A stretch of 47,795 nt of DNA from positions 1 through 47,795 of the IMG/VR virus record IMGVR_UViG_3300032893_000082; one strand, 5' to 3'. The notes below the pieces were generated by a model. That model was not told the DNA's origin and did no database searches. It saw nothing but the letters and a program-made list of their open reading frames with translations. How positions within the stretch are numbered: position 1 is the first letter of the stretch; the number at the start of each line of letters is the position of its first letter. Source of the DNA: a virus. Its lineage: Duplodnaviria; Caudoviricetes. Below are positions 1 through 47,795 of the stretch, piece by piece. Both the position numbers and the translations under genes were made by a program.

Positions 1-151
1 TATAATATTAAGAATATATACAAGAATAAGAATATATAAGAATTAAGATAAGAATATAAGGGGGACCTTGGGGTCCCCTCCCAGAGAACACCTGTACAAA
101 AATTTAAATATGTACTACTCACAAAGTTCTTGACAAATCTCTAAACTTCTG
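1..151. repeat. Left copy of terminal direct repeat (or circular-assembly overlap)
   Basis: 1-151 matches 47635-47795 except for one extra 10-nt AATATATAAG unit in the right copy; 26-151 is an exact match. Confidence 0.9.
61..78. other. GC-rich hairpin GGGGACC-TTGG-GGTCCCC within the terminal repeat
   Basis: Perfect 7-bp inverted repeat in otherwise very AT-rich sequence. Confidence 0.6.
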
Positions 152-158
152 TTACCGT
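130..158 (+). promoter_or_regulatory. Putative sigma70-type promoter for the + strand module
   Basis: TTGACA(130-135)-17 bp-TACCGT(153-158) with extended -10 TG; ATG follows at 167. Confidence 0.6.
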
Positions 159-166
159 ATAAATTC

Positions 167-352
167 ATGACCCAGAAATATAATTTTAACGATAGGTCTT
201 TGTTCAACTACAGGCTCCGTCTCCAGGACGCTTTAGAACTCCGGGAGTACATGGATTTCTTAACCAAGCACCTAGATGGAAGCTCTCGCATTGATGAAGC
301 TCAAGACATCCGAACTATCCGGGAACTTGAATCTAGCCTATTGGCTACTTAA
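167..352 (+). CDS. Hypothetical protein (possibly near-leaderless)
   Basis: 61-aa ORF starting 8 nt after the -10 box; no Shine-Dalgarno (SD). Confidence 0.55.
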   Translation: MTQKYNFNDRSLFNYRLRLQDALELREYMDFLTKHLDGSSRIDEAQDIRTIRELESSLLAT

Positions 353-653
353 TAAAACCCTCTTTGAAGGCAGACTCCCCGACTGTAAAGTGAAAGTAGC
401 TAATCTCTCCCCGGAAGGGCTAGATGGAGCTTTCATCTACGACGAGACCACCAATACTCCCAAGTACCTAATCATCTCCTCGAAAGCGTCTGATCACATA
501 AAGACGCTAGTCCACGAGATGACCCACGTCTACCACCGTATAATCCTAGGCTACAAGGACAAGGTGGACCACCCGCCCAGCTTCGTCAGACTACTGAGAT
601 CTCGGTATAAGAAGCTAGGTCTCACCTTAGACCCAGAAGACTTGGAAAATTAA
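276..653 (+). CDS. SprT-like zinc metalloprotease (true start may be later, e.g. TTG at 327)
   Basis: LNKTLFEGRLP...TLVHEMTHVY (HExxH)...DHPPSF pattern typical of SprT-like domains. Confidence 0.75.
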   Translation: MEALALMKLKTSELSGNLNLAYWLLNKTLFEGRLPDCKVKVANLSPEGLDGAFIYDETTNTPKYLIISSKASDHIKTLVHEMTHVYHRIILGYKDKVDHPPSFVRLLRSRYKKLGLTLDPEDLEN

Positions 654-654
654 G

Positions 655-888
655 ATGGATATCTCTTTACCTACTACCCTGGCTTACTTGCTTATCTCTG
701 TAACCTCCGGAGAGCCTCTCAGCGGGCCGATTGCCGTCAAGGAGTACCCTAGTAGCGGGGGGTGCCTAGAAATCCTCCACAGCGGCCTTATAAGCCGTCC
801 TGAGCCCTATCGCTCCGCCACTGGTAAGTACGTTATCAAGATTTACGGGTGTGTACCCACCGCCGAGCTTAACAAAGATGCCATCTAA
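655..888 (+). CDS. Hypothetical protein with hydrophobic N-terminus and two Cys
   Basis: Starts 1 nt after the upstream stop; signal-like N-terminus. Confidence 0.55.
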   Translation: MDISLPTTLAYLLISVTSGEPLSGPIAVKEYPSSGGCLEILHSGLISRPEPYRSATGKYVIKIYGCVPTAELNKDAI

Positions 889-938
889 ACCCGCTAAACA
901 GCACCGCTTTAGCTCCTGAAAGGAGCTGGGATAAAATT

Positions 939-1109
939 ATGCCCTCCAAATCTAAGAAACAACATAATTTTATGGAAGCGATAGCCCACTCCTCCGAATT
1001 TGCCAAGAAAGCCGGCGTACCCCAAAGCGTAGGTAAAGAGTTCGCGAAAGCGGACGACAAGGCCGGAATCACTAAACGCCACTCTAACGAAAATCACCGG
1101 AAGTACTAG
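939..1109 (+). CDS. Small conserved phage protein, 56 aa (not in ORF track)
   Basis: Hand translation MPSKSKKQHNFMEAIAHSSEFAKKAGVPQSVGKEFAKADD..., a pattern I recall from many tailed-phage late regions; AGGAG upstream. Confidence 0.75.
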   Translation: MPSKSKKQHNFMEAIAHSSEFAKKAGVPQSVGKEFAKADDKAGITKRHSNENHRKY

Positions 1110-1169
1110 GAATGAAATTTGACACAGATGCGAGGCGGAACCTCCCCGTCGGCATCAAAAGGAAAAGGA

Positions 1170-1382
1170 ATGAAAATTGATACCGACTCTGTCACAATCT
1201 CCGAACAGCAGAGCCCTCGTAGACGAGGATTCGAAGCCGACGGTTTCTCTAGCAACGCTACAGAAGCAAGTCGAAAAGGAAACGGTCCACGGCCTTTCTT
1301 GGGACACAGCGGTCCAACTGCGGCTGATTCAGGAATTGACCGTGGTCAGTTCTCTATTAGAAAAGTACTTACGAGTAAGTAA
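1170..1382 (+). CDS. Hypothetical disordered protein
   Basis: AAGGAAAAGGA immediately before ATG 1170; part of track ORF 1119..1382. Confidence 0.55.
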   Translation: MKIDTDSVTISEQQSPRRRGFEADGFSSNATEASRKGNGPRPFLGHSGPTAADSGIDRGQFSIRKVLTSK

Positions 1383-1384
1383 CT

Positions 1385-1615
1385 GTGCCGGACACACCGA
1401 AAGCGAGTCCAGGGGCGAGCGGCGCACCGCGGATGGTACTTCCGCCTCCAGCTCCTCAATCGGAGATCGAGGGGATGAGAGCAGGATACGCAAACCAAGA
1501 GGTCGTCCCAGAACCCGGAATAACCCCGTACTCCGCTAACGGTCACCCCGAGCCTACTCGTAAAGACGGTACAACGGCTCGGCACCCCATCTCTAAGCGC
1601 TATACCAATAAGTAA
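1385..1615 (+). CDS. Hypothetical Pro-rich protein
   Basis: GTG start 2 nt after the upstream stop; tight operon packing. Confidence 0.55.
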   Translation: MPDTPKASPGASGAPRMVLPPPAPQSEIEGMRAGYANQEVVPEPGITPYSANGHPEPTRKDGTTARHPISKRYTNK

Positions 1616-1630
1616 AGCGAGGCTCCTAGC

Positions 1631-1963
1631 ATGGCTAGCCTATATGTCACCGAGTACCAAGGAGTAGGTCAAGTAGATCCCGATTCTACTGATGGAAACA
1701 CCTCTTTCAAGGTTACCGCCCAAGCTCCTAAAGGACCTTCTCTAGCAGAGCAGAAGATTACTATTTCGGGAGTTACTACCCAGTCCGCAGCGTTCAATAG
1801 ACTTACCCGGCTTATCCGGGTACACACCGATGTGGTGTGCTCCGTAGCTGTAGGTGGGGCTAACCCCTCCGCTACGACTTCCAGTGCTCGCCTAGCGGCT
1901 AACCAGACAGAGTACTTCTCCGTGGATCCGGGGGATAAGATCGCTGTCATCTCCAATTCGTAA
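1631..1963 (+). CDS. Putative virion structural protein (small beta-sandwich)
   Basis: GAGG SD; beta-rich sequence (TRLIRVHTDVVCSVAVG...EYFSVDPGDKIAVI). Confidence 0.7.
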   Translation: MASLYVTEYQGVGQVDPDSTDGNTSFKVTAQAPKGPSLAEQKITISGVTTQSAAFNRLTRLIRVHTDVVCSVAVGGANPSATTSSARLAANQTEYFSVDPGDKIAVISNS

Positions 1964-1967
1964 ACCT

Positions 1968-3893
1968 TTGCCACCTAGATACATAGCGGTTCCTTTTCTT
2001 ACCGGCGGGACAGTTTTGCCTATAGGCACCCCCGTCCTTACAGCTACCGTTATCTCTAGTACCCAGATTAACCTAGCTTTAGCTTACTCTGGCCCTCCAG
2101 GAGCTATATCCTTTGCTTTTGAAGTGGCTCCCGCCCTTAACGGGCCTTTCGTCCCTCTCTCCTCCGGTAGTTCTTCCACGTATCCCTATACCGGACTATC
2201 CCAGGCTACCACCTATTACTTCAGAGGTAGAGTACAGGTCAACGACGGTAGATTTTCAGCTTACTCCAATACAGCTACTGCCACTACCCTCGCCGGAGTA
2301 CCTGCTCAACCCACAAACCTGGTTACAGGTTCGGTAACTACTACTACCATTAATCTTTCCTGGTCGGCGGCACTTAACGCTACTTCGTACAATATTTATC
2401 GGGATGGGTCGGTCGTGGGGTCCTCCAGCTCCACGACCTTTCAAGATTCTGGTCTGTCACCGGGTACTGTTCACCAGTACCAAGTCTCGGGGGTCAACTC
2501 TGCAGGGGAGGGTCCCCTGTCCAATACAGCGACAGGGACTACCTCGACCCCCACCAATACTGGGCACCAAATGGTGTTCACTCCGGGTGTCCACGCTATA
2601 GTGGGTAATATTGGAGGACAGTACAGCTCAGTAACTTCGGCTATGTCTGACTGGCAACCCCCCATGACCGCAGTAGCAACCAAGAACACCTCTAAGATAA
2701 TCAAAGGGTTCTGCGTAGTTCTCAACTGGCCTTTGTTGATGCAATCCACAGGTACCGTCACCAAAGGCGGACCGACAGCACTATCCCAAGGGCTTATATC
2801 GGTAGCTAATGGCGTTTCGTTCCTTACCCAGCTCTACAATTTCATTAAAACCCTTCCCAACGGTCCGTACACTCTTTCCATAGAGGTTAACTCCGTTGGA
2901 AATACGCTTAACTCCGCCGGAGCTGGATCTGCTACTGTCAACGCTCCTGCGTGGTGGATCGATAACACTACGTACGGTCCCGTCACCGCGGCTTCCGGGG
3001 CTACCGGACAGCATGGAGGATTATGGTACGGTAACACTACAGGTGCCTCCGGGCTATTTCTCCGTATCGATAACGCCAACGTCTTGAACGAAATGCGGTA
3101 CTGCTTGGTTAATCTGCAGAACCAGCTAGACGCTAGTGGTATCCATCTCGAGTCCATTAACCCGTTCCAAGAACTTAGTTTAGGCGGTGTTTCTGCCGTT
3201 CAGTGCGGCATCTCTAACGCTTCCTTCATAGCGGCTATGGGAGGTACGACCGGAATTCCTAACGGGTTCGCTGCCGATCTTCGCGGAGGTATCCCGAATA
3301 GCTTGCTACAAATAATGCCCACTTTCGCTAACGGTTCCGGCAATCCTGGAGGTCACGACGCTACCGCCCAACTAGTGGGGATTTTCTGCCGAAACTTCTG
3401 GAGTATTGCTCCGTTCGACGGCTCGAATCTTACTAATCCCTCCGACTACGCGGCTGCCGGCAAACAAGCTAAAACCAAGGCAGACTGGGGTCAACAAGCG
3501 TTCTGTGGCCAATCAGCTACCAACGGACCTATCGTTTACACCAACTATAAAGCTCTGGGTTATAATTCTCACCACCACACTGTGGCGGATGAGTTAGGTG
3601 GTTCGTTCATCCTAGGGTATGACGCCGTAGTGCCTCCCGCAGGAGAAGGTAACGGTAGATTACCCGACATTCTCTCTGGAGCTTCCTACACAGGAGCATC
3701 GCACTTCTTTGTGTGGATGCAGAACTTCACAGGTCCCAATTGCAACTGTTACGCTCCAAACGCAGGAGCCCCTGCCAACTACCCGTATCCTTTGAACGGT
3801 CCGACAGTACCGTACCAGAACATCGTAGACTCCTTGGCGGGGTTTAACGCCAACTCGTATCTCAATCTCAATTACCCGACGGCGTTCCCTTAA
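1968..3893 (+). CDS. Virion accessory protein: two FN3 domains plus a C-terminal putative glycoside-hydrolase-like domain
   Basis: FN3 motifs (GLSQATTYYFRGR; PAQPTNL...LSWSA...YNIYRDG...GLSPGTVHQYQVSGVN) followed by a ~440-aa alpha/beta domain. Confidence 0.7.
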   Translation: MPPRYIAVPFLTGGTVLPIGTPVLTATVISSTQINLALAYSGPPGAISFAFEVAPALNGPFVPLSSGSSSTYPYTGLSQATTYYFRGRVQVNDGRFSAYSNTATATTLAGVPAQPTNLVTGSVTTTTINLSWSAALNATSYNIYRDGSVVGSSSSTTFQDSGLSPGTVHQYQVSGVNSAGEGPLSNTATGTTSTPTNTGHQMVFTPGVHAIVGNIGGQYSSVTSAMSDWQPPMTAVATKNTSKIIKGFCVVLNWPLLMQSTGTVTKGGPTALSQGLISVANGVSFLTQLYNFIKTLPNGPYTLSIEVNSVGNTLNSAGAGSATVNAPAWWIDNTTYGPVTAASGATGQHGGLWYGNTTGASGLFLRIDNANVLNEMRYCLVNLQNQLDASGIHLESINPFQELSLGGVSAVQCGISNASFIAAMGGTTGIPNGFAADLRGGIPNSLLQIMPTFANGSGNPGGHDATAQLVGIFCRNFWSIAPFDGSNLTNPSDYAAAGKQAKTKADWGQQAFCGQSATNGPIVYTNYKALGYNSHHHTVADELGGSFILGYDAVVPPAGEGNGRLPDILSGASYTGASHFFVWMQNFTGPNCNCYAPNAGAPANYPYPLNGPTVPYQNIVDSLAGFNANSYLNLNYPTAFP

Positions 3894-3931
3894 GCGATGA
3901 AAACACCTCGCAATCGCGGTGAGCACCGCTC

Positions 3932-4666
3932 ATGACCTGGGCTTACCAATCAACGACAGCTACTCAAAGTGGATCTGGAACCGTGGCGGTTACTTATCCT
4001 GCCGGTATTCAAGTTGGCGACACAGTTCTGTTGATGTGCGCTTTGGGTTTCGGTGCCGGCAAGACCTTCACAGCATCAGATTTCACTCCCTTAGTTAGCA
4101 GGAACACTAACAACTCTTCGGCTATTCTCTATAGAGTAGTGGATGGCACAGAGGGAGCTACCTCCAACGTATCTAATAGTGGAGGAAACAATTGCTCCTA
4201 CGCTATGGCCAGGTTTACTGGAGGTCCTACTAACGCCGCTAATTTTGCTTCCTCTATAGTAGCTACTAATAGTCGAGGATCGTCTGGTAGTGCTGGGTTA
4301 AGTTGGCCGAATTTAACAATCGGCAACAACAACAATTGTCTAGTAGTTACACTAGGCACCAAACAAGCTACCCTCACAAGCTTTGATGTCCCTGCTCTGT
4401 GGACTGGGGAACTTACCCACTCTACGGGCTCTGACGGAGGCCGTTCCTTCGTCTGGGATTATCTAATACAGAACACTGCGGCAGATATAACGTCTGCTGG
4501 CTGGACGGTTGGGGGCGATTCTTCTGCTGCCAACCAGGCTATTATCGCGGCCATTTTACCGGCCGCGGCCCCACCTCCCTCTGGTGGTGGAGGTACGGGA
4601 AGCACAGCCTTCCCCCCACCGAAGCGTAAAACTTACGTCTTCTATGATCTCTACTACCCTAGATAG
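3932..4666 (+). CDS. Putative virion accessory/fibre protein
   Basis: T/S/G-rich; VTYPAGIQVGDTVLL motif; Pro/Gly linker and basic C-terminal tail. Confidence 0.7.
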   Translation: MTWAYQSTTATQSGSGTVAVTYPAGIQVGDTVLLMCALGFGAGKTFTASDFTPLVSRNTNNSSAILYRVVDGTEGATSNVSNSGGNNCSYAMARFTGGPTNAANFASSIVATNSRGSSGSAGLSWPNLTIGNNNNCLVVTLGTKQATLTSFDVPALWTGELTHSTGSDGGRSFVWDYLIQNTAADITSAGWTVGGDSSAANQAIIAAILPAAAPPPSGGGGTGSTAFPPPKRKTYVFYDLYYPR

Positions 4667-4674
4667 GAACAAAC

Positions 4675-5136
4675 ATGGAACTTGGTCTTGGTCAAAAATA
4701 TAACGCTATTCAGAGCGCTTTTTCGGTAAGCACTACGGGTTCGCCAGTCGATCTAGCTACTCTCACTGCTGTTTCTAATATTCCGATTATCATCGAACGT
4801 ATCGTCCTTACTTCCAATTCTAACGCTGCTGCGGTACAGACTCTCCAGCTCGTTAGGCGATCTACGACAGGTTCTGGGGGTACTTCGGGTACTCTTACTC
4901 CGGAGCCCAACTCCGCCCCTGCAGCGTCGTCTACGTTCTCCTACAACGTGACTACTCCGGGTACGTTGAAGAACGGCTCTGATCCCGAAATCTGGCAGAT
5001 GTTTGCTCCTTACGAGTTCAACCGTAAGCCAGGCGGCTTACTGGTGGTTCCTGGCGAGACTTTCGCCATTGCATTTCCGTCGGTCCCCAGTGGATTCACG
5101 GCTTCTGTCCACATTGAATACATTGAGGTTAAATAA
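4675..5136 (+). CDS. Putative virion structural protein
   Basis: AGGA SD; beta-rich; stop overlaps next start (TAATG). Confidence 0.7.
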   Translation: MELGLGQKYNAIQSAFSVSTTGSPVDLATLTAVSNIPIIIERIVLTSNSNAAAVQTLQLVRRSTTGSGGTSGTLTPEPNSAPAASSTFSYNVTTPGTLKNGSDPEIWQMFAPYEFNRKPGGLLVVPGETFAIAFPSVPSGFTASVHIEYIEVK

Positions 5137-5477
5137 TGGCTAATCCGACTAAAGTTGTCTTTACTCTTCCAACTACGAACACAGACGGCAGTCCTCTTGC
5201 CGTATCGGACGTAACGGGTGTCAAACTCACCATTCTTGATAGCGCTGGCAACGTTGGCATTTCTACTGTTGTGGATACTGCCTCTCTGGGTATTGATAGT
5301 TCTGGCAACGGTTCTATTGCTCTCCCTAGTCTCCCTAGCGGTAGCTATAGTGTCGTTCTTTATACGGAATCTGTATCTCAGGGCCAGGCAGTAGAGAGCG
5401 CAGGGTCTACTCCGGTACCGTTCGTAATTGCTAATCCGTCAATTCCAAACCCTCCGACTGCCGTATCTGTCGTTTAA
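5136..5477 (+). CDS. Single Ig/FN3-like domain protein
   Basis: PTTNTDGSPL...GSYSVVLY...PNPPT motifs; GAGG SD. Confidence 0.7.
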   Translation: MANPTKVVFTLPTTNTDGSPLAVSDVTGVKLTILDSAGNVGISTVVDTASLGIDSSGNGSIALPSLPSGSYSVVLYTESVSQGQAVESAGSTPVPFVIANPSIPNPPTAVSVV

Positions 5478-5531
5478 TCTGCAAAATTCTACGATGGTTC
5501 GGCGTTAAACGGTCTAGGTTCTGCAAACCAT

Positions 5532-5939
5532 ATGCCCCTGGTAGTAGTTAGACGAGACTTTGAAATTAGGCCGCGGACGACCAGGCGTCTGCGGCTTATA
5601 TCGTACCTTACTATCATTCCTCGGGCTACAGGCCAACTGAAGCCAACCAGGACTATTGTAGTACGTAATCACCTAGTAGCACGTACTGGCGGTCGTAAAA
5701 TAACCCTTAGAGTAGGTCTTCTCCTAGCCTCTAAGATAAACCGGAACGTACTGCTGTACCGTAAACCGCAACCCAACCCAACCCAATTTTACCCTGTATT
5801 CACTCCTTGGAAACGCCGAGTTAAGGCACTAGGAGTAAAAGTAGCACCGCAGATCCCCGTAGGTGGAGGTGGTACTGGAATGAACCTACAGCACGCTCTA
5901 GGTTTATCCCTCTTAGCTCTCGGTGGAGTTAGATATTAA
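5532..5939 (+). CDS. Arg-rich hypothetical protein
   Basis: 135-aa ORF filling the gap in the + operon; Gly linker and hydrophobic C-terminal tail. Confidence 0.55.
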   Translation: MPLVVVRRDFEIRPRTTRRLRLISYLTIIPRATGQLKPTRTIVVRNHLVARTGGRKITLRVGLLLASKINRNVLLYRKPQPNPTQFYPVFTPWKRRVKALGVKVAPQIPVGGGGTGMNLQHALGLSLLALGGVRY

Positions 5940-5941
5940 AA

Positions 5942-6364
5942 ATGGCAACATACAATAAGTTCAACGCTTTCGTCGCCGATCTGGCCAACAAAGTCCACAA
6001 CTTCGGTTCCGACACGTTCAAGATCATGCTCACGAATACCGCTCCGACGGCCGCTAACGCCGTTAAAGCAGATATTACGGAGATCTCCAGTGGTAACGGG
6101 TATTCTACTGGCGGAGCTTCTTTGACGCTTACCAGTTCGTCCCAGAGTGGGGGTACGTACTCGTACAAGGCTACGGCAGCTAACCCTACGTGGACAGCTT
6201 CTGGTAACATGGCTACGTTTAGGTACGTGGTCTTGTATAACTCTACGGCAGCCTCCGGCAATCTAATAGCTTGGTGGGACAACGGTTCTGGTGTGTCCCT
6301 TACTACGGGCCAGACGTTTACTGTCACCCTAGACGGCACTAACGGCGTCTTCCAGATCGCCTAA
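5942..6364 (+). CDS. Conserved virion structural protein
   Basis: GGAG SD; MATYNKFNAF...SDTFKIMLTN...GNGYSTGG...FRYVVLYN, a pattern I recall from many phages. Confidence 0.8.
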   Translation: MATYNKFNAFVADLANKVHNFGSDTFKIMLTNTAPTAANAVKADITEISSGNGYSTGGASLTLTSSSQSGGTYSYKATAANPTWTASGNMATFRYVVLYNSTAASGNLIAWWDNGSGVSLTTGQTFTVTLDGTNGVFQIA

Positions 6365-7686
6365 TGGCCACCCGCGGCATCCGCCTTAAATTTGGCGATG
6401 CCCCGCTTACTCTACAGAGTGGTGTAGGCAGGTACGGAGTTCTTACTCCACACCACGGGCTAGCCTCTTCGTCCAACCCGTCCGCCCTAGTTGCGGCTTC
6501 GGGCACTTATGTGTACGCAGGTCAAGGAGCTAGTTTCTCCCAAGGCGGGGCCGGTACTCCTGGCATTCCGTCCAGTGTTGTGCTGTACTCCGATGGTACT
6601 CCCGGCACCGCTTACGCTACGTTCGCCATGCCAACGGACGGTGGTTCGCAGATCACTCAGTTCCAAGGACTTCTATCTCCGTCAGGCATTACGGGTACTC
6701 AATCTAGGTACACAATAGTTGATGCTCTGTCTTGCCGAGTAGACTTCATTGGAGTTCCCAACACGGCTCAGACAGCTCAAATAAGGGCTGTAAACGCCAA
6801 CGGCGCAGGCTCGTACAGTAGCTCCAGTAACTCCGTTACTCCCGCAGCGTACTCCGATACGTGGCCTAATGACAGCCACAATATGCACGTAGTTATGTGC
6901 GGCGGCAGCCAGGTAGGACTATCTTCACTTTGGCACGACGGATACTTCAACAACCAGAACGTACGGTACGTGTCTCCAGGTACAGCTACCTCAGGCACTT
7001 TTGCGACCTCTATGAACGCCCCCTCCTATCCTACAGGATTGGGATTCACCAATCAACTTATGGCTGAAGTTACTCCACAGAGTAACGCGGGGTACGGGTT
7101 CTTGGTAAATATCCTGCTACAGAATCCAGCTACAGGCTCTAATGGAGCGTTCAACGCTAATCCGTACACCAGGTTCTGTGGATACATTTATCCTGTCAAA
7201 TCAGGGGGTTATGCTCTCGGTAAGACTGAAGCCACCATCAACGTCGAAGGGGTAGTTTCAAACGTCTCCAGTAACGTACTGACATTTGCTAATCAGACGT
7301 TAGCTACTAATGCGTTCATTTCGACTAGTACCGGTATTTTTAACCGAGCCAACGGCGGGTCGTCTGGCTACACGTCCAACACTGCTACCACAGTAACAGA
7401 TAACAACGCAGGGGGCCTCAATGCCTCCGTAGGCGACCACATACTGGTCCAGCAAGGTGACCAGACTGTCGGACTAGATGCTGGCGATATCTCCACGTAC
7501 ATCAAATCTCCGTCGGCCGGCACCCTCACTCTAAATCAGTGGAACCGCTTCGAGGTACCGCTAGACAATACTGGGTGGGGTATGTTGGCTGTAAATGGCG
7601 GGTTGCACTACAAGTGGAACGTAGCTTGCCCTGTGTCAGGCGGTAACGGTGTTACGTACTTCTGCTATATGGGGTTTGTCGTCTAG
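6364..7686 (+). CDS. FN3-containing virion accessory protein
   Basis: FN3-like segment (PTDGGSQIT...IRAVNANGAGSYSSSSNSVTP); translationally coupled. Confidence 0.7.
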   Translation: MATRGIRLKFGDAPLTLQSGVGRYGVLTPHHGLASSSNPSALVAASGTYVYAGQGASFSQGGAGTPGIPSSVVLYSDGTPGTAYATFAMPTDGGSQITQFQGLLSPSGITGTQSRYTIVDALSCRVDFIGVPNTAQTAQIRAVNANGAGSYSSSSNSVTPAAYSDTWPNDSHNMHVVMCGGSQVGLSSLWHDGYFNNQNVRYVSPGTATSGTFATSMNAPSYPTGLGFTNQLMAEVTPQSNAGYGFLVNILLQNPATGSNGAFNANPYTRFCGYIYPVKSGGYALGKTEATINVEGVVSNVSSNVLTFANQTLATNAFISTSTGIFNRANGGSSGYTSNTATTVTDNNAGGLNASVGDHILVQQGDQTVGLDAGDISTYIKSPSAGTLTLNQWNRFEVPLDNTGWGMLAVNGGLHYKWNVACPVSGGNGVTYFCYMGFVV

Positions 7687-8594
7687 TGGCTATTACTCTA
7701 GGTGTACACGCCAAAGCAGAGAGCCCGTTCTCGAGTTCTCTCACTACCAGTGCTGTAACTACTCAAGCCACTGGATCTACTCTCGTAGCGTTTGCTTTTG
7801 GGGGAAACATCCCCTCTATCTCGGACAGTAAAAGCAACACTTGGAACACCCCCACAGGAGGCAACCAAAGTTTTAACGGAGGATTCGGCCACGCCGTAAT
7901 CTCCTACGTACAGAACGCCACCGGAGGTTCTAGCCACACCTTTACTGCCAGTAGTTCAGGTGGCGGTCTCCAGATCATGGTGCTGGAGCTTATAGGAGCA
8001 GTTACCACCGGCGGCTACGACGCCTTTGCTGTCTCTAATCCTACTGGAGGTACTACTACTGTAGCTACTCCCTCCATTACTACGGTAGCGGCTAACGCAG
8101 CCGTAGTAGCGTGTGCTGGAGGTGCCAGCTCCACTAATAACGCTCCTACTTCTGCCAACGGTACGGTAGTAGATTCTATCTCTGGAGCTAACTTCGTAAC
8201 CGGTGGAGATAGCTGGTTTATTAAAGCTACAGCAGGGTCAACAAGTGATACCCTGACGTTCTCTACCCAGACCTCTTATGATATGGCGGCTTTCACCATA
8301 TCGTTTGCTCCCGCCTCTACTGGTTCTAGTCTTACTGCTAATTTCGGTTCGTACTCCCTTACTGGTCAAGCGGCTACTCTGTCCACCGCAGGTGCTCTAG
8401 AATTACTTGCCAACGGCGGTAGTTACGACTATCAGGGAGCACTGGCCAATTCGGATCTAGCTTTGGATGCGGCGTTCGGCTCTTATATACTCTCTGGCCA
8501 AGCCGTTACTTTAATTCCCCCCTCCGGCGGTTCTAGTCCTGGTGGCGGGTCCATGATGATGCTTTTCGGCAAAAGGAAACGTAGTGGCTACTAA
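7686..8594 (+). CDS. Virion accessory/fibre protein with three C-terminal repeats
   Basis: T/S/G/A-rich; three L-x-A-x-x-G-S-Y-x-x-x-G repeats; basic tail. Confidence 0.7.
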   Translation: MAITLGVHAKAESPFSSSLTTSAVTTQATGSTLVAFAFGGNIPSISDSKSNTWNTPTGGNQSFNGGFGHAVISYVQNATGGSSHTFTASSSGGGLQIMVLELIGAVTTGGYDAFAVSNPTGGTTTVATPSITTVAANAAVVACAGGASSTNNAPTSANGTVVDSISGANFVTGGDSWFIKATAGSTSDTLTFSTQTSYDMAAFTISFAPASTGSSLTANFGSYSLTGQAATLSTAGALELLANGGSYDYQGALANSDLALDAAFGSYILSGQAVTLIPPSGGSSPGGGSMMMLFGKRKRSGY

Positions 8595-8949
8595 TATCAA
8601 CTTTAACGCACTTAACGTGGTTGGTGCCACGACTACTCAGACTACTCAGGATTTCCGTAACGAGTGGGGAGTAGGAGCAGAAATCTATCTGAATGTTTCC
8701 AGTATAGGCACCGGTAACATAACGCTTACGGTTCAAGGTAAAGATGTTACCTCGGGTACGTACTACACCGTGCTCCAAGGAGCTGCGGTATCTTCGAACG
8801 GCCTTACTAGGTATCAGGTGTTTCCAGGCGGAGCTACTACGGCCAATGTCTCGGTAAACGATATCTTCCCGTTCACGTGGAGGATTGTGGTAACAGCAAA
8901 TAACGCGAATCCAGTGACTTACACTGTAGGAGTGACAATCTTTGGCTAA
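8584..8949 (+). CDS. Putative virion structural protein
   Basis: AAGGA SD, GTG start; jelly-roll-like pattern (TLTVQGKDVTSGTYYTVL...PFTWRIVV). Confidence 0.7.
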   Translation: MATNINFNALNVVGATTTQTTQDFRNEWGVGAEIYLNVSSIGTGNITLTVQGKDVTSGTYYTVLQGAAVSSNGLTRYQVFPGGATTANVSVNDIFPFTWRIVVTANNANPVTYTVGVTIFG

Positions 8950-9307
8950 CGACATACTTCCAGCCCCTCGTCAGAAGCAGCCTCAGCTGTGGAAGAAGGG
9001 ACAATCTGGTAACCCAGCAGGACGCCCAAAAGGTGTCAAGAATAAAATAACCCTCATGAAACAGATGCTCGAAGGAGAACTTCGGGCACAAGTAGGCCCT
9101 CACATGGCCGAGGTCTTAGCCAAAGCCCTAGAGATGGCTAAAGATGGTAATGAGGCGATGATTAAGCTTTTGATAGATAAAACGCTGCCGTCTACAAAAG
9201 CCAGTGATGACGGTGAGGCAGCAGATAACCGTGTACAAATCGTGATTGGTAAGCTTCCCGAACGTAAGGAAGACATCACTATCACAGGAGAGAAAATAGA
9301 TGGCTAG
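8942..9307 (+). CDS. terS: Terminase small subunit (DUF5681-like)
   Basis: WKKGQSGNPAGRPKG motif; close upstream of terL; AGGAG SD. Confidence 0.75.
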   Translation: MANDILPAPRQKQPQLWKKGQSGNPAGRPKGVKNKITLMKQMLEGELRAQVGPHMAEVLAKALEMAKDGNEAMIKLLIDKTLPSTKASDDGEAADNRVQIVIGKLPERKEDITITGEKIDG

Positions 9308-9506
9308 TGCTTCCAAAGGTGCTATGAATAAAACCAGCGGTAGCGGCAAATACGAGCGCCAGAGGACAGGCGGCTGTTTTGACGATACTCCTGGGCAGAT
9401 TGATCGTAACGTCTCGGCTCGCGTGCTTCCGGCTGATCCGCATCGACTTGATTCGATGGGGGGCTCTGAGCACCGCGGCAAGGACAATGCTAAGAGGGGT
9501 GGCTAA
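9300..9506 (+). CDS. Hypothetical protein
   Basis: AGGAG SD; coupled to both neighbours. Confidence 0.6.
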   Translation: MASASKGAMNKTSGSGKYERQRTGGCFDDTPGQIDRNVSARVLPADPHRLDSMGGSEHRGKDNAKRGG

Positions 9507-9832
9507 TGGCTAAAGCTGCAGAAGCCCGACAGTTTCGGGGTGTTTACGAGAAAGTGGCGGTAGGCAGCGCTGTGGCTGACGTGGCCTCCATCGCTAACGG
9601 AGCACAGGGCAGTGTTACTGTTACTGTGCCGGGTGTCCGTCTTGACGGTACTTGGGTTATCGACGGTATTTCGACGAGCGCTGATCCTGGAGCCCTAGAT
9701 CTAGGGGCACGGGTAACCGCCAACGATACCGTGGTAATCATCCTCCAGAATAACTCTGGTGGTGCCATTGACCCAGCCAGTATGACGTACCGTGTAGTGG
9801 CAATGAAGATTGCTCCTCACATGACGCTGTAA
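9506..9832 (+). CDS. Putative head decoration/fibre protein
   Basis: ASIANGAQGSVTVTVPG...ARVTANDTVVIILQN...AIDPAS pattern; GAGG SD. Confidence 0.6.
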   Translation: MAKAAEARQFRGVYEKVAVGSAVADVASIANGAQGSVTVTVPGVRLDGTWVIDGISTSADPGALDLGARVTANDTVVIILQNNSGGAIDPASMTYRVVAMKIAPHMTL

Positions 9833-9839
9833 TCCTCCG

Positions 9840-11225
9840 TTGAGATTTGATCTTCACGACTCACAGCTAGAAATCTTTAACGCCCGTCCGGCGAACAATA
9901 ACCCGGAAGGTCGATTTAAAGTAGTAGCTGCCGGGCGAAGGTTCGGTAAATCGCACTACGCTGCGGTCGAGCTTATAGTCCACGGGTTAGAAAACGAGAA
10001 CTGGGCAGGAGTAGATGTTACGCCCGCTGAAGTCTACTACGTAGCTCCGACGTTCGAACAAGGCAAGAAGATCATGTGGCCTAAGCTGAAAGAGCTGGCT
10101 AAATTCAGGAAAGACGGTGGTGTCATAGAGTCTACCGTTGAAAACACTGGTACTCTCACTCTTATTAACGGGCGGCGCATTAGCATTCGTGGCGCTGATA
10201 GGCCAGATACTTTGCGTGGTGTGGGGTTGTCCTACGTAGTTATGGACGAATACGCTTTCATGAAGCCGGATGTGTGGGAAGTTATTATACGTCCCGCCCT
10301 GGCGGATTATAAAGGAGAAGCCTTGTTCATAGGTACTCCTGAAGGCAAAAACCACTTCTACGATATTTGGAATAACGCTGCAGTCAAAGAAACGTGGCAG
10401 CAGGACGGGTGGAAATCTTGGCAGTTCGAAAGCCTAAAAAACCCCAAATTAGATCCGGAAGAGATCCGAGCGGCTATCACCTCCTCCAATATGACGGTCG
10501 CGCAGGCGAGACAAGAGTTCGGCGCGTCCTTCAACTCTGGCGGTGGGATAATCTTACGGGAGGAGTGCTGGAAATTCTCGGAGGAGCCGGTAGATGGCGA
10601 CTGGTACATCACCGTAGATCTAGCGGGATTCACTACGGAGGGGAACCTCCGAAAAGGTGCTCTCAAGGTTCGCGATGAACACGCTATTGCTGTTGTTAAA
10701 GTGGGGAGTTACGGATGGTGGGTAAAAGAGATCCATCACGGTCAATGGGACTCGCGAGAGACCGCCCTGCGAATCTTAAAGGTCTACTCCGACATAAGGC
10801 CGATGAAACTTGGAATCGAGAAAGGCTCACTGCGCAACGCGATGATGCCGTACTTAGAAGACGAGATGCGGAGGTTAAACCGCTATTTCCCGGTGTGGGA
10901 CCTGGAAGCGAACGGAAAGAATAAGGGGTCCAAAGAGGACCGTATAAGGTGGGGGCTTGAAGGAAGACTGGAAAAAGGGCGTATCTACCTTAACAATCAA
11001 GAGTCTGCCTCCAATCTATGGCAGCGATACCTTATCGCCCAAGGTAACGATTTCCCTTCCCCCTTATCCCATGACGACCTTCTGGACGCCCTTGCCTACG
11101 TTGACCAATTGGCAGATGTGGACTATGGCGGATACACCGACATGCAATCAGCTACCTTCGGTGGCGGCAGACTAGAAGAAGCCTGGGAAGGCGCAGAAGT
11201 ACTAAACGTTTATGCAGGTATTTAA
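9840..11225 (+). CDS. terL: Terminase large subunit
   Basis: Walker A AGRRFGKS, Walker B VVMDE, GTPEG coupling motif, nuclease VDLAG...HDDLLDALAY. Confidence 0.95.
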   Translation: MRFDLHDSQLEIFNARPANNNPEGRFKVVAAGRRFGKSHYAAVELIVHGLENENWAGVDVTPAEVYYVAPTFEQGKKIMWPKLKELAKFRKDGGVIESTVENTGTLTLINGRRISIRGADRPDTLRGVGLSYVVMDEYAFMKPDVWEVIIRPALADYKGEALFIGTPEGKNHFYDIWNNAAVKETWQQDGWKSWQFESLKNPKLDPEEIRAAITSSNMTVAQARQEFGASFNSGGGIILREECWKFSEEPVDGDWYITVDLAGFTTEGNLRKGALKVRDEHAIAVVKVGSYGWWVKEIHHGQWDSRETALRILKVYSDIRPMKLGIEKGSLRNAMMPYLEDEMRRLNRYFPVWDLEANGKNKGSKEDRIRWGLEGRLEKGRIYLNNQESASNLWQRYLIAQGNDFPSPLSHDDLLDALAYVDQLADVDYGGYTDMQSATFGGGRLEEAWEGAEVLNVYAGI

Positions 11226-11228
11226 AGT

Positions 11229-13475
11229 ATGAGTGTGGGCACTAGCGACATTACCACTGACCCGCAAAACGTTGCGTCGGAGGATATTAACCAACGTGGA
11301 AACACCGGTGAACTCGTCAGTTGGATCATGTCACGGGTACTGCGATGGCGCTCAACTCGTGATAGTAACTATTTTGACCTCTGGGACCAGTACTGGTCTA
11401 TCTGGAGAGGCCAATGGTCAGCTAGACTTAAACAGCGTGACTCAGAGCGATCTCGACTCATTGCTCCAGCAACACAACAAGCAGTGGATGCGACTGTGGC
11501 GGAAATGGTGGAAGCAACGTTCGGACGAGGCACTTGGTTCGATATCGCCGACGAACCCACCTCCGATCCGCAAGCGAGAGCGGGCGCCGAGCAGGCTCGA
11601 GATAACCTCCTCTACGATTTCGACCGAGACAAAGTAAAGCACGCCATCATAGAAACGTATATGAACGGAGCTATCTACGGCACCGGGATTGTCAAGCGTA
11701 TTGTGGAAGAGAAGACTATCTCGTTGTTGCAACTGGATCAGTACGGCAACCCACAAGAGATTCCCCAGCAAGTTACGTGTGTGTACTGGCAGGCTATCCC
11801 GCCGTACAATTTTGTAATAGACACGGCGGCTCTTACTATCGATGATGCGCAAGGGTGCGCTCACGAAACTATAAGGCCCGTAGATGAAATCGAACGTAAA
11901 CAGCGAACTGGAGAGTATTTTAACGTCCCTATTGGTTCCGCCTCCGGATACGCGACGGGAATCATTGCTCGAGGACCAAAAGGAGAAAACCTCGAGGTCA
12001 ATATTCTCGACTCTACTTACATCTGCGAGTATCACGGACAAGTTCCAGCTAAGTACTTTGAAGACACTAATGAGGACACTCCGCTAACTCCGTATGCTAT
12101 TGAAGACATGTCCGATAGGCGTACTCCGCCCCAAGAAATGGTGGAGGCCATCGTTGTTATCGCCAACGGTAACGCCCTACTCAAGAAAGAAAAGAATCCC
12201 TTTCCTAATGGAGATCGGGGTTTTATCGCCTATCAGCACGACCGTGTTCCGAACCGATTCTGGGGGAGAGGTGTAGTTGAAAAAGCCTACAATAGCCAGC
12301 TTGCACTGGATGCGGAGCTTCGAGGCCGAATTGATGCGATGGCTCTCATCACGTACCCCGTCGTCGGGTTCGACGCGACCCGTCTTCCCAGGAATCTTAA
12401 TCTCCAAGTACGACCGGGCAAAGCGTTCCTAGTCAATGGCCTGCCTACAGAGATTATCCAACCTCTTGAGTTCGGCAGGCTTGATCCGGCCTGGTTCCAG
12501 CAATCTGGTGATCTGGAGCGTATGGTGCAACTTGCCACTGGCACGTTCGATCCAGCAGGCGACAGCCCGGCCGCAGGAGCAGCTTCTGCTTCAGGGGCCT
12601 CCATGTCTATGGCAGCTATGCTTAAACGAGCCAAGCTCACCATGCAGACCATTGACGTGGACTTTCTTGATCCTCTAGTCAAGAAATCATACCTTGCGTA
12701 TCAGGTACTTAATCCTAAGAGATACCCGAATAACCAAGATTTCATTGTCAAGTCGTCTATGTCGATCTTAGCGCGAGAGTTCGAGCAGACACAGATGACC
12801 AATCTCTTGGCTATTATCCCGCCCGGCACTCCAGCGTTCAATATAGTCCTTAAGGCTATTATAGAGAACTACTCTGGACCTAGCCGCGAAGAGGCGGTGG
12901 CGGCTATCGATCAGATGATGCAGCCCAATCCTCAGCAGCAACAGATGCAGCAAGCGATGCAGCAGATTCAGATGCGTGGAGCTATGGCAGAGGTCTCGAA
13001 GCTCGAGGCCGAGGCGCTCAAGACTCACTCCGAAGTGCCGCTTAACCAGGCCAAGACCTACGAAGCGACGGAGAAGGCGAAAGCGATTCCGCAAGAGTTG
13101 CACATTCAAGCGGTTCAGACCGGTGCTTCTTTGGCAGATTCGCAACACGCTCGTATCGGTACAGCTCTATCTCACGTTGAGCACCACAAAGATCACGCTC
13201 ACGATGTGGTTGCTACGGCTCTGGAACATCAGCGCCACGAGAAAGAACTGGAAGCCAAGAAAGAAGAGGCTAAAGCTAAATTGGCTATGGAAGAGAGGCA
13301 AGCCGAGAAAGACAGGGCTCTCCAGAAGACGATGATGGAATCTGGCCAGGCGCACGAGGCCAATCAGAACAAGTTACAACGTGGCCACGAAACTCAGATG
13401 GGCAACGCAGAACGCGGTTCAAAAGAGAAAATCGCTAGTATGAAACCAAAAGGAAAGCCGAGTGGAACCAAGTAA
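11229..13475 (+). CDS. Portal protein with long C-terminal coiled coil
   Basis: Follows terL; GAIYGTGIVK and FWGRGVVE motifs; Gln-rich barrel region. Confidence 0.9.
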   Translation: MSVGTSDITTDPQNVASEDINQRGNTGELVSWIMSRVLRWRSTRDSNYFDLWDQYWSIWRGQWSARLKQRDSERSRLIAPATQQAVDATVAEMVEATFGRGTWFDIADEPTSDPQARAGAEQARDNLLYDFDRDKVKHAIIETYMNGAIYGTGIVKRIVEEKTISLLQLDQYGNPQEIPQQVTCVYWQAIPPYNFVIDTAALTIDDAQGCAHETIRPVDEIERKQRTGEYFNVPIGSASGYATGIIARGPKGENLEVNILDSTYICEYHGQVPAKYFEDTNEDTPLTPYAIEDMSDRRTPPQEMVEAIVVIANGNALLKKEKNPFPNGDRGFIAYQHDRVPNRFWGRGVVEKAYNSQLALDAELRGRIDAMALITYPVVGFDATRLPRNLNLQVRPGKAFLVNGLPTEIIQPLEFGRLDPAWFQQSGDLERMVQLATGTFDPAGDSPAAGAASASGASMSMAAMLKRAKLTMQTIDVDFLDPLVKKSYLAYQVLNPKRYPNNQDFIVKSSMSILAREFEQTQMTNLLAIIPPGTPAFNIVLKAIIENYSGPSREEAVAAIDQMMQPNPQQQQMQQAMQQIQMRGAMAEVSKLEAEALKTHSEVPLNQAKTYEATEKAKAIPQELHIQAVQTGASLADSQHARIGTALSHVEHHKDHAHDVVATALEHQRHEKELEAKKEEAKAKLAMEERQAEKDRALQKTMMESGQAHEANQNKLQRGHETQMGNAERGSKEKIASMKPKGKPSGTK

Positions 13476-13725
13476 ATTAATCGATATCTACGAGCACTTG
13501 TTCGCCGAACCCGGCTGGAAAGAGCTGGTGGACGATCTTAACGAGAAACGGGAGAACATAAAGAACGCTATGGCGGAGTCGAATTGGAACTTTGATCAGA
13601 TTCAGTTCTACCGTGGCCTTATGTCTGGGTACAAGTATATCACTGGCCTAGAGGCCCTTGTAGACCAGGCTAAACGAGATCAGCAAGGATTGCCAGATGT
13701 CGATTCGGCATCTGCGGAATCATAG
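13462..13725 (+). CDS. Conserved hypothetical protein between portal and scaffold
   Basis: LFAEPGWKELV...FYRG pattern; AAGGA SD. Confidence 0.7.
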   Translation: MEPSKLIDIYEHLFAEPGWKELVDDLNEKRENIKNAMAESNWNFDQIQFYRGLMSGYKYITGLEALVDQAKRDQQGLPDVDSASAES

Positions 13726-13736
13726 GAACCGATTCA

Positions 13737-14012
13737 ATGTCGTTGGGCAAATTCTTCTATGATTTCCAGTGCAAGAACTGTGGAATAATTCAAGAGCACC
13801 GGGTGTACTCATTTGAGACAACTCACCTGTGCGCTAATTGCGGCCAACAGGCCGAGCGCCTACTTGCGGCGCCGGGGATTTGGTGGAGGAAGATGGGGGT
13901 AAGCAAAGACTTTCCCTCCGCCGCTGCCAAATGGGACCGAATGCAAGAGCAGAAAAATCGTACCGATAAAGGTGGGAGAGCTGACGGTCAGCCGAACCTT
14001 AAAGAGTATTAG
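13737..14012 (+). CDS. FmdB-like zinc-ribbon protein
   Basis: YDFQCKNCG...CANCG...RLLAAP. Confidence 0.75.
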   Translation: MSLGKFFYDFQCKNCGIIQEHRVYSFETTHLCANCGQQAERLLAAPGIWWRKMGVSKDFPSAAAKWDRMQEQKNRTDKGGRADGQPNLKEY

Positions 14013-14060
14013 AACTCGCCAGCGGGACGATGCGACAAACCTAAGAAGGAACGCACCTAA

Positions 14061-14855
14061 ATGTCCGAAGTGAATGCTAACGTAAACGATCTTGATCTAG
14101 AGTATCAGGATGTCGTCAAAAACCCGAATGATCCTCAGATGCAGCAGATTTCTGCTGAGATCCCTGAGAAATATAAGGGTAAGTCTACTGATGAACTTAT
14201 CGACATGCACGTCAATCTCGAGAAAGTGCTTGCACGACAAGGGAACGAGCTAGGCCAGCTTAGAAAGACTGTCGATGTCCAGACGAGCCTCTTGAGCAAG
14301 GTAATCGGACCTACGCAAACCGAAGTAAAGAAGCCCCAGGTTAACGCCGAAAAGCTTCTAAATGATCCAGTAAGTGCCGTCAACGAAGTCGTTGGCGCTA
14401 ACCCAGACGTTCAAGGTAACGCACAGAGATTAAGTCAGCTAGAATTACAGGTGGCACAGAACCGGTTTGAGGCGTCCCACCCTACGTTCAAAGATGATGT
14501 CAATAATCCGGATTTCCAGGATTGGGTGATGAAATCCCCCGTCCGGCAGAAACTCTTGGTATCTCTGCACAGTAATTACAACTTTGATGCTGGTAATGAA
14601 CTTTGGGAATTGTGGGACGAACACAATACTGCAAAGCGAGCCTCCGAAGCCGCTCGTCAAGGTCGCGTTCAAGCGGCCGGGACAGTGAAGGCAGGGGGAG
14701 GGGAACCACAGCCTAAACCTGTTCTCAGTCGGCAGAAGCTGAGTGAGCTACAGCTCCGGGCTATCAATGGTGACCCAGTTGCTAAGCAGAAGTGGGAAGA
14801 TCCTGAGTTCCAGAGAATGCGTCTCGATGCCTACGCCGAAGGGCGTGTTCGTTAA
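14061..14855 (+). CDS. Capsid scaffolding protein
   Basis: IPEKYKGKS...RQGNELGQLRK and C-terminal AYAEGRVR; directly before the major capsid gene. Confidence 0.85.
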   Translation: MSEVNANVNDLDLEYQDVVKNPNDPQMQQISAEIPEKYKGKSTDELIDMHVNLEKVLARQGNELGQLRKTVDVQTSLLSKVIGPTQTEVKKPQVNAEKLLNDPVSAVNEVVGANPDVQGNAQRLSQLELQVAQNRFEASHPTFKDDVNNPDFQDWVMKSPVRQKLLVSLHSNYNFDAGNELWELWDEHNTAKRASEAARQGRVQAAGTVKAGGGEPQPKPVLSRQKLSELQLRAINGDPVAKQKWEDPEFQRMRLDAYAEGRVR

Positions 14856-14900
14856 GAGCCACTTACGGAGAACACCGTAACATTCAATAAGGATTAATAT

Positions 14901-15884
14901 ATGGCTCTTGGTTCAGGTCAATTGACCTTTACGATTGCCGACAAGTTTATTCCAGAACTGTGGTCTGATGAGATCGCGGTTCGTTACAAGAAGAACCTTG
15001 TCTTGGCAAATCTTGTCGATAATATGGACCATACTGGCAAGTATGGCGATACTGTACACATCCCGACCTCTACTCGTGGTACGGCGGCTCAGTACTTCAG
15101 CACTCCTGGTGCTGCGGTTACCTTCACCGCTCCGACTATGAACGAGTTCACCATCACCATTAACCAGTGGTGGGTGCACGGTAAGCAGCTCCCGGATCTC
15201 GTTGAGAAACAGGCGTTGCCTTCTATGCGTCGGTTCTTGGTTAACGATATGAGCTACTCGCTGGCTCTGGCTGTGGACAGCTACCTGCACGACAGTGTGG
15301 CGGCGGTCCTGGCTGGCGGTGCCGCGGTGTCTTCGGGCGCCAAGGCTTCGGGTGGTTCGGTTATCGGTGGTGACGGATCTACTACGTGGAACCCGGCTGC
15401 TAATACCAATACTGGTAACGGCACGGATCTCACGGATGACGGTATCCGTCGGATGATGCAGACCCTCGACGACCTCGATGTCCCTGGTGACGACCGCTTC
15501 TGGGTGGTTCCGCCGGTGGCGAAGAGGAAGCTCTTGGGTATTCCTCGGTTCACTGAGCAGGCTTTCGTTGGAGAGCCTGGGTCTGAGAACAGCATTCGGA
15601 ACGGCTACGTGGGTAACCTATACGGTACTCCCGTGTACGTTTCGAGCAACTGCTCTAGCTTCAACGCCACCGATGCGTCTACGCCGTATCGGCAGGTGGT
15701 CTATGCTCATCAGAGTGCGATGATTCTGGTCAACCAGATCAAGCCTCGGGTGCAGGCGCAGTACAAGGTGGAGTTCCTCTCGGATGCTATCGTTGCGGAC
15801 GTTGCCTTCGGCGCGGCCGTGGTTCGTACTGAGAATACAGCCTCCTTGGACCGTGGACTCTCGGTGATCGTCCCCGCGACCTAA
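14901..15884 (+). CDS. Major capsid protein
   Basis: FIPELWSDEI, GDTVHIP, GYVGNLYGTPVYVS; strong TAAGGA SD. Confidence 0.92.
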   Translation: MALGSGQLTFTIADKFIPELWSDEIAVRYKKNLVLANLVDNMDHTGKYGDTVHIPTSTRGTAAQYFSTPGAAVTFTAPTMNEFTITINQWWVHGKQLPDLVEKQALPSMRRFLVNDMSYSLALAVDSYLHDSVAAVLAGGAAVSSGAKASGGSVIGGDGSTTWNPAANTNTGNGTDLTDDGIRRMMQTLDDLDVPGDDRFWVVPPVAKRKLLGIPRFTEQAFVGEPGSENSIRNGYVGNLYGTPVYVSSNCSSFNATDASTPYRQVVYAHQSAMILVNQIKPRVQAQYKVEFLSDAIVADVAFGAAVVRTENTASLDRGLSVIVPAT

Positions 15885-15906
15885 TAGTCGCTATTGTCGG
15901 TGCATA

Positions 15907-16671
15907 ATGGCAAGAACCTATCTACAGCTAGTTAACGACGTGCTCGTACGTCTACGGGAGTCTCAGGTAACCACTGTGACTCAGACGCCCTATTCTACTC
16001 TGATAGGGGCTCTTGTCAATGACGCAAAACGGGAAGTCGAGGATGCTTGGCAGTGGTCACAACTCCTCGACTACCTAACCTTTAATTGCATCGTAGGGAT
16101 AACTTCCTATGAAACTAATACGATGCTTACTAGGTACGCTGCTCCGCCTCTTAGTGCCAGTGCTGGTGCTGGTGAGCGTGCTCGCTTGTGGCTTGATCCT
16201 ATTGAGCAAGTACCTTTGCTATTTAATACGACGGCTACTTATGAGACTAGATTAAAGTACGAACCTACTTTGTACGATTGGGTGACTAAGGTACAGCTAC
16301 AGAATCAACCTCAGCAACGCCCTCCTTCAGTGTGGCAATTGTCCCAGTCTACGTTCTACGCCCAAGCAGGAATGTGGAATAAAGCAGTACAACTATGGGC
16401 TGCTCCTGATGGAACGTACACGATGCAACTGTATATAGTCAACCCTCAAGACGACTTAGTTAACGATACAGATGTTATGAAAATACCTACCGCTCCAGTA
16501 CTGCAAAGAGCCTATCTGTACGCTCTCTACGAACGTGGAGAGGAGCTGGGCGAGGCCATTACCCTCACAGCAGAGAAAGTAGAAAATACCCAAGCGGATG
16601 CCATTACCCAAGATCAAGCTCAGCAGATGCTACACACCAGCTTGATTATCCCTTACGGATCTAAGTACTAG
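15907..16671 (+). CDS. Head-tail adaptor / tail tubular protein A
   Basis: TYLQLVNDVLVRLRE...VNDAKREVEDAWQW; follows the capsid gene. Confidence 0.8.
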   Translation: MARTYLQLVNDVLVRLRESQVTTVTQTPYSTLIGALVNDAKREVEDAWQWSQLLDYLTFNCIVGITSYETNTMLTRYAAPPLSASAGAGERARLWLDPIEQVPLLFNTTATYETRLKYEPTLYDWVTKVQLQNQPQQRPPSVWQLSQSTFYAQAGMWNKAVQLWAAPDGTYTMQLYIVNPQDDLVNDTDVMKIPTAPVLQRAYLYALYERGEELGEAITLTAEKVENTQADAITQDQAQQMLHTSLIIPYGSKY

Positions 16672-18207
16672 ATGCCTGCTGCACCACTTCAGCCACTAAG
16701 CCTTGTTGTCATGGGAGCGCGGGGGTTAAACCTCCAATCCGCGTCTTCGTTGCTAGAGCCCTCGTGGGCCACCAAAGCTACGAACATGATATTCGATCAG
16801 TCCGGTAGATTGGCTTCCAGAAGTGGATGGACCGTACTCAATAATACTCCCATGTCTGGCTCTCCCACCGTGAGTCAAATATTCGAGTACACTCCTATCT
16901 CGGGCTCTAACCAAGTTATCTCCACCGGAGGTAACAAGATCTACAATGGCACGACTACTTTAACGGATATTACGGGAGCACTTACTCCGTCTGCTGATAA
17001 TTGGAAATTCGTTAACTTCAACGGAAACGTCTATGGCTTGCAAGCTTCACATCCGCTTATTGTGTGGAATGGAACTGGAAACTTCACCACTGTTACCGCG
17101 GCCTCTGGCACGGTCCCTGATGGTAACGAGCTACTCAGCGCCTTCGGTCGTTTATGGGGTGTTGACTCTACAGGACAGATCATCAAGTACTGTAACCTCC
17201 TTGACGCTACCAATTGGAACATCACCGGGGCTGGTTCAATTAACGTTACTAGTATATGGGGCACAGGGAACGACCGGATCGTTGCTCTCGCATCTTACAA
17301 CAATCTCCTCGTCGTCCTTGGCACTAGAAATATCATACTCTTTGAGGACGGATCAGGTTCTAAACTTGGCCTAGATCCGAACAATATCGAAGTAATCGAC
17401 CTCATCTCTGGCATTGGATGTGTAGCCAGAGATACGGTTCAGAACGTAAATGGAGATGACCTTGTATTCCTCTCAGCTTCCGGAGTCACCTCCCTTAAAC
17501 GTGTCATTATTGAGCGATCCAACGCAATCCGTAATATTTCCCTCAATGTCAGAGATTATGTCAACGCCACTGCGGGATCGGAACTGGCCTCAGGTTTGCG
17601 ATCTACCTATAACGCTAATAACGGATTTTATCTGCTCCTTGCTCCTCTTTCTGGGGTAGTATTTGTCTTTGATACCAAATTAGTACTAGATGACGGGACT
17701 TGGCGGTGCACCACCTGGGATAGTTTTATACCCACCGCTCTCACCACCCTCTCCGACAGTAAAACGACATATGGGGGCAAAGCGGGCCAGCTATTCCAGT
17801 ATTCAGGACTTTCAGATAATGGGGCCACGTACAACGCTATCTACGAATCTGGGTGGCTGGACCTCGATCCACAACTACGGTCCCGCCTTAAAGCTCTGAA
17901 GCGGTTAGAGTGCGTGTTTGCCACGTACGGAGCAGGTTCTGGAGTGCTTACCCTGAAATGGGCCTACGACTTCGCCGATTCGTTCAACACCTCTCAGTAC
18001 ACCCTAATGGCTGGAGTCATAGCGGAATACGGTATCTCAGAGTGGGGTTTGGATGAATGGGGCGGAGGCCAAGCTCTTTACAATGTGGAAACTCCCGCTA
18101 GTGGCAGTGGCCAGTTCATTAAAATAGGGGCTAACGTATCTATCAATAATTTACAGTTCGCCCTACAGCACATGCAGTTGTATGCAAAGGTAGGTAGAAT
18201 TGTCTAA
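16672..18207 (+). CDS. Tail nozzle / tail tubular protein B
   Basis: Beta-propeller-like; GIGCVARDTVQ, DLVFLSASGV motifs; position. Confidence 0.8.
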   Translation: MPAAPLQPLSLVVMGARGLNLQSASSLLEPSWATKATNMIFDQSGRLASRSGWTVLNNTPMSGSPTVSQIFEYTPISGSNQVISTGGNKIYNGTTTLTDITGALTPSADNWKFVNFNGNVYGLQASHPLIVWNGTGNFTTVTAASGTVPDGNELLSAFGRLWGVDSTGQIIKYCNLLDATNWNITGAGSINVTSIWGTGNDRIVALASYNNLLVVLGTRNIILFEDGSGSKLGLDPNNIEVIDLISGIGCVARDTVQNVNGDDLVFLSASGVTSLKRVIIERSNAIRNISLNVRDYVNATAGSELASGLRSTYNANNGFYLLLAPLSGVVFVFDTKLVLDDGTWRCTTWDSFIPTALTTLSDSKTTYGGKAGQLFQYSGLSDNGATYNAIYESGWLDLDPQLRSRLKALKRLECVFATYGAGSGVLTLKWAYDFADSFNTSQYTLMAGVIAEYGISEWGLDEWGGGQALYNVETPASGSGQFIKIGANVSINNLQFALQHMQLYAKVGRIV

Positions 18208-18865
18208 CTATACTCCTATTGTAAGCTACGCCCCGAAAGATAGTCTTTCTCACGGCGATCCGAATAAGCTCATTAAGGGAGCCCAGATCGACGCCGAGCT
18301 AGCGGCGATTAGTACGGCGGTAGCTACTAAGATTGACTCTTCTTTCTCTAGCCCCACAGTTCAGAATCTCTCTGTAACTAGTTCTTCGATACCTACTAAT
18401 GGTATTTATCAGCCCTCGGCTAACACTGTTGGTATTGCTACTGGGGGTGTGCTACGAGCTACTTTAGCTTCTACAGGCACAGTGCTGGCAGCGGCATCGG
18501 GATCTGCTATTACAGGTATTATTAACCCCACACTTAGTGCTTCAGGTGGAGCTATAGGCAGTTCCCAAGGACAAACTACCGGAGTACCGGAAGCTACGTT
18601 CACTACGCTATTTACCTTGCCTAATGTAGCCAGCGTCACTTCAGCTTATATAGTTTGTGCTACCGCGGCCAATACCGCGGACGCTGCTAATTATAGTGCT
18701 GCGGCGATTGTGTTTACCAATACGAACACGGTCAACTTTAGTCAAATCATCAACGTTCCGTCCCACTTTGTATTGCAGATGAGCGGATTGAATCTGCAAG
18801 TTAGAATGACTACTGGTTCTGGGGGACCTTACACTATCCAGTGGTCTACTTTGAGGATCATGTAA
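18200..18865 (+). CDS. Tail fibre protein
   Basis: N-terminal anchor SNYT...KDSL...KLIKGAQIDAELAAISTAVATK typical of podophage fibres. Confidence 0.75.
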   Translation: MSNYTPIVSYAPKDSLSHGDPNKLIKGAQIDAELAAISTAVATKIDSSFSSPTVQNLSVTSSSIPTNGIYQPSANTVGIATGGVLRATLASTGTVLAAASGSAITGIINPTLSASGGAIGSSQGQTTGVPEATFTTLFTLPNVASVTSAYIVCATAANTADAANYSAAAIVFTNTNTVNFSQIINVPSHFVLQMSGLNLQVRMTTGSGGPYTIQWSTLRIM

Positions 18866-19015
18866 ATGACCTCCCACACGTACGCAAAGGCAAGCCTAGT
18901 GTCCGGTATTTTTGCGTGGATGGTACAGCACCAGCCTGAACTATCCGTTATAGCAACACTGATAGCTATTATCGCTGGTCTTGTTTCCATCTTTAAAGGT
19001 GTTCGAGGTAAATAA
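18866..19015 (+). CDS. Small membrane protein, 49 aa (holin-like; not in ORF track)
   Basis: MTSHTYAKASLVSGIFAWMVQHQPELSVIATLIAIIAGLVSIFKGVRGK; abuts both neighbours; hydrophobic with basic C-terminus. Confidence 0.65.
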   Translation: MTSHTYAKASLVSGIFAWMVQHQPELSVIATLIAIIAGLVSIFKGVRGK

Positions 19016-20814
19016 TGGGTAGCTTTTTAGATGGTCTGAGTACCTTGTGGGGAGGGGCCGGTAACGCCGGAGCGGCGTCTAGCAACGCTTGGAACTATGG
19101 CCAGTACTCTCCGTACACGGTTAATAACCCAGCTGGCCAGATCTCATTCAACGGGACTACAGCGAACTCTTCTCTAAGTCCTCTGCAGCAGCAGCTCCAA
19201 GGGGCGTTCGGCGGCTCTATCATGGGCGGGTTGGGTGGACAGTATAATCCGAACACCTCGTTCTTGCCTCAGCAGTACCAGAACATATTTAACCCGCAGA
19301 GTTTTAATGCCGGGGTGCAGAATCAGTTCCAGAACTCTGTTAACGGCATAATGCCGTTTCTTCAGCAAGCCAACCAAAGTAATCTCGATAACGAGTTTTC
19401 TAAAGGTACGTTAGCTTCCACGGCCGGAGCATATCAGACTGCCGGCCAGAACATGGCTACTGGAGGGATTCTTTCTAATCTCCAGAATCAAGCGTTCCAG
19501 AACCAGCTCGGGCTATCTAATTCACAGTTCGGAGCCGCTAATGCGACAGCCAATCTCGGCGAACAACAAGCTCAATTCGGACCTCAATTCGGACTCTCGA
19601 AAGCCCAGGCTGGGTTGTCTGGGCTCAATTCCCAAAACCAGAATTTCCTTCAGATGCTTCAGGCCGGAGGGAATCTCGGAGCCCAACGGTCAGGAGCTAA
19701 CGTCGCTGCCGCTACTCCCGGCATTGAAACGGGATTTACTCAGGACCAAGCTACTTCTGGACTACTTTCCGGCCTCCTCTTCGGGGGAGGGAGTACCGGA
19801 GGACTGCTTAACGGATTACTTGGGGGCGGAGGATCGGGAGGACTAGGAGGTCTCTTAGGCCAAGCCGGATCTGGAGTGGGTAAGTGGCTAGGGTCCCTGT
19901 TTGGGGGATCTAGCGGCACTTCCGACACCAGCGGCAATACGCCTTGGGCGGGTACTGGTTCTACTGGCCAGTTCGATTATGGCAACAGCGGGGGCGGTAA
20001 CAGCGGAACTGGGTACTACAACGCTCCCCCAGATGTAACTACTGGAGATGGAGGCACCACTACTTGGTGGGGGGATTTTAACGGCGCTGGCGGGCAAGCC
20101 GCCGACGGGCTTAAGAGCATCGGGGTAGATCCGGTCTCTGTAGGCCAGTCAGAGCAGAACGCTGTCGATAGTGGGTGGAACGCTATAGGTAAGTCCAATT
20201 TAGGATCCGAGGTTTCCGCTGGCCTTGGTATAGCCACCGGCCTAGAGAAAGGCGGGGCTCAAGGATACCTCTCTGCTGGACTTAACGCTGGCAAATTGTA
20301 CAACGATGTTGCTGGCCACTCGAGCGCCTTTAATAGCGCTCTCGGTACCGTAGGCGGAGCTTTGAACATTTACAACGGTATTACCTCAGGTACCCCTGCC
20401 GGGTACGCTTCGGCCGCCGCTTCTGCGGCTGGGCTAGGGGGCCAAGCAGGACTGTTCGGAGCTTATTCTGGAGCAGTGGCGGGAGCAGCCGGAGCCGTGG
20501 CTCCGTTTATTCAAACCCTGATCGCCATGGAATCTCCGGCAGTAGCTTTGAAACCCCAGTATTGGGAGAACGCTACTAAGACGTTACAAACAGATCTTCA
20601 GAACATGCAATCTGGTAAAACTTCACAGTACGGAGTTGACCCAAGATCGCAGTTCTTATCTCACGCAGCAGAGTTCTTGGCTATGCCCCAGAACCAAGTA
20701 CCAGGTACCATCCAATCCTTGCTTGAACAAGGGGGGTTGAGTTGGAACGGCGCCGCAGGAGCGCCGGGGGCAGCAGTGGCTAGCCCTAAGACTTCACAAG
20801 GAACTAAATACTAA
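19015..20814 (+). CDS. Internal virion (DNA ejection) protein, Gly/Gln/Ser-rich
   Basis: Composition and position after tail genes; GAGG SD. Confidence 0.7.
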   Translation: MGSFLDGLSTLWGGAGNAGAASSNAWNYGQYSPYTVNNPAGQISFNGTTANSSLSPLQQQLQGAFGGSIMGGLGGQYNPNTSFLPQQYQNIFNPQSFNAGVQNQFQNSVNGIMPFLQQANQSNLDNEFSKGTLASTAGAYQTAGQNMATGGILSNLQNQAFQNQLGLSNSQFGAANATANLGEQQAQFGPQFGLSKAQAGLSGLNSQNQNFLQMLQAGGNLGAQRSGANVAAATPGIETGFTQDQATSGLLSGLLFGGGSTGGLLNGLLGGGGSGGLGGLLGQAGSGVGKWLGSLFGGSSGTSDTSGNTPWAGTGSTGQFDYGNSGGGNSGTGYYNAPPDVTTGDGGTTTWWGDFNGAGGQAADGLKSIGVDPVSVGQSEQNAVDSGWNAIGKSNLGSEVSAGLGIATGLEKGGAQGYLSAGLNAGKLYNDVAGHSSAFNSALGTVGGALNIYNGITSGTPAGYASAAASAAGLGGQAGLFGAYSGAVAGAAGAVAPFIQTLIAMESPAVALKPQYWENATKTLQTDLQNMQSGKTSQYGVDPRSQFLSHAAEFLAMPQNQVPGTIQSLLEQGGLSWNGAAGAPGAAVASPKTSQGTKY

Positions 20815-22262
20815 TGGCTGGATCAGGTTTCATGCCGGGCTTGACTCCCGGACTTTTCTTGCAGCAAGGACGGTATAATAACAGCCTAGATCCCTCTAGC
20901 TACGATCCTAATAACTTCGTAGATCCGTACGCTGCAATTGCTATGCAACAACAGTTGGCGCAACAGATCTTTAGGATGCAGAATCCTAGATTGGCATTGC
21001 CCCAGCAGTTCGGAGCGGCCTTAGGCGGCGCTGCTCAGCAGCTTATGCGGCCTCAGACGGCCGGAGGAGCGCCCCAAGGCGCCAGTGGCCCCAGTACTGA
21101 CCAAGGCAAAGCTCTGCACGATGCTGCTGTTCAGATGCAACAACAGAATCCAGGGATGCCGTTCAACGAAGCTCTGTACAAGTCCGCGGACGCCATGGAG
21201 TCGAATCCCCAGTGGTCCGAAGATCCTACAATGGAGAAAGTCTTGGATCACGCCCGTGATTGGGCGAAGAAGAACGGGTATAACCCGAACTTCGAAAGAG
21301 AAAAGCAGATCGAGGCTAAGAACCGGTCAGGGGAAAACTTACTTCTGCCAAACGGCAAGAAGATTATGGCTATCCCCGGTACCCCAGAGTACCAAGCGTA
21401 CATGACAGCAGGTGCTCTTAAACAAGGCGACGTGCCGCAGATAGCGGTAGGAGAGCGTCGTCAAGCGATGCGTAACGGTCTGTATGTGGAGGAGGAGTAC
21501 GATGGTAATAAGTGGAACGTCGTCGGTAAATCTCCGCAACCAGTACAGTACGCTGCTACAGTCACTGGACAAGATGCCCAATCGGTATGGCCTGGTGGTC
21601 CCAAAGCGTGGGATAACGCCGCGGCAGCGAAGACTACTGAAGAACTTACTAATCGATCCATCGCCACTAAAAACTTCGTCGATGCTATTGACAAGCTCCA
21701 GCAGGTAGCTACTCCAGAATCTATTGGTAAGCCTGGAGACGTTAACGAGATGATTAACAACGTCCGTGCCTCTATTGGGACGTTCGCGGCCCAGATGGGA
21801 GTAAGCCCTAATCCCAAGGACTACAACTGGACTCCGGTGGGTAACGGGAAACTTATCGATCAGATGCGCAAGAACGGCATCGATGCGGAGAAAGTAAAGA
21901 GCTTGATGCTAGCTTCCGCCATGCTAAAAGAAGCTACAGAAGGGGACAAGAACGCTACCGACGCTAATCGGAAGTACTCTATCGAAATGCGGATGAAGGA
22001 GCTGGGGGAGGATAGTTCAGATATCGAGGCTCTTAAGGCCACTCTCCAGCAGAACCGAGAAATGGCGGTTAATAACCTAAACAACGAGTTTGAGGGTAAA
22101 CCAAACGTAATGTCCAAACCCCCGTGGCTACAAACAGAACTATCCAAGAAGAACGGTGGGGATAGGTACAATACACCGGAAGATATTCGAGCGGCCTACC
22201 AAGCTAAAAAGATCTCACGAGAGCAAGCAAAAGCTCTCCTCAAATCTCACGGATTTGATTAA
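20814..22262 (+). CDS. Internal virion protein
   Basis: Second of three large helical ORFs; coupled start. Confidence 0.7.
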   Translation: MAGSGFMPGLTPGLFLQQGRYNNSLDPSSYDPNNFVDPYAAIAMQQQLAQQIFRMQNPRLALPQQFGAALGGAAQQLMRPQTAGGAPQGASGPSTDQGKALHDAAVQMQQQNPGMPFNEALYKSADAMESNPQWSEDPTMEKVLDHARDWAKKNGYNPNFEREKQIEAKNRSGENLLLPNGKKIMAIPGTPEYQAYMTAGALKQGDVPQIAVGERRQAMRNGLYVEEEYDGNKWNVVGKSPQPVQYAATVTGQDAQSVWPGGPKAWDNAAAAKTTEELTNRSIATKNFVDAIDKLQQVATPESIGKPGDVNEMINNVRASIGTFAAQMGVSPNPKDYNWTPVGNGKLIDQMRKNGIDAEKVKSLMLASAMLKEATEGDKNATDANRKYSIEMRMKELGEDSSDIEALKATLQQNREMAVNNLNNEFEGKPNVMSKPPWLQTELSKKNGGDRYNTPEDIRAAYQAKKISREQAKALLKSHGFD

Positions 22263-22267
22263 ACTCT

Positions 22268-25075
22268 ATGCCTAGTGCAGATGATTTCTTAGACGGAAAA
22301 GTTCTTCCTCAACGAGCTTCGGCGGACGAGTTTTTAGACTCGACTCCGCCTAAAACGGTTTCTTCTGGACCTTCTCCTTATCAATTGCCTCCGGTTAAAC
22401 CGGATCAAGAAGATAAGCCAGGAATGGCCCAGTGGATGAAGACAGGGAAGATGCCGTGGGATTACAGCCCGGCGGCTAAGAGTGCCGCCGCCCAAGGCGT
22501 GGATGTGACTAGTGGGGGACCTTACGGAATGAGGTCCCGGATGGATTTAGCACGTACCGCTGATGAGGAACTACGCGCTGTAGAGCAGTCCGGTTATAAG
22601 AGTCGATTCGGCCCAGATTCAGGGAAGATTGAATTCTTTAATCCCGATACTAAACGGTGGACTACGGTAAGGTCTATGAACCCCACCGGAGGCCAAGCTC
22701 CTACTCTTCCTGAGGTAGGCAAAACGGCCGTCCTGGCCGCTGCTGGAGCTATAGCCCCCGAGGGAGTTCTCCCTATGATCGGGACTCAAGCCGCCGCAGG
22801 GACCGCAGCGGAGGCAGGAGAGCGCCTTACTAGTGCTATGCTAGGCATAAAGAAGGGCCTAGGTACTGAAGACATAAAAAGCTCCCTACTTGAGGGGGCT
22901 AAACAAGGGGCGTGGGCTACGGCCGGAGCCGCTGTGTCCGGCGGTTTGCCGCTCCTTTATAAATACGCTCGTTATGGCCCAGACTTGTTCAAGACCCCGG
23001 TGTTCAACACGAAATACTGGCCAGACATGCAAAGAGACATGCTGGCGGCACAAAACGATCTCGAAGACTATTACGCTCTAGCCGGCAACAGGAACCTCAA
23101 ACTCGATACAGAGCAGCTCTCTGGTCACCCCGCTGCCCACGTGTCTCTTGAGGATTCTCGTAAGACGCTCAAGGAAGCGGCGGTCGATTACGCAATAAGG
23201 GGTCAAGATAATCTCTCCAATTTGCAACAGACGTTTGATGAAGTAACAAAAGGTATCATAGGACCAGAACCTGTGGATCCACTTTCTTCTGGCCAAGCCA
23301 TCTCCCAGTGGCAGCAAGAGCAGAAAGCGGCGTGGTTAGCCCAGCAACAACTTATGGAGAAGACCTCTACAGATGCGGCCAAACGGGCTATTAACGGTCT
23401 ACCGGAGATGTCCCAGGATCAGATTAATCAAAGGATTACAGAGCAACTTCAACTTGTTAACCAGCAAGAGAAAGCACAGGTAGACAAGGCTTGGGGGGAT
23501 GTAGCGGTACAATTTGGGAAACCTCCAAGTGTAGCGTATGCCAAGGATTCTACTTGGCTTTCGGAACCGCAGCAACAATCGATAGCGTACCCGGTTTCCT
23601 CGGAAGTAGAAAATAAACTCTTGAACCTTCTGAAGGAAGCAAAGGGAGCGTACGCGGTGGATTCTGATGCTGCCATTGCCAAGATCCGAGCCATCCCGGA
23701 TGGGATTCTGAAAACTTCTCCAGTAAAAGAACCGCTTCCGGGGGTTTCCCCTTCTTTGTCACCAGAAGATACACAGCTTCTAAAAGAATTTGGTCAAACT
23801 GTTCCATCAGAGACATCGGCTTCTCCAAAACACGTAGTTATAGGGAACACTCGGTACTCTATCGATACCAGTCCCAAGGACGCTTATTGGGTAGTTAACG
23901 CTATTAAAGGACTCAGATCTGGTGTCCGTCAGGATATGGCTCGCAGCAAAGGGTGGCTGCCTCCAGAAAGTCAAGATACAGCTCGAGTAGCCGAAACGCT
24001 TTCGACGGATCTGAAACAATTTCTTTCTGGACCTCATCCGGAAGCCCTGGCAGCTCTCGAAGCAGCGGAGCAACAAAGTAAGGAGTTTGCGTCACGGTGG
24101 CGAGATTCAGTCCTGTCAGAGGCGGCAAAAAAATATGACGGGTTTTCCCAGTACCCTCTCTCCGCCGCCGTCAACAACGCCATCTTTAAGAGCGGCGTGA
24201 ATGGGGATAAGACCGCGCTCCGCGAATTGGCGCAAATTTCGAAGGGAGACCCGAAGTTCGAGGACAGCATCCGTCAAAGTATCTTTGCTTGGTACAGGTC
24301 CCAGTACACCAAGAACGGTGTTCCCACCCCGGACCTCCACGAAAAATTCCTCAACGACATGGCCGGGCCTATTGAAGCGTTCTTCAGTCCGGCGGAACAA
24401 GCACAAATCGAGCATTTAGGTAACCTCGGCGATATAGTCGCCCGTAGAAGTGCCGATGTGGCGAAATTCGACAAATTGTGGAAGGCTAGTCCTTACGCCG
24501 ATATTCCTGCTAATTCGACCCTTTTGGCAAAGGCGGGTTTCTCGAACGCGAATAGCGTACGAGGTCTAGGTACTTTCTTGAGACAAAATAATCCAGCTTT
24601 GTTAAAAGAGCTGCAACGTGATACAGCACAACAATTGGCACAAAGAGTAAAGGGTCTGAGCGGAAGTCGATTTTCGGTACCCGCATTAGATAGAGCCCTC
24701 GATCCAGTGTTGGGGAAGAATTTTCAAGATATTATGCCTCCTGAGTACGTACAAGGTTTGCGGACTATATCGAACACAGCTCATCGGCTTACAGGGTCTC
24801 CAGGCATCTATAACCCTGCGGAAGAGAGTCTCGCGATTAAGACTATGCGTTTGTTCGTGGGCACTCTTTCCAAGGAAGGCAGAGCCTTTACCTTGTTTAA
24901 GGGGTTTCGTGAGAAACAAGCGGCTAGGCTTATTGATAGTGTAGTCTCCGATCCTGAGAAGATGAAGATGTTTATGGCTCTTAAAGATCAAAGTCCTAGG
25001 GTCGCCGCTAAGGCAGGATTTCTCACGTCCGTGGGGGCCTCGGGGTTAGATCAAGAGTCTACTTTATCCCCGTGA
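22268..25075 (+). CDS. Large internal virion protein
   Basis: 935 aa, helical; N-terminal duplicated SAD[DE]FLD motif; last large gene of the structural module. Confidence 0.7.
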   Translation: MPSADDFLDGKVLPQRASADEFLDSTPPKTVSSGPSPYQLPPVKPDQEDKPGMAQWMKTGKMPWDYSPAAKSAAAQGVDVTSGGPYGMRSRMDLARTADEELRAVEQSGYKSRFGPDSGKIEFFNPDTKRWTTVRSMNPTGGQAPTLPEVGKTAVLAAAGAIAPEGVLPMIGTQAAAGTAAEAGERLTSAMLGIKKGLGTEDIKSSLLEGAKQGAWATAGAAVSGGLPLLYKYARYGPDLFKTPVFNTKYWPDMQRDMLAAQNDLEDYYALAGNRNLKLDTEQLSGHPAAHVSLEDSRKTLKEAAVDYAIRGQDNLSNLQQTFDEVTKGIIGPEPVDPLSSGQAISQWQQEQKAAWLAQQQLMEKTSTDAAKRAINGLPEMSQDQINQRITEQLQLVNQQEKAQVDKAWGDVAVQFGKPPSVAYAKDSTWLSEPQQQSIAYPVSSEVENKLLNLLKEAKGAYAVDSDAAIAKIRAIPDGILKTSPVKEPLPGVSPSLSPEDTQLLKEFGQTVPSETSASPKHVVIGNTRYSIDTSPKDAYWVVNAIKGLRSGVRQDMARSKGWLPPESQDTARVAETLSTDLKQFLSGPHPEALAALEAAEQQSKEFASRWRDSVLSEAAKKYDGFSQYPLSAAVNNAIFKSGVNGDKTALRELAQISKGDPKFEDSIRQSIFAWYRSQYTKNGVPTPDLHEKFLNDMAGPIEAFFSPAEQAQIEHLGNLGDIVARRSADVAKFDKLWKASPYADIPANSTLLAKAGFSNANSVRGLGTFLRQNNPALLKELQRDTAQQLAQRVKGLSGSRFSVPALDRALDPVLGKNFQDIMPPEYVQGLRTISNTAHRLTGSPGIYNPAEESLAIKTMRLFVGTLSKEGRAFTLFKGFREKQAARLIDSVVSDPEKMKMFMALKDQSPRVAAKAGFLTSVGASGLDQESTLSP

Positions 25076-25149
25076 GAGATGGCCCAAGCCGTTAGCGCTA
25101 CCCCTAGCACTGCCAGCATTACAACAAAAACTAAAGCTAATACGTTCAT
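25051..25149 (-). CDS. 32-aa single-pass membrane peptide (not in ORF track)
   Basis: MNVLALVFVVMLAVLGVALTAWAISHGDKVDS; AGAGG SD; starts 1 nt after the upstream stop. Confidence 0.55.
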   Translation of the reverse strand: MNVLALVFVVMLAVLGVALTAWAISHGDKVDS

Positions 25150-25150
25150 T

Positions 25151-25528
25151 TCAATCCTCTACTGCGTTCGCTAGTTCTTCTTGATACCATTTACGCACCT
25201 TTTCGTGATCCAGGTGCCAAATCCACAATTGAATCCTGTTTCCTGATCTTGGATTTACCTCTATTGGGGTAGCATACAAACAAGCATCACCGAAGAGTTG
25301 GCGAATCCCATCTGCCATTTTTACTCCTCTCTTCTCCTCCCCATCCACTACATCAGAGAAAATAACGAAAGCAGCGGGCCGAGGATTGGCTTTGTGATAA
25401 AGCGCAGTAGCTACTGCGAATATATTCTTAGTTGCTGTCGTTTTTGGTAAGTGGTGCGCTTCTAGGACACCGCAAGAAACGAAAGACTTGTCGAATCTCA
25501 TCTGTTTCGAATTAATATACTCACCCAT
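25151..25528 (-). CDS. Uncharacterised protein, C/D/N-motif family paralogue A
   Basis: AGAGGTGA SD; KSFVSCG...FVIFSD...VNPRSGNRIQLWIW. Confidence 0.75.
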   Translation of the reverse strand: MGEYINSKQMRFDKSFVSCGVLEAHHLPKTTATKNIFAVATALYHKANPRPAAFVIFSDVVDGEEKRGVKMADGIRQLFGDACLYATPIEVNPRSGNRIQLWIWHLDHEKVRKWYQEELANAVED

Positions 25529-25542
25529 AAATCACCTCTTTT

Positions 25543-25905
25543 ATGTCTGAACTACTTGAACTACAATTTAAATTCGCGAAACTAGTGCCTAGGCTTATTG
25601 ATCAAGCCTACGCTCTAGGACTCTCCGTAACTCTCGGTGAAATCTATCGTACACCTCAACAAGCTCTATATAATGAGAGAGCAGGGGCAGGCATTGCACA
25701 CTCTCTGCATACCCTTCGCCTAGCAATAGACCTACAACTTTTCCGAAATGGTCAATATTTAACGAGCACAGAAGATTATTTGCCTCTGGGAGAGTTTTGG
25801 GAAGCGCTGGGGAAGCAGGAGGGACTACTTCTGTGTTGGGGTGGTCGGTTCGAGTCACGACCAGATGGTAACCATTTTTCGCTGAGTTATCAGGGCGTTC
25901 GGTAG
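25543..25905 (+). CDS. Endolysin, M15-family peptidase
   Basis: GEIYRTPQQ, SLHTLRLAIDL, WGGRF...DGNHFS Zn-peptidase motifs. Confidence 0.9.
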   Translation: MSELLELQFKFAKLVPRLIDQAYALGLSVTLGEIYRTPQQALYNERAGAGIAHSLHTLRLAIDLQLFRNGQYLTSTEDYLPLGEFWEALGKQEGLLLCWGGRFESRPDGNHFSLSYQGVR

Positions 25906-25996
25906 ATATTTCGAGATTTTGATATTGGTGCCCCGGTAAGTCTAGTCTGTAAATAGAGGGGCCTGACTTAAACCAAAGTTCCGCTTCAATCTTCAT
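25595..25996 (-). CDS. Hypothetical protein overlapping the endolysin antisense
   Basis: ATG overlaps upstream TGA (ATGA); GGAG upstream; fills the gap in the - operon. Confidence 0.55.
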   Translation of the reverse strand: MKIEAELWFKSGPSIYRLDLPGHQYQNLEISTERPDNSAKNGYHLVVTRTDHPNTEVVPPASPALPKTLPEANNLLCSLNIDHFGKVVGLLLGEGYAESVQCLPLLSHYIELVEVYDRFHRELRRVLERRLDQ

Positions 25997-26400
25997 GATG
26001 TAAGTTCTCCGATGTTGCCATCTCCGGAGCTTGCTTCGGCTGCTGTGTAGACTCCGGTTTCGGCATTAAGCACGACGGGATTTGGATCTGCTGTTGCTGC
26101 CTCAATAGGAGGCACAGAGATTTGAGCGATAAACGATTCCGCTTTCTTCCGTTCTTCATTTTTCTTTTCTTCATCATCCAACCGCTCTATAGCTGCTTTC
26201 ACTAAAGCCCTAGCATCCGATCTGCTAAGAGACTGCCAAGGATCAACAAGAGTTTGAGCAGTAAATCCGTCCTTTGCTCCCAGTAACTCGAACTGGACGT
26301 AATACTTAATGTCCACACGCACATCATCGCGTTGCGCCTCGTGCACGAGGTGTTTCAGAAGTCGTTCCAGGTCTCGACGATCTACTAAAGTAATTCCCAT
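25993..26400 (-). CDS. Hypothetical protein
   Basis: GAGGA SD; starts 1 nt after the upstream stop. Confidence 0.7.
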   Translation of the reverse strand: MGITLVDRRDLERLLKHLVHEAQRDDVRVDIKYYVQFELLGAKDGFTAQTLVDPWQSLSRSDARALVKAAIERLDDEEKKNEERKKAESFIAQISVPPIEAATADPNPVVLNAETGVYTAAEASSGDGNIGELTS

Positions 26401-26401
26401 A

Positions 26402-26686
26402 CTATTCCTCTGAGTTTCTTTTATTGAAGGCTCGAGTTAATTTAACTGCGTCTAAAGAACACCTCCCAGGGACTTTTTTCATCTGGCGTTCAGCAACCCA
26501 AGCTACTCTATTAACCACTCTACCGTTCTTGGTTGGATATACTGCATACTCAGAACGTGAGTGCTTGTCGGCTCCTCCATACAGATCTGAGTATGTCCCT
26601 TCAATGATTACCAGATCTCCCTTCTTGACATCCTCACCCCAATCTTCAACCATTATTGCCCAATCATAGGGCCGGAATTTATCCAT
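26402..26686 (-). CDS. Hypothetical protein (possibly SH3-like fold)
   Basis: GGAG SD; KKGDLVIIEG...AWVAERQM. Confidence 0.65.
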   Translation of the reverse strand: MDKFRPYDWAIMVEDWGEDVKKGDLVIIEGTYSDLYGGADKHSRSEYAVYPTKNGRVVNRVAWVAERQMKKVPGRCSLDAVKLTRAFNKRNSEE

Positions 26687-27143
26687 GGGCGTACTCCAAG
26701 ATATAGGTCAAGCAGTAGGCACGGCAGCGGGGGCTGCTACCGGTTCGTGGCTCACCCCCGTGCTGAATATTATCAATAAGGTTATACCTGACCCTCAGGC
26801 AAAGGTGCAAGCCCAAATACAGCTCCTCCAACTTCAGCAATCTGGGGAGCTTGCTCAAGAGGCTTCGGCACTTCAGGTAGCGCTGGCGAATAGCCAGGTA
26901 AATCTCGCTGAAGCCCAGTCTGCCTCAAGTTTTCGAGCCGGGTGGCGACCTGCTGCAGGGTGGCTAAGTGTTGCCGGATTAGGCTACCAGTATCTCGGAC
27001 AGCCTCTGTTATCCTGGATAGCTGCTCTAGGGCATTTTCCATCTCCCCCTGTTCTTGATGGATCGACTTTGTTAGCCCTTTTAACTGGGCTTCTAGGGCT
27101 TGGTACTCATCGGACAATTGAGAAACTGAACGGGTTGGCCTAA
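26685..27143 (+). CDS. Holin, 3TM (GTA-type) family
   Basis: INKVIPDP...VNLAEAQS...AGWRPAAGW...LLGLGTHRTIEK signature. Confidence 0.88.
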   Translation: MGVLQDIGQAVGTAAGAATGSWLTPVLNIINKVIPDPQAKVQAQIQLLQLQQSGELAQEASALQVALANSQVNLAEAQSASSFRAGWRPAAGWLSVAGLGYQYLGQPLLSWIAALGHFPSPPVLDGSTLLALLTGLLGLGTHRTIEKLNGLA

Positions 27144-27276
27144 TCCACGGCGTTTTTTGTACTTTTTCCATAGCGAGTTGCACCTCCTGTTGATAATTAG
27201 CAGCAAGTTCCTGATTAACAAAAGCGTTCTGTAAATTTACGTTAAGCTGATTTAGATATTCATTAATATTAGGCAT
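26782..27276 (-). CDS. Coiled-coil protein overlapping the holin antisense
   Basis: TAAGGA SD; first 44 codons lie outside the holin; heptad pattern continues through the overlap. Confidence 0.6.
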   Translation of the reverse strand: MPNINEYLNQLNVNLQNAFVNQELAANYQQEVQLAMEKVQKTPWIRPTRSVSQLSDEYQALEAQLKGLTKSIHQEQGEMENALEQLSRITEAVRDTGSLIRQHLATLQQVATRLENLRQTGLQRDLPGYSPALPEVPKPLEQAPQIAEVGGAVFGLAPLPEGQV

Positions 27277-27295
27277 TCCGTGTCCTTAGACGATT

Positions 27296-27326
27296 AGGGC
27301 CGCTTATTGCGGCCCTTTTCTTTTTT
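27296..27326 (+). terminator. Intrinsic terminator ending the late/lysis transcript
   Basis: AGGGCCGC-TTATT-GCGGCCCT followed by TTTCTTTTTT. Confidence 0.8.
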
Positions 27327-27516
27327 GTAGTATTTCTTTTGCTCTAGCGGACATTACAGTTCTAGCGGGGTCTGGTAGGAACTCGGTAGCCCACTTCTTG
27401 GCTACCGCCGCTCCTTGGTCCCTGTACAACCTTATGTATCGTCTAGCCCACTTGTCTACTAATTTCGGATGGAGTTCGACTAGCTCCCCGCCCTTACGCT
27501 GGGCCGAGGCCACCAC
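27304..27516 (-). CDS. Hypothetical basic protein
   Basis: GGAG upstream; overlaps the end of the exonuclease gene. Confidence 0.6.
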   Translation of the reverse strand: MVASAQRKGGELVELHPKLVDKWARRYIRLYRDQGAAVAKKWATEFLPDPARTVMSARAKEILQKRKGPQ

Positions 27517-28258
27517 TCTTCTCCAGCTTAATTAGCTTGTCTTCCTTGTAAGGAGTACTGGACCATTTACCACACTTCTTGCACCACAACCGCTGCCTTA
27601 CAGAAGCAGGAGTAGTATAAGTCCCGCGGCGCTGCAAATGGCGACTACCGCATACCGGGCACGATTCACTAGATCTCCCTCCACCCAACAATCCAATATG
27701 AGGGTGAGCAACAACGAGAGGACGCAAACTAAGATAGTTTTTTGCGAGAATGATAGCATCTTTGTCGCAGTGCTCCGCTATGTACTGAATTGACGGCTTA
27801 TGGCCTCCTGCAGCTTTGATCCAGGTGGGTAGCTGTAGTGGGGTTTTATCGCCATGTCCCAAGAGATCGGAAACCACTTGAAGCCGGTTTGAGTGCAGCT
27901 TAAGGCGCCTTTTGGCAGTATCGTAGAGATCGATATGAGGCACGTTTTCGAGGTGGTCAATTTTTTGCTTTTTACCTCTCCAGAACACAATGCGAGTATT
28001 GAGAAAAGGAAGATCAAAGCGCTTGCCGTAGTAAGTAACCCAGGTGTCGGCTTCACCGAGGGTTCCCACAAGATCCCGTACAAGGTCCCTATCATGCCAA
28101 GGGTCATCAGCCCAACCAGCATAATCGTCAACACGGAAACTCCTATACACCTTAGTAGGTGTGGCTACGTCAACAATTGAGGCGGCTATAATGAAGCCGC
28201 CGTTAGCGTTTAAACTACTTGTTTCTAGGTCCCAGCAAAGTATCTTTGGCTTTACCAT
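27494..28258 (-). CDS. DEDD/RNase H-like 3'-5' exonuclease with C-terminal zinc ribbon
   Basis: WDLET, YYGKRFDLPF, HIDLY, HCDKD; CPVC...CKKC. Confidence 0.85.
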   Translation of the reverse strand: MVKPKILCWDLETSSLNANGGFIIAASIVDVATPTKVYRSFRVDDYAGWADDPWHDRDLVRDLVGTLGEADTWVTYYGKRFDLPFLNTRIVFWRGKKQKIDHLENVPHIDLYDTAKRRLKLHSNRLQVVSDLLGHGDKTPLQLPTWIKAAGGHKPSIQYIAEHCDKDAIILAKNYLSLRPLVVAHPHIGLLGGGRSSESCPVCGSRHLQRRGTYTTPASVRQRLWCKKCGKWSSTPYKEDKLIKLEKSGGLGPA

Positions 28259-28415
28259 TTACATCCTTGTTATTGAGTATCTCCAGAGAGGACTCAATCA
28301 GATCCAGAGCATCTGATACGAACCACTCCCTGGTTCGATACAATTCTTCAAAATCCTCTCTACAAGTCAAGAGGGTTTCCTTGAGATGGGCTATCTCTAC
28401 ATCACTGAACTCCAT
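28215..28415 (-). CDS. Hypothetical protein
   Basis: Helical acidic ORF packed between neighbours. Confidence 0.55.
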   Translation of the reverse strand: MEFSDVEIAHLKETLLTCREDFEELYRTREWFVSDALDLIESSLEILNNKDVNGKAKDTLLGPRNK

Positions 28416-28656
28416 ATTGATGCTTCAGAATCAATTGGCAATAGTGAATTGCTTTCTTGATGTCCTGGGCTCCTCCTTTTACCTTGTGACGAGTGATGTA
28501 CTTAACTATGTTTCCCTCGGCGAAATTTAGGCCGTTTTTGATGATAAACTCTGTCGGCTGGATTACCATTTCCTTGTAATGGGTTCCTCCGACCTGTTCC
28601 GTATCCGGGTCCGGATACTTTGCCGCTTCCTGCGGCCTGTCGGGGTCGGTGTCCAC
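28402..28656 (-). CDS. DUF3310 / SaV-like protein
   Basis: QVGGTHY...IQP...GNIVKYITR...DIKKAIHY. Confidence 0.85.
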   Translation of the reverse strand: MDTDPDRPQEAAKYPDPDTEQVGGTHYKEMVIQPTEFIIKNGLNFAEGNIVKYITRHKVKGGAQDIKKAIHYCQLILKHQYGVQ

Positions 28657-28665
28657 AGATCCTCC

Positions 28666-29196
28666 TTAACCATCCGCACCAGCAGAAGTAATCCATTCGT
28701 CAGGTATCCTCTCGCCTACGGCCCATTTAAACCCGTGCTTAGTAGCCCAATCGGAGTACCTCATCTTTTTCTTAGAGGTACACCAATTATCTCTTTGGAA
28801 CAAGAATCTCAGGTCGAGGTCAGGATTAGATTTGCGAACTGCTTCCATTCGCGCTCTATTTTCCGCAGTAAACTTCCCTTTAAGCTCGATGAACCTTTCG
28901 CCACTACCTCCAACTTCAACTCGAAGATCGGGTGTGTAAAATCGCTGCTGTGCGCAGCCAACTCTAGATCCACAAATCCGGCAGTAACTTTTGCGGATTT
29001 CTTTTTCGTATTTGATTTTTTCGGCTTCATATTCGTACTTTATTCCTCGTTGTTCAAGATCTTGGATAACCCTATCTTCAAAGTGCGAGGCGTGGTCCGG
29101 TCTTCCTCCCCGGTACCCCCACACCCTTGGCACTCTACCCCGTCTGGGTATCCTTCCCCTCTGCACTTTGGGCAGATCCTTCTGCTTTCTTGCCAA
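28666..29196 (-). CDS. Endonuclease I / Holliday junction resolvase (T7 gp3-like)
   Basis: SHFE...YEYE...YTPD...IELKG...DLRFLFQ...YSDWA...IPDEW; start uncertain. Confidence 0.85.
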   Translation of the reverse strand: MARKQKDLPKVQRGRIPRRGRVPRVWGYRGGRPDHASHFEDRVIQDLEQRGIKYEYEAEKIKYEKEIRKSYCRICGSRVGCAQQRFYTPDLRVEVGGSGERFIELKGKFTAENRARMEAVRKSNPDLDLRFLFQRDNWCTSKKKMRYSDWATKHGFKWAVGERIPDEWITSAGADG

Positions 29197-30085
29197 TCGT
29201 CCGATCCCCTTGTTCTTCTAGTTTTGGTGTCCACAATTTTTCGTCACTTTTCTGTCTAAGTCTGACTAATCGAGCTGTTTCTAACGCTACCTCTTCGGCG
29301 TTTTTATCTTTGTACGGACATCCTTCGATTTTCTTGGATTCCTCGTATTTCTTGACAATCTTGGGCCACATGGCTTCGTCAGATAAGCTATGGCACTGCG
29401 ATAAAAATCGTTTAGCACGCTTCTCTCCAAGTTCCCAGCACCCTCCGATATTGTCTCCGGGGTCCCCCGACAAGACCTGTTGCCAAAAATTGAGCTTGGC
29501 TTCATCCTCTGTAACAAAGTACGTTTTCTCCTCGACCCAATTGTAGTGTTCACCGGGGATCTGATCTAGGTCTTTGTCAATTCCGACAATAATTGGCTCG
29601 ATGCCTTTTTCATCGCAGCCTCGAGCAAACCAGGATATTTGGTCATCAGCTTCTTCATTACGAGTAATGATAGCGCCGTAAGCAGTTGTGAGGTACTCTC
29701 GTAGATCACCGTAATAAACAGGGCGAGAGAGACCATCTCTGTTACCTTTATACCTTTTGAGTGTAGCCACCACATCCCGAAAATTGCCAACACTAGGGCT
29801 AAGATATACAAACTTAATCGACCACCGGACGTTATCATACGCTTTCCTTATCATGCTATTGAGGACACCTATAGCATCCTCCAGGGTTCCTATTTCCTTA
29901 CGCATCCACAGGGTATCTCCTTCTTGGAGATCACCTATCTGGCCTTTTTTATCGAATTTGGTAAACGTAGGGTTGCCGTTCGCATCTCTCCTTTCTAATA
30001 GATATCTAGTCTTCTCTACCGCGAACGCTGCGCGGTAGAGGAAACTATCACCATCGATCAGAGCGCAACGCTCTTTTTTACTCAC
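29135..30085 (-). CDS. 5'-3' exonuclease (T7 gp6-like)
   Basis: LIDGD, NFR, YKGNR, EADD, DKDLDQIPG, GDPGDNIGG. Confidence 0.92.
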   Translation of the reverse strand: MSKKERCALIDGDSFLYRAAFAVEKTRYLLERRDANGNPTFTKFDKKGQIGDLQEGDTLWMRKEIGTLEDAIGVLNSMIRKAYDNVRWSIKFVYLSPSVGNFRDVVATLKRYKGNRDGLSRPVYYGDLREYLTTAYGAIITRNEEADDQISWFARGCDEKGIEPIIVGIDKDLDQIPGEHYNWVEEKTYFVTEDEAKLNFWQQVLSGDPGDNIGGCWELGEKRAKRFLSQCHSLSDEAMWPKIVKKYEESKKIEGCPYKDKNAEEVALETARLVRLRQKSDEKLWTPKLEEQGDRTIGKKAEGSAQSAEGKDTQTG

Positions 30086-30342
30086 TGAACAATCTCCGGA
30101 CCAAAGTCGGGCAGATCCCTTACAACGTCTTCATCCTTGTTCGGATTCTTCTCCCACTCGTCGAGCATGATCAAAAACTTACGAGCGTTGGCGAGAATAC
30201 TGGTGGACATCTCAGCTACGTCAAACTTCTTATTGATCACTGCGTAACAGATAAGCTCTACACCAGGCACATCAGCCACCCACAATTCGTAAGTATCGTT
30301 CTCATCAACCAATTGAATCTTTTCAATTATCTTTGTCACCAA
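30082..30342 (-). CDS. Hypothetical protein
   Basis: AGGAGGT SD; ATGA coupling to the exonuclease. Confidence 0.7.
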   Translation of the reverse strand: MVTKIIEKIQLVDENDTYELWVADVPGVELICYAVINKKFDVAEMSTSILANARKFLIMLDEWEKNPNKDEDVVRDLPDFGPEIVQ

Positions 30343-30362
30343 GCACCTCCTGTGCTTTTATC

Positions 30363-30977
30363 TTAAGACCAGGGGATCTCTTTGTCCGTACCCAAGCCCA
30401 CTCCACCACTAGCATCGGTGTTGTCATCAAAAACGTCACCGCCGCCCCCACCGCTAACCAGCGAAACCCTGTTAAAATATAGTTCAGTAAGGTCGTCAAT
30501 TTTACCCATGACCACAGCGACGTTATCGGCTTTAGCAGAATCTGCCAACTTAAGTACCCGTTCTCGCAGAAGCAGATCCACCACGCTAATAGCAGCGTTA
30601 CGAGCAGACTGATATTGGATACGAATATCGTTTTCCTTGCGATATTTGTCGTTCTCCACATCTCGTAACGCTCTTTCATCCCAATACTTTCCAGATTCTC
30701 CCTTCTTAGCATCCTGTCGTACCACCCCTGCGTTAGATCGCGCAGGCATATCTGCGCTTGATTCCGAACGATCAATATGCTTAATACTACCAGGATCCAC
30801 ATTATAGCGACCGTTTTCTTCCTTATAGTCGAATTCTATGTAATCGTTTTTATTCAATCCGTGGTCCGTAGTTCCCGTCCCGAAGAACTTGTCTTCCGTC
30901 CCGATTCGAAATGAATATAACGTTTTCTTTCCCCACCTGTTGTTGCCTGCGTATGTAACATATCCTTTTGCTTGCAT
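30363..30977 (-). CDS. Putative single-stranded DNA-binding protein
   Basis: OB-like N-terminus, IQYQSARNAA, acidic tail ending EIPWS; follows the polymerase. Confidence 0.65.
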   Translation of the reverse strand: MQAKGYVTYAGNNRWGKKTLYSFRIGTEDKFFGTGTTDHGLNKNDYIEFDYKEENGRYNVDPGSIKHIDRSESSADMPARSNAGVVRQDAKKGESGKYWDERALRDVENDKYRKENDIRIQYQSARNAAISVVDLLLRERVLKLADSAKADNVAVVMGKIDDLTELYFNRVSLVSGGGGGDVFDDNTDASGGVGLGTDKEIPWS

Positions 30978-30988
30978 CCGTGCCTTCC

Positions 30989-32890
30989 TTAGTTGAGTGT
31001 AATGGCTGTTGGCTTATCTGAGGTAAACTTGAATCGTTTTTCTGGTTCGTATTTTGCTTCTTCTCCTTCTCCCCAGTGTTCCCCCTCTTTGTATCCCAGA
31101 CCAAGAGGAGTGCTAAAATCATAATCATAAAGCTTGGCCAATACCTCGTAAATATCATTAGTATAGGATTGTACCATAAGCTCCCTAAATTTACAAGACT
31201 CTTCCACAGGAATGTCGCCGATACCGCTATCGTGTACAGTATTGCATATGTAACCACTCCAACCGCGCATACCATGCCAAACAAGCACAAGGCTAAGCAA
31301 AGCAATATCAGCACCAGCAAAGCTGCTGATCGGATAATTGAAAATCTTCGTGGTATTCGTAATGTAGCCACTTTCTAGCATCCTCGTGTCCGGCCAGTAG
31401 AAAATAAGTCCTGACGGTATTCTAAGCTGTCCAGTTTCGAGCACACTGTAAACCCATCGTAATTGACCGTTATACAAGCCTGAATATCGTGCTCGGAAAG
31501 CTTCGTAATATCGCACGAGCCTCGGAGGACCCGATTTTCCCCCATATATGGGCTTAAACGTATGCGGTTTGGACTCCTGTCTAGTAAAACCTGTAACGGA
31601 GGATGTAAGCGTGTGCACGTCAGCCCTAGCAAGAACATCCGCAAGTCCGACTGGGTCCCCTGTAAGGTCAACACCAGTTCTAAATTCGAGTTGCGGGCAG
31701 TCACCCTCAGCGATTCGGCAACCTTTACGCCCACTGCAAAATAGCTTTTTGAGCGATCTTGATTGGTTTTGAAGCTGGAGACCCCACTTTCCTCCTGTGC
31801 TGGATAGTCGGTGATTCTGAGTAACCGCTTGATTGAATTGAGCAAAGAAATGGCCATTATCTTTCTCGCATATCTCTTTCATTGTCTCCAAATTGGAGAC
31901 CATCTTCTTCAGCGGTGCTAGGGTTCCCCAAAGCTTCAGGAACTTTCTTTGGTCACTAGTGGTACCTCGAAGTTTCTCGATTGTGGGGTTGGACGCACTG
32001 CGGTTTCCGGAGTCAGTACGGACAACTTTGCCTCGATAGTCTTTAAGTTCCGCAAATCCCAATTTGTCGTAAAGTAGTCCGGCAACTTGTTTTGGCGAAT
32101 CCCAATTAACTCCTCCACAAAATTCTTGCAGTGCTCTGTCACATTGCTGGAACTCTTGAATTGCATTTGTATGCGCAGTAAGTACTCTGGGGGCGTCCAG
32201 ATGACATCCTCTGGCTTCGATGTCGGCGAGCATCGGTGTTGCAAGACATCGCCCGTACAGTACTTTATCCAACCCCAACCCAATAATTCGTCGTTGCTGT
32301 TGAAGAAAAAGATCTTCAGTCCTTTTAACATCAACTCCACAGTATTCTCTGAGATCCATCTGGGGAATACGTGATGGACAGACTCCACTGTCAATAAGCG
32401 CTGACACATAACGCATCTTGCCTGGAATACGGTACCTTTTGAGAGTTGCGTCAAGGGAGAATCCTCCGTCTGGTTTAGTATTACCTGCTAGGCAGTACTC
32501 CCCTAGCATAGGGTCATAGATTAGTAAGTCTCGTAGCTCCACTCCACATCGACGTAGCCATCCGGCTTCGAACTTGGCATGGAAGGCGACAACGAAGCTT
32601 GCTCTCTCAATATCGTCAAGAAGTCTTTGTTGCTCAAACTCCGTACCAAACTGACTGCGTACCCCCCTACCGTCGGTGTAAGACGGATGTTCTTTACCGA
32701 CCAACCAGCAAGCAAGAATAATCGAATTGTTTCGGTTAACTGGAGATCCGTGGTCAATATTTGTCGTTTCAAAATCAAGGACAAGGTAGTCGCTCCTTAA
32801 GTAGACTGACGGGTCTAGGTCCAACGGGCGGGATTTTCTAATGCCCGCGCTAAGATTTTCGTTCTCCATCTCCCTTCCTTGGTATCTCAA
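30989..32890 (-). CDS. polA: Family A DNA polymerase with 3'-5' exonuclease
   Basis: LDFET (exo I), HRLSS, DCPQLEFR (motif A), RQESKPHTF...YG (motif B), TVHDS (motif C); start may be ATG at 32869. Confidence 0.95.
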   Translation of the reverse strand: MRYQGREMENENLSAGIRKSRPLDLDPSVYLRSDYLVLDFETTNIDHGSPVNRNNSIILACWLVGKEHPSYTDGRGVRSQFGTEFEQQRLLDDIERASFVVAFHAKFEAGWLRRCGVELRDLLIYDPMLGEYCLAGNTKPDGGFSLDATLKRYRIPGKMRYVSALIDSGVCPSRIPQMDLREYCGVDVKRTEDLFLQQQRRIIGLGLDKVLYGRCLATPMLADIEARGCHLDAPRVLTAHTNAIQEFQQCDRALQEFCGGVNWDSPKQVAGLLYDKLGFAELKDYRGKVVRTDSGNRSASNPTIEKLRGTTSDQRKFLKLWGTLAPLKKMVSNLETMKEICEKDNGHFFAQFNQAVTQNHRLSSTGGKWGLQLQNQSRSLKKLFCSGRKGCRIAEGDCPQLEFRTGVDLTGDPVGLADVLARADVHTLTSSVTGFTRQESKPHTFKPIYGGKSGPPRLVRYYEAFRARYSGLYNGQLRWVYSVLETGQLRIPSGLIFYWPDTRMLESGYITNTTKIFNYPISSFAGADIALLSLVLVWHGMRGWSGYICNTVHDSGIGDIPVEESCKFRELMVQSYTNDIYEVLAKLYDYDFSTPLGLGYKEGEHWGEGEEAKYEPEKRFKFTSDKPTAITLN

Positions 32891-32898
32891 ACGGTAAA

Positions 32899-34128
32899 CT
32901 ATCGATTAAATTCTTCAACGACCCCTGTTTGGGGGTTGATCCGGACTGCGACTTGAAAGTGTTCGCCCCCGAGCTTATTTTTTGGTCCGCTAAGGGTTCT
33001 AATGTTCGCTTGCTTGTCATCGTTGCTGGCACCAATTCCAATCGCAAGATCGATGGCCCCTGGTATCCCTGTTTTGCTAAAGTCAATATCAGAAAGTTCA
33101 AGGAACGACTTACCCTCTGCTGATTCCCCAGCCTGAGTGACGGAGACAACGACAATATTTTTGGACTTACCCAGATTTCTAGCTCCGATTGCAGCTTTTT
33201 CAAGGGCTGTAACACGATTATCATCTCCTACATCGATGTTTCTGAGCTGGTTTAGTACCACGATATGTGGTGTGTACTTGTCAACAAGTCTCCCAATCGT
33301 TCTGTAGTTGCCTGGAGAGAGTGAGACTCCAATAAAATTACTATATCCTCTCCCGGTAATCGTCTGCTGAGCTTTATCCGGATATTGCCGAATATCCACG
33401 CGCGGTCTTCTGCAGAGCCTCCCGATAAGGCGTAACGTAGTGTCACTGAGTGGTTCTTCGTTCTCCACATAAAGCACCCGATAGCCTCGTTCGATCCAAC
33501 TTGCCGTAAGGTCGAGCGCCAAAAGGGACTTCCCAACCTCCGGTCTTCCGAATACCAGGACATGGTGTCCCGGTCTAACTCCACCATCGGTGTGTCTATT
33601 AAGGACATCGAGTCCAAAAGGAACAGTCTGTCCGGAAAATTTGTGATCAAGAAGTTCTGCGACGGGGACGTCACACAGAACTCCACCATCACCACTTTCA
33701 CTAGAGGTTTCTTCATTACCATCTCTTAGTTGCTGGTATTTGGAAATAAGTTCGTCAAGTTCACGTCCTTCCTGACGGTTCGCCAAAAGGCCAGCGATCT
33801 GATCACCAATTCTGTATCGGCGGTGGTCCCTAATATCTCGCACAAGGTTGGGAACAGACACGGACCCGTCAAGTCCTCTACAGAAATCCTCCACCGCTTT
33901 AGCATAGTGAGGATTATGTGCTTCCTTTGCTGCACGGTCCAAGAGGACTTCTCGGCTGCAAGACTCCGCAGTTGGGTCAGTAGCGTAATAATCCTCCAAT
34001 AATTTTGCTGCAGCTTTGGCAACTGGCGAAAATGTTGCGGCAAACGGTTCGCCGTCAAGTGCGCTGAGGATTGTCTCATAATTACCTCTACTACTAAGAC
34101 ACGCTGATAAAATCCGATTTTCCATCAT
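32899..34128 (-). CDS. DnaB-like replicative helicase
   Basis: GRPEVGKS Walker A, VENEE, VTQA, SKTGIPGAIDL, KNK. Confidence 0.92.
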   Translation of the reverse strand: MMENRILSACLSSRGNYETILSALDGEPFAATFSPVAKAAAKLLEDYYATDPTAESCSREVLLDRAAKEAHNPHYAKAVEDFCRGLDGSVSVPNLVRDIRDHRRYRIGDQIAGLLANRQEGRELDELISKYQQLRDGNEETSSESGDGGVLCDVPVAELLDHKFSGQTVPFGLDVLNRHTDGGVRPGHHVLVFGRPEVGKSLLALDLTASWIERGYRVLYVENEEPLSDTTLRLIGRLCRRPRVDIRQYPDKAQQTITGRGYSNFIGVSLSPGNYRTIGRLVDKYTPHIVVLNQLRNIDVGDDNRVTALEKAAIGARNLGKSKNIVVVSVTQAGESAEGKSFLELSDIDFSKTGIPGAIDLAIGIGASNDDKQANIRTLSGPKNKLGGEHFQVAVRINPQTGVVEEFNR

Positions 34129-34939
34129 ATAACGCTTCTCTTATCCTTTTCCTTGAAACGTATTTAAGATCCAAGTCCAACTGCCAAATCTCTGTAGATC
34201 CGAACAGAGGCTCGTACCGTTGACGGTACGTAATCATCTGGGGCATCGTGCCTCTATCGAGAGCCAAAACTACAAAATCCTCACAATATCCCGCTATCTC
34301 GTAAGCTCTCTCAAAGTCTATGTGAGTACCGTTCAAGCAACACGCGGCTACGCCGCATAATGAGACCTTTCTCGCACTTATGTAATCTTCTACTACGACT
34401 ACGCCTCCCATCTCTGCTTTCTGCGGGAAGAACCAGTGCATAAAAGGTTCTGCCCGGTGATTATAATTGGTGCACTTAATCAAAGAAGTAGGTTGGAATG
34501 ATCGGAGCTGCCATCCTCTGTGCTGGCCCAAGGGTCCCAAGATCTTGAAAGCGTACATGTCCTTACTCGGAACCCAATACACGTGCTCATCCGGGGATAT
34601 ACCGAACTTCTCTCTAAACCATCTCACCTGGTTCTCGTCCAAGGCTTCCACGGGGCGATCCATGAGCCTGGTAGCGTGGTGAGGGGCAGTGATGTTCTCG
34701 GCTGTAATGACCCCTCCTCGCAGCGTGCCTTGCCATTGGCACTTAGCCCGGAAACACTTGAAGTACAAAGAACCGCTAGTGGACTTAGATACGGCAAAAG
34801 AGTTTTCCTTAGATTGGCCTCCACCGCACCGGGGGCAAATGCCCCGGTAAGTGGTACCCTTAGAAAGAGTGGAAGCGAGAAGCTCGACCTCCTCAAGATT
34901 GGTCTTCTGACTCGGCAGGGTTATCACTTGAGCTATCAT
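34094..34939 (-). CDS. DNA primase (Zn finger plus TOPRIM)
   Basis: CPRC...CFRAKC; VVVEDYISA; LALD. Confidence 0.88.
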   Translation of the reverse strand: MIAQVITLPSQKTNLEEVELLASTLSKGTTYRGICPRCGGGQSKENSFAVSKSTSGSLYFKCFRAKCQWQGTLRGGVITAENITAPHHATRLMDRPVEALDENQVRWFREKFGISPDEHVYWVPSKDMYAFKILGPLGQHRGWQLRSFQPTSLIKCTNYNHRAEPFMHWFFPQKAEMGGVVVVEDYISARKVSLCGVAACCLNGTHIDFERAYEIAGYCEDFVVLALDRGTMPQMITYRQRYEPLFGSTEIWQLDLDLKYVSRKRIREALYDGKSDFISVS

Positions 34940-35117
34940 GATCGCTTTCTACCTCTTCCCATATCTCAGGTTGGTACTCTCGTTCGAAGTACTGCTCGAA
35001 ATTTAGTTCTTCTTCTGCTGCGATATCAGAGATATCGTCGGATTCCGACAGAACGTCTTGCTGCAATTCTAGTTCGCGGAGTAGCTCCAGACTTACGTGC
35101 GGCGGTTTTTTGTCCAT
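34893..35117 (-). CDS. Small highly acidic protein
   Basis: TAAGG SD; 25 of 74 residues are D/E. Confidence 0.6.
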   Translation of the reverse strand: MDKKPPHVSLELLRELELQQDVLSESDDISDIAAEEELNFEQYFEREYQPEIWEEVESDHDSSSDNPAESEDQS

Positions 35118-35448
35118 AGTCCCTTACCTTATTTATTTTTGTTTTTCTTTTCTTTTCCGTGAACCAATGGTACAGGGTAACGTGGTGTCCCCCAGACTTG
35201 GAGTTCACACCAAGCTTGAATTTATCACACCTGTACCCAGAACGCAAGATCAACTTGTATAGGCGCTCACCGTGCCCATACTCATCAGCATCAGAAAACT
35301 CGATGATCAGCGGCAGTTCGTCCCCTCCCTGTACCTTAGCTCGCGCTAGAATATCTTCCAGGTCAGTTTTGCTGAACCCTGTGTTATGCAGACCTCCTAC
35401 GCAGTACACAGCACAGCAGTGCTGACTCTTATAAACTTGCATTTTCAC
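35026..35448 (-). CDS. Uncharacterised protein, C/D/N-motif family paralogue B
   Basis: AGGAG upstream; KSQHCCA...IIEFSD...VNSKSGGHHVTLYHW. Confidence 0.7.
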   Translation of the reverse strand: MKMQVYKSQHCCAVYCVGGLHNTGFSKTDLEDILARAKVQGGDELPLIIEFSDADEYGHGERLYKLILRSGYRCDKFKLGVNSKSGGHHVTLYHWFTEKKRKTKINKVRDYGQKTAARKSGATPRTRIAARRSVGIRRYL

Positions 35449-35513
35449 TCCTAAGTAATTGTATCAGTTAAGAATAGTTACCCTAACATGTTAGAGAATC
35501 GTACTTGTCAATA

Positions 35514-35542
35514 TTGACATGAAAATACAATATTAGTATAAT
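35514..35542 (+). promoter_or_regulatory. Perfect-consensus sigma70 promoter, antisense to the ligase operon
   Basis: TTGACA(35514-35519)-17 bp-TATAAT(35537-35542). Confidence 0.8.
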
Positions 35543-35640
35543 ACCGACTTCGGTCGGTTAGACAGAAGTCGGAACTACCTCCCTCAGTCGGGTACACGGC
35601 CCGTCCCACAAGGAGAGGGCCGTACTATCGCCGCTCCCTA

Positions 35641-36198
35641 TCAAGCGGCGATTATACTATCTACTATTTTCTTATCTTCTACTACGAGCAACTCTTTAGT
35701 AGTTGCGAGTGCTTTCTTTACCGGGGCGCCAACCTTGACGCCCGGTTTAAACACCACCACGTGAGGTGGTGTTAATACGTACACACGGCCCGGATGACTA
35801 CCCACAGGGCCGTGCCACAGATTATCTACTAGATCGGTGCGCCACACGGTGCACCCCAGTTCTTTCTGGTGTAAGTACAAGTACAGAAATAGTCCCTTGA
35901 GACTTCGTAGTGCTATTGATTCACCGATATTTTGGTAAATATCGTACATTTTCTGATTATCGTGAAACACAAAGAAAGCTAAGTTTCTATCGTATCCTCC
36001 GCTGGCGTATTTAGGTCCGGGATCACGAAGCCATTCCAAGAATTCTAATACAGATTCCTTAATCTCTTTTGCAGATATTTTTTTCGAATCGAAATTATTA
36101 TAACAAAGCCCACCGTCTGATAGGATTTGCATGTGATCAATTGTGCCCATTGCACAATTGTAGGACTTGATGTGCGCTCGAATTTGGTACTTAGCCAT
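35641..36198 (-). CDS. Uncharacterised protein, C/D/N-motif family paralogue C
   Basis: KSYNCA...FFVFHD...KGL...DNLWHG...RVYVL. Confidence 0.75.
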   Translation of the reverse strand: MAKYQIRAHIKSYNCAMGTIDHMQILSDGGLCYNNFDSKKISAKEIKESVLEFLEWLRDPGPKYASGGYDRNLAFFVFHDNQKMYDIYQNIGESIALRSLKGLFLYLYLHQKELGCTVWRTDLVDNLWHGPVGSHPGRVYVLTPPHVVVFKPGVKVGAPVKKALATTKELLVVEDKKIVDSIIAA

Positions 36199-36199
36199 T

Positions 36200-36805
36200 T
36201 TAGGCGATTCCTAGGGTCGTAAGTTCGTGTTTAAGGATTGGTGAATGGGCATAGTTTTTCGCGATTGCGGAAAGGGACACTTTCATCCCCGGAGTAACGG
36301 AAGCCTTGTCGAAACAGATATCCTTAGCTATAGAGGGCAACACCAAAGTCCATATTCGACTAGGCTTGGAGGGTCCATAGTACCGATTCGGTAGAATCGG
36401 ACTCTTGAGTACCACTACCCCGAACTTGGGCTCCGTCTCGAACACCTCTATCAGTCCTTTCCAGTGATTGTACCAAGTAAAGGACTTGTTCATGTGAATT
36501 GCATCACAGTAAATAAGTACGCCAGGAGGGTACACGCCGCTATCCAAGGGAAAGAAGGGGCACCCGTCCTTAAGGGCCTTGAACGTGGCCCTCTGATTAA
36601 GATCTTCCAAATAATTGAAGATGATCGCGTCTCTGATCTTAGGATCTTCCAGTTCCTTAGCGATTACCCCCGACCCAACATCTACGGGGTCGTCCCCGTT
36701 GTTCACGTGAAGCTGCAACCGCCCTACGGTTTTGTTGCCGCAATTGTACTCTCCATAGAGAGCACTAAGCCATACGTTGTATTTGCCTACTTTATGTTTA
36801 TTCAC
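36200..36805 (-). CDS. Uncharacterised protein, C/D/N-motif family paralogue D
   Basis: EYNCG...VLIYCD...KGL...PNRYYG...RIWTL; coupled to the ATP-grasp gene. Confidence 0.75.
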   Translation of the reverse strand: MNKHKVGKYNVWLSALYGEYNCGNKTVGRLQLHVNNGDDPVDVGSGVIAKELEDPKIRDAIIFNYLEDLNQRATFKALKDGCPFFPLDSGVYPPGVLIYCDAIHMNKSFTWYNHWKGLIEVFETEPKFGVVVLKSPILPNRYYGPSKPSRIWTLVLPSIAKDICFDKASVTPGMKVSLSAIAKNYAHSPILKHELTTLGIA

Positions 36806-37593
36806 AATTTATTCCTTGTAATCAGTTCGCCCAGATGTGTAATATAAAACGCCAAACATTGGCCTTCCAGGCCCGGTGCTGTGTTTATCTCCCCCACCAG
36901 CATCTTCTTGTCGTTAAACATTATATCCACCGCTCCATACGCCAACCCGCAAGCGTGCATAGCTTTCGCTGCGAGCGCAACAGCCGCCAAGTTTGTGCTA
37001 ACGTTACGCTTGAAGATCCACCCCTTATCGTAGGTTCGGATATAAGTCTCCGGCGTGCCCTCCAAATTGAACTCCTCCCACCGACCCTCGAGAACCCGGC
37101 CCTTCTCAAGATAAAGGGAGCGGTATTTTCCATCAGCTCCCTGGATGCAGTGCACACGGCACTCAGTCTTTTTTGGAAAGTACTTAGTGTAGAGATGGAT
37201 GTCTTCCCTGGTGATCTGTCCCCCTTTCTTGAAGAGTTCGAGACCTTGTGCAGAGTGGGCGTGTAGATTGAAGTGCCCGACCACCGAAGACGTAGTGAGC
37301 CATTCCAAAGCTTCTCCACGCTTAAGTGTGTATTCAAGGGTCGGAATCTCTTTCTCATGCAACCTCTTTAAACAATTAAGTTTATTGGCTGCCACAGCAA
37401 CAGCGGAACACGGATTAAGTATCTTAGGTCCGGCTCCTAGAACCTTGGTACACCCCCAATTGACAATTAATCCCACCTTGTTCTTTGCTTTGTCCATTTC
37501 CCACTCGGCAGGTGTACGTCGAATGAGATTCAAGTTCTGACACAGCCGTCGAGGCGTTCCGCCTCTCCACGGCGAAAGAAGTACTGTCCTCAT
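36802..37593 (-). CDS. ATP-grasp ligase (RimK-like)
   Basis: IVNWG, AANKL, ECRVH, YGAVDI, EINTAPGL. Confidence 0.9.
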   Translation of the reverse strand: MRTVLLSPWRGGTPRRLCQNLNLIRRTPAEWEMDKAKNKVGLIVNWGCTKVLGAGPKILNPCSAVAVAANKLNCLKRLHEKEIPTLEYTLKRGEALEWLTTSSVVGHFNLHAHSAQGLELFKKGGQITREDIHLYTKYFPKKTECRVHCIQGADGKYRSLYLEKGRVLEGRWEEFNLEGTPETYIRTYDKGWIFKRNVSTNLAAVALAAKAMHACGLAYGAVDIMFNDKKMLVGEINTAPGLEGQCLAFYITHLGELITRNKL

Positions 37594-39236
37594 GTTCCTA
37601 CCTTTTTCATGACTATTGGGTCATGAACACAGCATTCGCATATCATCTGATACTCTGCATCGAGTGGGTTATGATCCTCGGGGGGTAGCGGGAACTCCCA
37701 CCACTCCACTCGTCCGATGTCTTCGGCTGTGATCATTCCTTTACACCCGACACACCCTTTTGACGCCACCTCGCGCCACTCACGATACGTAATCTTTTGT
37801 CCTGCGGGGCCTGGGACTAGATCAGTAAGCGCCCTTTCTACCCGCAGATTATCCCCTCCTCGTCGTTCGGCTCCAGATCCAACGGGTGTCCCGTTGTTGG
37901 GTCCCACCCCCACGGAACTCCCTCCTCCTTCGGTCTTTCCCACACTGCTGGTCGTGCTAGACGAATGGGTAACAAGGGGAAGGGACCCCCTATCGAGAGT
38001 TTTACAACTCTCGCAAGCACAGACGTATGAGTGGCCGTTGGGCCGCTTCAAATACTTGTCTTTTTCCGCCAATCGTCGTTTCTGGTCTTGAATTTCCTTG
38101 GCAGCATCCGCTTCTTCTAATCTCACTTCGTAGAAAGCGTACTTCTGCCCGGTATCTGGATCAATCTCATCCCGTGTAAGGTTAATAATTCTGCACGGCA
38201 AAGAGTGAGCAATTAAGTGAGTCTTCTCGTTCCAATCCTTCCAGTGAAGCCCCACTATTCGAACCTTTGAGCCCTTTTCCATAGAGCGTGTGCCATAAGC
38301 GAACCCGTAGGCATGCTGCTCGAGAGTCTCATTCTCCCCGGTTCCGATAGGCTTGTAGAGATTGACTGCGCTCTTAGCGTCTCCTGGTACGCTAACCCAG
38401 ATACAGTCTCCTTTTCCAGGGAACTGCTTAGTGTAGTCTTTCCACCGTTGTTGACTGTTTCCGTAAAGCCCGCCGTTCTCGTTTTGATAACTTGCGGCGG
38501 GCAGGAATTTTTTTTCTTCGTACTTCGTCTTCATGGCTTTAAGAACTTTCTTAGTCAGATCCCACTGATACAAAGTTAAGGTGTCCAATTGCCAAAACTC
38601 GTTCACGTGGGGTATGTTATTCCGACGTAGGAGGCTTACCAGCATGTCCATTTCGGAAGCGAAGTAAAGTATCGTCTGCTCCTTGTTAAGGGCGTAATAA
38701 AGCTCTCGTTCGACATTACGAGCCATGTTAAGCATCTTGGTGCGAGTGTCGTACCAGATAAGAACGTACGCTCCTTCAATAGATTCCAGAGTAGCCAACG
38801 CCCCCTTTTCGAGTAGTGCGTGGGCAGCGTGCGCCGAATCCACTGGGTGAGTAAATCCCGGTGGAGTAAGTGTCAAATAATTCCTGATGTGTCCATTATG
38901 GATCATCAGTACAGAATCTCCAGCAGCATTGGTAAATCTGAACGGGTGGGCGTTTTTGGTAGATACCGTACCAATGGTTGCTGACCTGGTGTGCCCGAGT
39001 ACGGCACGTGAGGAGAAAAGGTTCTTTCCTACCCAATCCCATTCATCGGAGCACACAAAATTGGGCGCCGGAATATGGGACTTGGCAAGATCCGTATCGA
39101 ATTCCTTGTGGACAAGACCGACTCCTGTACCCCCCATGCCACGCAACGCGGACATGTAGAGTCCTTGGACCATGAAATTGTCGATCTTTGTAAAATAAGC
39201 ATCGTCTGCTCTAAATGCTCCAATTAACCCGCACAT
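37590..39236 (-). CDS. Class II glutamine amidotransferase with C-terminal extension
   Basis: N-terminal MCGL (Cys nucleophile), LRG, GHTRSAT, NAHPF, HNG, VDS, FASE. Confidence 0.92.
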   Translation of the reverse strand: MCGLIGAFRADDAYFTKIDNFMVQGLYMSALRGMGGTGVGLVHKEFDTDLAKSHIPAPNFVCSDEWDWVGKNLFSSRAVLGHTRSATIGTVSTKNAHPFRFTNAAGDSVLMIHNGHIRNYLTLTPPGFTHPVDSAHAAHALLEKGALATLESIEGAYVLIWYDTRTKMLNMARNVERELYYALNKEQTILYFASEMDMLVSLLRRNNIPHVNEFWQLDTLTLYQWDLTKKVLKAMKTKYEEKKFLPAASYQNENGGLYGNSQQRWKDYTKQFPGKGDCIWVSVPGDAKSAVNLYKPIGTGENETLEQHAYGFAYGTRSMEKGSKVRIVGLHWKDWNEKTHLIAHSLPCRIINLTRDEIDPDTGQKYAFYEVRLEEADAAKEIQDQKRRLAEKDKYLKRPNGHSYVCACESCKTLDRGSLPLVTHSSSTTSSVGKTEGGGSSVGVGPNNGTPVGSGAERRGGDNLRVERALTDLVPGPAGQKITYREWREVASKGCVGCKGMITAEDIGRVEWWEFPLPPEDHNPLDAEYQMICECCVHDPIVMKKVGT

Positions 39237-39252
39237 TTTTATTTGTTTCCTC

Positions 39253-40209
39253 TTACGCGGCTACATATTGGTAAAGGGTTTCAAGTCCGTTCCAATAGTC
39301 CGCTTCTGAATTGCGAGACATGCGGACAGCATCTCTGTAGTGAGACTTGAAAACTTCGACTAAAAACTGTTCTGGTTTTTTATGGTTGCAGTAATCAATG
39401 ACCTTATCTGGAGTCATGGGGTGCTCTTGGCACCACTGCTTGATCCTCATAATTAGGTTGATCCACGTGATTATAGCATCACGTTGCATGGTTACACGGC
39501 CGTGCCTAAATTCTAGCGTGCCGAAATCTCCTAAAGAAAAACAGTTCAATCCAGCGTACTTATTAGCTTGTTTACCTATCTTAAACCCAGCCACTGCGCT
39601 CGAACTTTCTGGTACGTGGTATTTACGTATGCAATCCTTAAAAGCTTCGAAGTGCTGTGGGTGCTTGTACCACGGGATACAGTAATTGGATAGATGGCGA
39701 CCTCCTCCTACGTATTGATAAAGAAATGGCTCAACTACGCAATAAACAGCTCCGAACTGGTGTACATCGTCGGGGAACGTCGCATCTCGCATGTCTAAGT
39801 GAACGTGCAAAGAAGTACGATAAGATCCTTCAAAACCCAGGACACGAGCACAATCATCCATAGCGTCAATAGCTTTGAGTAATTTGGAGCCGCTATACGG
39901 AGCCTTAAAATTGAACTCCAATCCCTCCCCCCGCAGACTGTGGTCTACGTGGTGATTATAGTATTTACACACCTCCGTAATTACCGCCATGTGCGTAGTC
40001 CCTTGAAGTAGCGGGTTTGGTGCAACAGCCCCTGGGGGCAGTTCCGGGTTAACCGCCAAATTCAAATACGGATTGTCGTTTTTAGGGAATCGCTTCGTCT
40101 TTTCCCATTCGTACTCCAGTCCTATTGCGTTACGCGGAAGACAAAAGTCAGGTACGGGCTGCTCTTGAACTTGATCGTCAGCCGCATTTATTAGATTGCG
40201 TACTTTCAT
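39253..40209 (-). CDS. Putative amidoligase (Amidoligase_2-like)
   Basis: IGLEYE, DHSLR, GLE, LHVHLD, NYC, KYAGLN, GTLEFR. Confidence 0.88.
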   Translation of the reverse strand: MKVRNLINAADDQVQEQPVPDFCLPRNAIGLEYEWEKTKRFPKNDNPYLNLAVNPELPPGAVAPNPLLQGTTHMAVITEVCKYYNHHVDHSLRGEGLEFNFKAPYSGSKLLKAIDAMDDCARVLGFEGSYRTSLHVHLDMRDATFPDDVHQFGAVYCVVEPFLYQYVGGGRHLSNYCIPWYKHPQHFEAFKDCIRKYHVPESSSAVAGFKIGKQANKYAGLNCFSLGDFGTLEFRHGRVTMQRDAIITWINLIMRIKQWCQEHPMTPDKVIDYCNHKKPEQFLVEVFKSHYRDAVRMSRNSEADYWNGLETLYQYVAA

Positions 40210-41111
40210 ATTGCGTCATTAAACCCCATATTATGCAATTCGTAGTGCGGCATAAGATTTTGTGCCCCAGGGTAGCCCCCTCGATACGTAAGTATTGTGC
40301 CGTGGTGCGGACTCCCCGGCCAAACATACAGCACGGAATACCAACGAGAGTTCAACCAATACCCAGGATGGTACCCCTTTATGTAATGAGGATTGGCTGC
40401 CTGCGGAATGATGGCAGAGGCGTCTTTAGCGTCTTTTTTCTCCTTTTGCTCTGAGATTAGTACATTTTCCGGCAGTACTCCAAGTTTTTGAAGTTTGTAC
40501 TTGAACGGTGCTGCCCAAGGGTACAGCTCCACAACGCTCTCCACAACGCCCGGTGCCGTAACAAATTTCCCAATCGGTTCACTATGAAAATAGAGTAGAT
40601 TCGCCACACGATCTATTAAGAAATTCTCTCTCGTCCAGCACGCCAGTGGTCCTTCTCGCCACACGTCTACGAGAGCAGGCTTTACGTGGCGCATCCCATA
40701 CAATTCGCAAAAGGCTTGGCTTGCCGTCTCTTGTACTGTCCTGGCTGCTGGAGGAACATCTCCAAAGAATTTGACATCGTTAAATCTCCAAGGAAACGAT
40801 TTCCTCAAGTTTTTCTGCAACTTGTGTTTCCACAAAGCCGCACCGTGCTTATAATTGAACATGATGGGCTGCATGAGAATGATATCTAACGAAGTCCACC
40901 ATTCCTTGAGAGAAATGGTCTTATCTTTGAATTCTTTCTCACGAGTCAAGTATTGGCCAGATATTTTGTCCCCATCGCCCAGCCCTGATACCACGAACAA
41001 TCGTCGTTTTGTCGGGCTTATCCGCCACACCATTGCGGTGCTAGCGAAATAGTGATTGAAATCTTGAGGAGTAACATCCTTGTAGGCTTCCCCACTAATT
41101 GTTGTTATCAT
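40206..41111 (-). CDS. Hypothetical protein inside the ligase operon
   Basis: 301 aa; ATGA-coupled to the amidoligase. Confidence 0.75.
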   Translation of the reverse strand: MITTISGEAYKDVTPQDFNHYFASTAMVWRISPTKRRLFVVSGLGDGDKISGQYLTREKEFKDKTISLKEWWTSLDIILMQPIMFNYKHGAALWKHKLQKNLRKSFPWRFNDVKFFGDVPPAARTVQETASQAFCELYGMRHVKPALVDVWREGPLACWTRENFLIDRVANLLYFHSEPIGKFVTAPGVVESVVELYPWAAPFKYKLQKLGVLPENVLISEQKEKKDAKDASAIIPQAANPHYIKGYHPGYWLNSRWYSVLYVWPGSPHHGTILTYRGGYPGAQNLMPHYELHNMGFNDAI

Positions 41112-41117
41112 GGTTGC

Positions 41118-42074
41118 TTACTTCCCTAAGGAAAGGTTTCCCGCTTTAATGGCTGCTCTGTTAGCACTCAACTGCTTGCGTTCACTCACCCAACGAGCAA
41201 GAGCATCTGTACACACACTGTAGTGATTCCGATAATTATAAAATGACTCAGGCCCAGCCAGAGCAGTTATTTCAGAAGCAACCTGATCGATGTTAGAGGT
41301 CTTCAAGAACATTTTTATCGCGTCGTTCACACGAGCGCCATGTTGGTCATAATCGAAACAAGTAGCTAAACGATCCATAGTCCAATCGAAAGATGAGATG
41401 ATACCTTTATGATACTCCTTTGCGTCCGGAGAAAGTTTACTAATGCGAGCGGCATTACACCAAGAGTTATCAGGGGATCGGTGTTCAATTCCGTACTCGG
41501 TTTCCCTATAAAGTCCAGGGTGGCCGTAAAACTTCCAGCGGCTCTTATCTGCATAGTATCTACTCCAAGGTAGTACAAAGAGTAGATCTATAAATTTCAC
41601 CAAATTGATTTTCTCCAACCCTTCGGGCCATGGGTTGATACCTACGTGCACGTGCCCCCCAGCAAAGCGCATGTTCTGGAATTTGCTGATCGAGGGAGCT
41701 AACCTAAGTCCGTACGCAAACATGTCAGGGGAACATCCGATATTCATAGCTTCGCTGTATTTACTCAATTCTTCTTGAGGATAGACAGCAGAACTATTCG
41801 GAAGGAATTCGTATTCTTGAAATTTATTCAAGAATACGAGTTGTAAATTCAACAACTTCTTCAAGGTGTCTTTAAGAGATGAGGAAGGAGTAACGTTGAA
41901 CTCAACTGTAACCCCATCTTCAAGAAACCCTCCGTCTGGACTCAAAAACATGGGGGCTCTTTTTTCGCCCCCAAATTTGTGACACGCCACCACCGCCTGG
42001 TGTGTCTTTTTATCGGCTACTATAAATTCAGGATCAGCACCGATAGTTATCTTGTATCTCTTATTATTAGACAT
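41118..42074 (-). CDS. COOH-NH2 ligase type 2 (phiEco32-like)
   Basis: TIGADPEF, EDGVTVEFN, GCSPD, RFAGGHVHVG, YG-x-x-G-x-YR, YGIEHRSPDN. Confidence 0.9.
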   Translation of the reverse strand: MSNNKRYKITIGADPEFIVADKKTHQAVVACHKFGGEKRAPMFLSPDGGFLEDGVTVEFNVTPSSSLKDTLKKLLNLQLVFLNKFQEYEFLPNSSAVYPQEELSKYSEAMNIGCSPDMFAYGLRLAPSISKFQNMRFAGGHVHVGINPWPEGLEKINLVKFIDLLFVLPWSRYYADKSRWKFYGHPGLYRETEYGIEHRSPDNSWCNAARISKLSPDAKEYHKGIISSFDWTMDRLATCFDYDQHGARVNDAIKMFLKTSNIDQVASEITALAGPESFYNYRNHYSVCTDALARWVSERKQLSANRAAIKAGNLSLGK

Positions 42075-42357
42075 AAACCTCTCTCCTGGGCGGAGGCTGA
42101 TAGTTTACTGACCTCAAGCACTCGCCGAAATCGATCCACGGTAACCTTTCAAGAACTACTTCTCTAGCAAGAAAATCGTGACCGTCTTCTCCCAAGACGG
42201 AGTACCAATCACCTTGATCGTAGCGTACGCCGTTTTTAAAGATATTTGCTTCAAAACGTACGATCTCAACCACCGTTCCTACATACTTTTCAGTACCTTC
42301 ACCTGCTTTGCAGTCTCTGCGAATTATAGCCAGATCCCCTGGCTTAAATTTTGCCAT
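42067..42357 (-). CDS. Hypothetical SH3/KOW-like protein
   Basis: KFKPGDLAII...GTVVEIV...LERL; AAGGTG SD. Confidence 0.7.
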   Translation of the reverse strand: MAKFKPGDLAIIRRDCKAGEGTEKYVGTVVEIVRFEANIFKNGVRYDQGDWYSVLGEDGHDFLAREVVLERLPWIDFGECLRSVNYQPPPRREVYV

Positions 42358-42371
42358 GTGACACCACCTTT

Positions 42372-42405
42372 AAAATAAAAGAGGCCGGACATATAGCCCC
42401 CGGCC
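42372..42405 (-). terminator. Intrinsic terminator upstream of the ligase operon
   Basis: - strand GGCCGG...CCGGCC followed by TCTTTTATTTT. Confidence 0.65.
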
Positions 42406-42534
42406 AATAGGCTTCATTGCGTTCCTTTTACGAGTTAAATAACCAGCGCGGAAGCATAGTTATTTATCCCTATTTGGCCTCTGCAATAGTATTTATCCTT
42501 ACTAGCAAATTCCTCGGAACGCGCCGATATCGGT

Positions 42535-42831
42535 TTAATTCTTGGTAGGTGCCTCCGGCAACTTACCCCAATCTGCTCCCTCAACCGCCGCGGGAAACAT
42601 GCGTCGAAGTCTGCCGAGAGTCACTTCGCGACCGATACGTCTAGACGGAGTATCTTTTGGATTGCAGAACGCCCAAGTTGCAGCGTGTACTTTTATATCG
42701 GGATCGATAACAGTTTCCCCAGTTTCCAGGTCAACCACTCTTGCTTGGGTGGCGTACGTCGCAGGTCCACGTATTTCGCGGCTCACGTCGTTACCTTCAT
42801 GAAAATGACGAACAACGATTTTCTTTTTCAC
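42535..42831 (-). CDS. Hypothetical phage protein
   Basis: TAAGGAG SD; AFCNPKD...RRIGR motif. Confidence 0.75.
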   Translation of the reverse strand: MKKKIVVRHFHEGNDVSREIRGPATYATQARVVDLETGETVIDPDIKVHAATWAFCNPKDTPSRRIGREVTLGRLRRMFPAAVEGADWGKLPEAPTKN

Positions 42832-42902
42832 AAAAACTCCTTATAGAATCCCCTCGTGCGTAGCCACGAGATAGTTGTTCAAAGTTTCAAGCAACTTATT
42901 CA

Positions 42903-43115
42903 CTATTTACCACCTTTTTGGAGTTGGTCAGCTATATGACACAATTCCCCGTACCGAGGTTGGATTTTGTATCCTTTTGCGGATTTATAGATCCATCTAT
43001 CACGAGCGTTCCCTAATCTAGCTCGCTTAGTACCTCGGTCACCCTCGTGCTTAGCCCTTCCTTGACGCATAGCACGAGGACGATAACCAGAATAACCTAC
43101 CAGTTTCATAGCCAT
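42903..43115 (-). CDS. Hypothetical basic protein
   Basis: AGGAG SD. Confidence 0.6.
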   Translation of the reverse strand: MAMKLVGYSGYRPRAMRQGRAKHEGDRGTKRARLGNARDRWIYKSAKGYKIQPRYGELCHIADQLQKGGK

Positions 43116-43285
43116 TAAAGGGACTCCTAGAGCGGTAGCGAGGCAATAAGGACAAAATAAACCCTAGCCGAAGCCCCTTACGAGGCATCAGAACTCCGAC
43201 TAGGGTTTTAACCCCCACACTTAAATAAATAGTGCAGGGAGACGCCTCCACAGGCGTCTAGGCGGCGCAGAAGCGCCTTAACTTG

Positions 43286-43420
43286 TCACTGAGAAGGATG
43301 AATTCTAGTACGATGGTGCTTCTTATTCTTTTTAGTTACGGCTTTGCCGCAATTTACGCACACAGAGCGCACCGAAATGCGCGGAGGAGGGCACAAACAC
43401 TTAGAAAATCTCTTAATCAT
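43286..43420 (-). CDS. 44-aa Cys-rich basic peptide (not in ORF track)
   Basis: MIKRFSKCLCPPPRISVRSVCVNCGKAVTKKNKKHHRTRIHPSQ; start overlaps the upstream gene end. Confidence 0.4.
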   Translation of the reverse strand: MIKRFSKCLCPPPRISVRSVCVNCGKAVTKKNKKHHRTRIHPSQ

Positions 43421-43634
43421 GTACTGCCACGCCTATTTTTCTGAGACGTTTAGCTAAAATTGGTCGGCCGGAGGAAAACAACTCCGGCCTTGCAGACAGA
43501 TGAGCACCGGTCTGCCAGCGGGCACGTTGCACCTCTATAGGGAATTGAACCCCTTCATCTGCTAACTTTAACCTTGCTATCAATGGAACCCATAGCACGT
43601 TGTCGTGGAGGGTTAGCACTGCTTGCACTTGCAA
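43413..43634 (-). CDS. Hypothetical protein
   Basis: ORF within the - strand early cluster. Confidence 0.45.
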   Translation of the reverse strand: MQVQAVLTLHDNVLWVPLIARLKLADEGVQFPIEVQRARWQTGAHLSARPELFSSGRPILAKRLRKIGVAVHD

Positions 43635-43677
43635 GGGATGCAGAGCTTATACCGGATTAGAGGTGACCTTCCCTTAG

Positions 43678-44007
43678 CTAAATAGCTGCAGGATACGTCG
43701 CAATCTCAAAGGCGGATTGCGAAATACGCAAAGGATTTTTCGCGCTTACACTCGTACTCCCAACCGAATGATCGTACAAGTGGAATTCGACTTCAGGAAA
43801 ATTAGCCACAGCCCAATCGTAACCCGTCCCCCTATCACACATAAGGTGTAACGCAAGGCAACCTTGGTAGGGTGCTTTCGGATTTGGAAGATTGGTATGC
43901 AAATATACGTGGTCCGGGCCATTTTTTAACCTGTAGATTTCTACCATGTGAACGGAACACAAAAAGGGCTTAGCCACTAAAGTAGTGGCATCTTCATCAA
44001 TAGTCAT
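43678..44007 (-). CDS. Hypothetical protein
   Basis: 109-aa ORF in the early cluster. Confidence 0.65.
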   Translation of the reverse strand: MTIDEDATTLVAKPFLCSVHMVEIYRLKNGPDHVYLHTNLPNPKAPYQGCLALHLMCDRGTGYDWAVANFPEVEFHLYDHSVGSTSVSAKNPLRISQSAFEIATYPAAI

Positions 44008-44017
44008 GGGAACCCCG

Positions 44018-44227
44018 CTAAGAAACTAAATCTGGAGGATTTTTAGGAGATTCGAGCCAAATAGCCAACGAAATATCGACACTAGCATCCTTGAGATGCT
44101 CTGTAGCACTGGACAGAAGGCTACTGTGGTCCTTAAGAGGATCCAGCAACCGTTGGGCTTGTTGGATCTTATTAAGGATCAAAGCTAAATAATCTTTCTC
44201 GTGCTCTGTCAAGTTATTAATTACCAT
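44018..44227 (-). CDS. Hypothetical helical protein
   Basis: ATG at 44227 with AAGG upstream, just after a hairpin; part of track ORF 44018..44281. Confidence 0.55.
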   Translation of the reverse strand: MVINNLTEHEKDYLALILNKIQQAQRLLDPLKDHSSLLSSATEHLKDASVDISLAIWLESPKNPPDLVS

Positions 44228-44245
44228 GTTTTCTTGCCTTAAAGA

Positions 44246-44273
44246 CGGCCCCGAGAGTAACGTCTCGGGGCCG
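44246..44273 (-). terminator. 11-bp hairpin (terminator or processing site)
   Basis: CGGCCCCGAGA / TCTCGGGGCCG perfect stem; only a short TCTTT tail on the - strand. Confidence 0.45.
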
Positions 44274-44380
44274 CTTACCACGGAGATTTTAATGTTTTCT
44301 TACATAGTCACCTCTCTTATTTGTTCGGGTGGCTTAATCTCTCTGTCTAAGATTAGACCGTTGCGGTGCAGCAAAGTTCC

Positions 44381-44659
44381 CTAGCCGTCTAAGTCAGTGT
44401 GCTTCTCCCATGCTTTCCACACGTCCGCAAGGGTATCAAAACTGCGAATTTCTGAGCCAATGAGAAAGCTGTATCCCCCATTCTCTGTGGCGTAACCCAT
44501 TAAAGTCTCGCCGCCACGACTGATCGTAAGAGTACACAGTATAGGACTGGTCAACGCCACTACGCGCGTCGCTTGTAGGGCTCCAGTTTCTTTTTCACCA
44601 ACGTGATTCTGCTGAACTTGCATAAAAACCTCTTGGCAGTTTTGATTAGGGAAAATCAA
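44381..44659 (-). CDS. Hypothetical protein
   Basis: Likely start at internal ATG (MQVQQ) with GAGG SD. Confidence 0.55.
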   Translation of the reverse strand: MIFPNQNCQEVFMQVQQNHVGEKETGALQATRVVALTSPILCTLTISRGGETLMGYATENGGYSFLIGSEIRSFDTLADVWKAWEKHTDLDG

Positions 44660-44964
44660 GAAAGATAGCTAGTCTCTTATTTAGTTTGGCCTCCTATTAT
44701 TTAACGAGCCGTGGGTCGCGGACGTTCCAGTTTCCATATTGATCCAGTAACAGTTTACCCACGCCTAAAGTAACGATTACACCTCCAACGAATCCCACGA
44801 TTATGTTTATCATAAAACCTTCTTACTTGATTGGAAGCCTGAGATTCTGGGTTTAGGGTTTTTATTAACCCGTACATATCGTTTCTCTGTGTAATACTTA
44901 GACCTCGGCTGTGCAATAAAGTTCCCCAGCCTAGGCAAAGACGGCCTAGGCAAATATTCAAGGC

Positions 44965-45000
44965 AAAAGAAAAGGCCGGTAAGGTTTCCCCTACCGGCCT
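44965..45000 (-). terminator. Intrinsic terminator after the 440-aa early gene
   Basis: - strand AGGCCGGTAGGG-GAAA-CCTTACCGGCCT followed by TTTCTTTT. Confidence 0.85.
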
Positions 45001-45014
45001 AGTGGACTAGCATT

Positions 45015-46337
45015 CTACTCGTTTTGAGCTTTTGGCTCGTTAGACTCGACGTCCTTTTCTGCTTCAATGTGCTGTTTCATGTACGCTTTTTCCTCTACAT
45101 ACCGTTCCTTGCCTTCGCTAATCATCAACTGGCGTACATCCGCGTCCGCCGCATCCCAATCGGCTTGATCCAGCCAATCAGGCTTTACCACGGATGGCGC
45201 ATCCGAGCCAGAAGACTCAACGCCCGCAGATTCGATTGCAGCTTGCGGTCTACCCTCAGACTCGGCAATCCCCACACTCGGCCGTGATGACGTTTCCGCA
45301 ATCTTGGCCTTAGTGGCTTCCTGCTTCGCCTTGATGGCTTCACGCAATTTCGCTGCACACTCGGAAAGTATGGCATTGACTACTCCTTGCTCAAGGTCGG
45401 CCGCGGCGTCGTGCGCAGCCAGTATTACAGCGTTGAGGCATTTTTGCGTAGAGTCCGCAAGGTTGCCTCTCTGCCGCGTTCCGCTGGCCATTCCTTGGTT
45501 ATTCTGTTCACCATTCTGCCCGGTTTGCGCTGCTGCTGCTTTTCCTTTCTCCCGCTCGATTCGCTTTTTCTCGGACTCGTGCTTGGCTATGCACAATTCC
45601 GCTAACCGAGCGTCCGCAGTGAACAATCTCCATCCTTTCTTTTCATCCGCGTAGCGCTTACTCCACAAGTTCATGAATCCATCGGCTACGAACATTTGTG
45701 GTTCGCCTTGGTGTTTGGCTTGAAAGTTATACCAGTCCTGTACACCGTTAATGTACGTTTCCGCGTTGTTCATGTACTTGAGTAGCCGACTCTTGGTCAT
45801 TATGTATGAGCCGGCGCCTGTACCGCCTTGTATCTTGGCTATATCGCTCAAAGTGCGGTATGGCTTGATAGCCATAGGCGCAGGACCACGTCCTTCTTCA
45901 TACAGCTTTAGCTCGTGCTTGTACTGTTCCTCCTGAGCGTCCCGCAGATTTTTCAAGGCCCGACCCTCGGCTACCTTGAACGTCCCCTCTACGTAATCCT
46001 CATCCTCACACTGCCGCATGAACAAAAACACCTCGCGGGTTAGCTCTGCTGCAGCCCTAATAGACTTGAGGATTATTGCCTTGCCTGTCTCAGCTACCGC
46101 GTCATCAAACTTGATATCTGAGGCATTTACACCTCGCAATACCACGCCACTGGCTTGTAGCTGGGCAGCGTGCGCGGCCGCCTGCGCGAATTCGGCTTTC
46201 CGTTTCGCTTCCATGGCTTCTCGATCCTTGACCTTGGCCTCAAGTTCGTCTCCAGCGAGATTTGGAAAATCGCGCTTGACAGACTCCTCAACTGACGGAG
46301 CAACGTTTACCATTGTATTTTCAACTGTAGCGTTCAT
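45015..46337 (-). CDS. Large early protein of unknown function
   Basis: TAGGAG SD; Ala/Glu/Lys-rich and helical; own terminator. Confidence 0.85.
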   Translation of the reverse strand: MNATVENTMVNVAPSVEESVKRDFPNLAGDELEAKVKDREAMEAKRKAEFAQAAAHAAQLQASGVVLRGVNASDIKFDDAVAETGKAIILKSIRAAAELTREVFLFMRQCEDEDYVEGTFKVAEGRALKNLRDAQEEQYKHELKLYEEGRGPAPMAIKPYRTLSDIAKIQGGTGAGSYIMTKSRLLKYMNNAETYINGVQDWYNFQAKHQGEPQMFVADGFMNLWSKRYADEKKGWRLFTADARLAELCIAKHESEKKRIEREKGKAAAAQTGQNGEQNNQGMASGTRQRGNLADSTQKCLNAVILAAHDAAADLEQGVVNAILSECAAKLREAIKAKQEATKAKIAETSSRPSVGIAESEGRPQAAIESAGVESSGSDAPSVVKPDWLDQADWDAADADVRQLMISEGKERYVEEKAYMKQHIEAEKDVESNEPKAQNE

Positions 46338-46435
46338 AAGTAAAACTCCTAAGTACGTGTTTGAGTCTTACTCCGAGATAACGCTACAAAGCGCTCCGTT
46401 TTCGCTGTAAAACTGAAAACTCCACAATCAATGGG

Positions 46436-46588
46436 TTACACTTGTCGATCAAATATCCGGACCGCTTTCCAAGGCTTATCCATCCATTTAGCCAGAAACA
46501 GCTCTATGTCACCCCAATAACTGGAACTAGCCTTTAGCTCCGTGCCATCTATGAACTCTATCGAGACTACGTAGCGATCTTTACTCAT
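46436..46588 (-). CDS. 50-aa hypothetical protein (not in ORF track)
   Basis: MSKDRYVVSIEFIDGTELKASSSYWGDIELFLAKWMDKPWKAVRIFDRQV; AGGAGG SD; ATGA coupling. Confidence 0.65.
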   Translation of the reverse strand: MSKDRYVVSIEFIDGTELKASSSYWGDIELFLAKWMDKPWKAVRIFDRQV

Positions 46589-46833
46589 AGCGGCCCTCCT
46601 CCGTTATACTCCTCAATTGGAGCACGACTAGGTGGCTTAGGCTTAGCCGTAGGATCGGCTATCGGCCTTGGGCAACCGTCGTCCCATTTACCACAATCCC
46701 CCGTTATCACCGATGCCTGGGAGTGGCTTACTACGTGACTAGGTAGCCAAAAAGATATGATTATCAGACCGCAGAACAACGCTATGGCTACAGCGCTGGC
46801 TACACCTAACCAAAAATCTACGTTACTACGCAT
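46585..46833 (-). CDS. First early ORF: single-pass membrane protein
   Basis: AGGAGG SD; N-terminal transmembrane helix, C-x6-C, Pro-rich tail. Confidence 0.7.
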   Translation of the reverse strand: MRSNVDFWLGVASAVAIALFCGLIIISFWLPSHVVSHSQASVITGDCGKWDDGCPRPIADPTAKPKPPSRAPIEEYNGGGPL

Positions 46834-46918
46834 ACTAAAACCCTCCTAAGATTAGGAGCGCTTTAGAGCGCTATCTCATTTCAGACTCAGCGGACAAAGG
46901 GCTTTCGCCCTCGGTCCT

Positions 46919-46945
46919 ATTGTTAAATGAGCGGTGCTCAACCGC
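46919..46945 (-). promoter_or_regulatory. boxB-like hairpin plus boxA-like antitermination site
   Basis: - strand GCGGT-TGAGC-ACCGC overlapping GCTCATTTAACAA (rrn boxA consensus GCTCTTTAACAA). Confidence 0.45.
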
Positions 46946-47495
46946 GAACGGCAGAGCGTTACGCTCGACCCCAACAGGCTGGCTGCTGGTACTCTTATCA
47001 GACAACGGCCGTACGTGATAGTTCAATCTTCCCCGCTGTTTTGGATGTCCCAGATATCTATATATCTAGATCTATACGCATCTGGGATATCTAGGTTATG
47101 TAAACTGGATCACTAGGCTAGCACGAAGGCACAACTCACACGCTACTTGAGCGCTTCAGCGAAAATCCCGCGAAGATCATATCGCATAATAGATCTGATA
47201 TATCGCTTGAAAGCGCCTCGCGAAGCCACCGGGGGCCCTCCTAAGAAATTACTAGATGGAGACGTAGCAGATTTTCGAACGGGGGGAGAAAAATAGGAAG
47301 GTGGGTAAATATAGGGTCCTATAAGCCGACGGAGGAGGTACCCTATGGTAGGGTAGAGGGTCTAGCCTCCTATCCCCTGTAATCCCCTTACGGAGGCTCC
47401 TAGAGCCCAAGGGAGGTACGACCGAGAGTAAGGGGATCCGATCCCATCTACCTAGGTATTTACAGACGATATTCAGGATTATTGATAAATATCTC

Positions 47496-47523
47496 TTGAC
47501 AAATTAGAAATCTATGATACCCT
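47496..47523 (+). promoter_or_regulatory. Putative sigma70-type promoter upstream of the AT-rich tract
   Basis: TTGACA-16 bp-TACCCT with extended TG; same CTTGACAAAT start as the promoter at 130. Confidence 0.5.
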
Positions 47524-47704
47524 AAGAATATATATAAATATATAAATATATAAATATATATATAAATTAATATAAATAAATATAAATATATATATAAATA
47601 TATATAAATATATATAAATATATATATAAATATATATAATATTAAGAATATATACAAGAATAAGAATATATAAGAATATATAAGAATTAAGATAAGAATA
47701 TAAG
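47523..47704. repeat. AT-rich low-complexity tandem array (TATAAATA / TAAGAATATA units)
   Basis: ~180 bp of almost only A/T in a genome of roughly balanced composition. Confidence 0.9.
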
Positions 47705-47795
47705 GGGGACCTTGGGGTCCCCTCCCAGAGAACACCTGTACAAAAATTTAAATATGTACTACTCACAAAGTTCTTGACAAATCTCTAAACTTCTG
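47635..47795. repeat. Right copy of terminal direct repeat
   Basis: Matches 1-151 with a 10-nt insertion. Confidence 0.9.

Follow-up and report, generated by a model that had tools for sequence, protein, structure and literature searches.

Evidence that holin and endolysin genes share their DNA with antisense protein genes in an interleaved block of uncultured phages

The window analysed here is a stretch of 47,795 nt, the virus record IMGVR_UViG_3300032893_000082 (Duplodnaviria; Caudoviricetes) from position 1 to its end. The phage group consists of uncultured bacterial viruses. The last large late-strand gene of the window (22268..25075, plus strand) encodes a 935-aa product, which has no family match in Pfam or PHROGs and is probably an internal virion protein. 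Homologues are found at the same place in three related genomes, L001, L084 and L168. Its 3′ end overlaps the convergent gene m7, the last of seven minus-strand ORFs (m1 to m7), and two plus-strand lysis genes lie inside the block that these ORFs form. All nine reading frames sit at the coordinates given in an earlier note on this DNA, which had placed the endolysin and the holin within the block about 780 bp apart; the distance is 779 nt. The seven minus-strand ORFs all pair with the anti-Shine-Dalgarno sequence (−5.7 to −10.1 kcal/mol). Their tiling had been described as almost gapless, but two real gaps of 95 nt and 66 nt are present, the other spacings being 27, 1, −4 and 1 nt. Each of these two gaps is filled by the 5′ end of a lysis gene.

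The endolysin (25543..25905, plus strand) belongs to Peptidase_M15_4 (PF13539; 31.7 bits against a gathering cut-off of 25), and its counterpart in L084 scores 31.4 bits. The holin (26685..27143, plus strand) belongs to GTA_holin_3TM (PF11351; 80.9 bits against a cut-off of 24.8), with 70.4 bits for L084. PHROGs concurs for both genes of the window. The Pfam scores above cut-off, together with invariant residues, place the sense frames under selection. A 25-nt repeat at 24913 and 25578 was put down to chance, since RLID is encoded by either copy and the corresponding bases are missing from the L001 endolysin.

On the minus strand, m7 (25051..25149) would encode a hydrophobic peptide of 32 aa and is a plausible gene with a Shine-Dalgarno (SD) pairing of −5.8; tblastn in the relatives gave no match. 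m6 (25151..25528, 125 aa, SD −10.1) is not retained at this position in the relatives, and an unrelated, AT-rich phage (L081) encodes a full-length homologue with 57% identity on its main strand, which marks m6 as a real gene on comparative grounds. Paralogy of m6 with the ORF 35026-35448 was suspected and dropped, as no alignment was obtained. m4 (25993..26400, 135 aa) is kept in all four genomes and is coupled to m5 by ATGA. m3 (26402..26686, 94 aa) is not conserved and had no match in relatives or cultured phages; the ATG codons of m3 and the holin overlap back to back as CATG, the SD site of m3 being within the holin gene. m1 (27304..27516, 70 aa) shares 23 nt with the exonuclease gene upstream and is likewise kept in four of four genomes, without a match among cultured phages. 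The conservation of m5, m2, m4 and m1, and the homologue of m6 elsewhere, indicate that the minus-strand genes are real.

The two remaining ORFs lie antisense to the lysis genes. m5 (25595..25996, minus strand, 133 aa) shares 311 of the 363 nt of the endolysin gene, and m2 (26782..27276, minus strand, 164 aa) shares 362 of the 459 nt of the holin gene; an antisense protein gene covers 79-97% of each lysis gene. The earlier note listed both ORFs without remarking on the overlap. The protein collection already contains m2 and m5 as called genes.

Long frames opposite real genes may be open by chance. Here, the frame concerned is stop-free in 3/3 holins and 3/3 endolysins of the clade, and in none of 56 control holins (mean 5.0 stops) or 23 control endolysins (mean 4.7 stops), that is, in six of six clade genes against 0/79 controls. 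The controls were de-duplicated; the 23 endolysins, 56-61% identical to the query, were counted without regard to kinship. Synonymous nulls put the chance of an open frame at 0.0003-0.07 per gene. The upper end of this range, reached by some overlaps in a single genome, speaks for mere shadow ORFs, as do the other antisense frames of control holins, which are open in 13/56 and 6/56. Against such an origin stand the stop counts, the SD sites, the MP starts, a heptad pattern and the selection tests described below, and we regard it as largely refuted and very improbable. For both overlaps, then, chance does not account for the long open frame antisense to a real gene.

Four-fold sites are near saturation in control genes (73/220 and 142/467), the value for the overlaps being 105/241. 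The antisense frames show more conservative substitutions than the lysis proteins would by themselves impose (z 4.1 and 4.2; 4.5 and 4.0 in a second analysis), and the same test on five control genes gave z from −1.9 to +1.2. An excess of antisense identity is seen to some degree in control genes as well (z up to 3.8), so that only the tests on non-identical substitutions, stops and heptads discriminate. In the holin gene, the wobble bases spell a coiled-coil heptad: the power at period 3.5 is 161-190 in the clade, and 37 control holins are without such a heptad (mean 7.0, maximum 25.6). The frames could also be open only for ribosome cover against Rho-dependent termination, with idle proteins. 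That m2 and m5 have no known family, fold or homologue outside the overlaps, and that the N-terminal head of m2 is highly variable, would agree with this. Avoidance of stops, however, cannot account for the heptad, the N-terminus of m5 is conserved, and the substitutions remain conservative even under a stop-free null, which for the endolysin comprised only 270 valid samples. Hence, ribosome cover is an improbable explanation. Taken together, the data show selection at the protein level on either frame of each overlap.

m2 has a variable N-terminal head, a predicted coiled-coil helix (residues 51-124) and a Pro/Ala-rich tail. Its structure is predicted as a single long helix, so that a long coiled coil is the modelled form. 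Searches with single sequences of m2 and m5 found nothing but the queries, and relatives emerged only with profiles. The m2 profile gave 43 matches, of which 42 were judged members; these are diverged proteins with a median identity of 33% in the overlapped part, and 35/42 start with MP, outside the holin. Among 31 members tested, 46-63 of 56-63 positions are holin-compatible, against about 20 by chance. The m5 profile gave five matches, in which the N-terminus outside the endolysin is conserved and 59-62 of 62 positions are endolysin-compatible. In m5, the first 30 residues lie outside the endolysin and carry a conserved MK-x-ELW motif. Both genes have start signals of their own in three genomes (SD −5.7 to −9.2). 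Dual coding was examined at the DNA level in these three genomes; the further family members are protein-only, and the search can return only open frames. Neither protein has a family or atlas match, an m2 homologue had no match among cultured phages, and m5 gave no fold match with a structure model of pLDDT 52.6. The lysis genes appear as the older frames of both overlaps because their families are widespread, and m5 and m2 most likely arose by overprinting on them.

The earlier note had proposed synteny in related phages as a check, and the interleaved layout is indeed kept in 4/4 genomes. In the window, L001 and L084, the co-oriented endolysin and holin are split by the opposite-strand genes m4 and m3. 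In L168, a GH108 endolysin replaces the M15 type and the GTA holin is absent, and interleaving is still present. The gene in the m2 slot of L168 starts with MP, is coiled-coil-like and may be an m2 homologue, with weak matches to the m2 profile (E 0.14 and 0.02). Stops abound in the frame opposite, where no clear trace of a holin was found. No relative was found among GTDB genomes.

A one-way intrinsic terminator of the lysis strand lies at 27296..27326 (plus strand). It had been described as sitting just past the holin; the terminator is there, but its stem (27296-27316) begins 152 nt past the holin stop, beyond the start of m2. In three genomes, the terminator is found just past the m2 ribosome-binding site and not at the holin stop, the counterparts (L001 5623-5641; L084 about 5266-5303) having different sequences. 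All four genomes have a late-strand terminator after the last lysis gene that was recognised. Such a position means that the lysis RNA would run antisense across m5 to m2. The layout includes no strong terminator between endolysin and holin, and on the early strand the block is likewise free of strong terminators. A consensus scan of the window gave 8 sites, against 5.5 ± 2.2 in shuffles. From the conserved interleaving, the real minus-strand genes and the terminator pattern, overlapping antisense transcription in the block is therefore very likely.

The start of the lysis RNA is less clear-cut. The earlier note had the late transcript read through from 25075, to be silenced until minus-strand transcription stops. 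This single transcript to 27326 is a variant of our best explanation that differs in the RNA start point. For the window, L001 and L084, no strong late-strand terminator was detected from the last large late gene to the holin, as the earlier note had stated for the DNA after 25075, and in 4/4 genomes the overlap of the last late gene with a convergent one leaves no room for a terminator there. Weak candidates, however, precede the endolysin in the window (25403..25418, plus strand, within chance) and in L001 (3893-3916). Moreover, the endolysin has no SD site in 3/3 M15 genomes and is the sole start without anti-SD pairing among 23 plus-strand starts tested; such a start deep inside a long RNA would translate poorly. 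Finally, AATATAC stands 12-29 nt upstream of the endolysin ATG in the window, L084 and L168 (null P 0.0005-0.0015) and is absent near the L001 endolysin start. This motif, chosen after the fact, is a candidate local endolysin promoter in three of four genomes; the element in the window reads CGAA-N17-TAATATAC (25492..25520, plus strand). A separate local promoter is what the earlier note had named as speaking against its model. Thus, the antisense overlap that it proposed very likely stands, read-through from 25075 is a minority possibility, and a local promoter is slightly favoured as the start of the lysis RNA.

No AATATAC motif was found before the GTA holins, and sigma-70 scans of the window gave nothing above shuffles. 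A sigma factor or RNA polymerase was not recognised among 63 ORFs in one set and 16 in another. A phiEco32-type sigma promoter was rejected, as the motif differs, does not precede other late genes and comes with no sigma match.

A local promoter also suits a rival reading, in which the overlapping genes are real, the lysis genes are expressed from a late promoter of their own and the antisense arrangement has no timing role. The SD-less endolysin starts fit it, protein selection on m2 and m5 would suffice to keep the layout, and the lysozyme gene e of T4 is described as timed by local late promoters (PMC3014915). Packing of this kind does not readily explain why interleaving is still present in L168, where the endolysin is replaced and the GTA holin missing, or why the terminator lies beyond the m2 ribosome-binding site in three genomes. 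We consider it unlikely, at perhaps one chance in a few.

Our preferred reading, to which we give a probability of about 60%, is that the lysis genes share most of their DNA with selected antisense frames, and that the lysis RNA opposes the tail of the replication operon, the two strands damping each other. One late-strand RNA would start at or before the endolysin, end at 27326 and span m5, m4, m3 and m2, including every ribosome-binding site of these four genes; the replication-strand RNA, for its part, would span the start codons of endolysin and holin. As long as the replication strand is strongly transcribed, lysis expression would be restrained by decay of the RNA duplex or by colliding polymerases; once late transcription prevails, expression of m5 to m2 would cease. 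Such mutual damping would help to keep lysis late, and we infer a lysis timer from this arrangement. Middle-strand transcription may persist late in infection, which would weaken the timer. Dual coding of both lysis genes, which the earlier note overlooked, is a second reason for the layout. The m2 and m5 proteins might in addition brake holin and endolysin or the timing of lysis while the RNAs exclude each other, locking gene and antagonist into the same base pairs across the clade; this proposal is speculative and we hold it to be rather doubtful.

Lysis genes in overlapping reading frames are known from lambda Rz/Rz1, phiX174 E in D, and MS2 L. These are embedded on the same strand, with the lysis gene as the newcomer; here, in contrast, the two frames lie on opposite strands and the lysis gene is the older one. 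In lambda, the paQ RNA is antisense to a regulator and does not code for protein. For T4 gene e, the cited account places late promoters immediately upstream and a hairpin within the same-strand early RNA (PMC3014915). Both resemble the timer proposed for our block as RNA-level devices that hold a lysis or late function off early.

Closest in layout are noncontiguous operons or excludons, such as menEC-MW1733-ytkD of Staphylococcus aureus and four in phage 80alpha, in which overlapping RNAs repress each other via collision and RNase III (PMC11034616, PMC7154746). They share opposite-strand genes inside an operon, the lysis genes of our block being putatively co-transcribed. In those accounts, the antisense gene faces an internal untranslated region, whereas here both strands code and the genes are lysis genes. 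Long antisense overlapping genes are described for Pseudomonas aeruginosa (olg1/olg2; PMC8850804), with gene 10/olg1 of phage Fc02 as a phage precedent (PMC9936078). As described there, these are likewise taxonomically restricted antisense frames on an older gene that are depleted in stops and under purifying selection. Our case differs in that two overlaps lie in one lysis module, are known from sequence alone and persist across proteins with the median identity given above for m2. Antisense overlaps are put at 6.6% of annotated viral overlaps (PMC8903798).

The phiEco32/SU10-type podoviruses, according to the cited descriptions, use AATGTA in middle and late promoters (PMC4281155, PMC12276001), one base from the AATATA found here. 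They share convergent late and early/middle arms, an SU10-type portal and an amidoligase/COOH-NH2 ligase cluster. They differ in that no sigma factor was recognised here, in size (48 kb here against 77 kb) and, for SU10, in a terminator that closes the middle arm (PMC4281155, PMC12276001). The best matches to cultured phages are about 30% identical.

A literature search, with most subscription papers outside it, yielded no report of an antisense dual-coded holin or endolysin. In prokaryotes and their viruses, long antisense overlaps with selected proteins on both strands are rare, and they are a matter of dispute. The present phages have two of them, adjoining each other on well-known holin and endolysin families across a diverged clade. 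Relatives of these families without the overlap provide natural controls, and the heptad that the holin gene carries in its wobble bases is an uncommonly clean signature, so that the birth of genes through antisense overprinting becomes directly measurable. The case is also a warning, as gene callers discard one gene of each overlapping pair. If the RNAs exclude each other, the block would represent a new way of timing lysis.

The seven minus-strand ORFs (m7 to m1, 25051 to 27516), the endolysin (25543-25905, +; Peptidase_M15_4) and the holin (26685-27143, +; GTA_holin_3TM) that the earlier note placed in the window were recovered by ORF check and family matches. Its near-gapless minus-strand tiling holds in general, apart from two gaps (66 and 95 nt) that the lysis genes' 5' ends occupy. 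Most of the endolysin (311 of 363 nt) is overlapped by the ORF m5 (25595..25996, -), and most of the holin (362 of 459 nt) by m2 (26782..27276, -). The two overlaps are in one and the same register: the second position of each antisense codon falls on the wobble base of the lysis gene.

Three further distinct syntenic phages were found, represented by the contigs L001 (with L082, L083, L085, L165 and L166), L084 (with L170) and L168 (with L167 and L169). The same endolysin is present in L001 (65%) and L084 (70%), as is the same holin (75% and 53%, respectively). Open antisense frames cover 344/369 nt of the endolysin in both, and 362/459 nt (L001) and 455/468 nt (L084) of the holin. At the corresponding place, L168 has neither an M15 endolysin nor a GTA holin; the slot holds a late-strand GH108 lysozyme amid early-strand genes, its start back to back with one of these. 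The ORFs m1 and m4 are kept in all four genomes; m3, m6 and m7 are not conserved among them, and an unrelated phage has a full-length m6 homologue (57%) on its main strand. Five of seven lysis-gene starts stand back to back with an ATG of the other strand, as a CATG overlap or CATATG (window 26684-26687; L001 5000-5003 and 4014-4019; L084 4000-4003; L168 3100-3103), and the other two starts are 12-14 nt from such an ATG.

Five tests (stops, substitutions, heptad, families and SD sites) support m2 and m5 as genes, and we put the probability that the endolysin and holin DNA is dual coding at about 0.9. For the first test, control sets of 79 holin and 78 endolysin loci were de-duplicated to 56 and 23. 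The m2-type antisense frame was open in none of these 56 other GTA-type holins and the m5-type frame in none of the 23 other M15 endolysins, with about five stops each, while the other two antisense frames of the controls were open in up to 13/56. Under synonymous nulls, an open antisense frame had a probability of 0.0003 to 0.07 per gene; four-fold sites between the genomes are near saturation. In the second test, BLOSUM scores at non-identical antisense residues exceeded the level forced by the lysis proteins, with z = 4.1 and 4.2 (null from genome codon usage) or 4.5 and 4.0 (null from each gene's own codons), against -1.9 to +1.2 for five control genes. Raw antisense identity was not relied on, since control genes, too, had elevated values (z up to 3.8).

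For aliphatic residues in the holin antisense frame, the three genomes gave a period-3.5 power of 161, 181 and 190, whereas in 37 control holins it averaged 7.0 and peaked at 25.6; the AlphaFold2 model of m2 is a single confident helix at residues 51-124. Searched against 50%-identity representatives, a two-sequence m2 profile retrieved 43 proteins, with the three known ones among them. Excluding P0031, judged unrelated by eye, leaves 42, of which 35 share an MP start located outside the holin. Among 31 aligned members, with 12 left out and at a median pairwise identity of 33%, 46-63 of 56-63 invariant positions are compatible with the opposite holin, as opposed to about 20 by chance. The m5 profile retrieved five proteins, three known and two new. 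An MK-x-ELW start that lies beyond the endolysin is common to four, and in all five 59-62 of 62 positions fit the opposite endolysin. These searches return open frames only, the DNA of the dual-coding region coming from three genomes. The m5 homologue P0052 carries an insertion of about 50 residues within the overlap; hence, the opposite endolysin would carry an in-frame insertion, too. Finally, SD sites precede m2 and m5 in the window, L001 and L084.

Holins and endolysins of these families occur widely with no overlap, and m2 and m5 were found solely opposite them; most likely, therefore, the lysis frames came first. In L168, the m2 slot is occupied by a weakly matching gene that may be a holin-free descendant. 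A 64-aa late-strand ORF of L168 (1780-1974, -) with one hydrophobic stretch, AATATAC before it and a weak hairpin after it, but no Pfam match, is a candidate replacement holin in this phage without a GTA holin. In L001, the m5 stop is coupled to a 63-aa lipoprotein-like ORF (3854-4045, -) with a basic start, a hydrophobic stretch and GGC; this ORF spans the remainder of the endolysin 5' end, so that this endolysin may be overlapped over its whole length. A scan of 63 window ORFs recognised no spanin (whole plus strand). Both the window (m7) and L084 have small hydrophobic ORFs next to the endolysin on the minus strand.

The terminator proposed just past the holin is present, its stem starting 152 nt after the gene. 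The window, L001 and L084 all have a late-strand hairpin with U-run downstream of the holin, differing in sequence and each time just past the m2 start; in L168, one lies about 250 nt after the lysozyme. The L084 and L168 sites were found by a folding scan and missed by the consensus scan. Neither scan gave a strong early-strand terminator across the block. The earlier note had late transcription reading through from 25075 with no terminator before the holin; no strong one was indeed found between the last large late gene and the holin, but the window and L001 each have weak candidates upstream of the endolysin. The M15 endolysin lacks anti-SD pairing in all three genomes, the sole such start among 23 plus-strand window starts hand-picked from the ORF list and compared with an assumed anti-SD motif. 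In the window, L084 and L168, the endolysin ATG is preceded at 12-29 nt by AATATAC and, another 17-18 nt upstream, by CGAA (P 0.0005 to 0.0015 under nulls, for an element chosen after the fact); the coding contexts are unrelated to one another. The element is absent near the L001 endolysin start and was not found before GTA holins or other late genes. The L084 spacing would give a leaderless RNA. Together, the element, the SD-less endolysin and the weak upstream terminators slightly favour a local promoter over read-through from the virion operon.

The 47.8-kb contig has ends sharing a 126-nt repeat. Gene and family annotation places packaging and virion genes on the plus strand up to 25075, and replication and amidoligase-cluster genes on the minus strand. 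The cluster (36802-42074, -; ATP-grasp, glutamine amidotransferase, amidoligase, COOH-NH2 ligase) resembles phiEco32-type phages and is conserved in L001's genome. Best cultured-phage matches of two marker proteins are about 30% identical, and a search of GTDB genomes found no relatives. At the contig junction (47520-47700 and 1-60), a low-complexity array of about 170 nt, almost pure A/T with TATAAATA-like units, is followed by a promoter-like sequence containing TTGACA; the matching place in L001's genome has a near-consensus sigma-70 promoter, but no array. A 110-nt stretch outside listed genes (47331-47437; L177 1741-1847 in L001's genome) is 84.5% identical, more than most coding DNA, and is possibly an origin, packaging site or small RNA. 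Within the small ORF 1177-1539, 96 nt (1259-1354; L178 18933-19028) are 90.6% identical between the window and L001's genome, exceeding what 42-47% protein identity accounts for; this is possibly another dual-use stretch.

Rz/Rz1, phiX174 E, MS2 L and lambda paQ are comparison systems. The closest overlapping-gene cases are P. aeruginosa olg1/olg2 (PMC8850804) and gene 10/olg1 of phage Fc02 (PMC9936078), and the closest timing analogue is T4 gene e (PMC3014915). The layout works like the noncontiguous operons of S. aureus and phage 80alpha (PMC11034616, PMC7154746), of which it would be a candidate member. The literature searched, incomplete in coverage, yielded no account of a holin or endolysin gene that also codes on its antisense strand.

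At the sequence level, the analysis establishes that the overlaps are dual coding under selection and that both the interleaving and the terminator position are conserved. Whether from a local promoter or by read-through, lysis transcription would yield an RNA complementary to m5, m4, m3 and m2 along with their ribosome-binding sites; the early-strand RNA, for its part, would span both lysis starts. Endolysin and holin would probably be co-transcribed; two opposite RNAs present at overlapping times would damp each other and could affect lysis timing. We consider this full picture, mutual damping included, somewhat probable; m2 and m5 may possibly act as antagonists. The two antisense overlaps in this phage lysis module are real, conserved and apparently unreported, and the arrangement could plausibly serve as a lysis timer.

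Follow-up and report, generated by a model that had tools for sequence, protein, structure and literature searches.

Whether long stretches of DNA in prokaryotes and their phages code on both strands is a matter of dispute, in large part because it is difficult to demonstrate selection on the second frame, and it has been argued that long antiparallel ORFs are not essential (bioRxiv 10.1101/724807). Among the closest described cases are olg1/tle3 and olg2/PA1383 of Pseudomonas aeruginosa, long, taxonomically restricted antisense ORFs on older genes, for which stop depletion, synonymous constraint and proteomic support are described, the dNN/dNS of olg1 being given as non-significant (PMC8850804). 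In HIV-1, ASP is a de novo antisense ORF on an older viral membrane-protein gene, env (PMC8227390, PMC7457138, PMC8781085), and is itself described as a transmembrane protein (PMC8227390, PMC7457138). Opposite-strand genes are interleaved within one transcribed region in the noncontiguous ith-1/tha-1 operon of the temperate S. aureus phage 80alpha, which is presented in terms of life-cycle switching and of an antisense gene that inhibits a defence RNase (PMC11087260, PMC11034616). Finally, lysis genes compressed into shared DNA are exemplified by E of phiX174 (PMC8227390), by Rz/Rz1 and by the dual-start antiholin of lambda (PMC3091744); in all of them the overlapping genes share a strand, and the new frame of the E overlap is the lysis gene itself. 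A literature search that covered titles and the beginnings of abstracts, with most subscription journals and supplements outside its scope, found no gene overprinted antisense on a holin.

The locus described here is a probable case of this kind. The window, which is the whole virus record of 47,795 bases, encodes virion proteins (terminase, SU10-like portal, capsid) rightward and, in a leftward block, amidoligase-type enzymes, primase, helicase, PolA, exonucleases and endonuclease I. Cultured phages are distant, the best matches to the DnaQ-like exonuclease showing less than 30% identity. Elsewhere in the record, a minus-strand cluster at 36802-42074 (a sub-threshold COOH-NH2 ligase-like protein, an amidoligase, a glutamine amidotransferase and a further possible ligase) resembles that of phiEco32-like phages, a family label that comes from Pfam, and an AT-rich, low-complexity tract near the contig end (~47460-47766), with spurious Ile/Tyr-rich ORFs, may be an origin or an assembly feature. 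Around the holin gene, the features are the following.

25151..25528, minus strand: 125-aa leftward ORF, the final one in the leftward series, ahead of the late structural genes
25543..25905, plus strand: endolysin, Peptidase_M15_4 (PF13539), no Shine-Dalgarno (SD) motif
25595..25996, minus strand: ORF133, a second antisense ORF, its start overlapping the upstream stop (ATGA)
25993..26400, minus strand: 135-aa leftward ORF between holin and endolysin, with homologues in the L001, L158 and L244 contigs
26402..26686, minus strand: 94-aa leftward ORF with a GGAG SD motif in the first holin codons, no family match
26684..26687, both strands: CATG common to the holin start (plus) and a minus-strand ATG; CATG stands at the holin start in four of four genomes
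26685..27143, plus strand: holin, 152 aa, PF11351 GTA_holin_3TM / phrog_3427 (80.9 bits, cut-off 24.8)
26782..27276, minus strand: ORF164, putative antisense overprinted gene, 164 aa, ATG start, from the program's ORF list
26782..26904, minus strand: residues 125-164 of ORF164 and its stop, overlapped, unconstrained, predicted disordered tail
26905..27126, minus strand: residues 51-124 of ORF164, predicted single long helix (AlphaFold and alignment)
27144..27276, minus strand: non-overlapping N-terminal segment of ORF164, 44 codons, rich in A, P, N and Q, with a Met-Pro start
27283..27288, minus strand: SD motif TAAGGA, 6 nt 5' of the ORF164 ATG, read from the sequence
27296..27326, plus strand: hairpin and U tract resembling an intrinsic terminator, on the holin strand beyond the antisense SD motif, with a counterpart in four of four genomes
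27304..27516, minus strand: 70-aa leftward ORF directly upstream of ORF164, 54-59% identity in two relatives
27494..28258, minus strand: DnaQ-like exonuclease of the leftward replication operon

The original prediction, a 164-aa ORF that starts outside the holin behind a TAAGGA motif and then overlaps it antisense for 362 nt, is borne out: positions 26782-27143 are shared with the holin (26685..27143), and 44 codons of ORF164 lie outside. The claimed facing of the codons, position 1 against position 1 and position 2 against the wobble base of the other gene, likewise agrees with the offset of 1 mod 3, by which antisense position 1 faces holin position 1, position 2 faces 3 and position 3 faces 2. 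By our mapping this phase is frame 2 of PMC11266595, a paper in which another frame is found to be favored. In 13 of 13 ordinary genes of the window it is, of the three phases, the one with the most antisense stops, and no open run in this phase is longer than 97 codons there. With the holin protein and the codon usage of the genome taken as given, the window's frame would remain open over codons 34-152 with a probability of 0.0075; the probabilities of an open frame in relatives are 0.004 and 0.0012. The stop codon of ORF164 is spelled by holin codons 33-34. At the other end, an SD-like motif precedes the antisense ORF in all four genomes that carry it (the window, L001, L158 and L244), and in the latter three the SD motif or the start overlaps the stop of the upstream gene.

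These observations bear on the possibility that ORF164 is a shadow ORF, open antisense by chance or codon bias and picked up by gene callers. The holin region has a GC content near 50%, the phase is the most stop-rich one, the probability of an open frame is 0.001-0.008 per holin in three genomes, and starts, SD motifs and the heptad pattern described below are all conserved, which argues against such an origin; in its favor can be cited one GC-rich outside holin (L382) with the same frame open, the fact that the Pfam matches of ORF164 are sub-threshold coiled-coil matches alone, and the absence of ORF164 from cultured phages. Taken together, this explanation appears largely refuted, and we assign it a very small residual probability.

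The distribution of the open frame points in the same direction. Three relatives with the locus in view were located without the antisense protein as query, L001 through its holin (75% identity), L158 through its endolysin (holin 53% identical) and L244 through PolA (holin 52%), and in all three the antisense frame is open and preceded by an SD-like motif, which makes four of four genomes with the window included. The L001 and L244 ORFs end at the same holin codons as that of the window, and the L158 ORF continues almost to the holin start. Stops in this frame within the holins of relatives, which the original prediction had named as grounds for abandoning it, are thus absent from the clade. 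The holin family is broad (1233 matches among 8000 scored), and the overlap is confined to one clade: outside it, all 78 other viral holins have the frame closed, as do 69 of 69 outside holins (151 loci reduced at 80% identity), with 1-12 stops each, and all 73 metagenome holins long enough to score, out of 75, these three sets overlapping one another. In the last scan of viral holins (8 of 64 parts), 3 of 79 were open, namely those of the L001 and L244 contigs and of L382, the sole outside holin with the frame open, which is very GC-rich and non-homologous.

In the outgroup phages L277, L302 and L258 (PolA identity 40-44%) the holin, encoded on the late strand, is shorter, and its antisense frame contains 9, 9 and 7 stops, respectively; compared with these three, the holins of the window clade have an N-terminal extension of 14-16 residues; in L277 the holin is the last late gene and faces the exonuclease. 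In a holin tree that took in 30 of the 69 outside holins, the four overlap-bearing holins and 16 holins known as protein only are separated from 33 closed ones by a branch with 100/99 support. Because of this branch and of the closed frame in the outgroups, the data are compatible with a single origin of the overlap, and the holin is the older frame. The residue pair Phe-[IMTNK], which forces a stop in the antisense frame, occurs in none of the 20 clade holins and in 26 of the 33 others, at sites that are few and related by descent. Two clade holins known as protein only, P0047 and P0050, have an Asp at codon 126 that is incompatible with a hydrophobic residue at core site 72 of the antisense protein, and the antisense profile weakly matches the stop-interrupted shadow of the outside holin L354 (E 2.5e-5, in a small set).

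Further searches had a limited yield. L242 and L245, close by PolA, gave no holin match in their short loci; the metagenome scan (15 of 64 parts) contained no clade member; 60 candidate stretches of bacterial genomes included no relative; when the antisense alignments, the exonuclease and the 135-aa ORF served to scan viral contigs, those of L001 and L158 were the only ones retrieved; and no variants were seen among the contigs of two DNA runs. In the protein collection, the window's holin is missing from the holin match list and its antisense ORF is present, suggesting that gene callers appear to keep one of two overlapping genes per contig.

With ORF164 alone as query, a homologue search recovered the query itself and nothing else, and a two-sequence profile of the window and L001 proteins retrieved 13 proteins in the 90% collection and 43 among the 50% representatives. 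From these, 44 antisense proteins could be aligned, with 20-42% identity to the query, after P0036 had been swapped for the full L158 ORF and P0032 (448 aa, six matched stretches) dropped as a repeat artefact. Similarity to the proteins of the window and L001 was what brought these sequences together, and close relatives are among them, so the set is neither unbiased nor independent, and the heptad register used below was taken from it. The homologues start with Met-Pro in 37 cases, Met-Ala in 5 and Met-Ser in 2, for most of them outside the best-scoring stretch, and most end about 95 nt short of the holin start. Conservation of the first ~44 residues alone had been the other ground named for abandoning the original prediction; the reverse is found, this non-overlapping part being the least conserved and varying from 2 to 114 residues. 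ORF164 has no Pfam family above the cut-off, no PHROG match, no match among cultured phages or Foldseek viral folds and no meaningful match among PDB sequences; the atlas places it with unnamed viral clusters at 0.91, with low feature sharing, and returns nothing for ORF133.

The phase of the overlap allows selection on the antisense protein to be read off the holin gene. Each antisense residue, Ser excepted, reveals the wobble base of the facing holin codon, so the 44 proteins can be set against the 69 outside holins translated in antisense. Under residues 50-118, the chance-corrected agreement of wobble bases (kappa) is 0.40, compared with 0.07 in the outside holins; in bins matched for first-position agreement the values are 0.34-0.52 and 0.07-0.16. 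Recruitment by similarity alone does not explain this signal because the 20 weakest matches by themselves still give 0.39 vs 0.11. Under the tail (residues 119-160) kappa is 0.14 vs 0.11, so that within the overlap constraint is found for residues 50-118 and not for the C-terminal ~45 residues.

The wobble signal has a structural period. At the eight heptad core sites of ORF164 (residues 65, 72, 79, 86, 93, 100, 107 and 114), the holin wobble base is A, which gives a hydrophobic antisense residue, in 41, 42, 37, 41, 39, 40, 44 and 40 of the 44 proteins, compared with 7-17 of 63-69 outside holins; 39 of the 44 have I, L, V, M or F at 7-8 of the 8 sites, and no outside holin has more than 5 in the best of seven registers. 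The Fourier spectrum peaks at 3.5 residues, with a power of 1.84 vs 0.001. The peptide in which a heptad had been claimed corresponds to residues 54-93, and the pattern is conserved there at sites synonymous for the holin. Conservation extends to surface acids: E75 is found in 40 of 44 proteins, E/D78 and D/E95 in 42 each, and E91 in 43, under the invariant four-fold holin codon P107, whose wobble base varies outside the clade. In the four genomes available as DNA, A occupies 8, 8, 7 and 6 of the 8 core sites (L244 lacks two), with P = 2e-4 for L158 and 4e-3 for L244 when the holin sequence, stop avoidance and codon usage are allowed for; the outgroup L258 has 4 of 8 (P = 0.049). The caveat that the antisense of hydrophobic codons tends to give Q, K and E is answered by the phase itself, because the holin sets the antisense third base only, and the antisense middle base, which separates hydrophobic from charged residues, is the holin's free wobble base.

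Direct identity at four-fold sites on DNA is raised only modestly. Pooled over the four genomes it is 61/142 (0.43) in the coil, 29/89 (0.33) in the tail and 15/64 (0.23) outside the overlap, the L001-L244 pair standing at 4/25. Over holin codons 80-152 the window and L001 agree at 20/30 sites, compared with 0.41 in ordinary genes, and the window and L158 at 9/22 vs 0.34. Because eight sites spaced seven apart are hydrophobic, the wobble and heptad pattern indicates selection on the antisense protein sequence itself, beyond an open frame. Dual coding, as originally proposed, is supported by the conserved open frame, the start signals and the heptad at holin-synonymous sites, and it appears highly probable from these sequence patterns that ORF164 is a real protein-coding gene.

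Two ways of accounting for the same conservation without a functional protein have to be considered. Under the first, the frame is open merely because ribosomes must cover the leftward transcript against polarity, the protein sequence being irrelevant; Rho-dependent polarity is the background to this idea. Such a requirement would fit the free variation of the N-terminus, the tail that is overlapped and open yet unconstrained, the open antisense frames on both lysis genes and the fact that leftward ORFs cover 94% of positions 25151-28258. It fits poorly with the ~95-nt untranslated gap before the holin start in most homologues, and avoidance of stops cannot fix a wobble A at every seventh codon or a wobble T under P107, the core-site probabilities already excluding stop-making codons. 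Ribosome cover may explain the tail, not the coil, and as an explanation of ORF164 we regard it as quite improbable. Under the second, what is conserved would be an element acting as RNA or DNA within the holin gene, with the ORF as its by-product, given that any conserved nucleotide element depresses synonymous variation. The constraint, however, has a period of 21 nt and keeps a residue class rather than contiguous bases: I, L and V exchange along with changes in the neighboring holin codon, D and E exchange at positions 78 and 95, and the Met-Pro starts and SD motifs are found beyond the holin, at a distance from it that varies. This possibility is very slight.

What kind of protein would the selected frame encode? 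The AlphaFold model built from the 44 sequences has one 74-residue helix (residues 51-124), with pLDDT 94-98 over residues 61-120, a less certain N-terminal helix and a low-confidence tail. Hydrophobic residues account for 92% at heptad position d, 40% at a (where another 45% are small), 37% at g and 4-6% at b, e and f; across the family, residues 56-96 have a median charge of -6. By the core rules of coiled coils, an a/d/g core leads to a bundle rather than a plain dimer, and this is what the predicted coil of ORF164 suggests. No 19-residue stretch of ORF164 exceeds a hydropathy of 0.93, and no membrane segment was found; the maximum for the plus-strand holin is 1.49. A spanin role of the Rz/Rz1 type, in which Rz1 is nested in Rz, was considered and rejected, there being no N-terminal anchor (maximum hydropathy 0.93) and no Cys in the N-terminal segments of the family; nor did any spanin come to notice elsewhere in the window.

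An obvious candidate function is that of an antiholin: made earlier than the holin, ORF164 would bind its Gln/Leu-rich N-terminal region and delay triggering. This would be compatible with the location of ORF164 in the operon expected to be expressed first and with its persistence alongside the holin in four of four genomes, even in L244 where the endolysin has been replaced. Such co-inheritance is, however, forced by the overlap and uninformative on binding, and the unrelated antisense ORF on the endolysin, in the same phase, fits general overprinting by read-through. Moreover, ORF164 and the holin show no profile match, no antiholin-type similarity (dual-start or membrane) is present, and the putative antiholins of PMC3091744 either are membrane proteins or arise from dual starts, in contrast to ORF164, which has no hydrophobic segment. 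An antiholin role for ORF164 is in our view unlikely.

The second overlap concerns the endolysin gene (25543..25905), which ORF133 overlaps by 311 nt in the same phase as ORF164 on the holin. Counterparts of ORF133 lie at 2042-2491 in L001 and 4026-4454 in L158, with 37% identity across the three genomes, and the endolysin antisense frame is open in 2 of 80 endolysin loci (18 of them distinct), both from the clade, the L001 and L158 contigs. In this overlap the wobble base is shared at 14 four-fold sites; 9 of them have A, giving hydrophobic residues, mostly Leu, which is suggestive. Four-fold identity there is 0.45, for which the 0.48 of the outside endolysins, themselves close relatives of one another, gives no yardstick. 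For ORF133, the AlphaFold model built from three sequences is poor (mean pLDDT 52.6). L244 keeps the holin overlap and has a different endolysin with no matching antisense ORF; this unrelated replacement (15903-16379) overlaps its opposite-strand neighbor by ~95 nt at its 3' end.

Since the endolysin, too, has an antisense ORF in three genomes, both lysis genes would lie inside the leftward replication operon: leftward ORFs flank holin and endolysin on both sides, in the same order in L001 and L158. Between 25304 and 28600 no leftward terminator-like site was found, which fits one transcript and is no proof of it, and a promoter scan gave fewer sites than shuffled sequences. In the opposite direction, the terminator-like hairpin of the holin strand lies beyond the antisense start, and a late transcript would for this reason cover ORF164 and its SD motif entirely. 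Holin and endolysin have no clear SD motif in three genomes (positions 25520-25545 and 26660-26687 in the window), and the leftward genes have one, which makes leaderless or deliberately weak translation of the lysis genes possible; the missing motif is weak evidence because, in a scan of 32 starts, a score of 0 is shared by 6 other probable genes.

Several smaller observations concern the same region. The lysis-gene starts overlap or abut an opposite-strand ATG (CATG or CATATG) also at 3000-3003 and 2014-2019 in L001, at 4000-4003 and 4698-4701 in L158 and at 15615-15618 in L244, and at these starts the first holin or endolysin codons spell the SD motif of the opposite strand. In L158 and L244 the opposite ATG at lysis-gene starts opens a hydrophobic peptide of 25-28 aa; in L158 the minus-strand ATG of the CATG at the holin start is directly followed by a stop. 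L001 has a 63-aa leftward ORF (1854-2045, minus strand), with a hydrophobic N-terminus followed by Cys as in lipoproteins, that is coupled to the stop of the ORF antisense to the endolysin. The DnaQ-like exonuclease gene contains a same-strand ORF in an alternative frame, with hydrophobic stretches (27778-28134, minus strand, in the window; 4115-4450 in L001; 5684-6025 in L158), of 111-118 aa in three genomes and split in L244 (13947-14123 and 14130-14279), which could be another overprinted gene.

How might such an arrangement have come about? Ancestrally, the holin would have closed the late operon and faced the replication operon, as it does in outgroup phages. Leftward read-through could then have allowed a gene with a variable N-terminus to extend into the antisense frame of the holin. 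The new protein would be translated from the leftward replication operon before the holin is made, would form a soluble, oligomerizing coiled coil, and would bind a partner, of the phage or the host, through its conserved acidic face. We prefer a partner that is not the holin, since linkage follows from the overlap in any case and the endolysin is covered by a second, unrelated ORF. The leftward transcript that runs over the nested holin and endolysin would, in addition, probably damp their expression until the late promoter takes over. That ORF164 is a new gene is likely given the frame kept in four genomes and the heptad fixed in silent positions of the holin; the whole chain, comprising a de novo coiled-coil gene expressed from the leftward operon, a non-holin partner and transcriptional damping, we consider somewhat more probable than all else, with considerable room for doubt. 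A more elaborate proposition, that the lysis cassette carries its own opposite-strand brakes in the form of a coiled-coil antiholin, a second de novo protein and a silencing replication transcript, seems rather doubtful.

Selection on a second frame can be read here directly: a silent base of the holin is fixed every 21 nt and spells the core of a predicted coiled coil on the opposite strand. The phase affords no shadow protection, the unconstrained tail serves as an internal control, and the outgroups are devoid of the frame. ORF164 would thus be a clean and dated example of how a structured domain originates de novo. The locus also explains an annotation blind spot, in that such phages can seem to lack a holin because gene callers keep one of the two genes. 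Should the layout, or the ORF164 protein, set the time of lysis, this would be a new way of controlling the holin clock.

Comparison with the known systems shows what is shared and what is distinct. Like olg1 and olg2, ORF164 is a long antisense ORF of narrow taxonomic range that is depleted of stops, shows synonymous constraint and lies on an older gene; those two are bacterial, use another antisense frame and have proteomic support (PMC8850804), whereas ORF164 is a putative gene on a phage lysis gene and has a constraint with a structural period. With HIV-1 ASP it shares a probable de novo position antisense to an older viral membrane-protein gene, and it differs in being predicted soluble, no sequence relation being implied. 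The interleaving of opposite-strand genes recalls ith-1/tha-1, except that in the window a replication operon encloses two lysis genes, with dual coding over 362 and 311 nt, a comparison of gene layout alone. Lysis genes are compressed into shared DNA as in phiX174 and lambda, and the polarity of the innovation is the reverse of that in phiX174 E, the lysis genes of the window being the old frames and the new ones antisense. Other members of the GTA_holin_3TM family (PF11351, phrog_3427) have neither the open antisense frame nor the N-terminal extension that distinguishes the holins of the window clade from those of the three outgroups. Antisense overprinting as such is known; what is unusual here is the clear structural signature and the cover of both lysis genes.

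What the first reader, a model, noticed from the sequence alone, without database searches (positions are those of the whole stretch)
35026..36805. Four paralogues of an unannotated Cys/Asp/Asn-motif family tied to the amidoligase cluster
Seen by manual alignment: ORFs 36200, 35641, 35026 and the distant 25151 share the ordered motifs C[GA] (EYNCG, KSYNCA, KSQHCCA, KSFVSCG), hhh[FY]xD (LIYCD, FVFHD, IEFSD, VIFSD), a helix, then N-x2-3-[SHY]G and a final strand with W/Y (NRYYG..RIW, NLWHG..RVY, NSKSG..TLY, NPRSG..QLW). Three lie directly downstream of the ATP-grasp gene. Inference: the topology resembles a truncated GNAT-like fold, and the invariant Cys, Asp and Asn may be catalytic. These could be transferases that deliver the ligase-made peptide or amide to different targets, i.e. 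the missing effector arm of the system.
Basis: partly seen in the sequence, partly recalled or inferred. Interest (0 to 1): 0.8.

Follow-up and report, generated by a model that had tools for sequence, protein, structure and literature searches.

The report
Cysteine half-GNATs of phage amidoligase cassettes
Four small genes of this uncultured phage carry the motifs of a large, unnamed offshoot of the GNAT acyltransferase fold that has lost its acetyl-CoA loop, keeps one near-invariant cysteine and travels with the still unexplained phage 'amidoligase' enzyme cassette, where it likely acts as an optional cysteine-dependent acyl carrier or transferase (untested).

Summary
The motifs are real. 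The window is a ~48-kb podophage-type genome with a phiEco32/LUZ24-type cassette (two amide ligases, glutamine amidotransferase, ATP-grasp). 25151 pairs with 35026, and 36200 with 35641, by profile search. The link between the pairs is weaker (hhalign E 4e-4 to 2e-3, same predicted strand order; about 80% likely). Predicted folds match the C-terminal half of GNAT (Z 4-7; Alba ties). The family is large (4,599 clusters) and includes relatives with an intact CoA loop that hit Pfam GNAT; the four window proteins lack that loop. Cys is near-invariant (148/149), Asn is probably a hairpin cap, and Asp is not conserved family-wide (44/149), so a Cys/Asp/Asn triad is doubtful. Linkage holds: 15 of 17 family-anchored viral records carry the ligase; in a held-out panel 6/9 ligase-positive and 0/19 ligase-negative records have the family, though the negatives are largely one lineage. 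Only 30 of 80 cassette loci show a member, so it is an accessory rather than the obligatory effector. LUZ24 gp12, tf_13 and phi14:2 gp025 are cultured members.

The parts
36200..36805 (-). Cys half-GNAT, YNC subfamily, 201 aa; overlaps the ATP-grasp stop by 4 nt; C22, D101, N140 invariant in 28/28
35641..36198 (-). Second YNC-subfamily copy, 185 aa, tandem with 36200; orthologue in L010, none in L011 or L012
35026..35448 (-). Cys half-GNAT, HCCA subfamily, 140 aa, with basic Arg/Lys-rich tail (pI 9.9); orthologues in L010-L012 just upstream of primase
25151..25528 (-). Cys half-GNAT, VSCG subfamily, 125 aa, about 11 kb from the ATP-grasp gene; 74 homologues at 45-81% identity; model pLDDT 91.6
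36802..37593 (-). ATP-grasp ligase (phrog_2599, RimK-like)
37590..39236 (-). Class II glutamine amidotransferase (N-terminal Cys) with C-terminal extension
39253..40209 (-). Amidoligase (PF12224)
40206..41111 (-). Unannotated cassette gene between the two ligases, conserved in L010-L012
41118..42074 (-). phiEco32-like COOH-NH2 ligase type 2 (phrog_3815; PF14395 E 3.5e-5)
35449..35640 (.). Spacer with hairpins and a perfect sigma-70 consensus (35514-35542, + strand, antisense to the cassette)

Best explanation
The four genes encode members (two shown by sequence, two likely) of a family predicted to be the back half of a GNAT domain, which lacks the acetyl-CoA loop and likely works as an optional cysteine-dependent acyl carrier or transferase for the phage amidoligase cassette. 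Shown: motifs, subfamily homologies, absence of motif A, near-invariant Cys, co-occurrence and co-orientation with the cassette. Predicted: GNAT b3-b7 topology. Inferred: the ancestor was a CoA-using acyltransferase (the motif-A branch). Loop-less copies would take the acyl group (for example a glutamyl or short peptide made by the ligases) on the single Cys as a thioester and pass it to an amine, with divergent copies choosing different acceptors. The acceptor is unknown; the literature guess for the cassette is peptidoglycan peptide modification against superinfection.
For: GNAT-fold enzymes fill about 40 of 50 VIA rows for 25151 (Z 5.4-7.0, e.g. EctA 6sk1 Z 7.0, rmsd 2.9, 98 aligned), and 28 of the 50 targets recur for 36200 (Z 3.5-4.8). 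Core-trimmed iteration from the window proteins reaches relatives with motif A, some above Pfam's Acetyltransf_1 cut-off (L022:4949 E 1.5e-6; P0138 E 4.5e-7). 47 of 231 aligned members have motif A, 39 of them in one 46-member group (support 0.75). Cys: 148/149 representatives, 59/62 non-redundant locus members, 28/28 YNC subfamily. Three of the four window proteins have one Cys there, not two, which argues against a required Cys pair. Ligase present in 6/6 records anchored on the 25151 subfamily and 9/11 anchored on the motif-A subfamily (4/4 complete; the two misses are 19% and 29% complete). Held-out polymerase-anchored panel 6/9 vs 0/19, Fisher p 2e-4. All 47 members in ATP-grasp loci are on the cassette's strand, 5 directly after the ATP-grasp gene. 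Precedent for a phage GNAT with a non-CoA donor: Mom uses Gly-tRNA (PMC13219725, abstract and passages).
Against: No activity or structure of any member was found. Z values under 8 may reflect a common arrangement, and Alba is the top hit for 25151 (Z 7.7). Asp is not conserved family-wide. Conservation among the 149 representatives is inflated because they were ranked by the same profile. 50 of 80 cassette loci show no member within 10 kb, and 32 of 47 members lie upstream among early genes rather than beside the ligases. Nine of the ten complete ligase-negative genomes fall in one weakly supported polymerase clade, so the p value overstates independence, and the profile was trained on cassette phages. 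The window has no motif-A copy. The 36200/35641 link failed in 2 of 5 shuffle tests.
Confidence: 0.4

Rival explanations
1. Catalytically dead GNAT-derived adaptors: they bind the ligases or host targets and set specificity, with the Cys structural or redox-sensitive.
For: Loss of motif A; extreme divergence and variable copy number (1-3 per locus, four here); translational coupling of 36200 to the ATP-grasp gene. Fold hits include ornithine decarboxylase antizyme and the ICL2/Rv1916 domain, non-enzymatic uses of the fold (recalled).
Against: Cys is kept in 148/149 while almost everything else varies, which is more than a surface adaptor usually needs (inference).
Confidence: 0.28
2. Stand-alone early host-takeover effectors (modifying or binding host proteins, as recalled for the Rac acetyltransferase of phiKMV-like phages) that share a lineage and lifestyle with the cassette but not its chemistry.
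For: 32 of 47 members lie upstream among early genes; LUZ24 gp12 and tf_13 are about 2.6-2.8 kb before the ligase, in front of a separate annotated promoter; 25151 is far from the cassette; 35026 sits behind a spacer that has its own sense promoter in L010.
Against: Co-occurrence spans LUZ24-like, crAss-like phi14:2 and a 452-kb jumbo record; the ligase label needs at least 4 changes on the polymerase tree; no member in 10 complete ligase-negative genomes.
Confidence: 0.17
3. Alba-like nucleic-acid-binding proteins, the GNAT likeness being only shared topology.
For: Top VIA and Foldseek hit of 25151 is Trypanosoma Alba1 (Z 7.7, rmsd 3.1, 98 aligned); 35026 has a basic tail.
Against: Sequence continuity to motif-A GNATs; 36200 aligns about 100-113 residues to GNATs against about 70-77 to Alba; 25151 is neutral (pI 7.0); no Alba Pfam hit.
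Confidence: 0.08
4. 36200/35641 are unrelated to 25151/35026, and the shared motifs are convergent.
For: No HMM link; hhalign probabilities only 15-37%; 2 of 5 shuffle tests failed.
Against: Same element order, 28/50 shared PDB targets and 12/50 shared viral targets, invariant C, D, N at the equivalent elements, and sequence-verified family members in the same post-ATP-grasp slot in L008, L023 and L083.
Confidence: 0.2

Closest known systems
GNAT acetyltransferases (PF00583; e.g. EctA 6sk1, phosphinothricin-type 1vhs/1yvo, NatA)
   Same: Predicted b3-b4-a3-b5-a4-b6-b7 core; relatives keep motif A and a motif-B-like Asn
   Different: Window proteins lack motif A and the N-terminal b1-a1-a2 lid, and carry a Cys at the b3-b4 turn plus an N-P-x-[ST]-G-N hairpin
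PHROG 8299 (LUZ24 gp12, Pseudomonas phage tf_13; unknown function)
   Same: Hit by the family profile (E 0.008 and 1.5e-4) and, matched by organism and length, by the 25151 model; same cassette in the genome
   Different: A narrow unnamed subfamily; the window proteins do not hit it directly
Acetyltransf_CG (PF14542)
   Same: Small GNAT with a conserved Cys proposed as an acyl intermediate (recalled from the Pfam text)
   Different: Binds CoA and has its Cys after b5 (recalled); here the Cys precedes b4 and motif A is gone; one relative of 60 hit it weakly
Phage Mu Mom (PDB 8bv8; PMC13219725)
   Same: Phage GNAT with a non-CoA acyl donor; weak fold hit to 36200 (Z 3.8)
   Different: Uses Gly-tRNA and R111/S124 on DNA; no Cys role appears in the abstract or passages read; ARAGORN was not run here
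phiEco32/LUZ24/RIO-1 amidoligase cassette
   Same: Window has ligase, amidoligase, amidotransferase and ATP-grasp
   Different: No gamma-glutamyl cyclotransferase was detected in the window; the passage read (PMC5498523) lists no GNAT-like part

Membership tests
GNAT superfamily | Mixed-sheet core b3-b7 with a3 and a4 | tested here: met
   Predicted models and VIA hits, Z 5.4-7.0 for 25151 and 3.5-4.8 for 36200; middling Z; 35026 and 35641 not folded
GNAT superfamily | Motif A, R/Q-x-x-G-x-G CoA pyrophosphate loop | tested here: not met
   Absent in all four window proteins; present in 47 of 231 relatives
GNAT superfamily | Profile match to Pfam Acetyltransf families | tested here: not met
   None for the four; motif-A relatives do hit
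GNAT superfamily | Descent from CoA-binding GNATs | tested here: met
   For 25151/35026, iterative profile reaches motif-A proteins at E<0.01 with best decoy 0.099; only indirect for 36200/35641
GNAT superfamily | b4 bulge and V-shaped b4/b5 cleft | not testable with these tools
   Model coordinates are not delivered
GNAT superfamily | Acyl transfer activity | not testable with these tools
   Needs assay
   Family-wide C 148, N 147, D 44 of 149; C 59, N 51, D 16 of 62; met only within the window subfamilies
   No coordinates; topology argues against clustering in a monomer (inference)
Alba | b-a-b-a-b-b fold | tested here: inconclusive
   Z 7.7, within 1 of the best GNAT; the topology is shared with the GNAT back half
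Alba | Pfam PF01918 match | tested here: not met
Gamma-glutamyl cyclotransferase | YG[ST]L motif and GGCT profile | tested here: not met
   The tblastn hit to EP335 GGCT (E 8e-3) covers residues 40-110 only; that protein has YGSLR, 25151 does not
Obligatory part of the amidoligase cassette | Present in all cassette phages | tested here: not met
   30 of 80 loci; 10 of 16 complete records; detection is incomplete (one search missed LUZ24 and tf)

The most novel reading that the evidence does not exclude
These are a CoA-free class of GNAT-derived transacylases that hold the cassette-made glutamyl or peptide group on a single cysteine and deliver it to different acceptors, one copy per target: the output stage of a widespread phage peptide-tagging or cell-wall-remodelling system.
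Probability: 0.25. Interest if true: 0.82.

Novelty: new variant of a known kind. Interest (0 to 1): 0.57.

Why it matters
The amidoligase cassette is shared by phiEco32-, LUZ24-, PA11- and crAss-like phages, and in the papers I could read its role is still a hypothesis. A family of thousands of clusters that was found almost only in cassette-bearing records gives a new handle on what the cassette makes and where it goes. LUZ24 gp12 and phi14:2 gp025 make this testable in cultured phages with one point mutation. A GNAT that swapped CoA for a cysteine relay would also be new enzymology.

Tried and rejected
GGCT identity of 25151: rejected; family and GGCT coexist in L005, L007, L009, LUZ24, tf and phi14:2, so it is not a simple replacement. 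Loose iteration (E<0.02, untrimmed) drifted into DNA polymerase A and was discarded, then redone on the core. ESM Atlas gave no usable family (DUF2652 score 0.84, below its bar). No solved-structure relative by sequence (best E 0.46). Foldseek PDB had no hit at E<=0.001. The genome search found 0 of 5 cultured phages, including LUZ24 and tf that the local HMM does hit, so its negatives are weak. Cellular genomes: none for the 25151 subfamily; one hit for the motif-A subfamily lay in a 439-aa protein of a housekeeping region and was judged spurious. This covers two subfamilies only. No viral locus came back for 36200 alone. In the polymerase tree two rows (L181, L184) were translated partly out of frame and the careful search did not finish. 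Complex prediction for a 25151 homodimer was not available. Iyer et al. 2009 (PMC3268129) is not held and may discuss GNATs near such cassettes. Rfam found nothing credible.

Full report
Setting. The window is a phage genome with a + strand virion module (terminase, P22/SU10-like portal, capsid) and a - strand replication module (polymerase A, helicase, primase). On the - strand lie a COOH-NH2 ligase (41118), an unknown gene (40206), an amidoligase (39253), a glutamine amidotransferase (37590) and an ATP-grasp ligase (36802); no gamma-glutamyl cyclotransferase was detected among 58 ORFs scanned. This is the cassette seen in EP335, O4, CW02, LUZ24, tf and phi14:2, hypothesised to alter peptidoglycan peptides and block superinfection (PMC5498523, one passage read).

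Observation. All motifs quoted are present in order. 25151 has 74 homologues with S58, D59, G96 in 75/75, C19 in 73/75 and N92 in 74/75. 35026 has two in the protein search and orthologues in L010-L012. Iterative HMMs with reversed decoys joined 25151 to 35026 and 36200 to 35641. The 28-member 36200/35641 subfamily has Y20, N21, C22, D101, N140, P148 and P157 invariant. The two pairs are joined only by hhalign (above all shuffles in 3 of 5 comparisons), by the same predicted element order and by shared fold-search targets (28/50 PDB, 12/50 viral). I put their homology at about 80%. L010 has all three downstream genes; L011 and L012 have one YNC copy and the 35026 orthologue, so 35641 is likely a lineage-specific duplicate. 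25151 and 35026 fall in one 60-member subclade (support 0.94) but in different subfamilies.

What it is. The 25151 model (pLDDT 91.6) is strand-strand-helix-strand-helix-strand-strand-helix. Its best match is Alba1 (Z 7.7), then about 40 GNAT-fold rows of 50 by title or my recall (Z 5.4-7.0). The two folds share this topology, so structure alone does not decide. Sequence does: the core profile grown from 35026 and 25151 reaches proteins such as L007:17233, L067:1588, L005:8237 and L022:4949, which keep the CoA loop right after the Cys motif. One of these four passes Pfam's GNAT cut-off and one hits below it; 13 of 60 top representatives hit Acetyltransf_1 at E<=0.01. The 46-row profile matches 4,599 clusters at 50% identity (E<=0.001; only the top 150 were seen). 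47 of 231 aligned members have motif A by regex; the window's four do not. Among 149 representatives: Cys 148, hairpin Asn 147, Asp 44; among 62 non-redundant locus members: 59, 51, 16. The Asn begins an N-P-x-[ST]-G-N hairpin, a common structural turn (recalled). Ser58/Asp59 sit at the end of b5, where RimI and Naa50 place a general base (recalled), so Asp may matter in this subclade. Cys lies at the b3-b4 turn, at the other end of the parallel b4/b5 pair, so a monomeric triad is unlikely (inference; coordinates unavailable).

Linkage. Family to cassette: 6/6 viral records with the 25151 subfamily carry the ligase and 9/11 with the motif-A subfamily (three of these records share an identical-looking locus). 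Held-out control: of 91 polymerase-anchored loci I kept the 28 on contigs of 23 kb or more that were not already in the training set; 6/9 ligase-positive and 0/19 ligase-negative had the family (p 2e-4; complete records 4/6 vs 0/10, p 0.008). A more sensitive local search added G050, gave a weak hit in G049 (E 0.33) and found nothing at E<10 in the 10 complete negatives. Nine of those ten form one weakly supported clade, while ligase-positive rows need at least 4 changes on the tree. Cassette to family: 30 of 80 ATP-grasp loci (two more were dropped as exact duplicates), with 47 members, all co-oriented, 32 upstream, 15 downstream, 5 adjacent; whole-record search of 40 of the 80 gave 16/40 and 10/16 complete. 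These loci trained the profile. Cultured members are LUZ24 gp12, tf_13 (both phrog_8299) and phi14:2 gp025; they came up first by fold (matched by organism and length) and then by sequence.

Mechanism. I favour an optional Cys-dependent acyl carrier or transferase (0.40): the thiol is the one residue kept across both branches, a single Cys suffices in three window proteins, and in the records tested the family comes with enzymes that activate carboxylates. Rivals are dead adaptors (0.28), independent early effectors (0.17) and Alba-like binders (0.08). The spacer before 35026 holds hairpins and the window's only perfect sigma-70 consensus, on the antisense strand and conserved in L010 and L011, so the three downstream genes may not be one transcription unit.

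Novelty. Six paper searches listed nothing describing this family; I saw listings for most, passages of PMC7824862, PMC4431377 and PMC5498523, and the abstract, outline and passages of PMC13219725. No supplements were read, and Iyer et al. 2009 was unavailable, so a mention there cannot be excluded. An earlier AI note of this scan (e1-5850234) describes the same family in another phage; it is a repeat of the idea, not independent support. New here are the divergent YNC subfamily, the held-out control and the cultured members. Verdict: a real, probably undescribed GNAT offshoot tied to the cassette; new variant of a known kind; interest 0.57.

Noticed in passing
window 35514-35660 (+): The only 12/12 sigma-70 consensus in the window points antisense into hairpins and the 3' end of 35641; the same antisense 12/12 site is in L010 and L011, not L012. 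Candidate small or antisense RNA; no Rfam match.
   Followed up: partly
window 25151-25996: 25151 (-) starts 14 nt from the start of a + strand M15 peptidase endolysin (25543-25905), which overlaps - strand ORF 25595 by about 310 nt; the overlap recurs in L011. Implies overlapping opposite transcripts or a shadow ORF.
   Followed up: no
L005 6747-8578: A gene that looks like nicotinamide phosphoribosyltransferase (recalled motif, not scanned) overlaps a motif-A member of the family.
   Followed up: no
window 40206-41111 (-): Unannotated gene between the two ligases, conserved in L010-L012; similarly placed unknown genes occur in LUZ24 (gp17), tf and O4; homology not tested.
   Followed up: no
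L005 18237-19118; L118 43-624; L132 4659-5174; L067 3070-4243: Further divergent Cys-motif proteins near or below threshold, one directly after an ATP-grasp gene; possible bridges to the YNC subfamily.
   Followed up: partly
window 47460-47766: Low-complexity AT-rich repeat stretch at the contig end.
   Followed up: no
window 45015-46337 (-): 440-aa unannotated helical-looking early protein conserved in L010-L012.
   Followed up: no
G079 (L247) 29061-31463: A 452-kb jumbo phage record has two tandem COOH-NH2 ligase genes near three family members.
   Followed up: no
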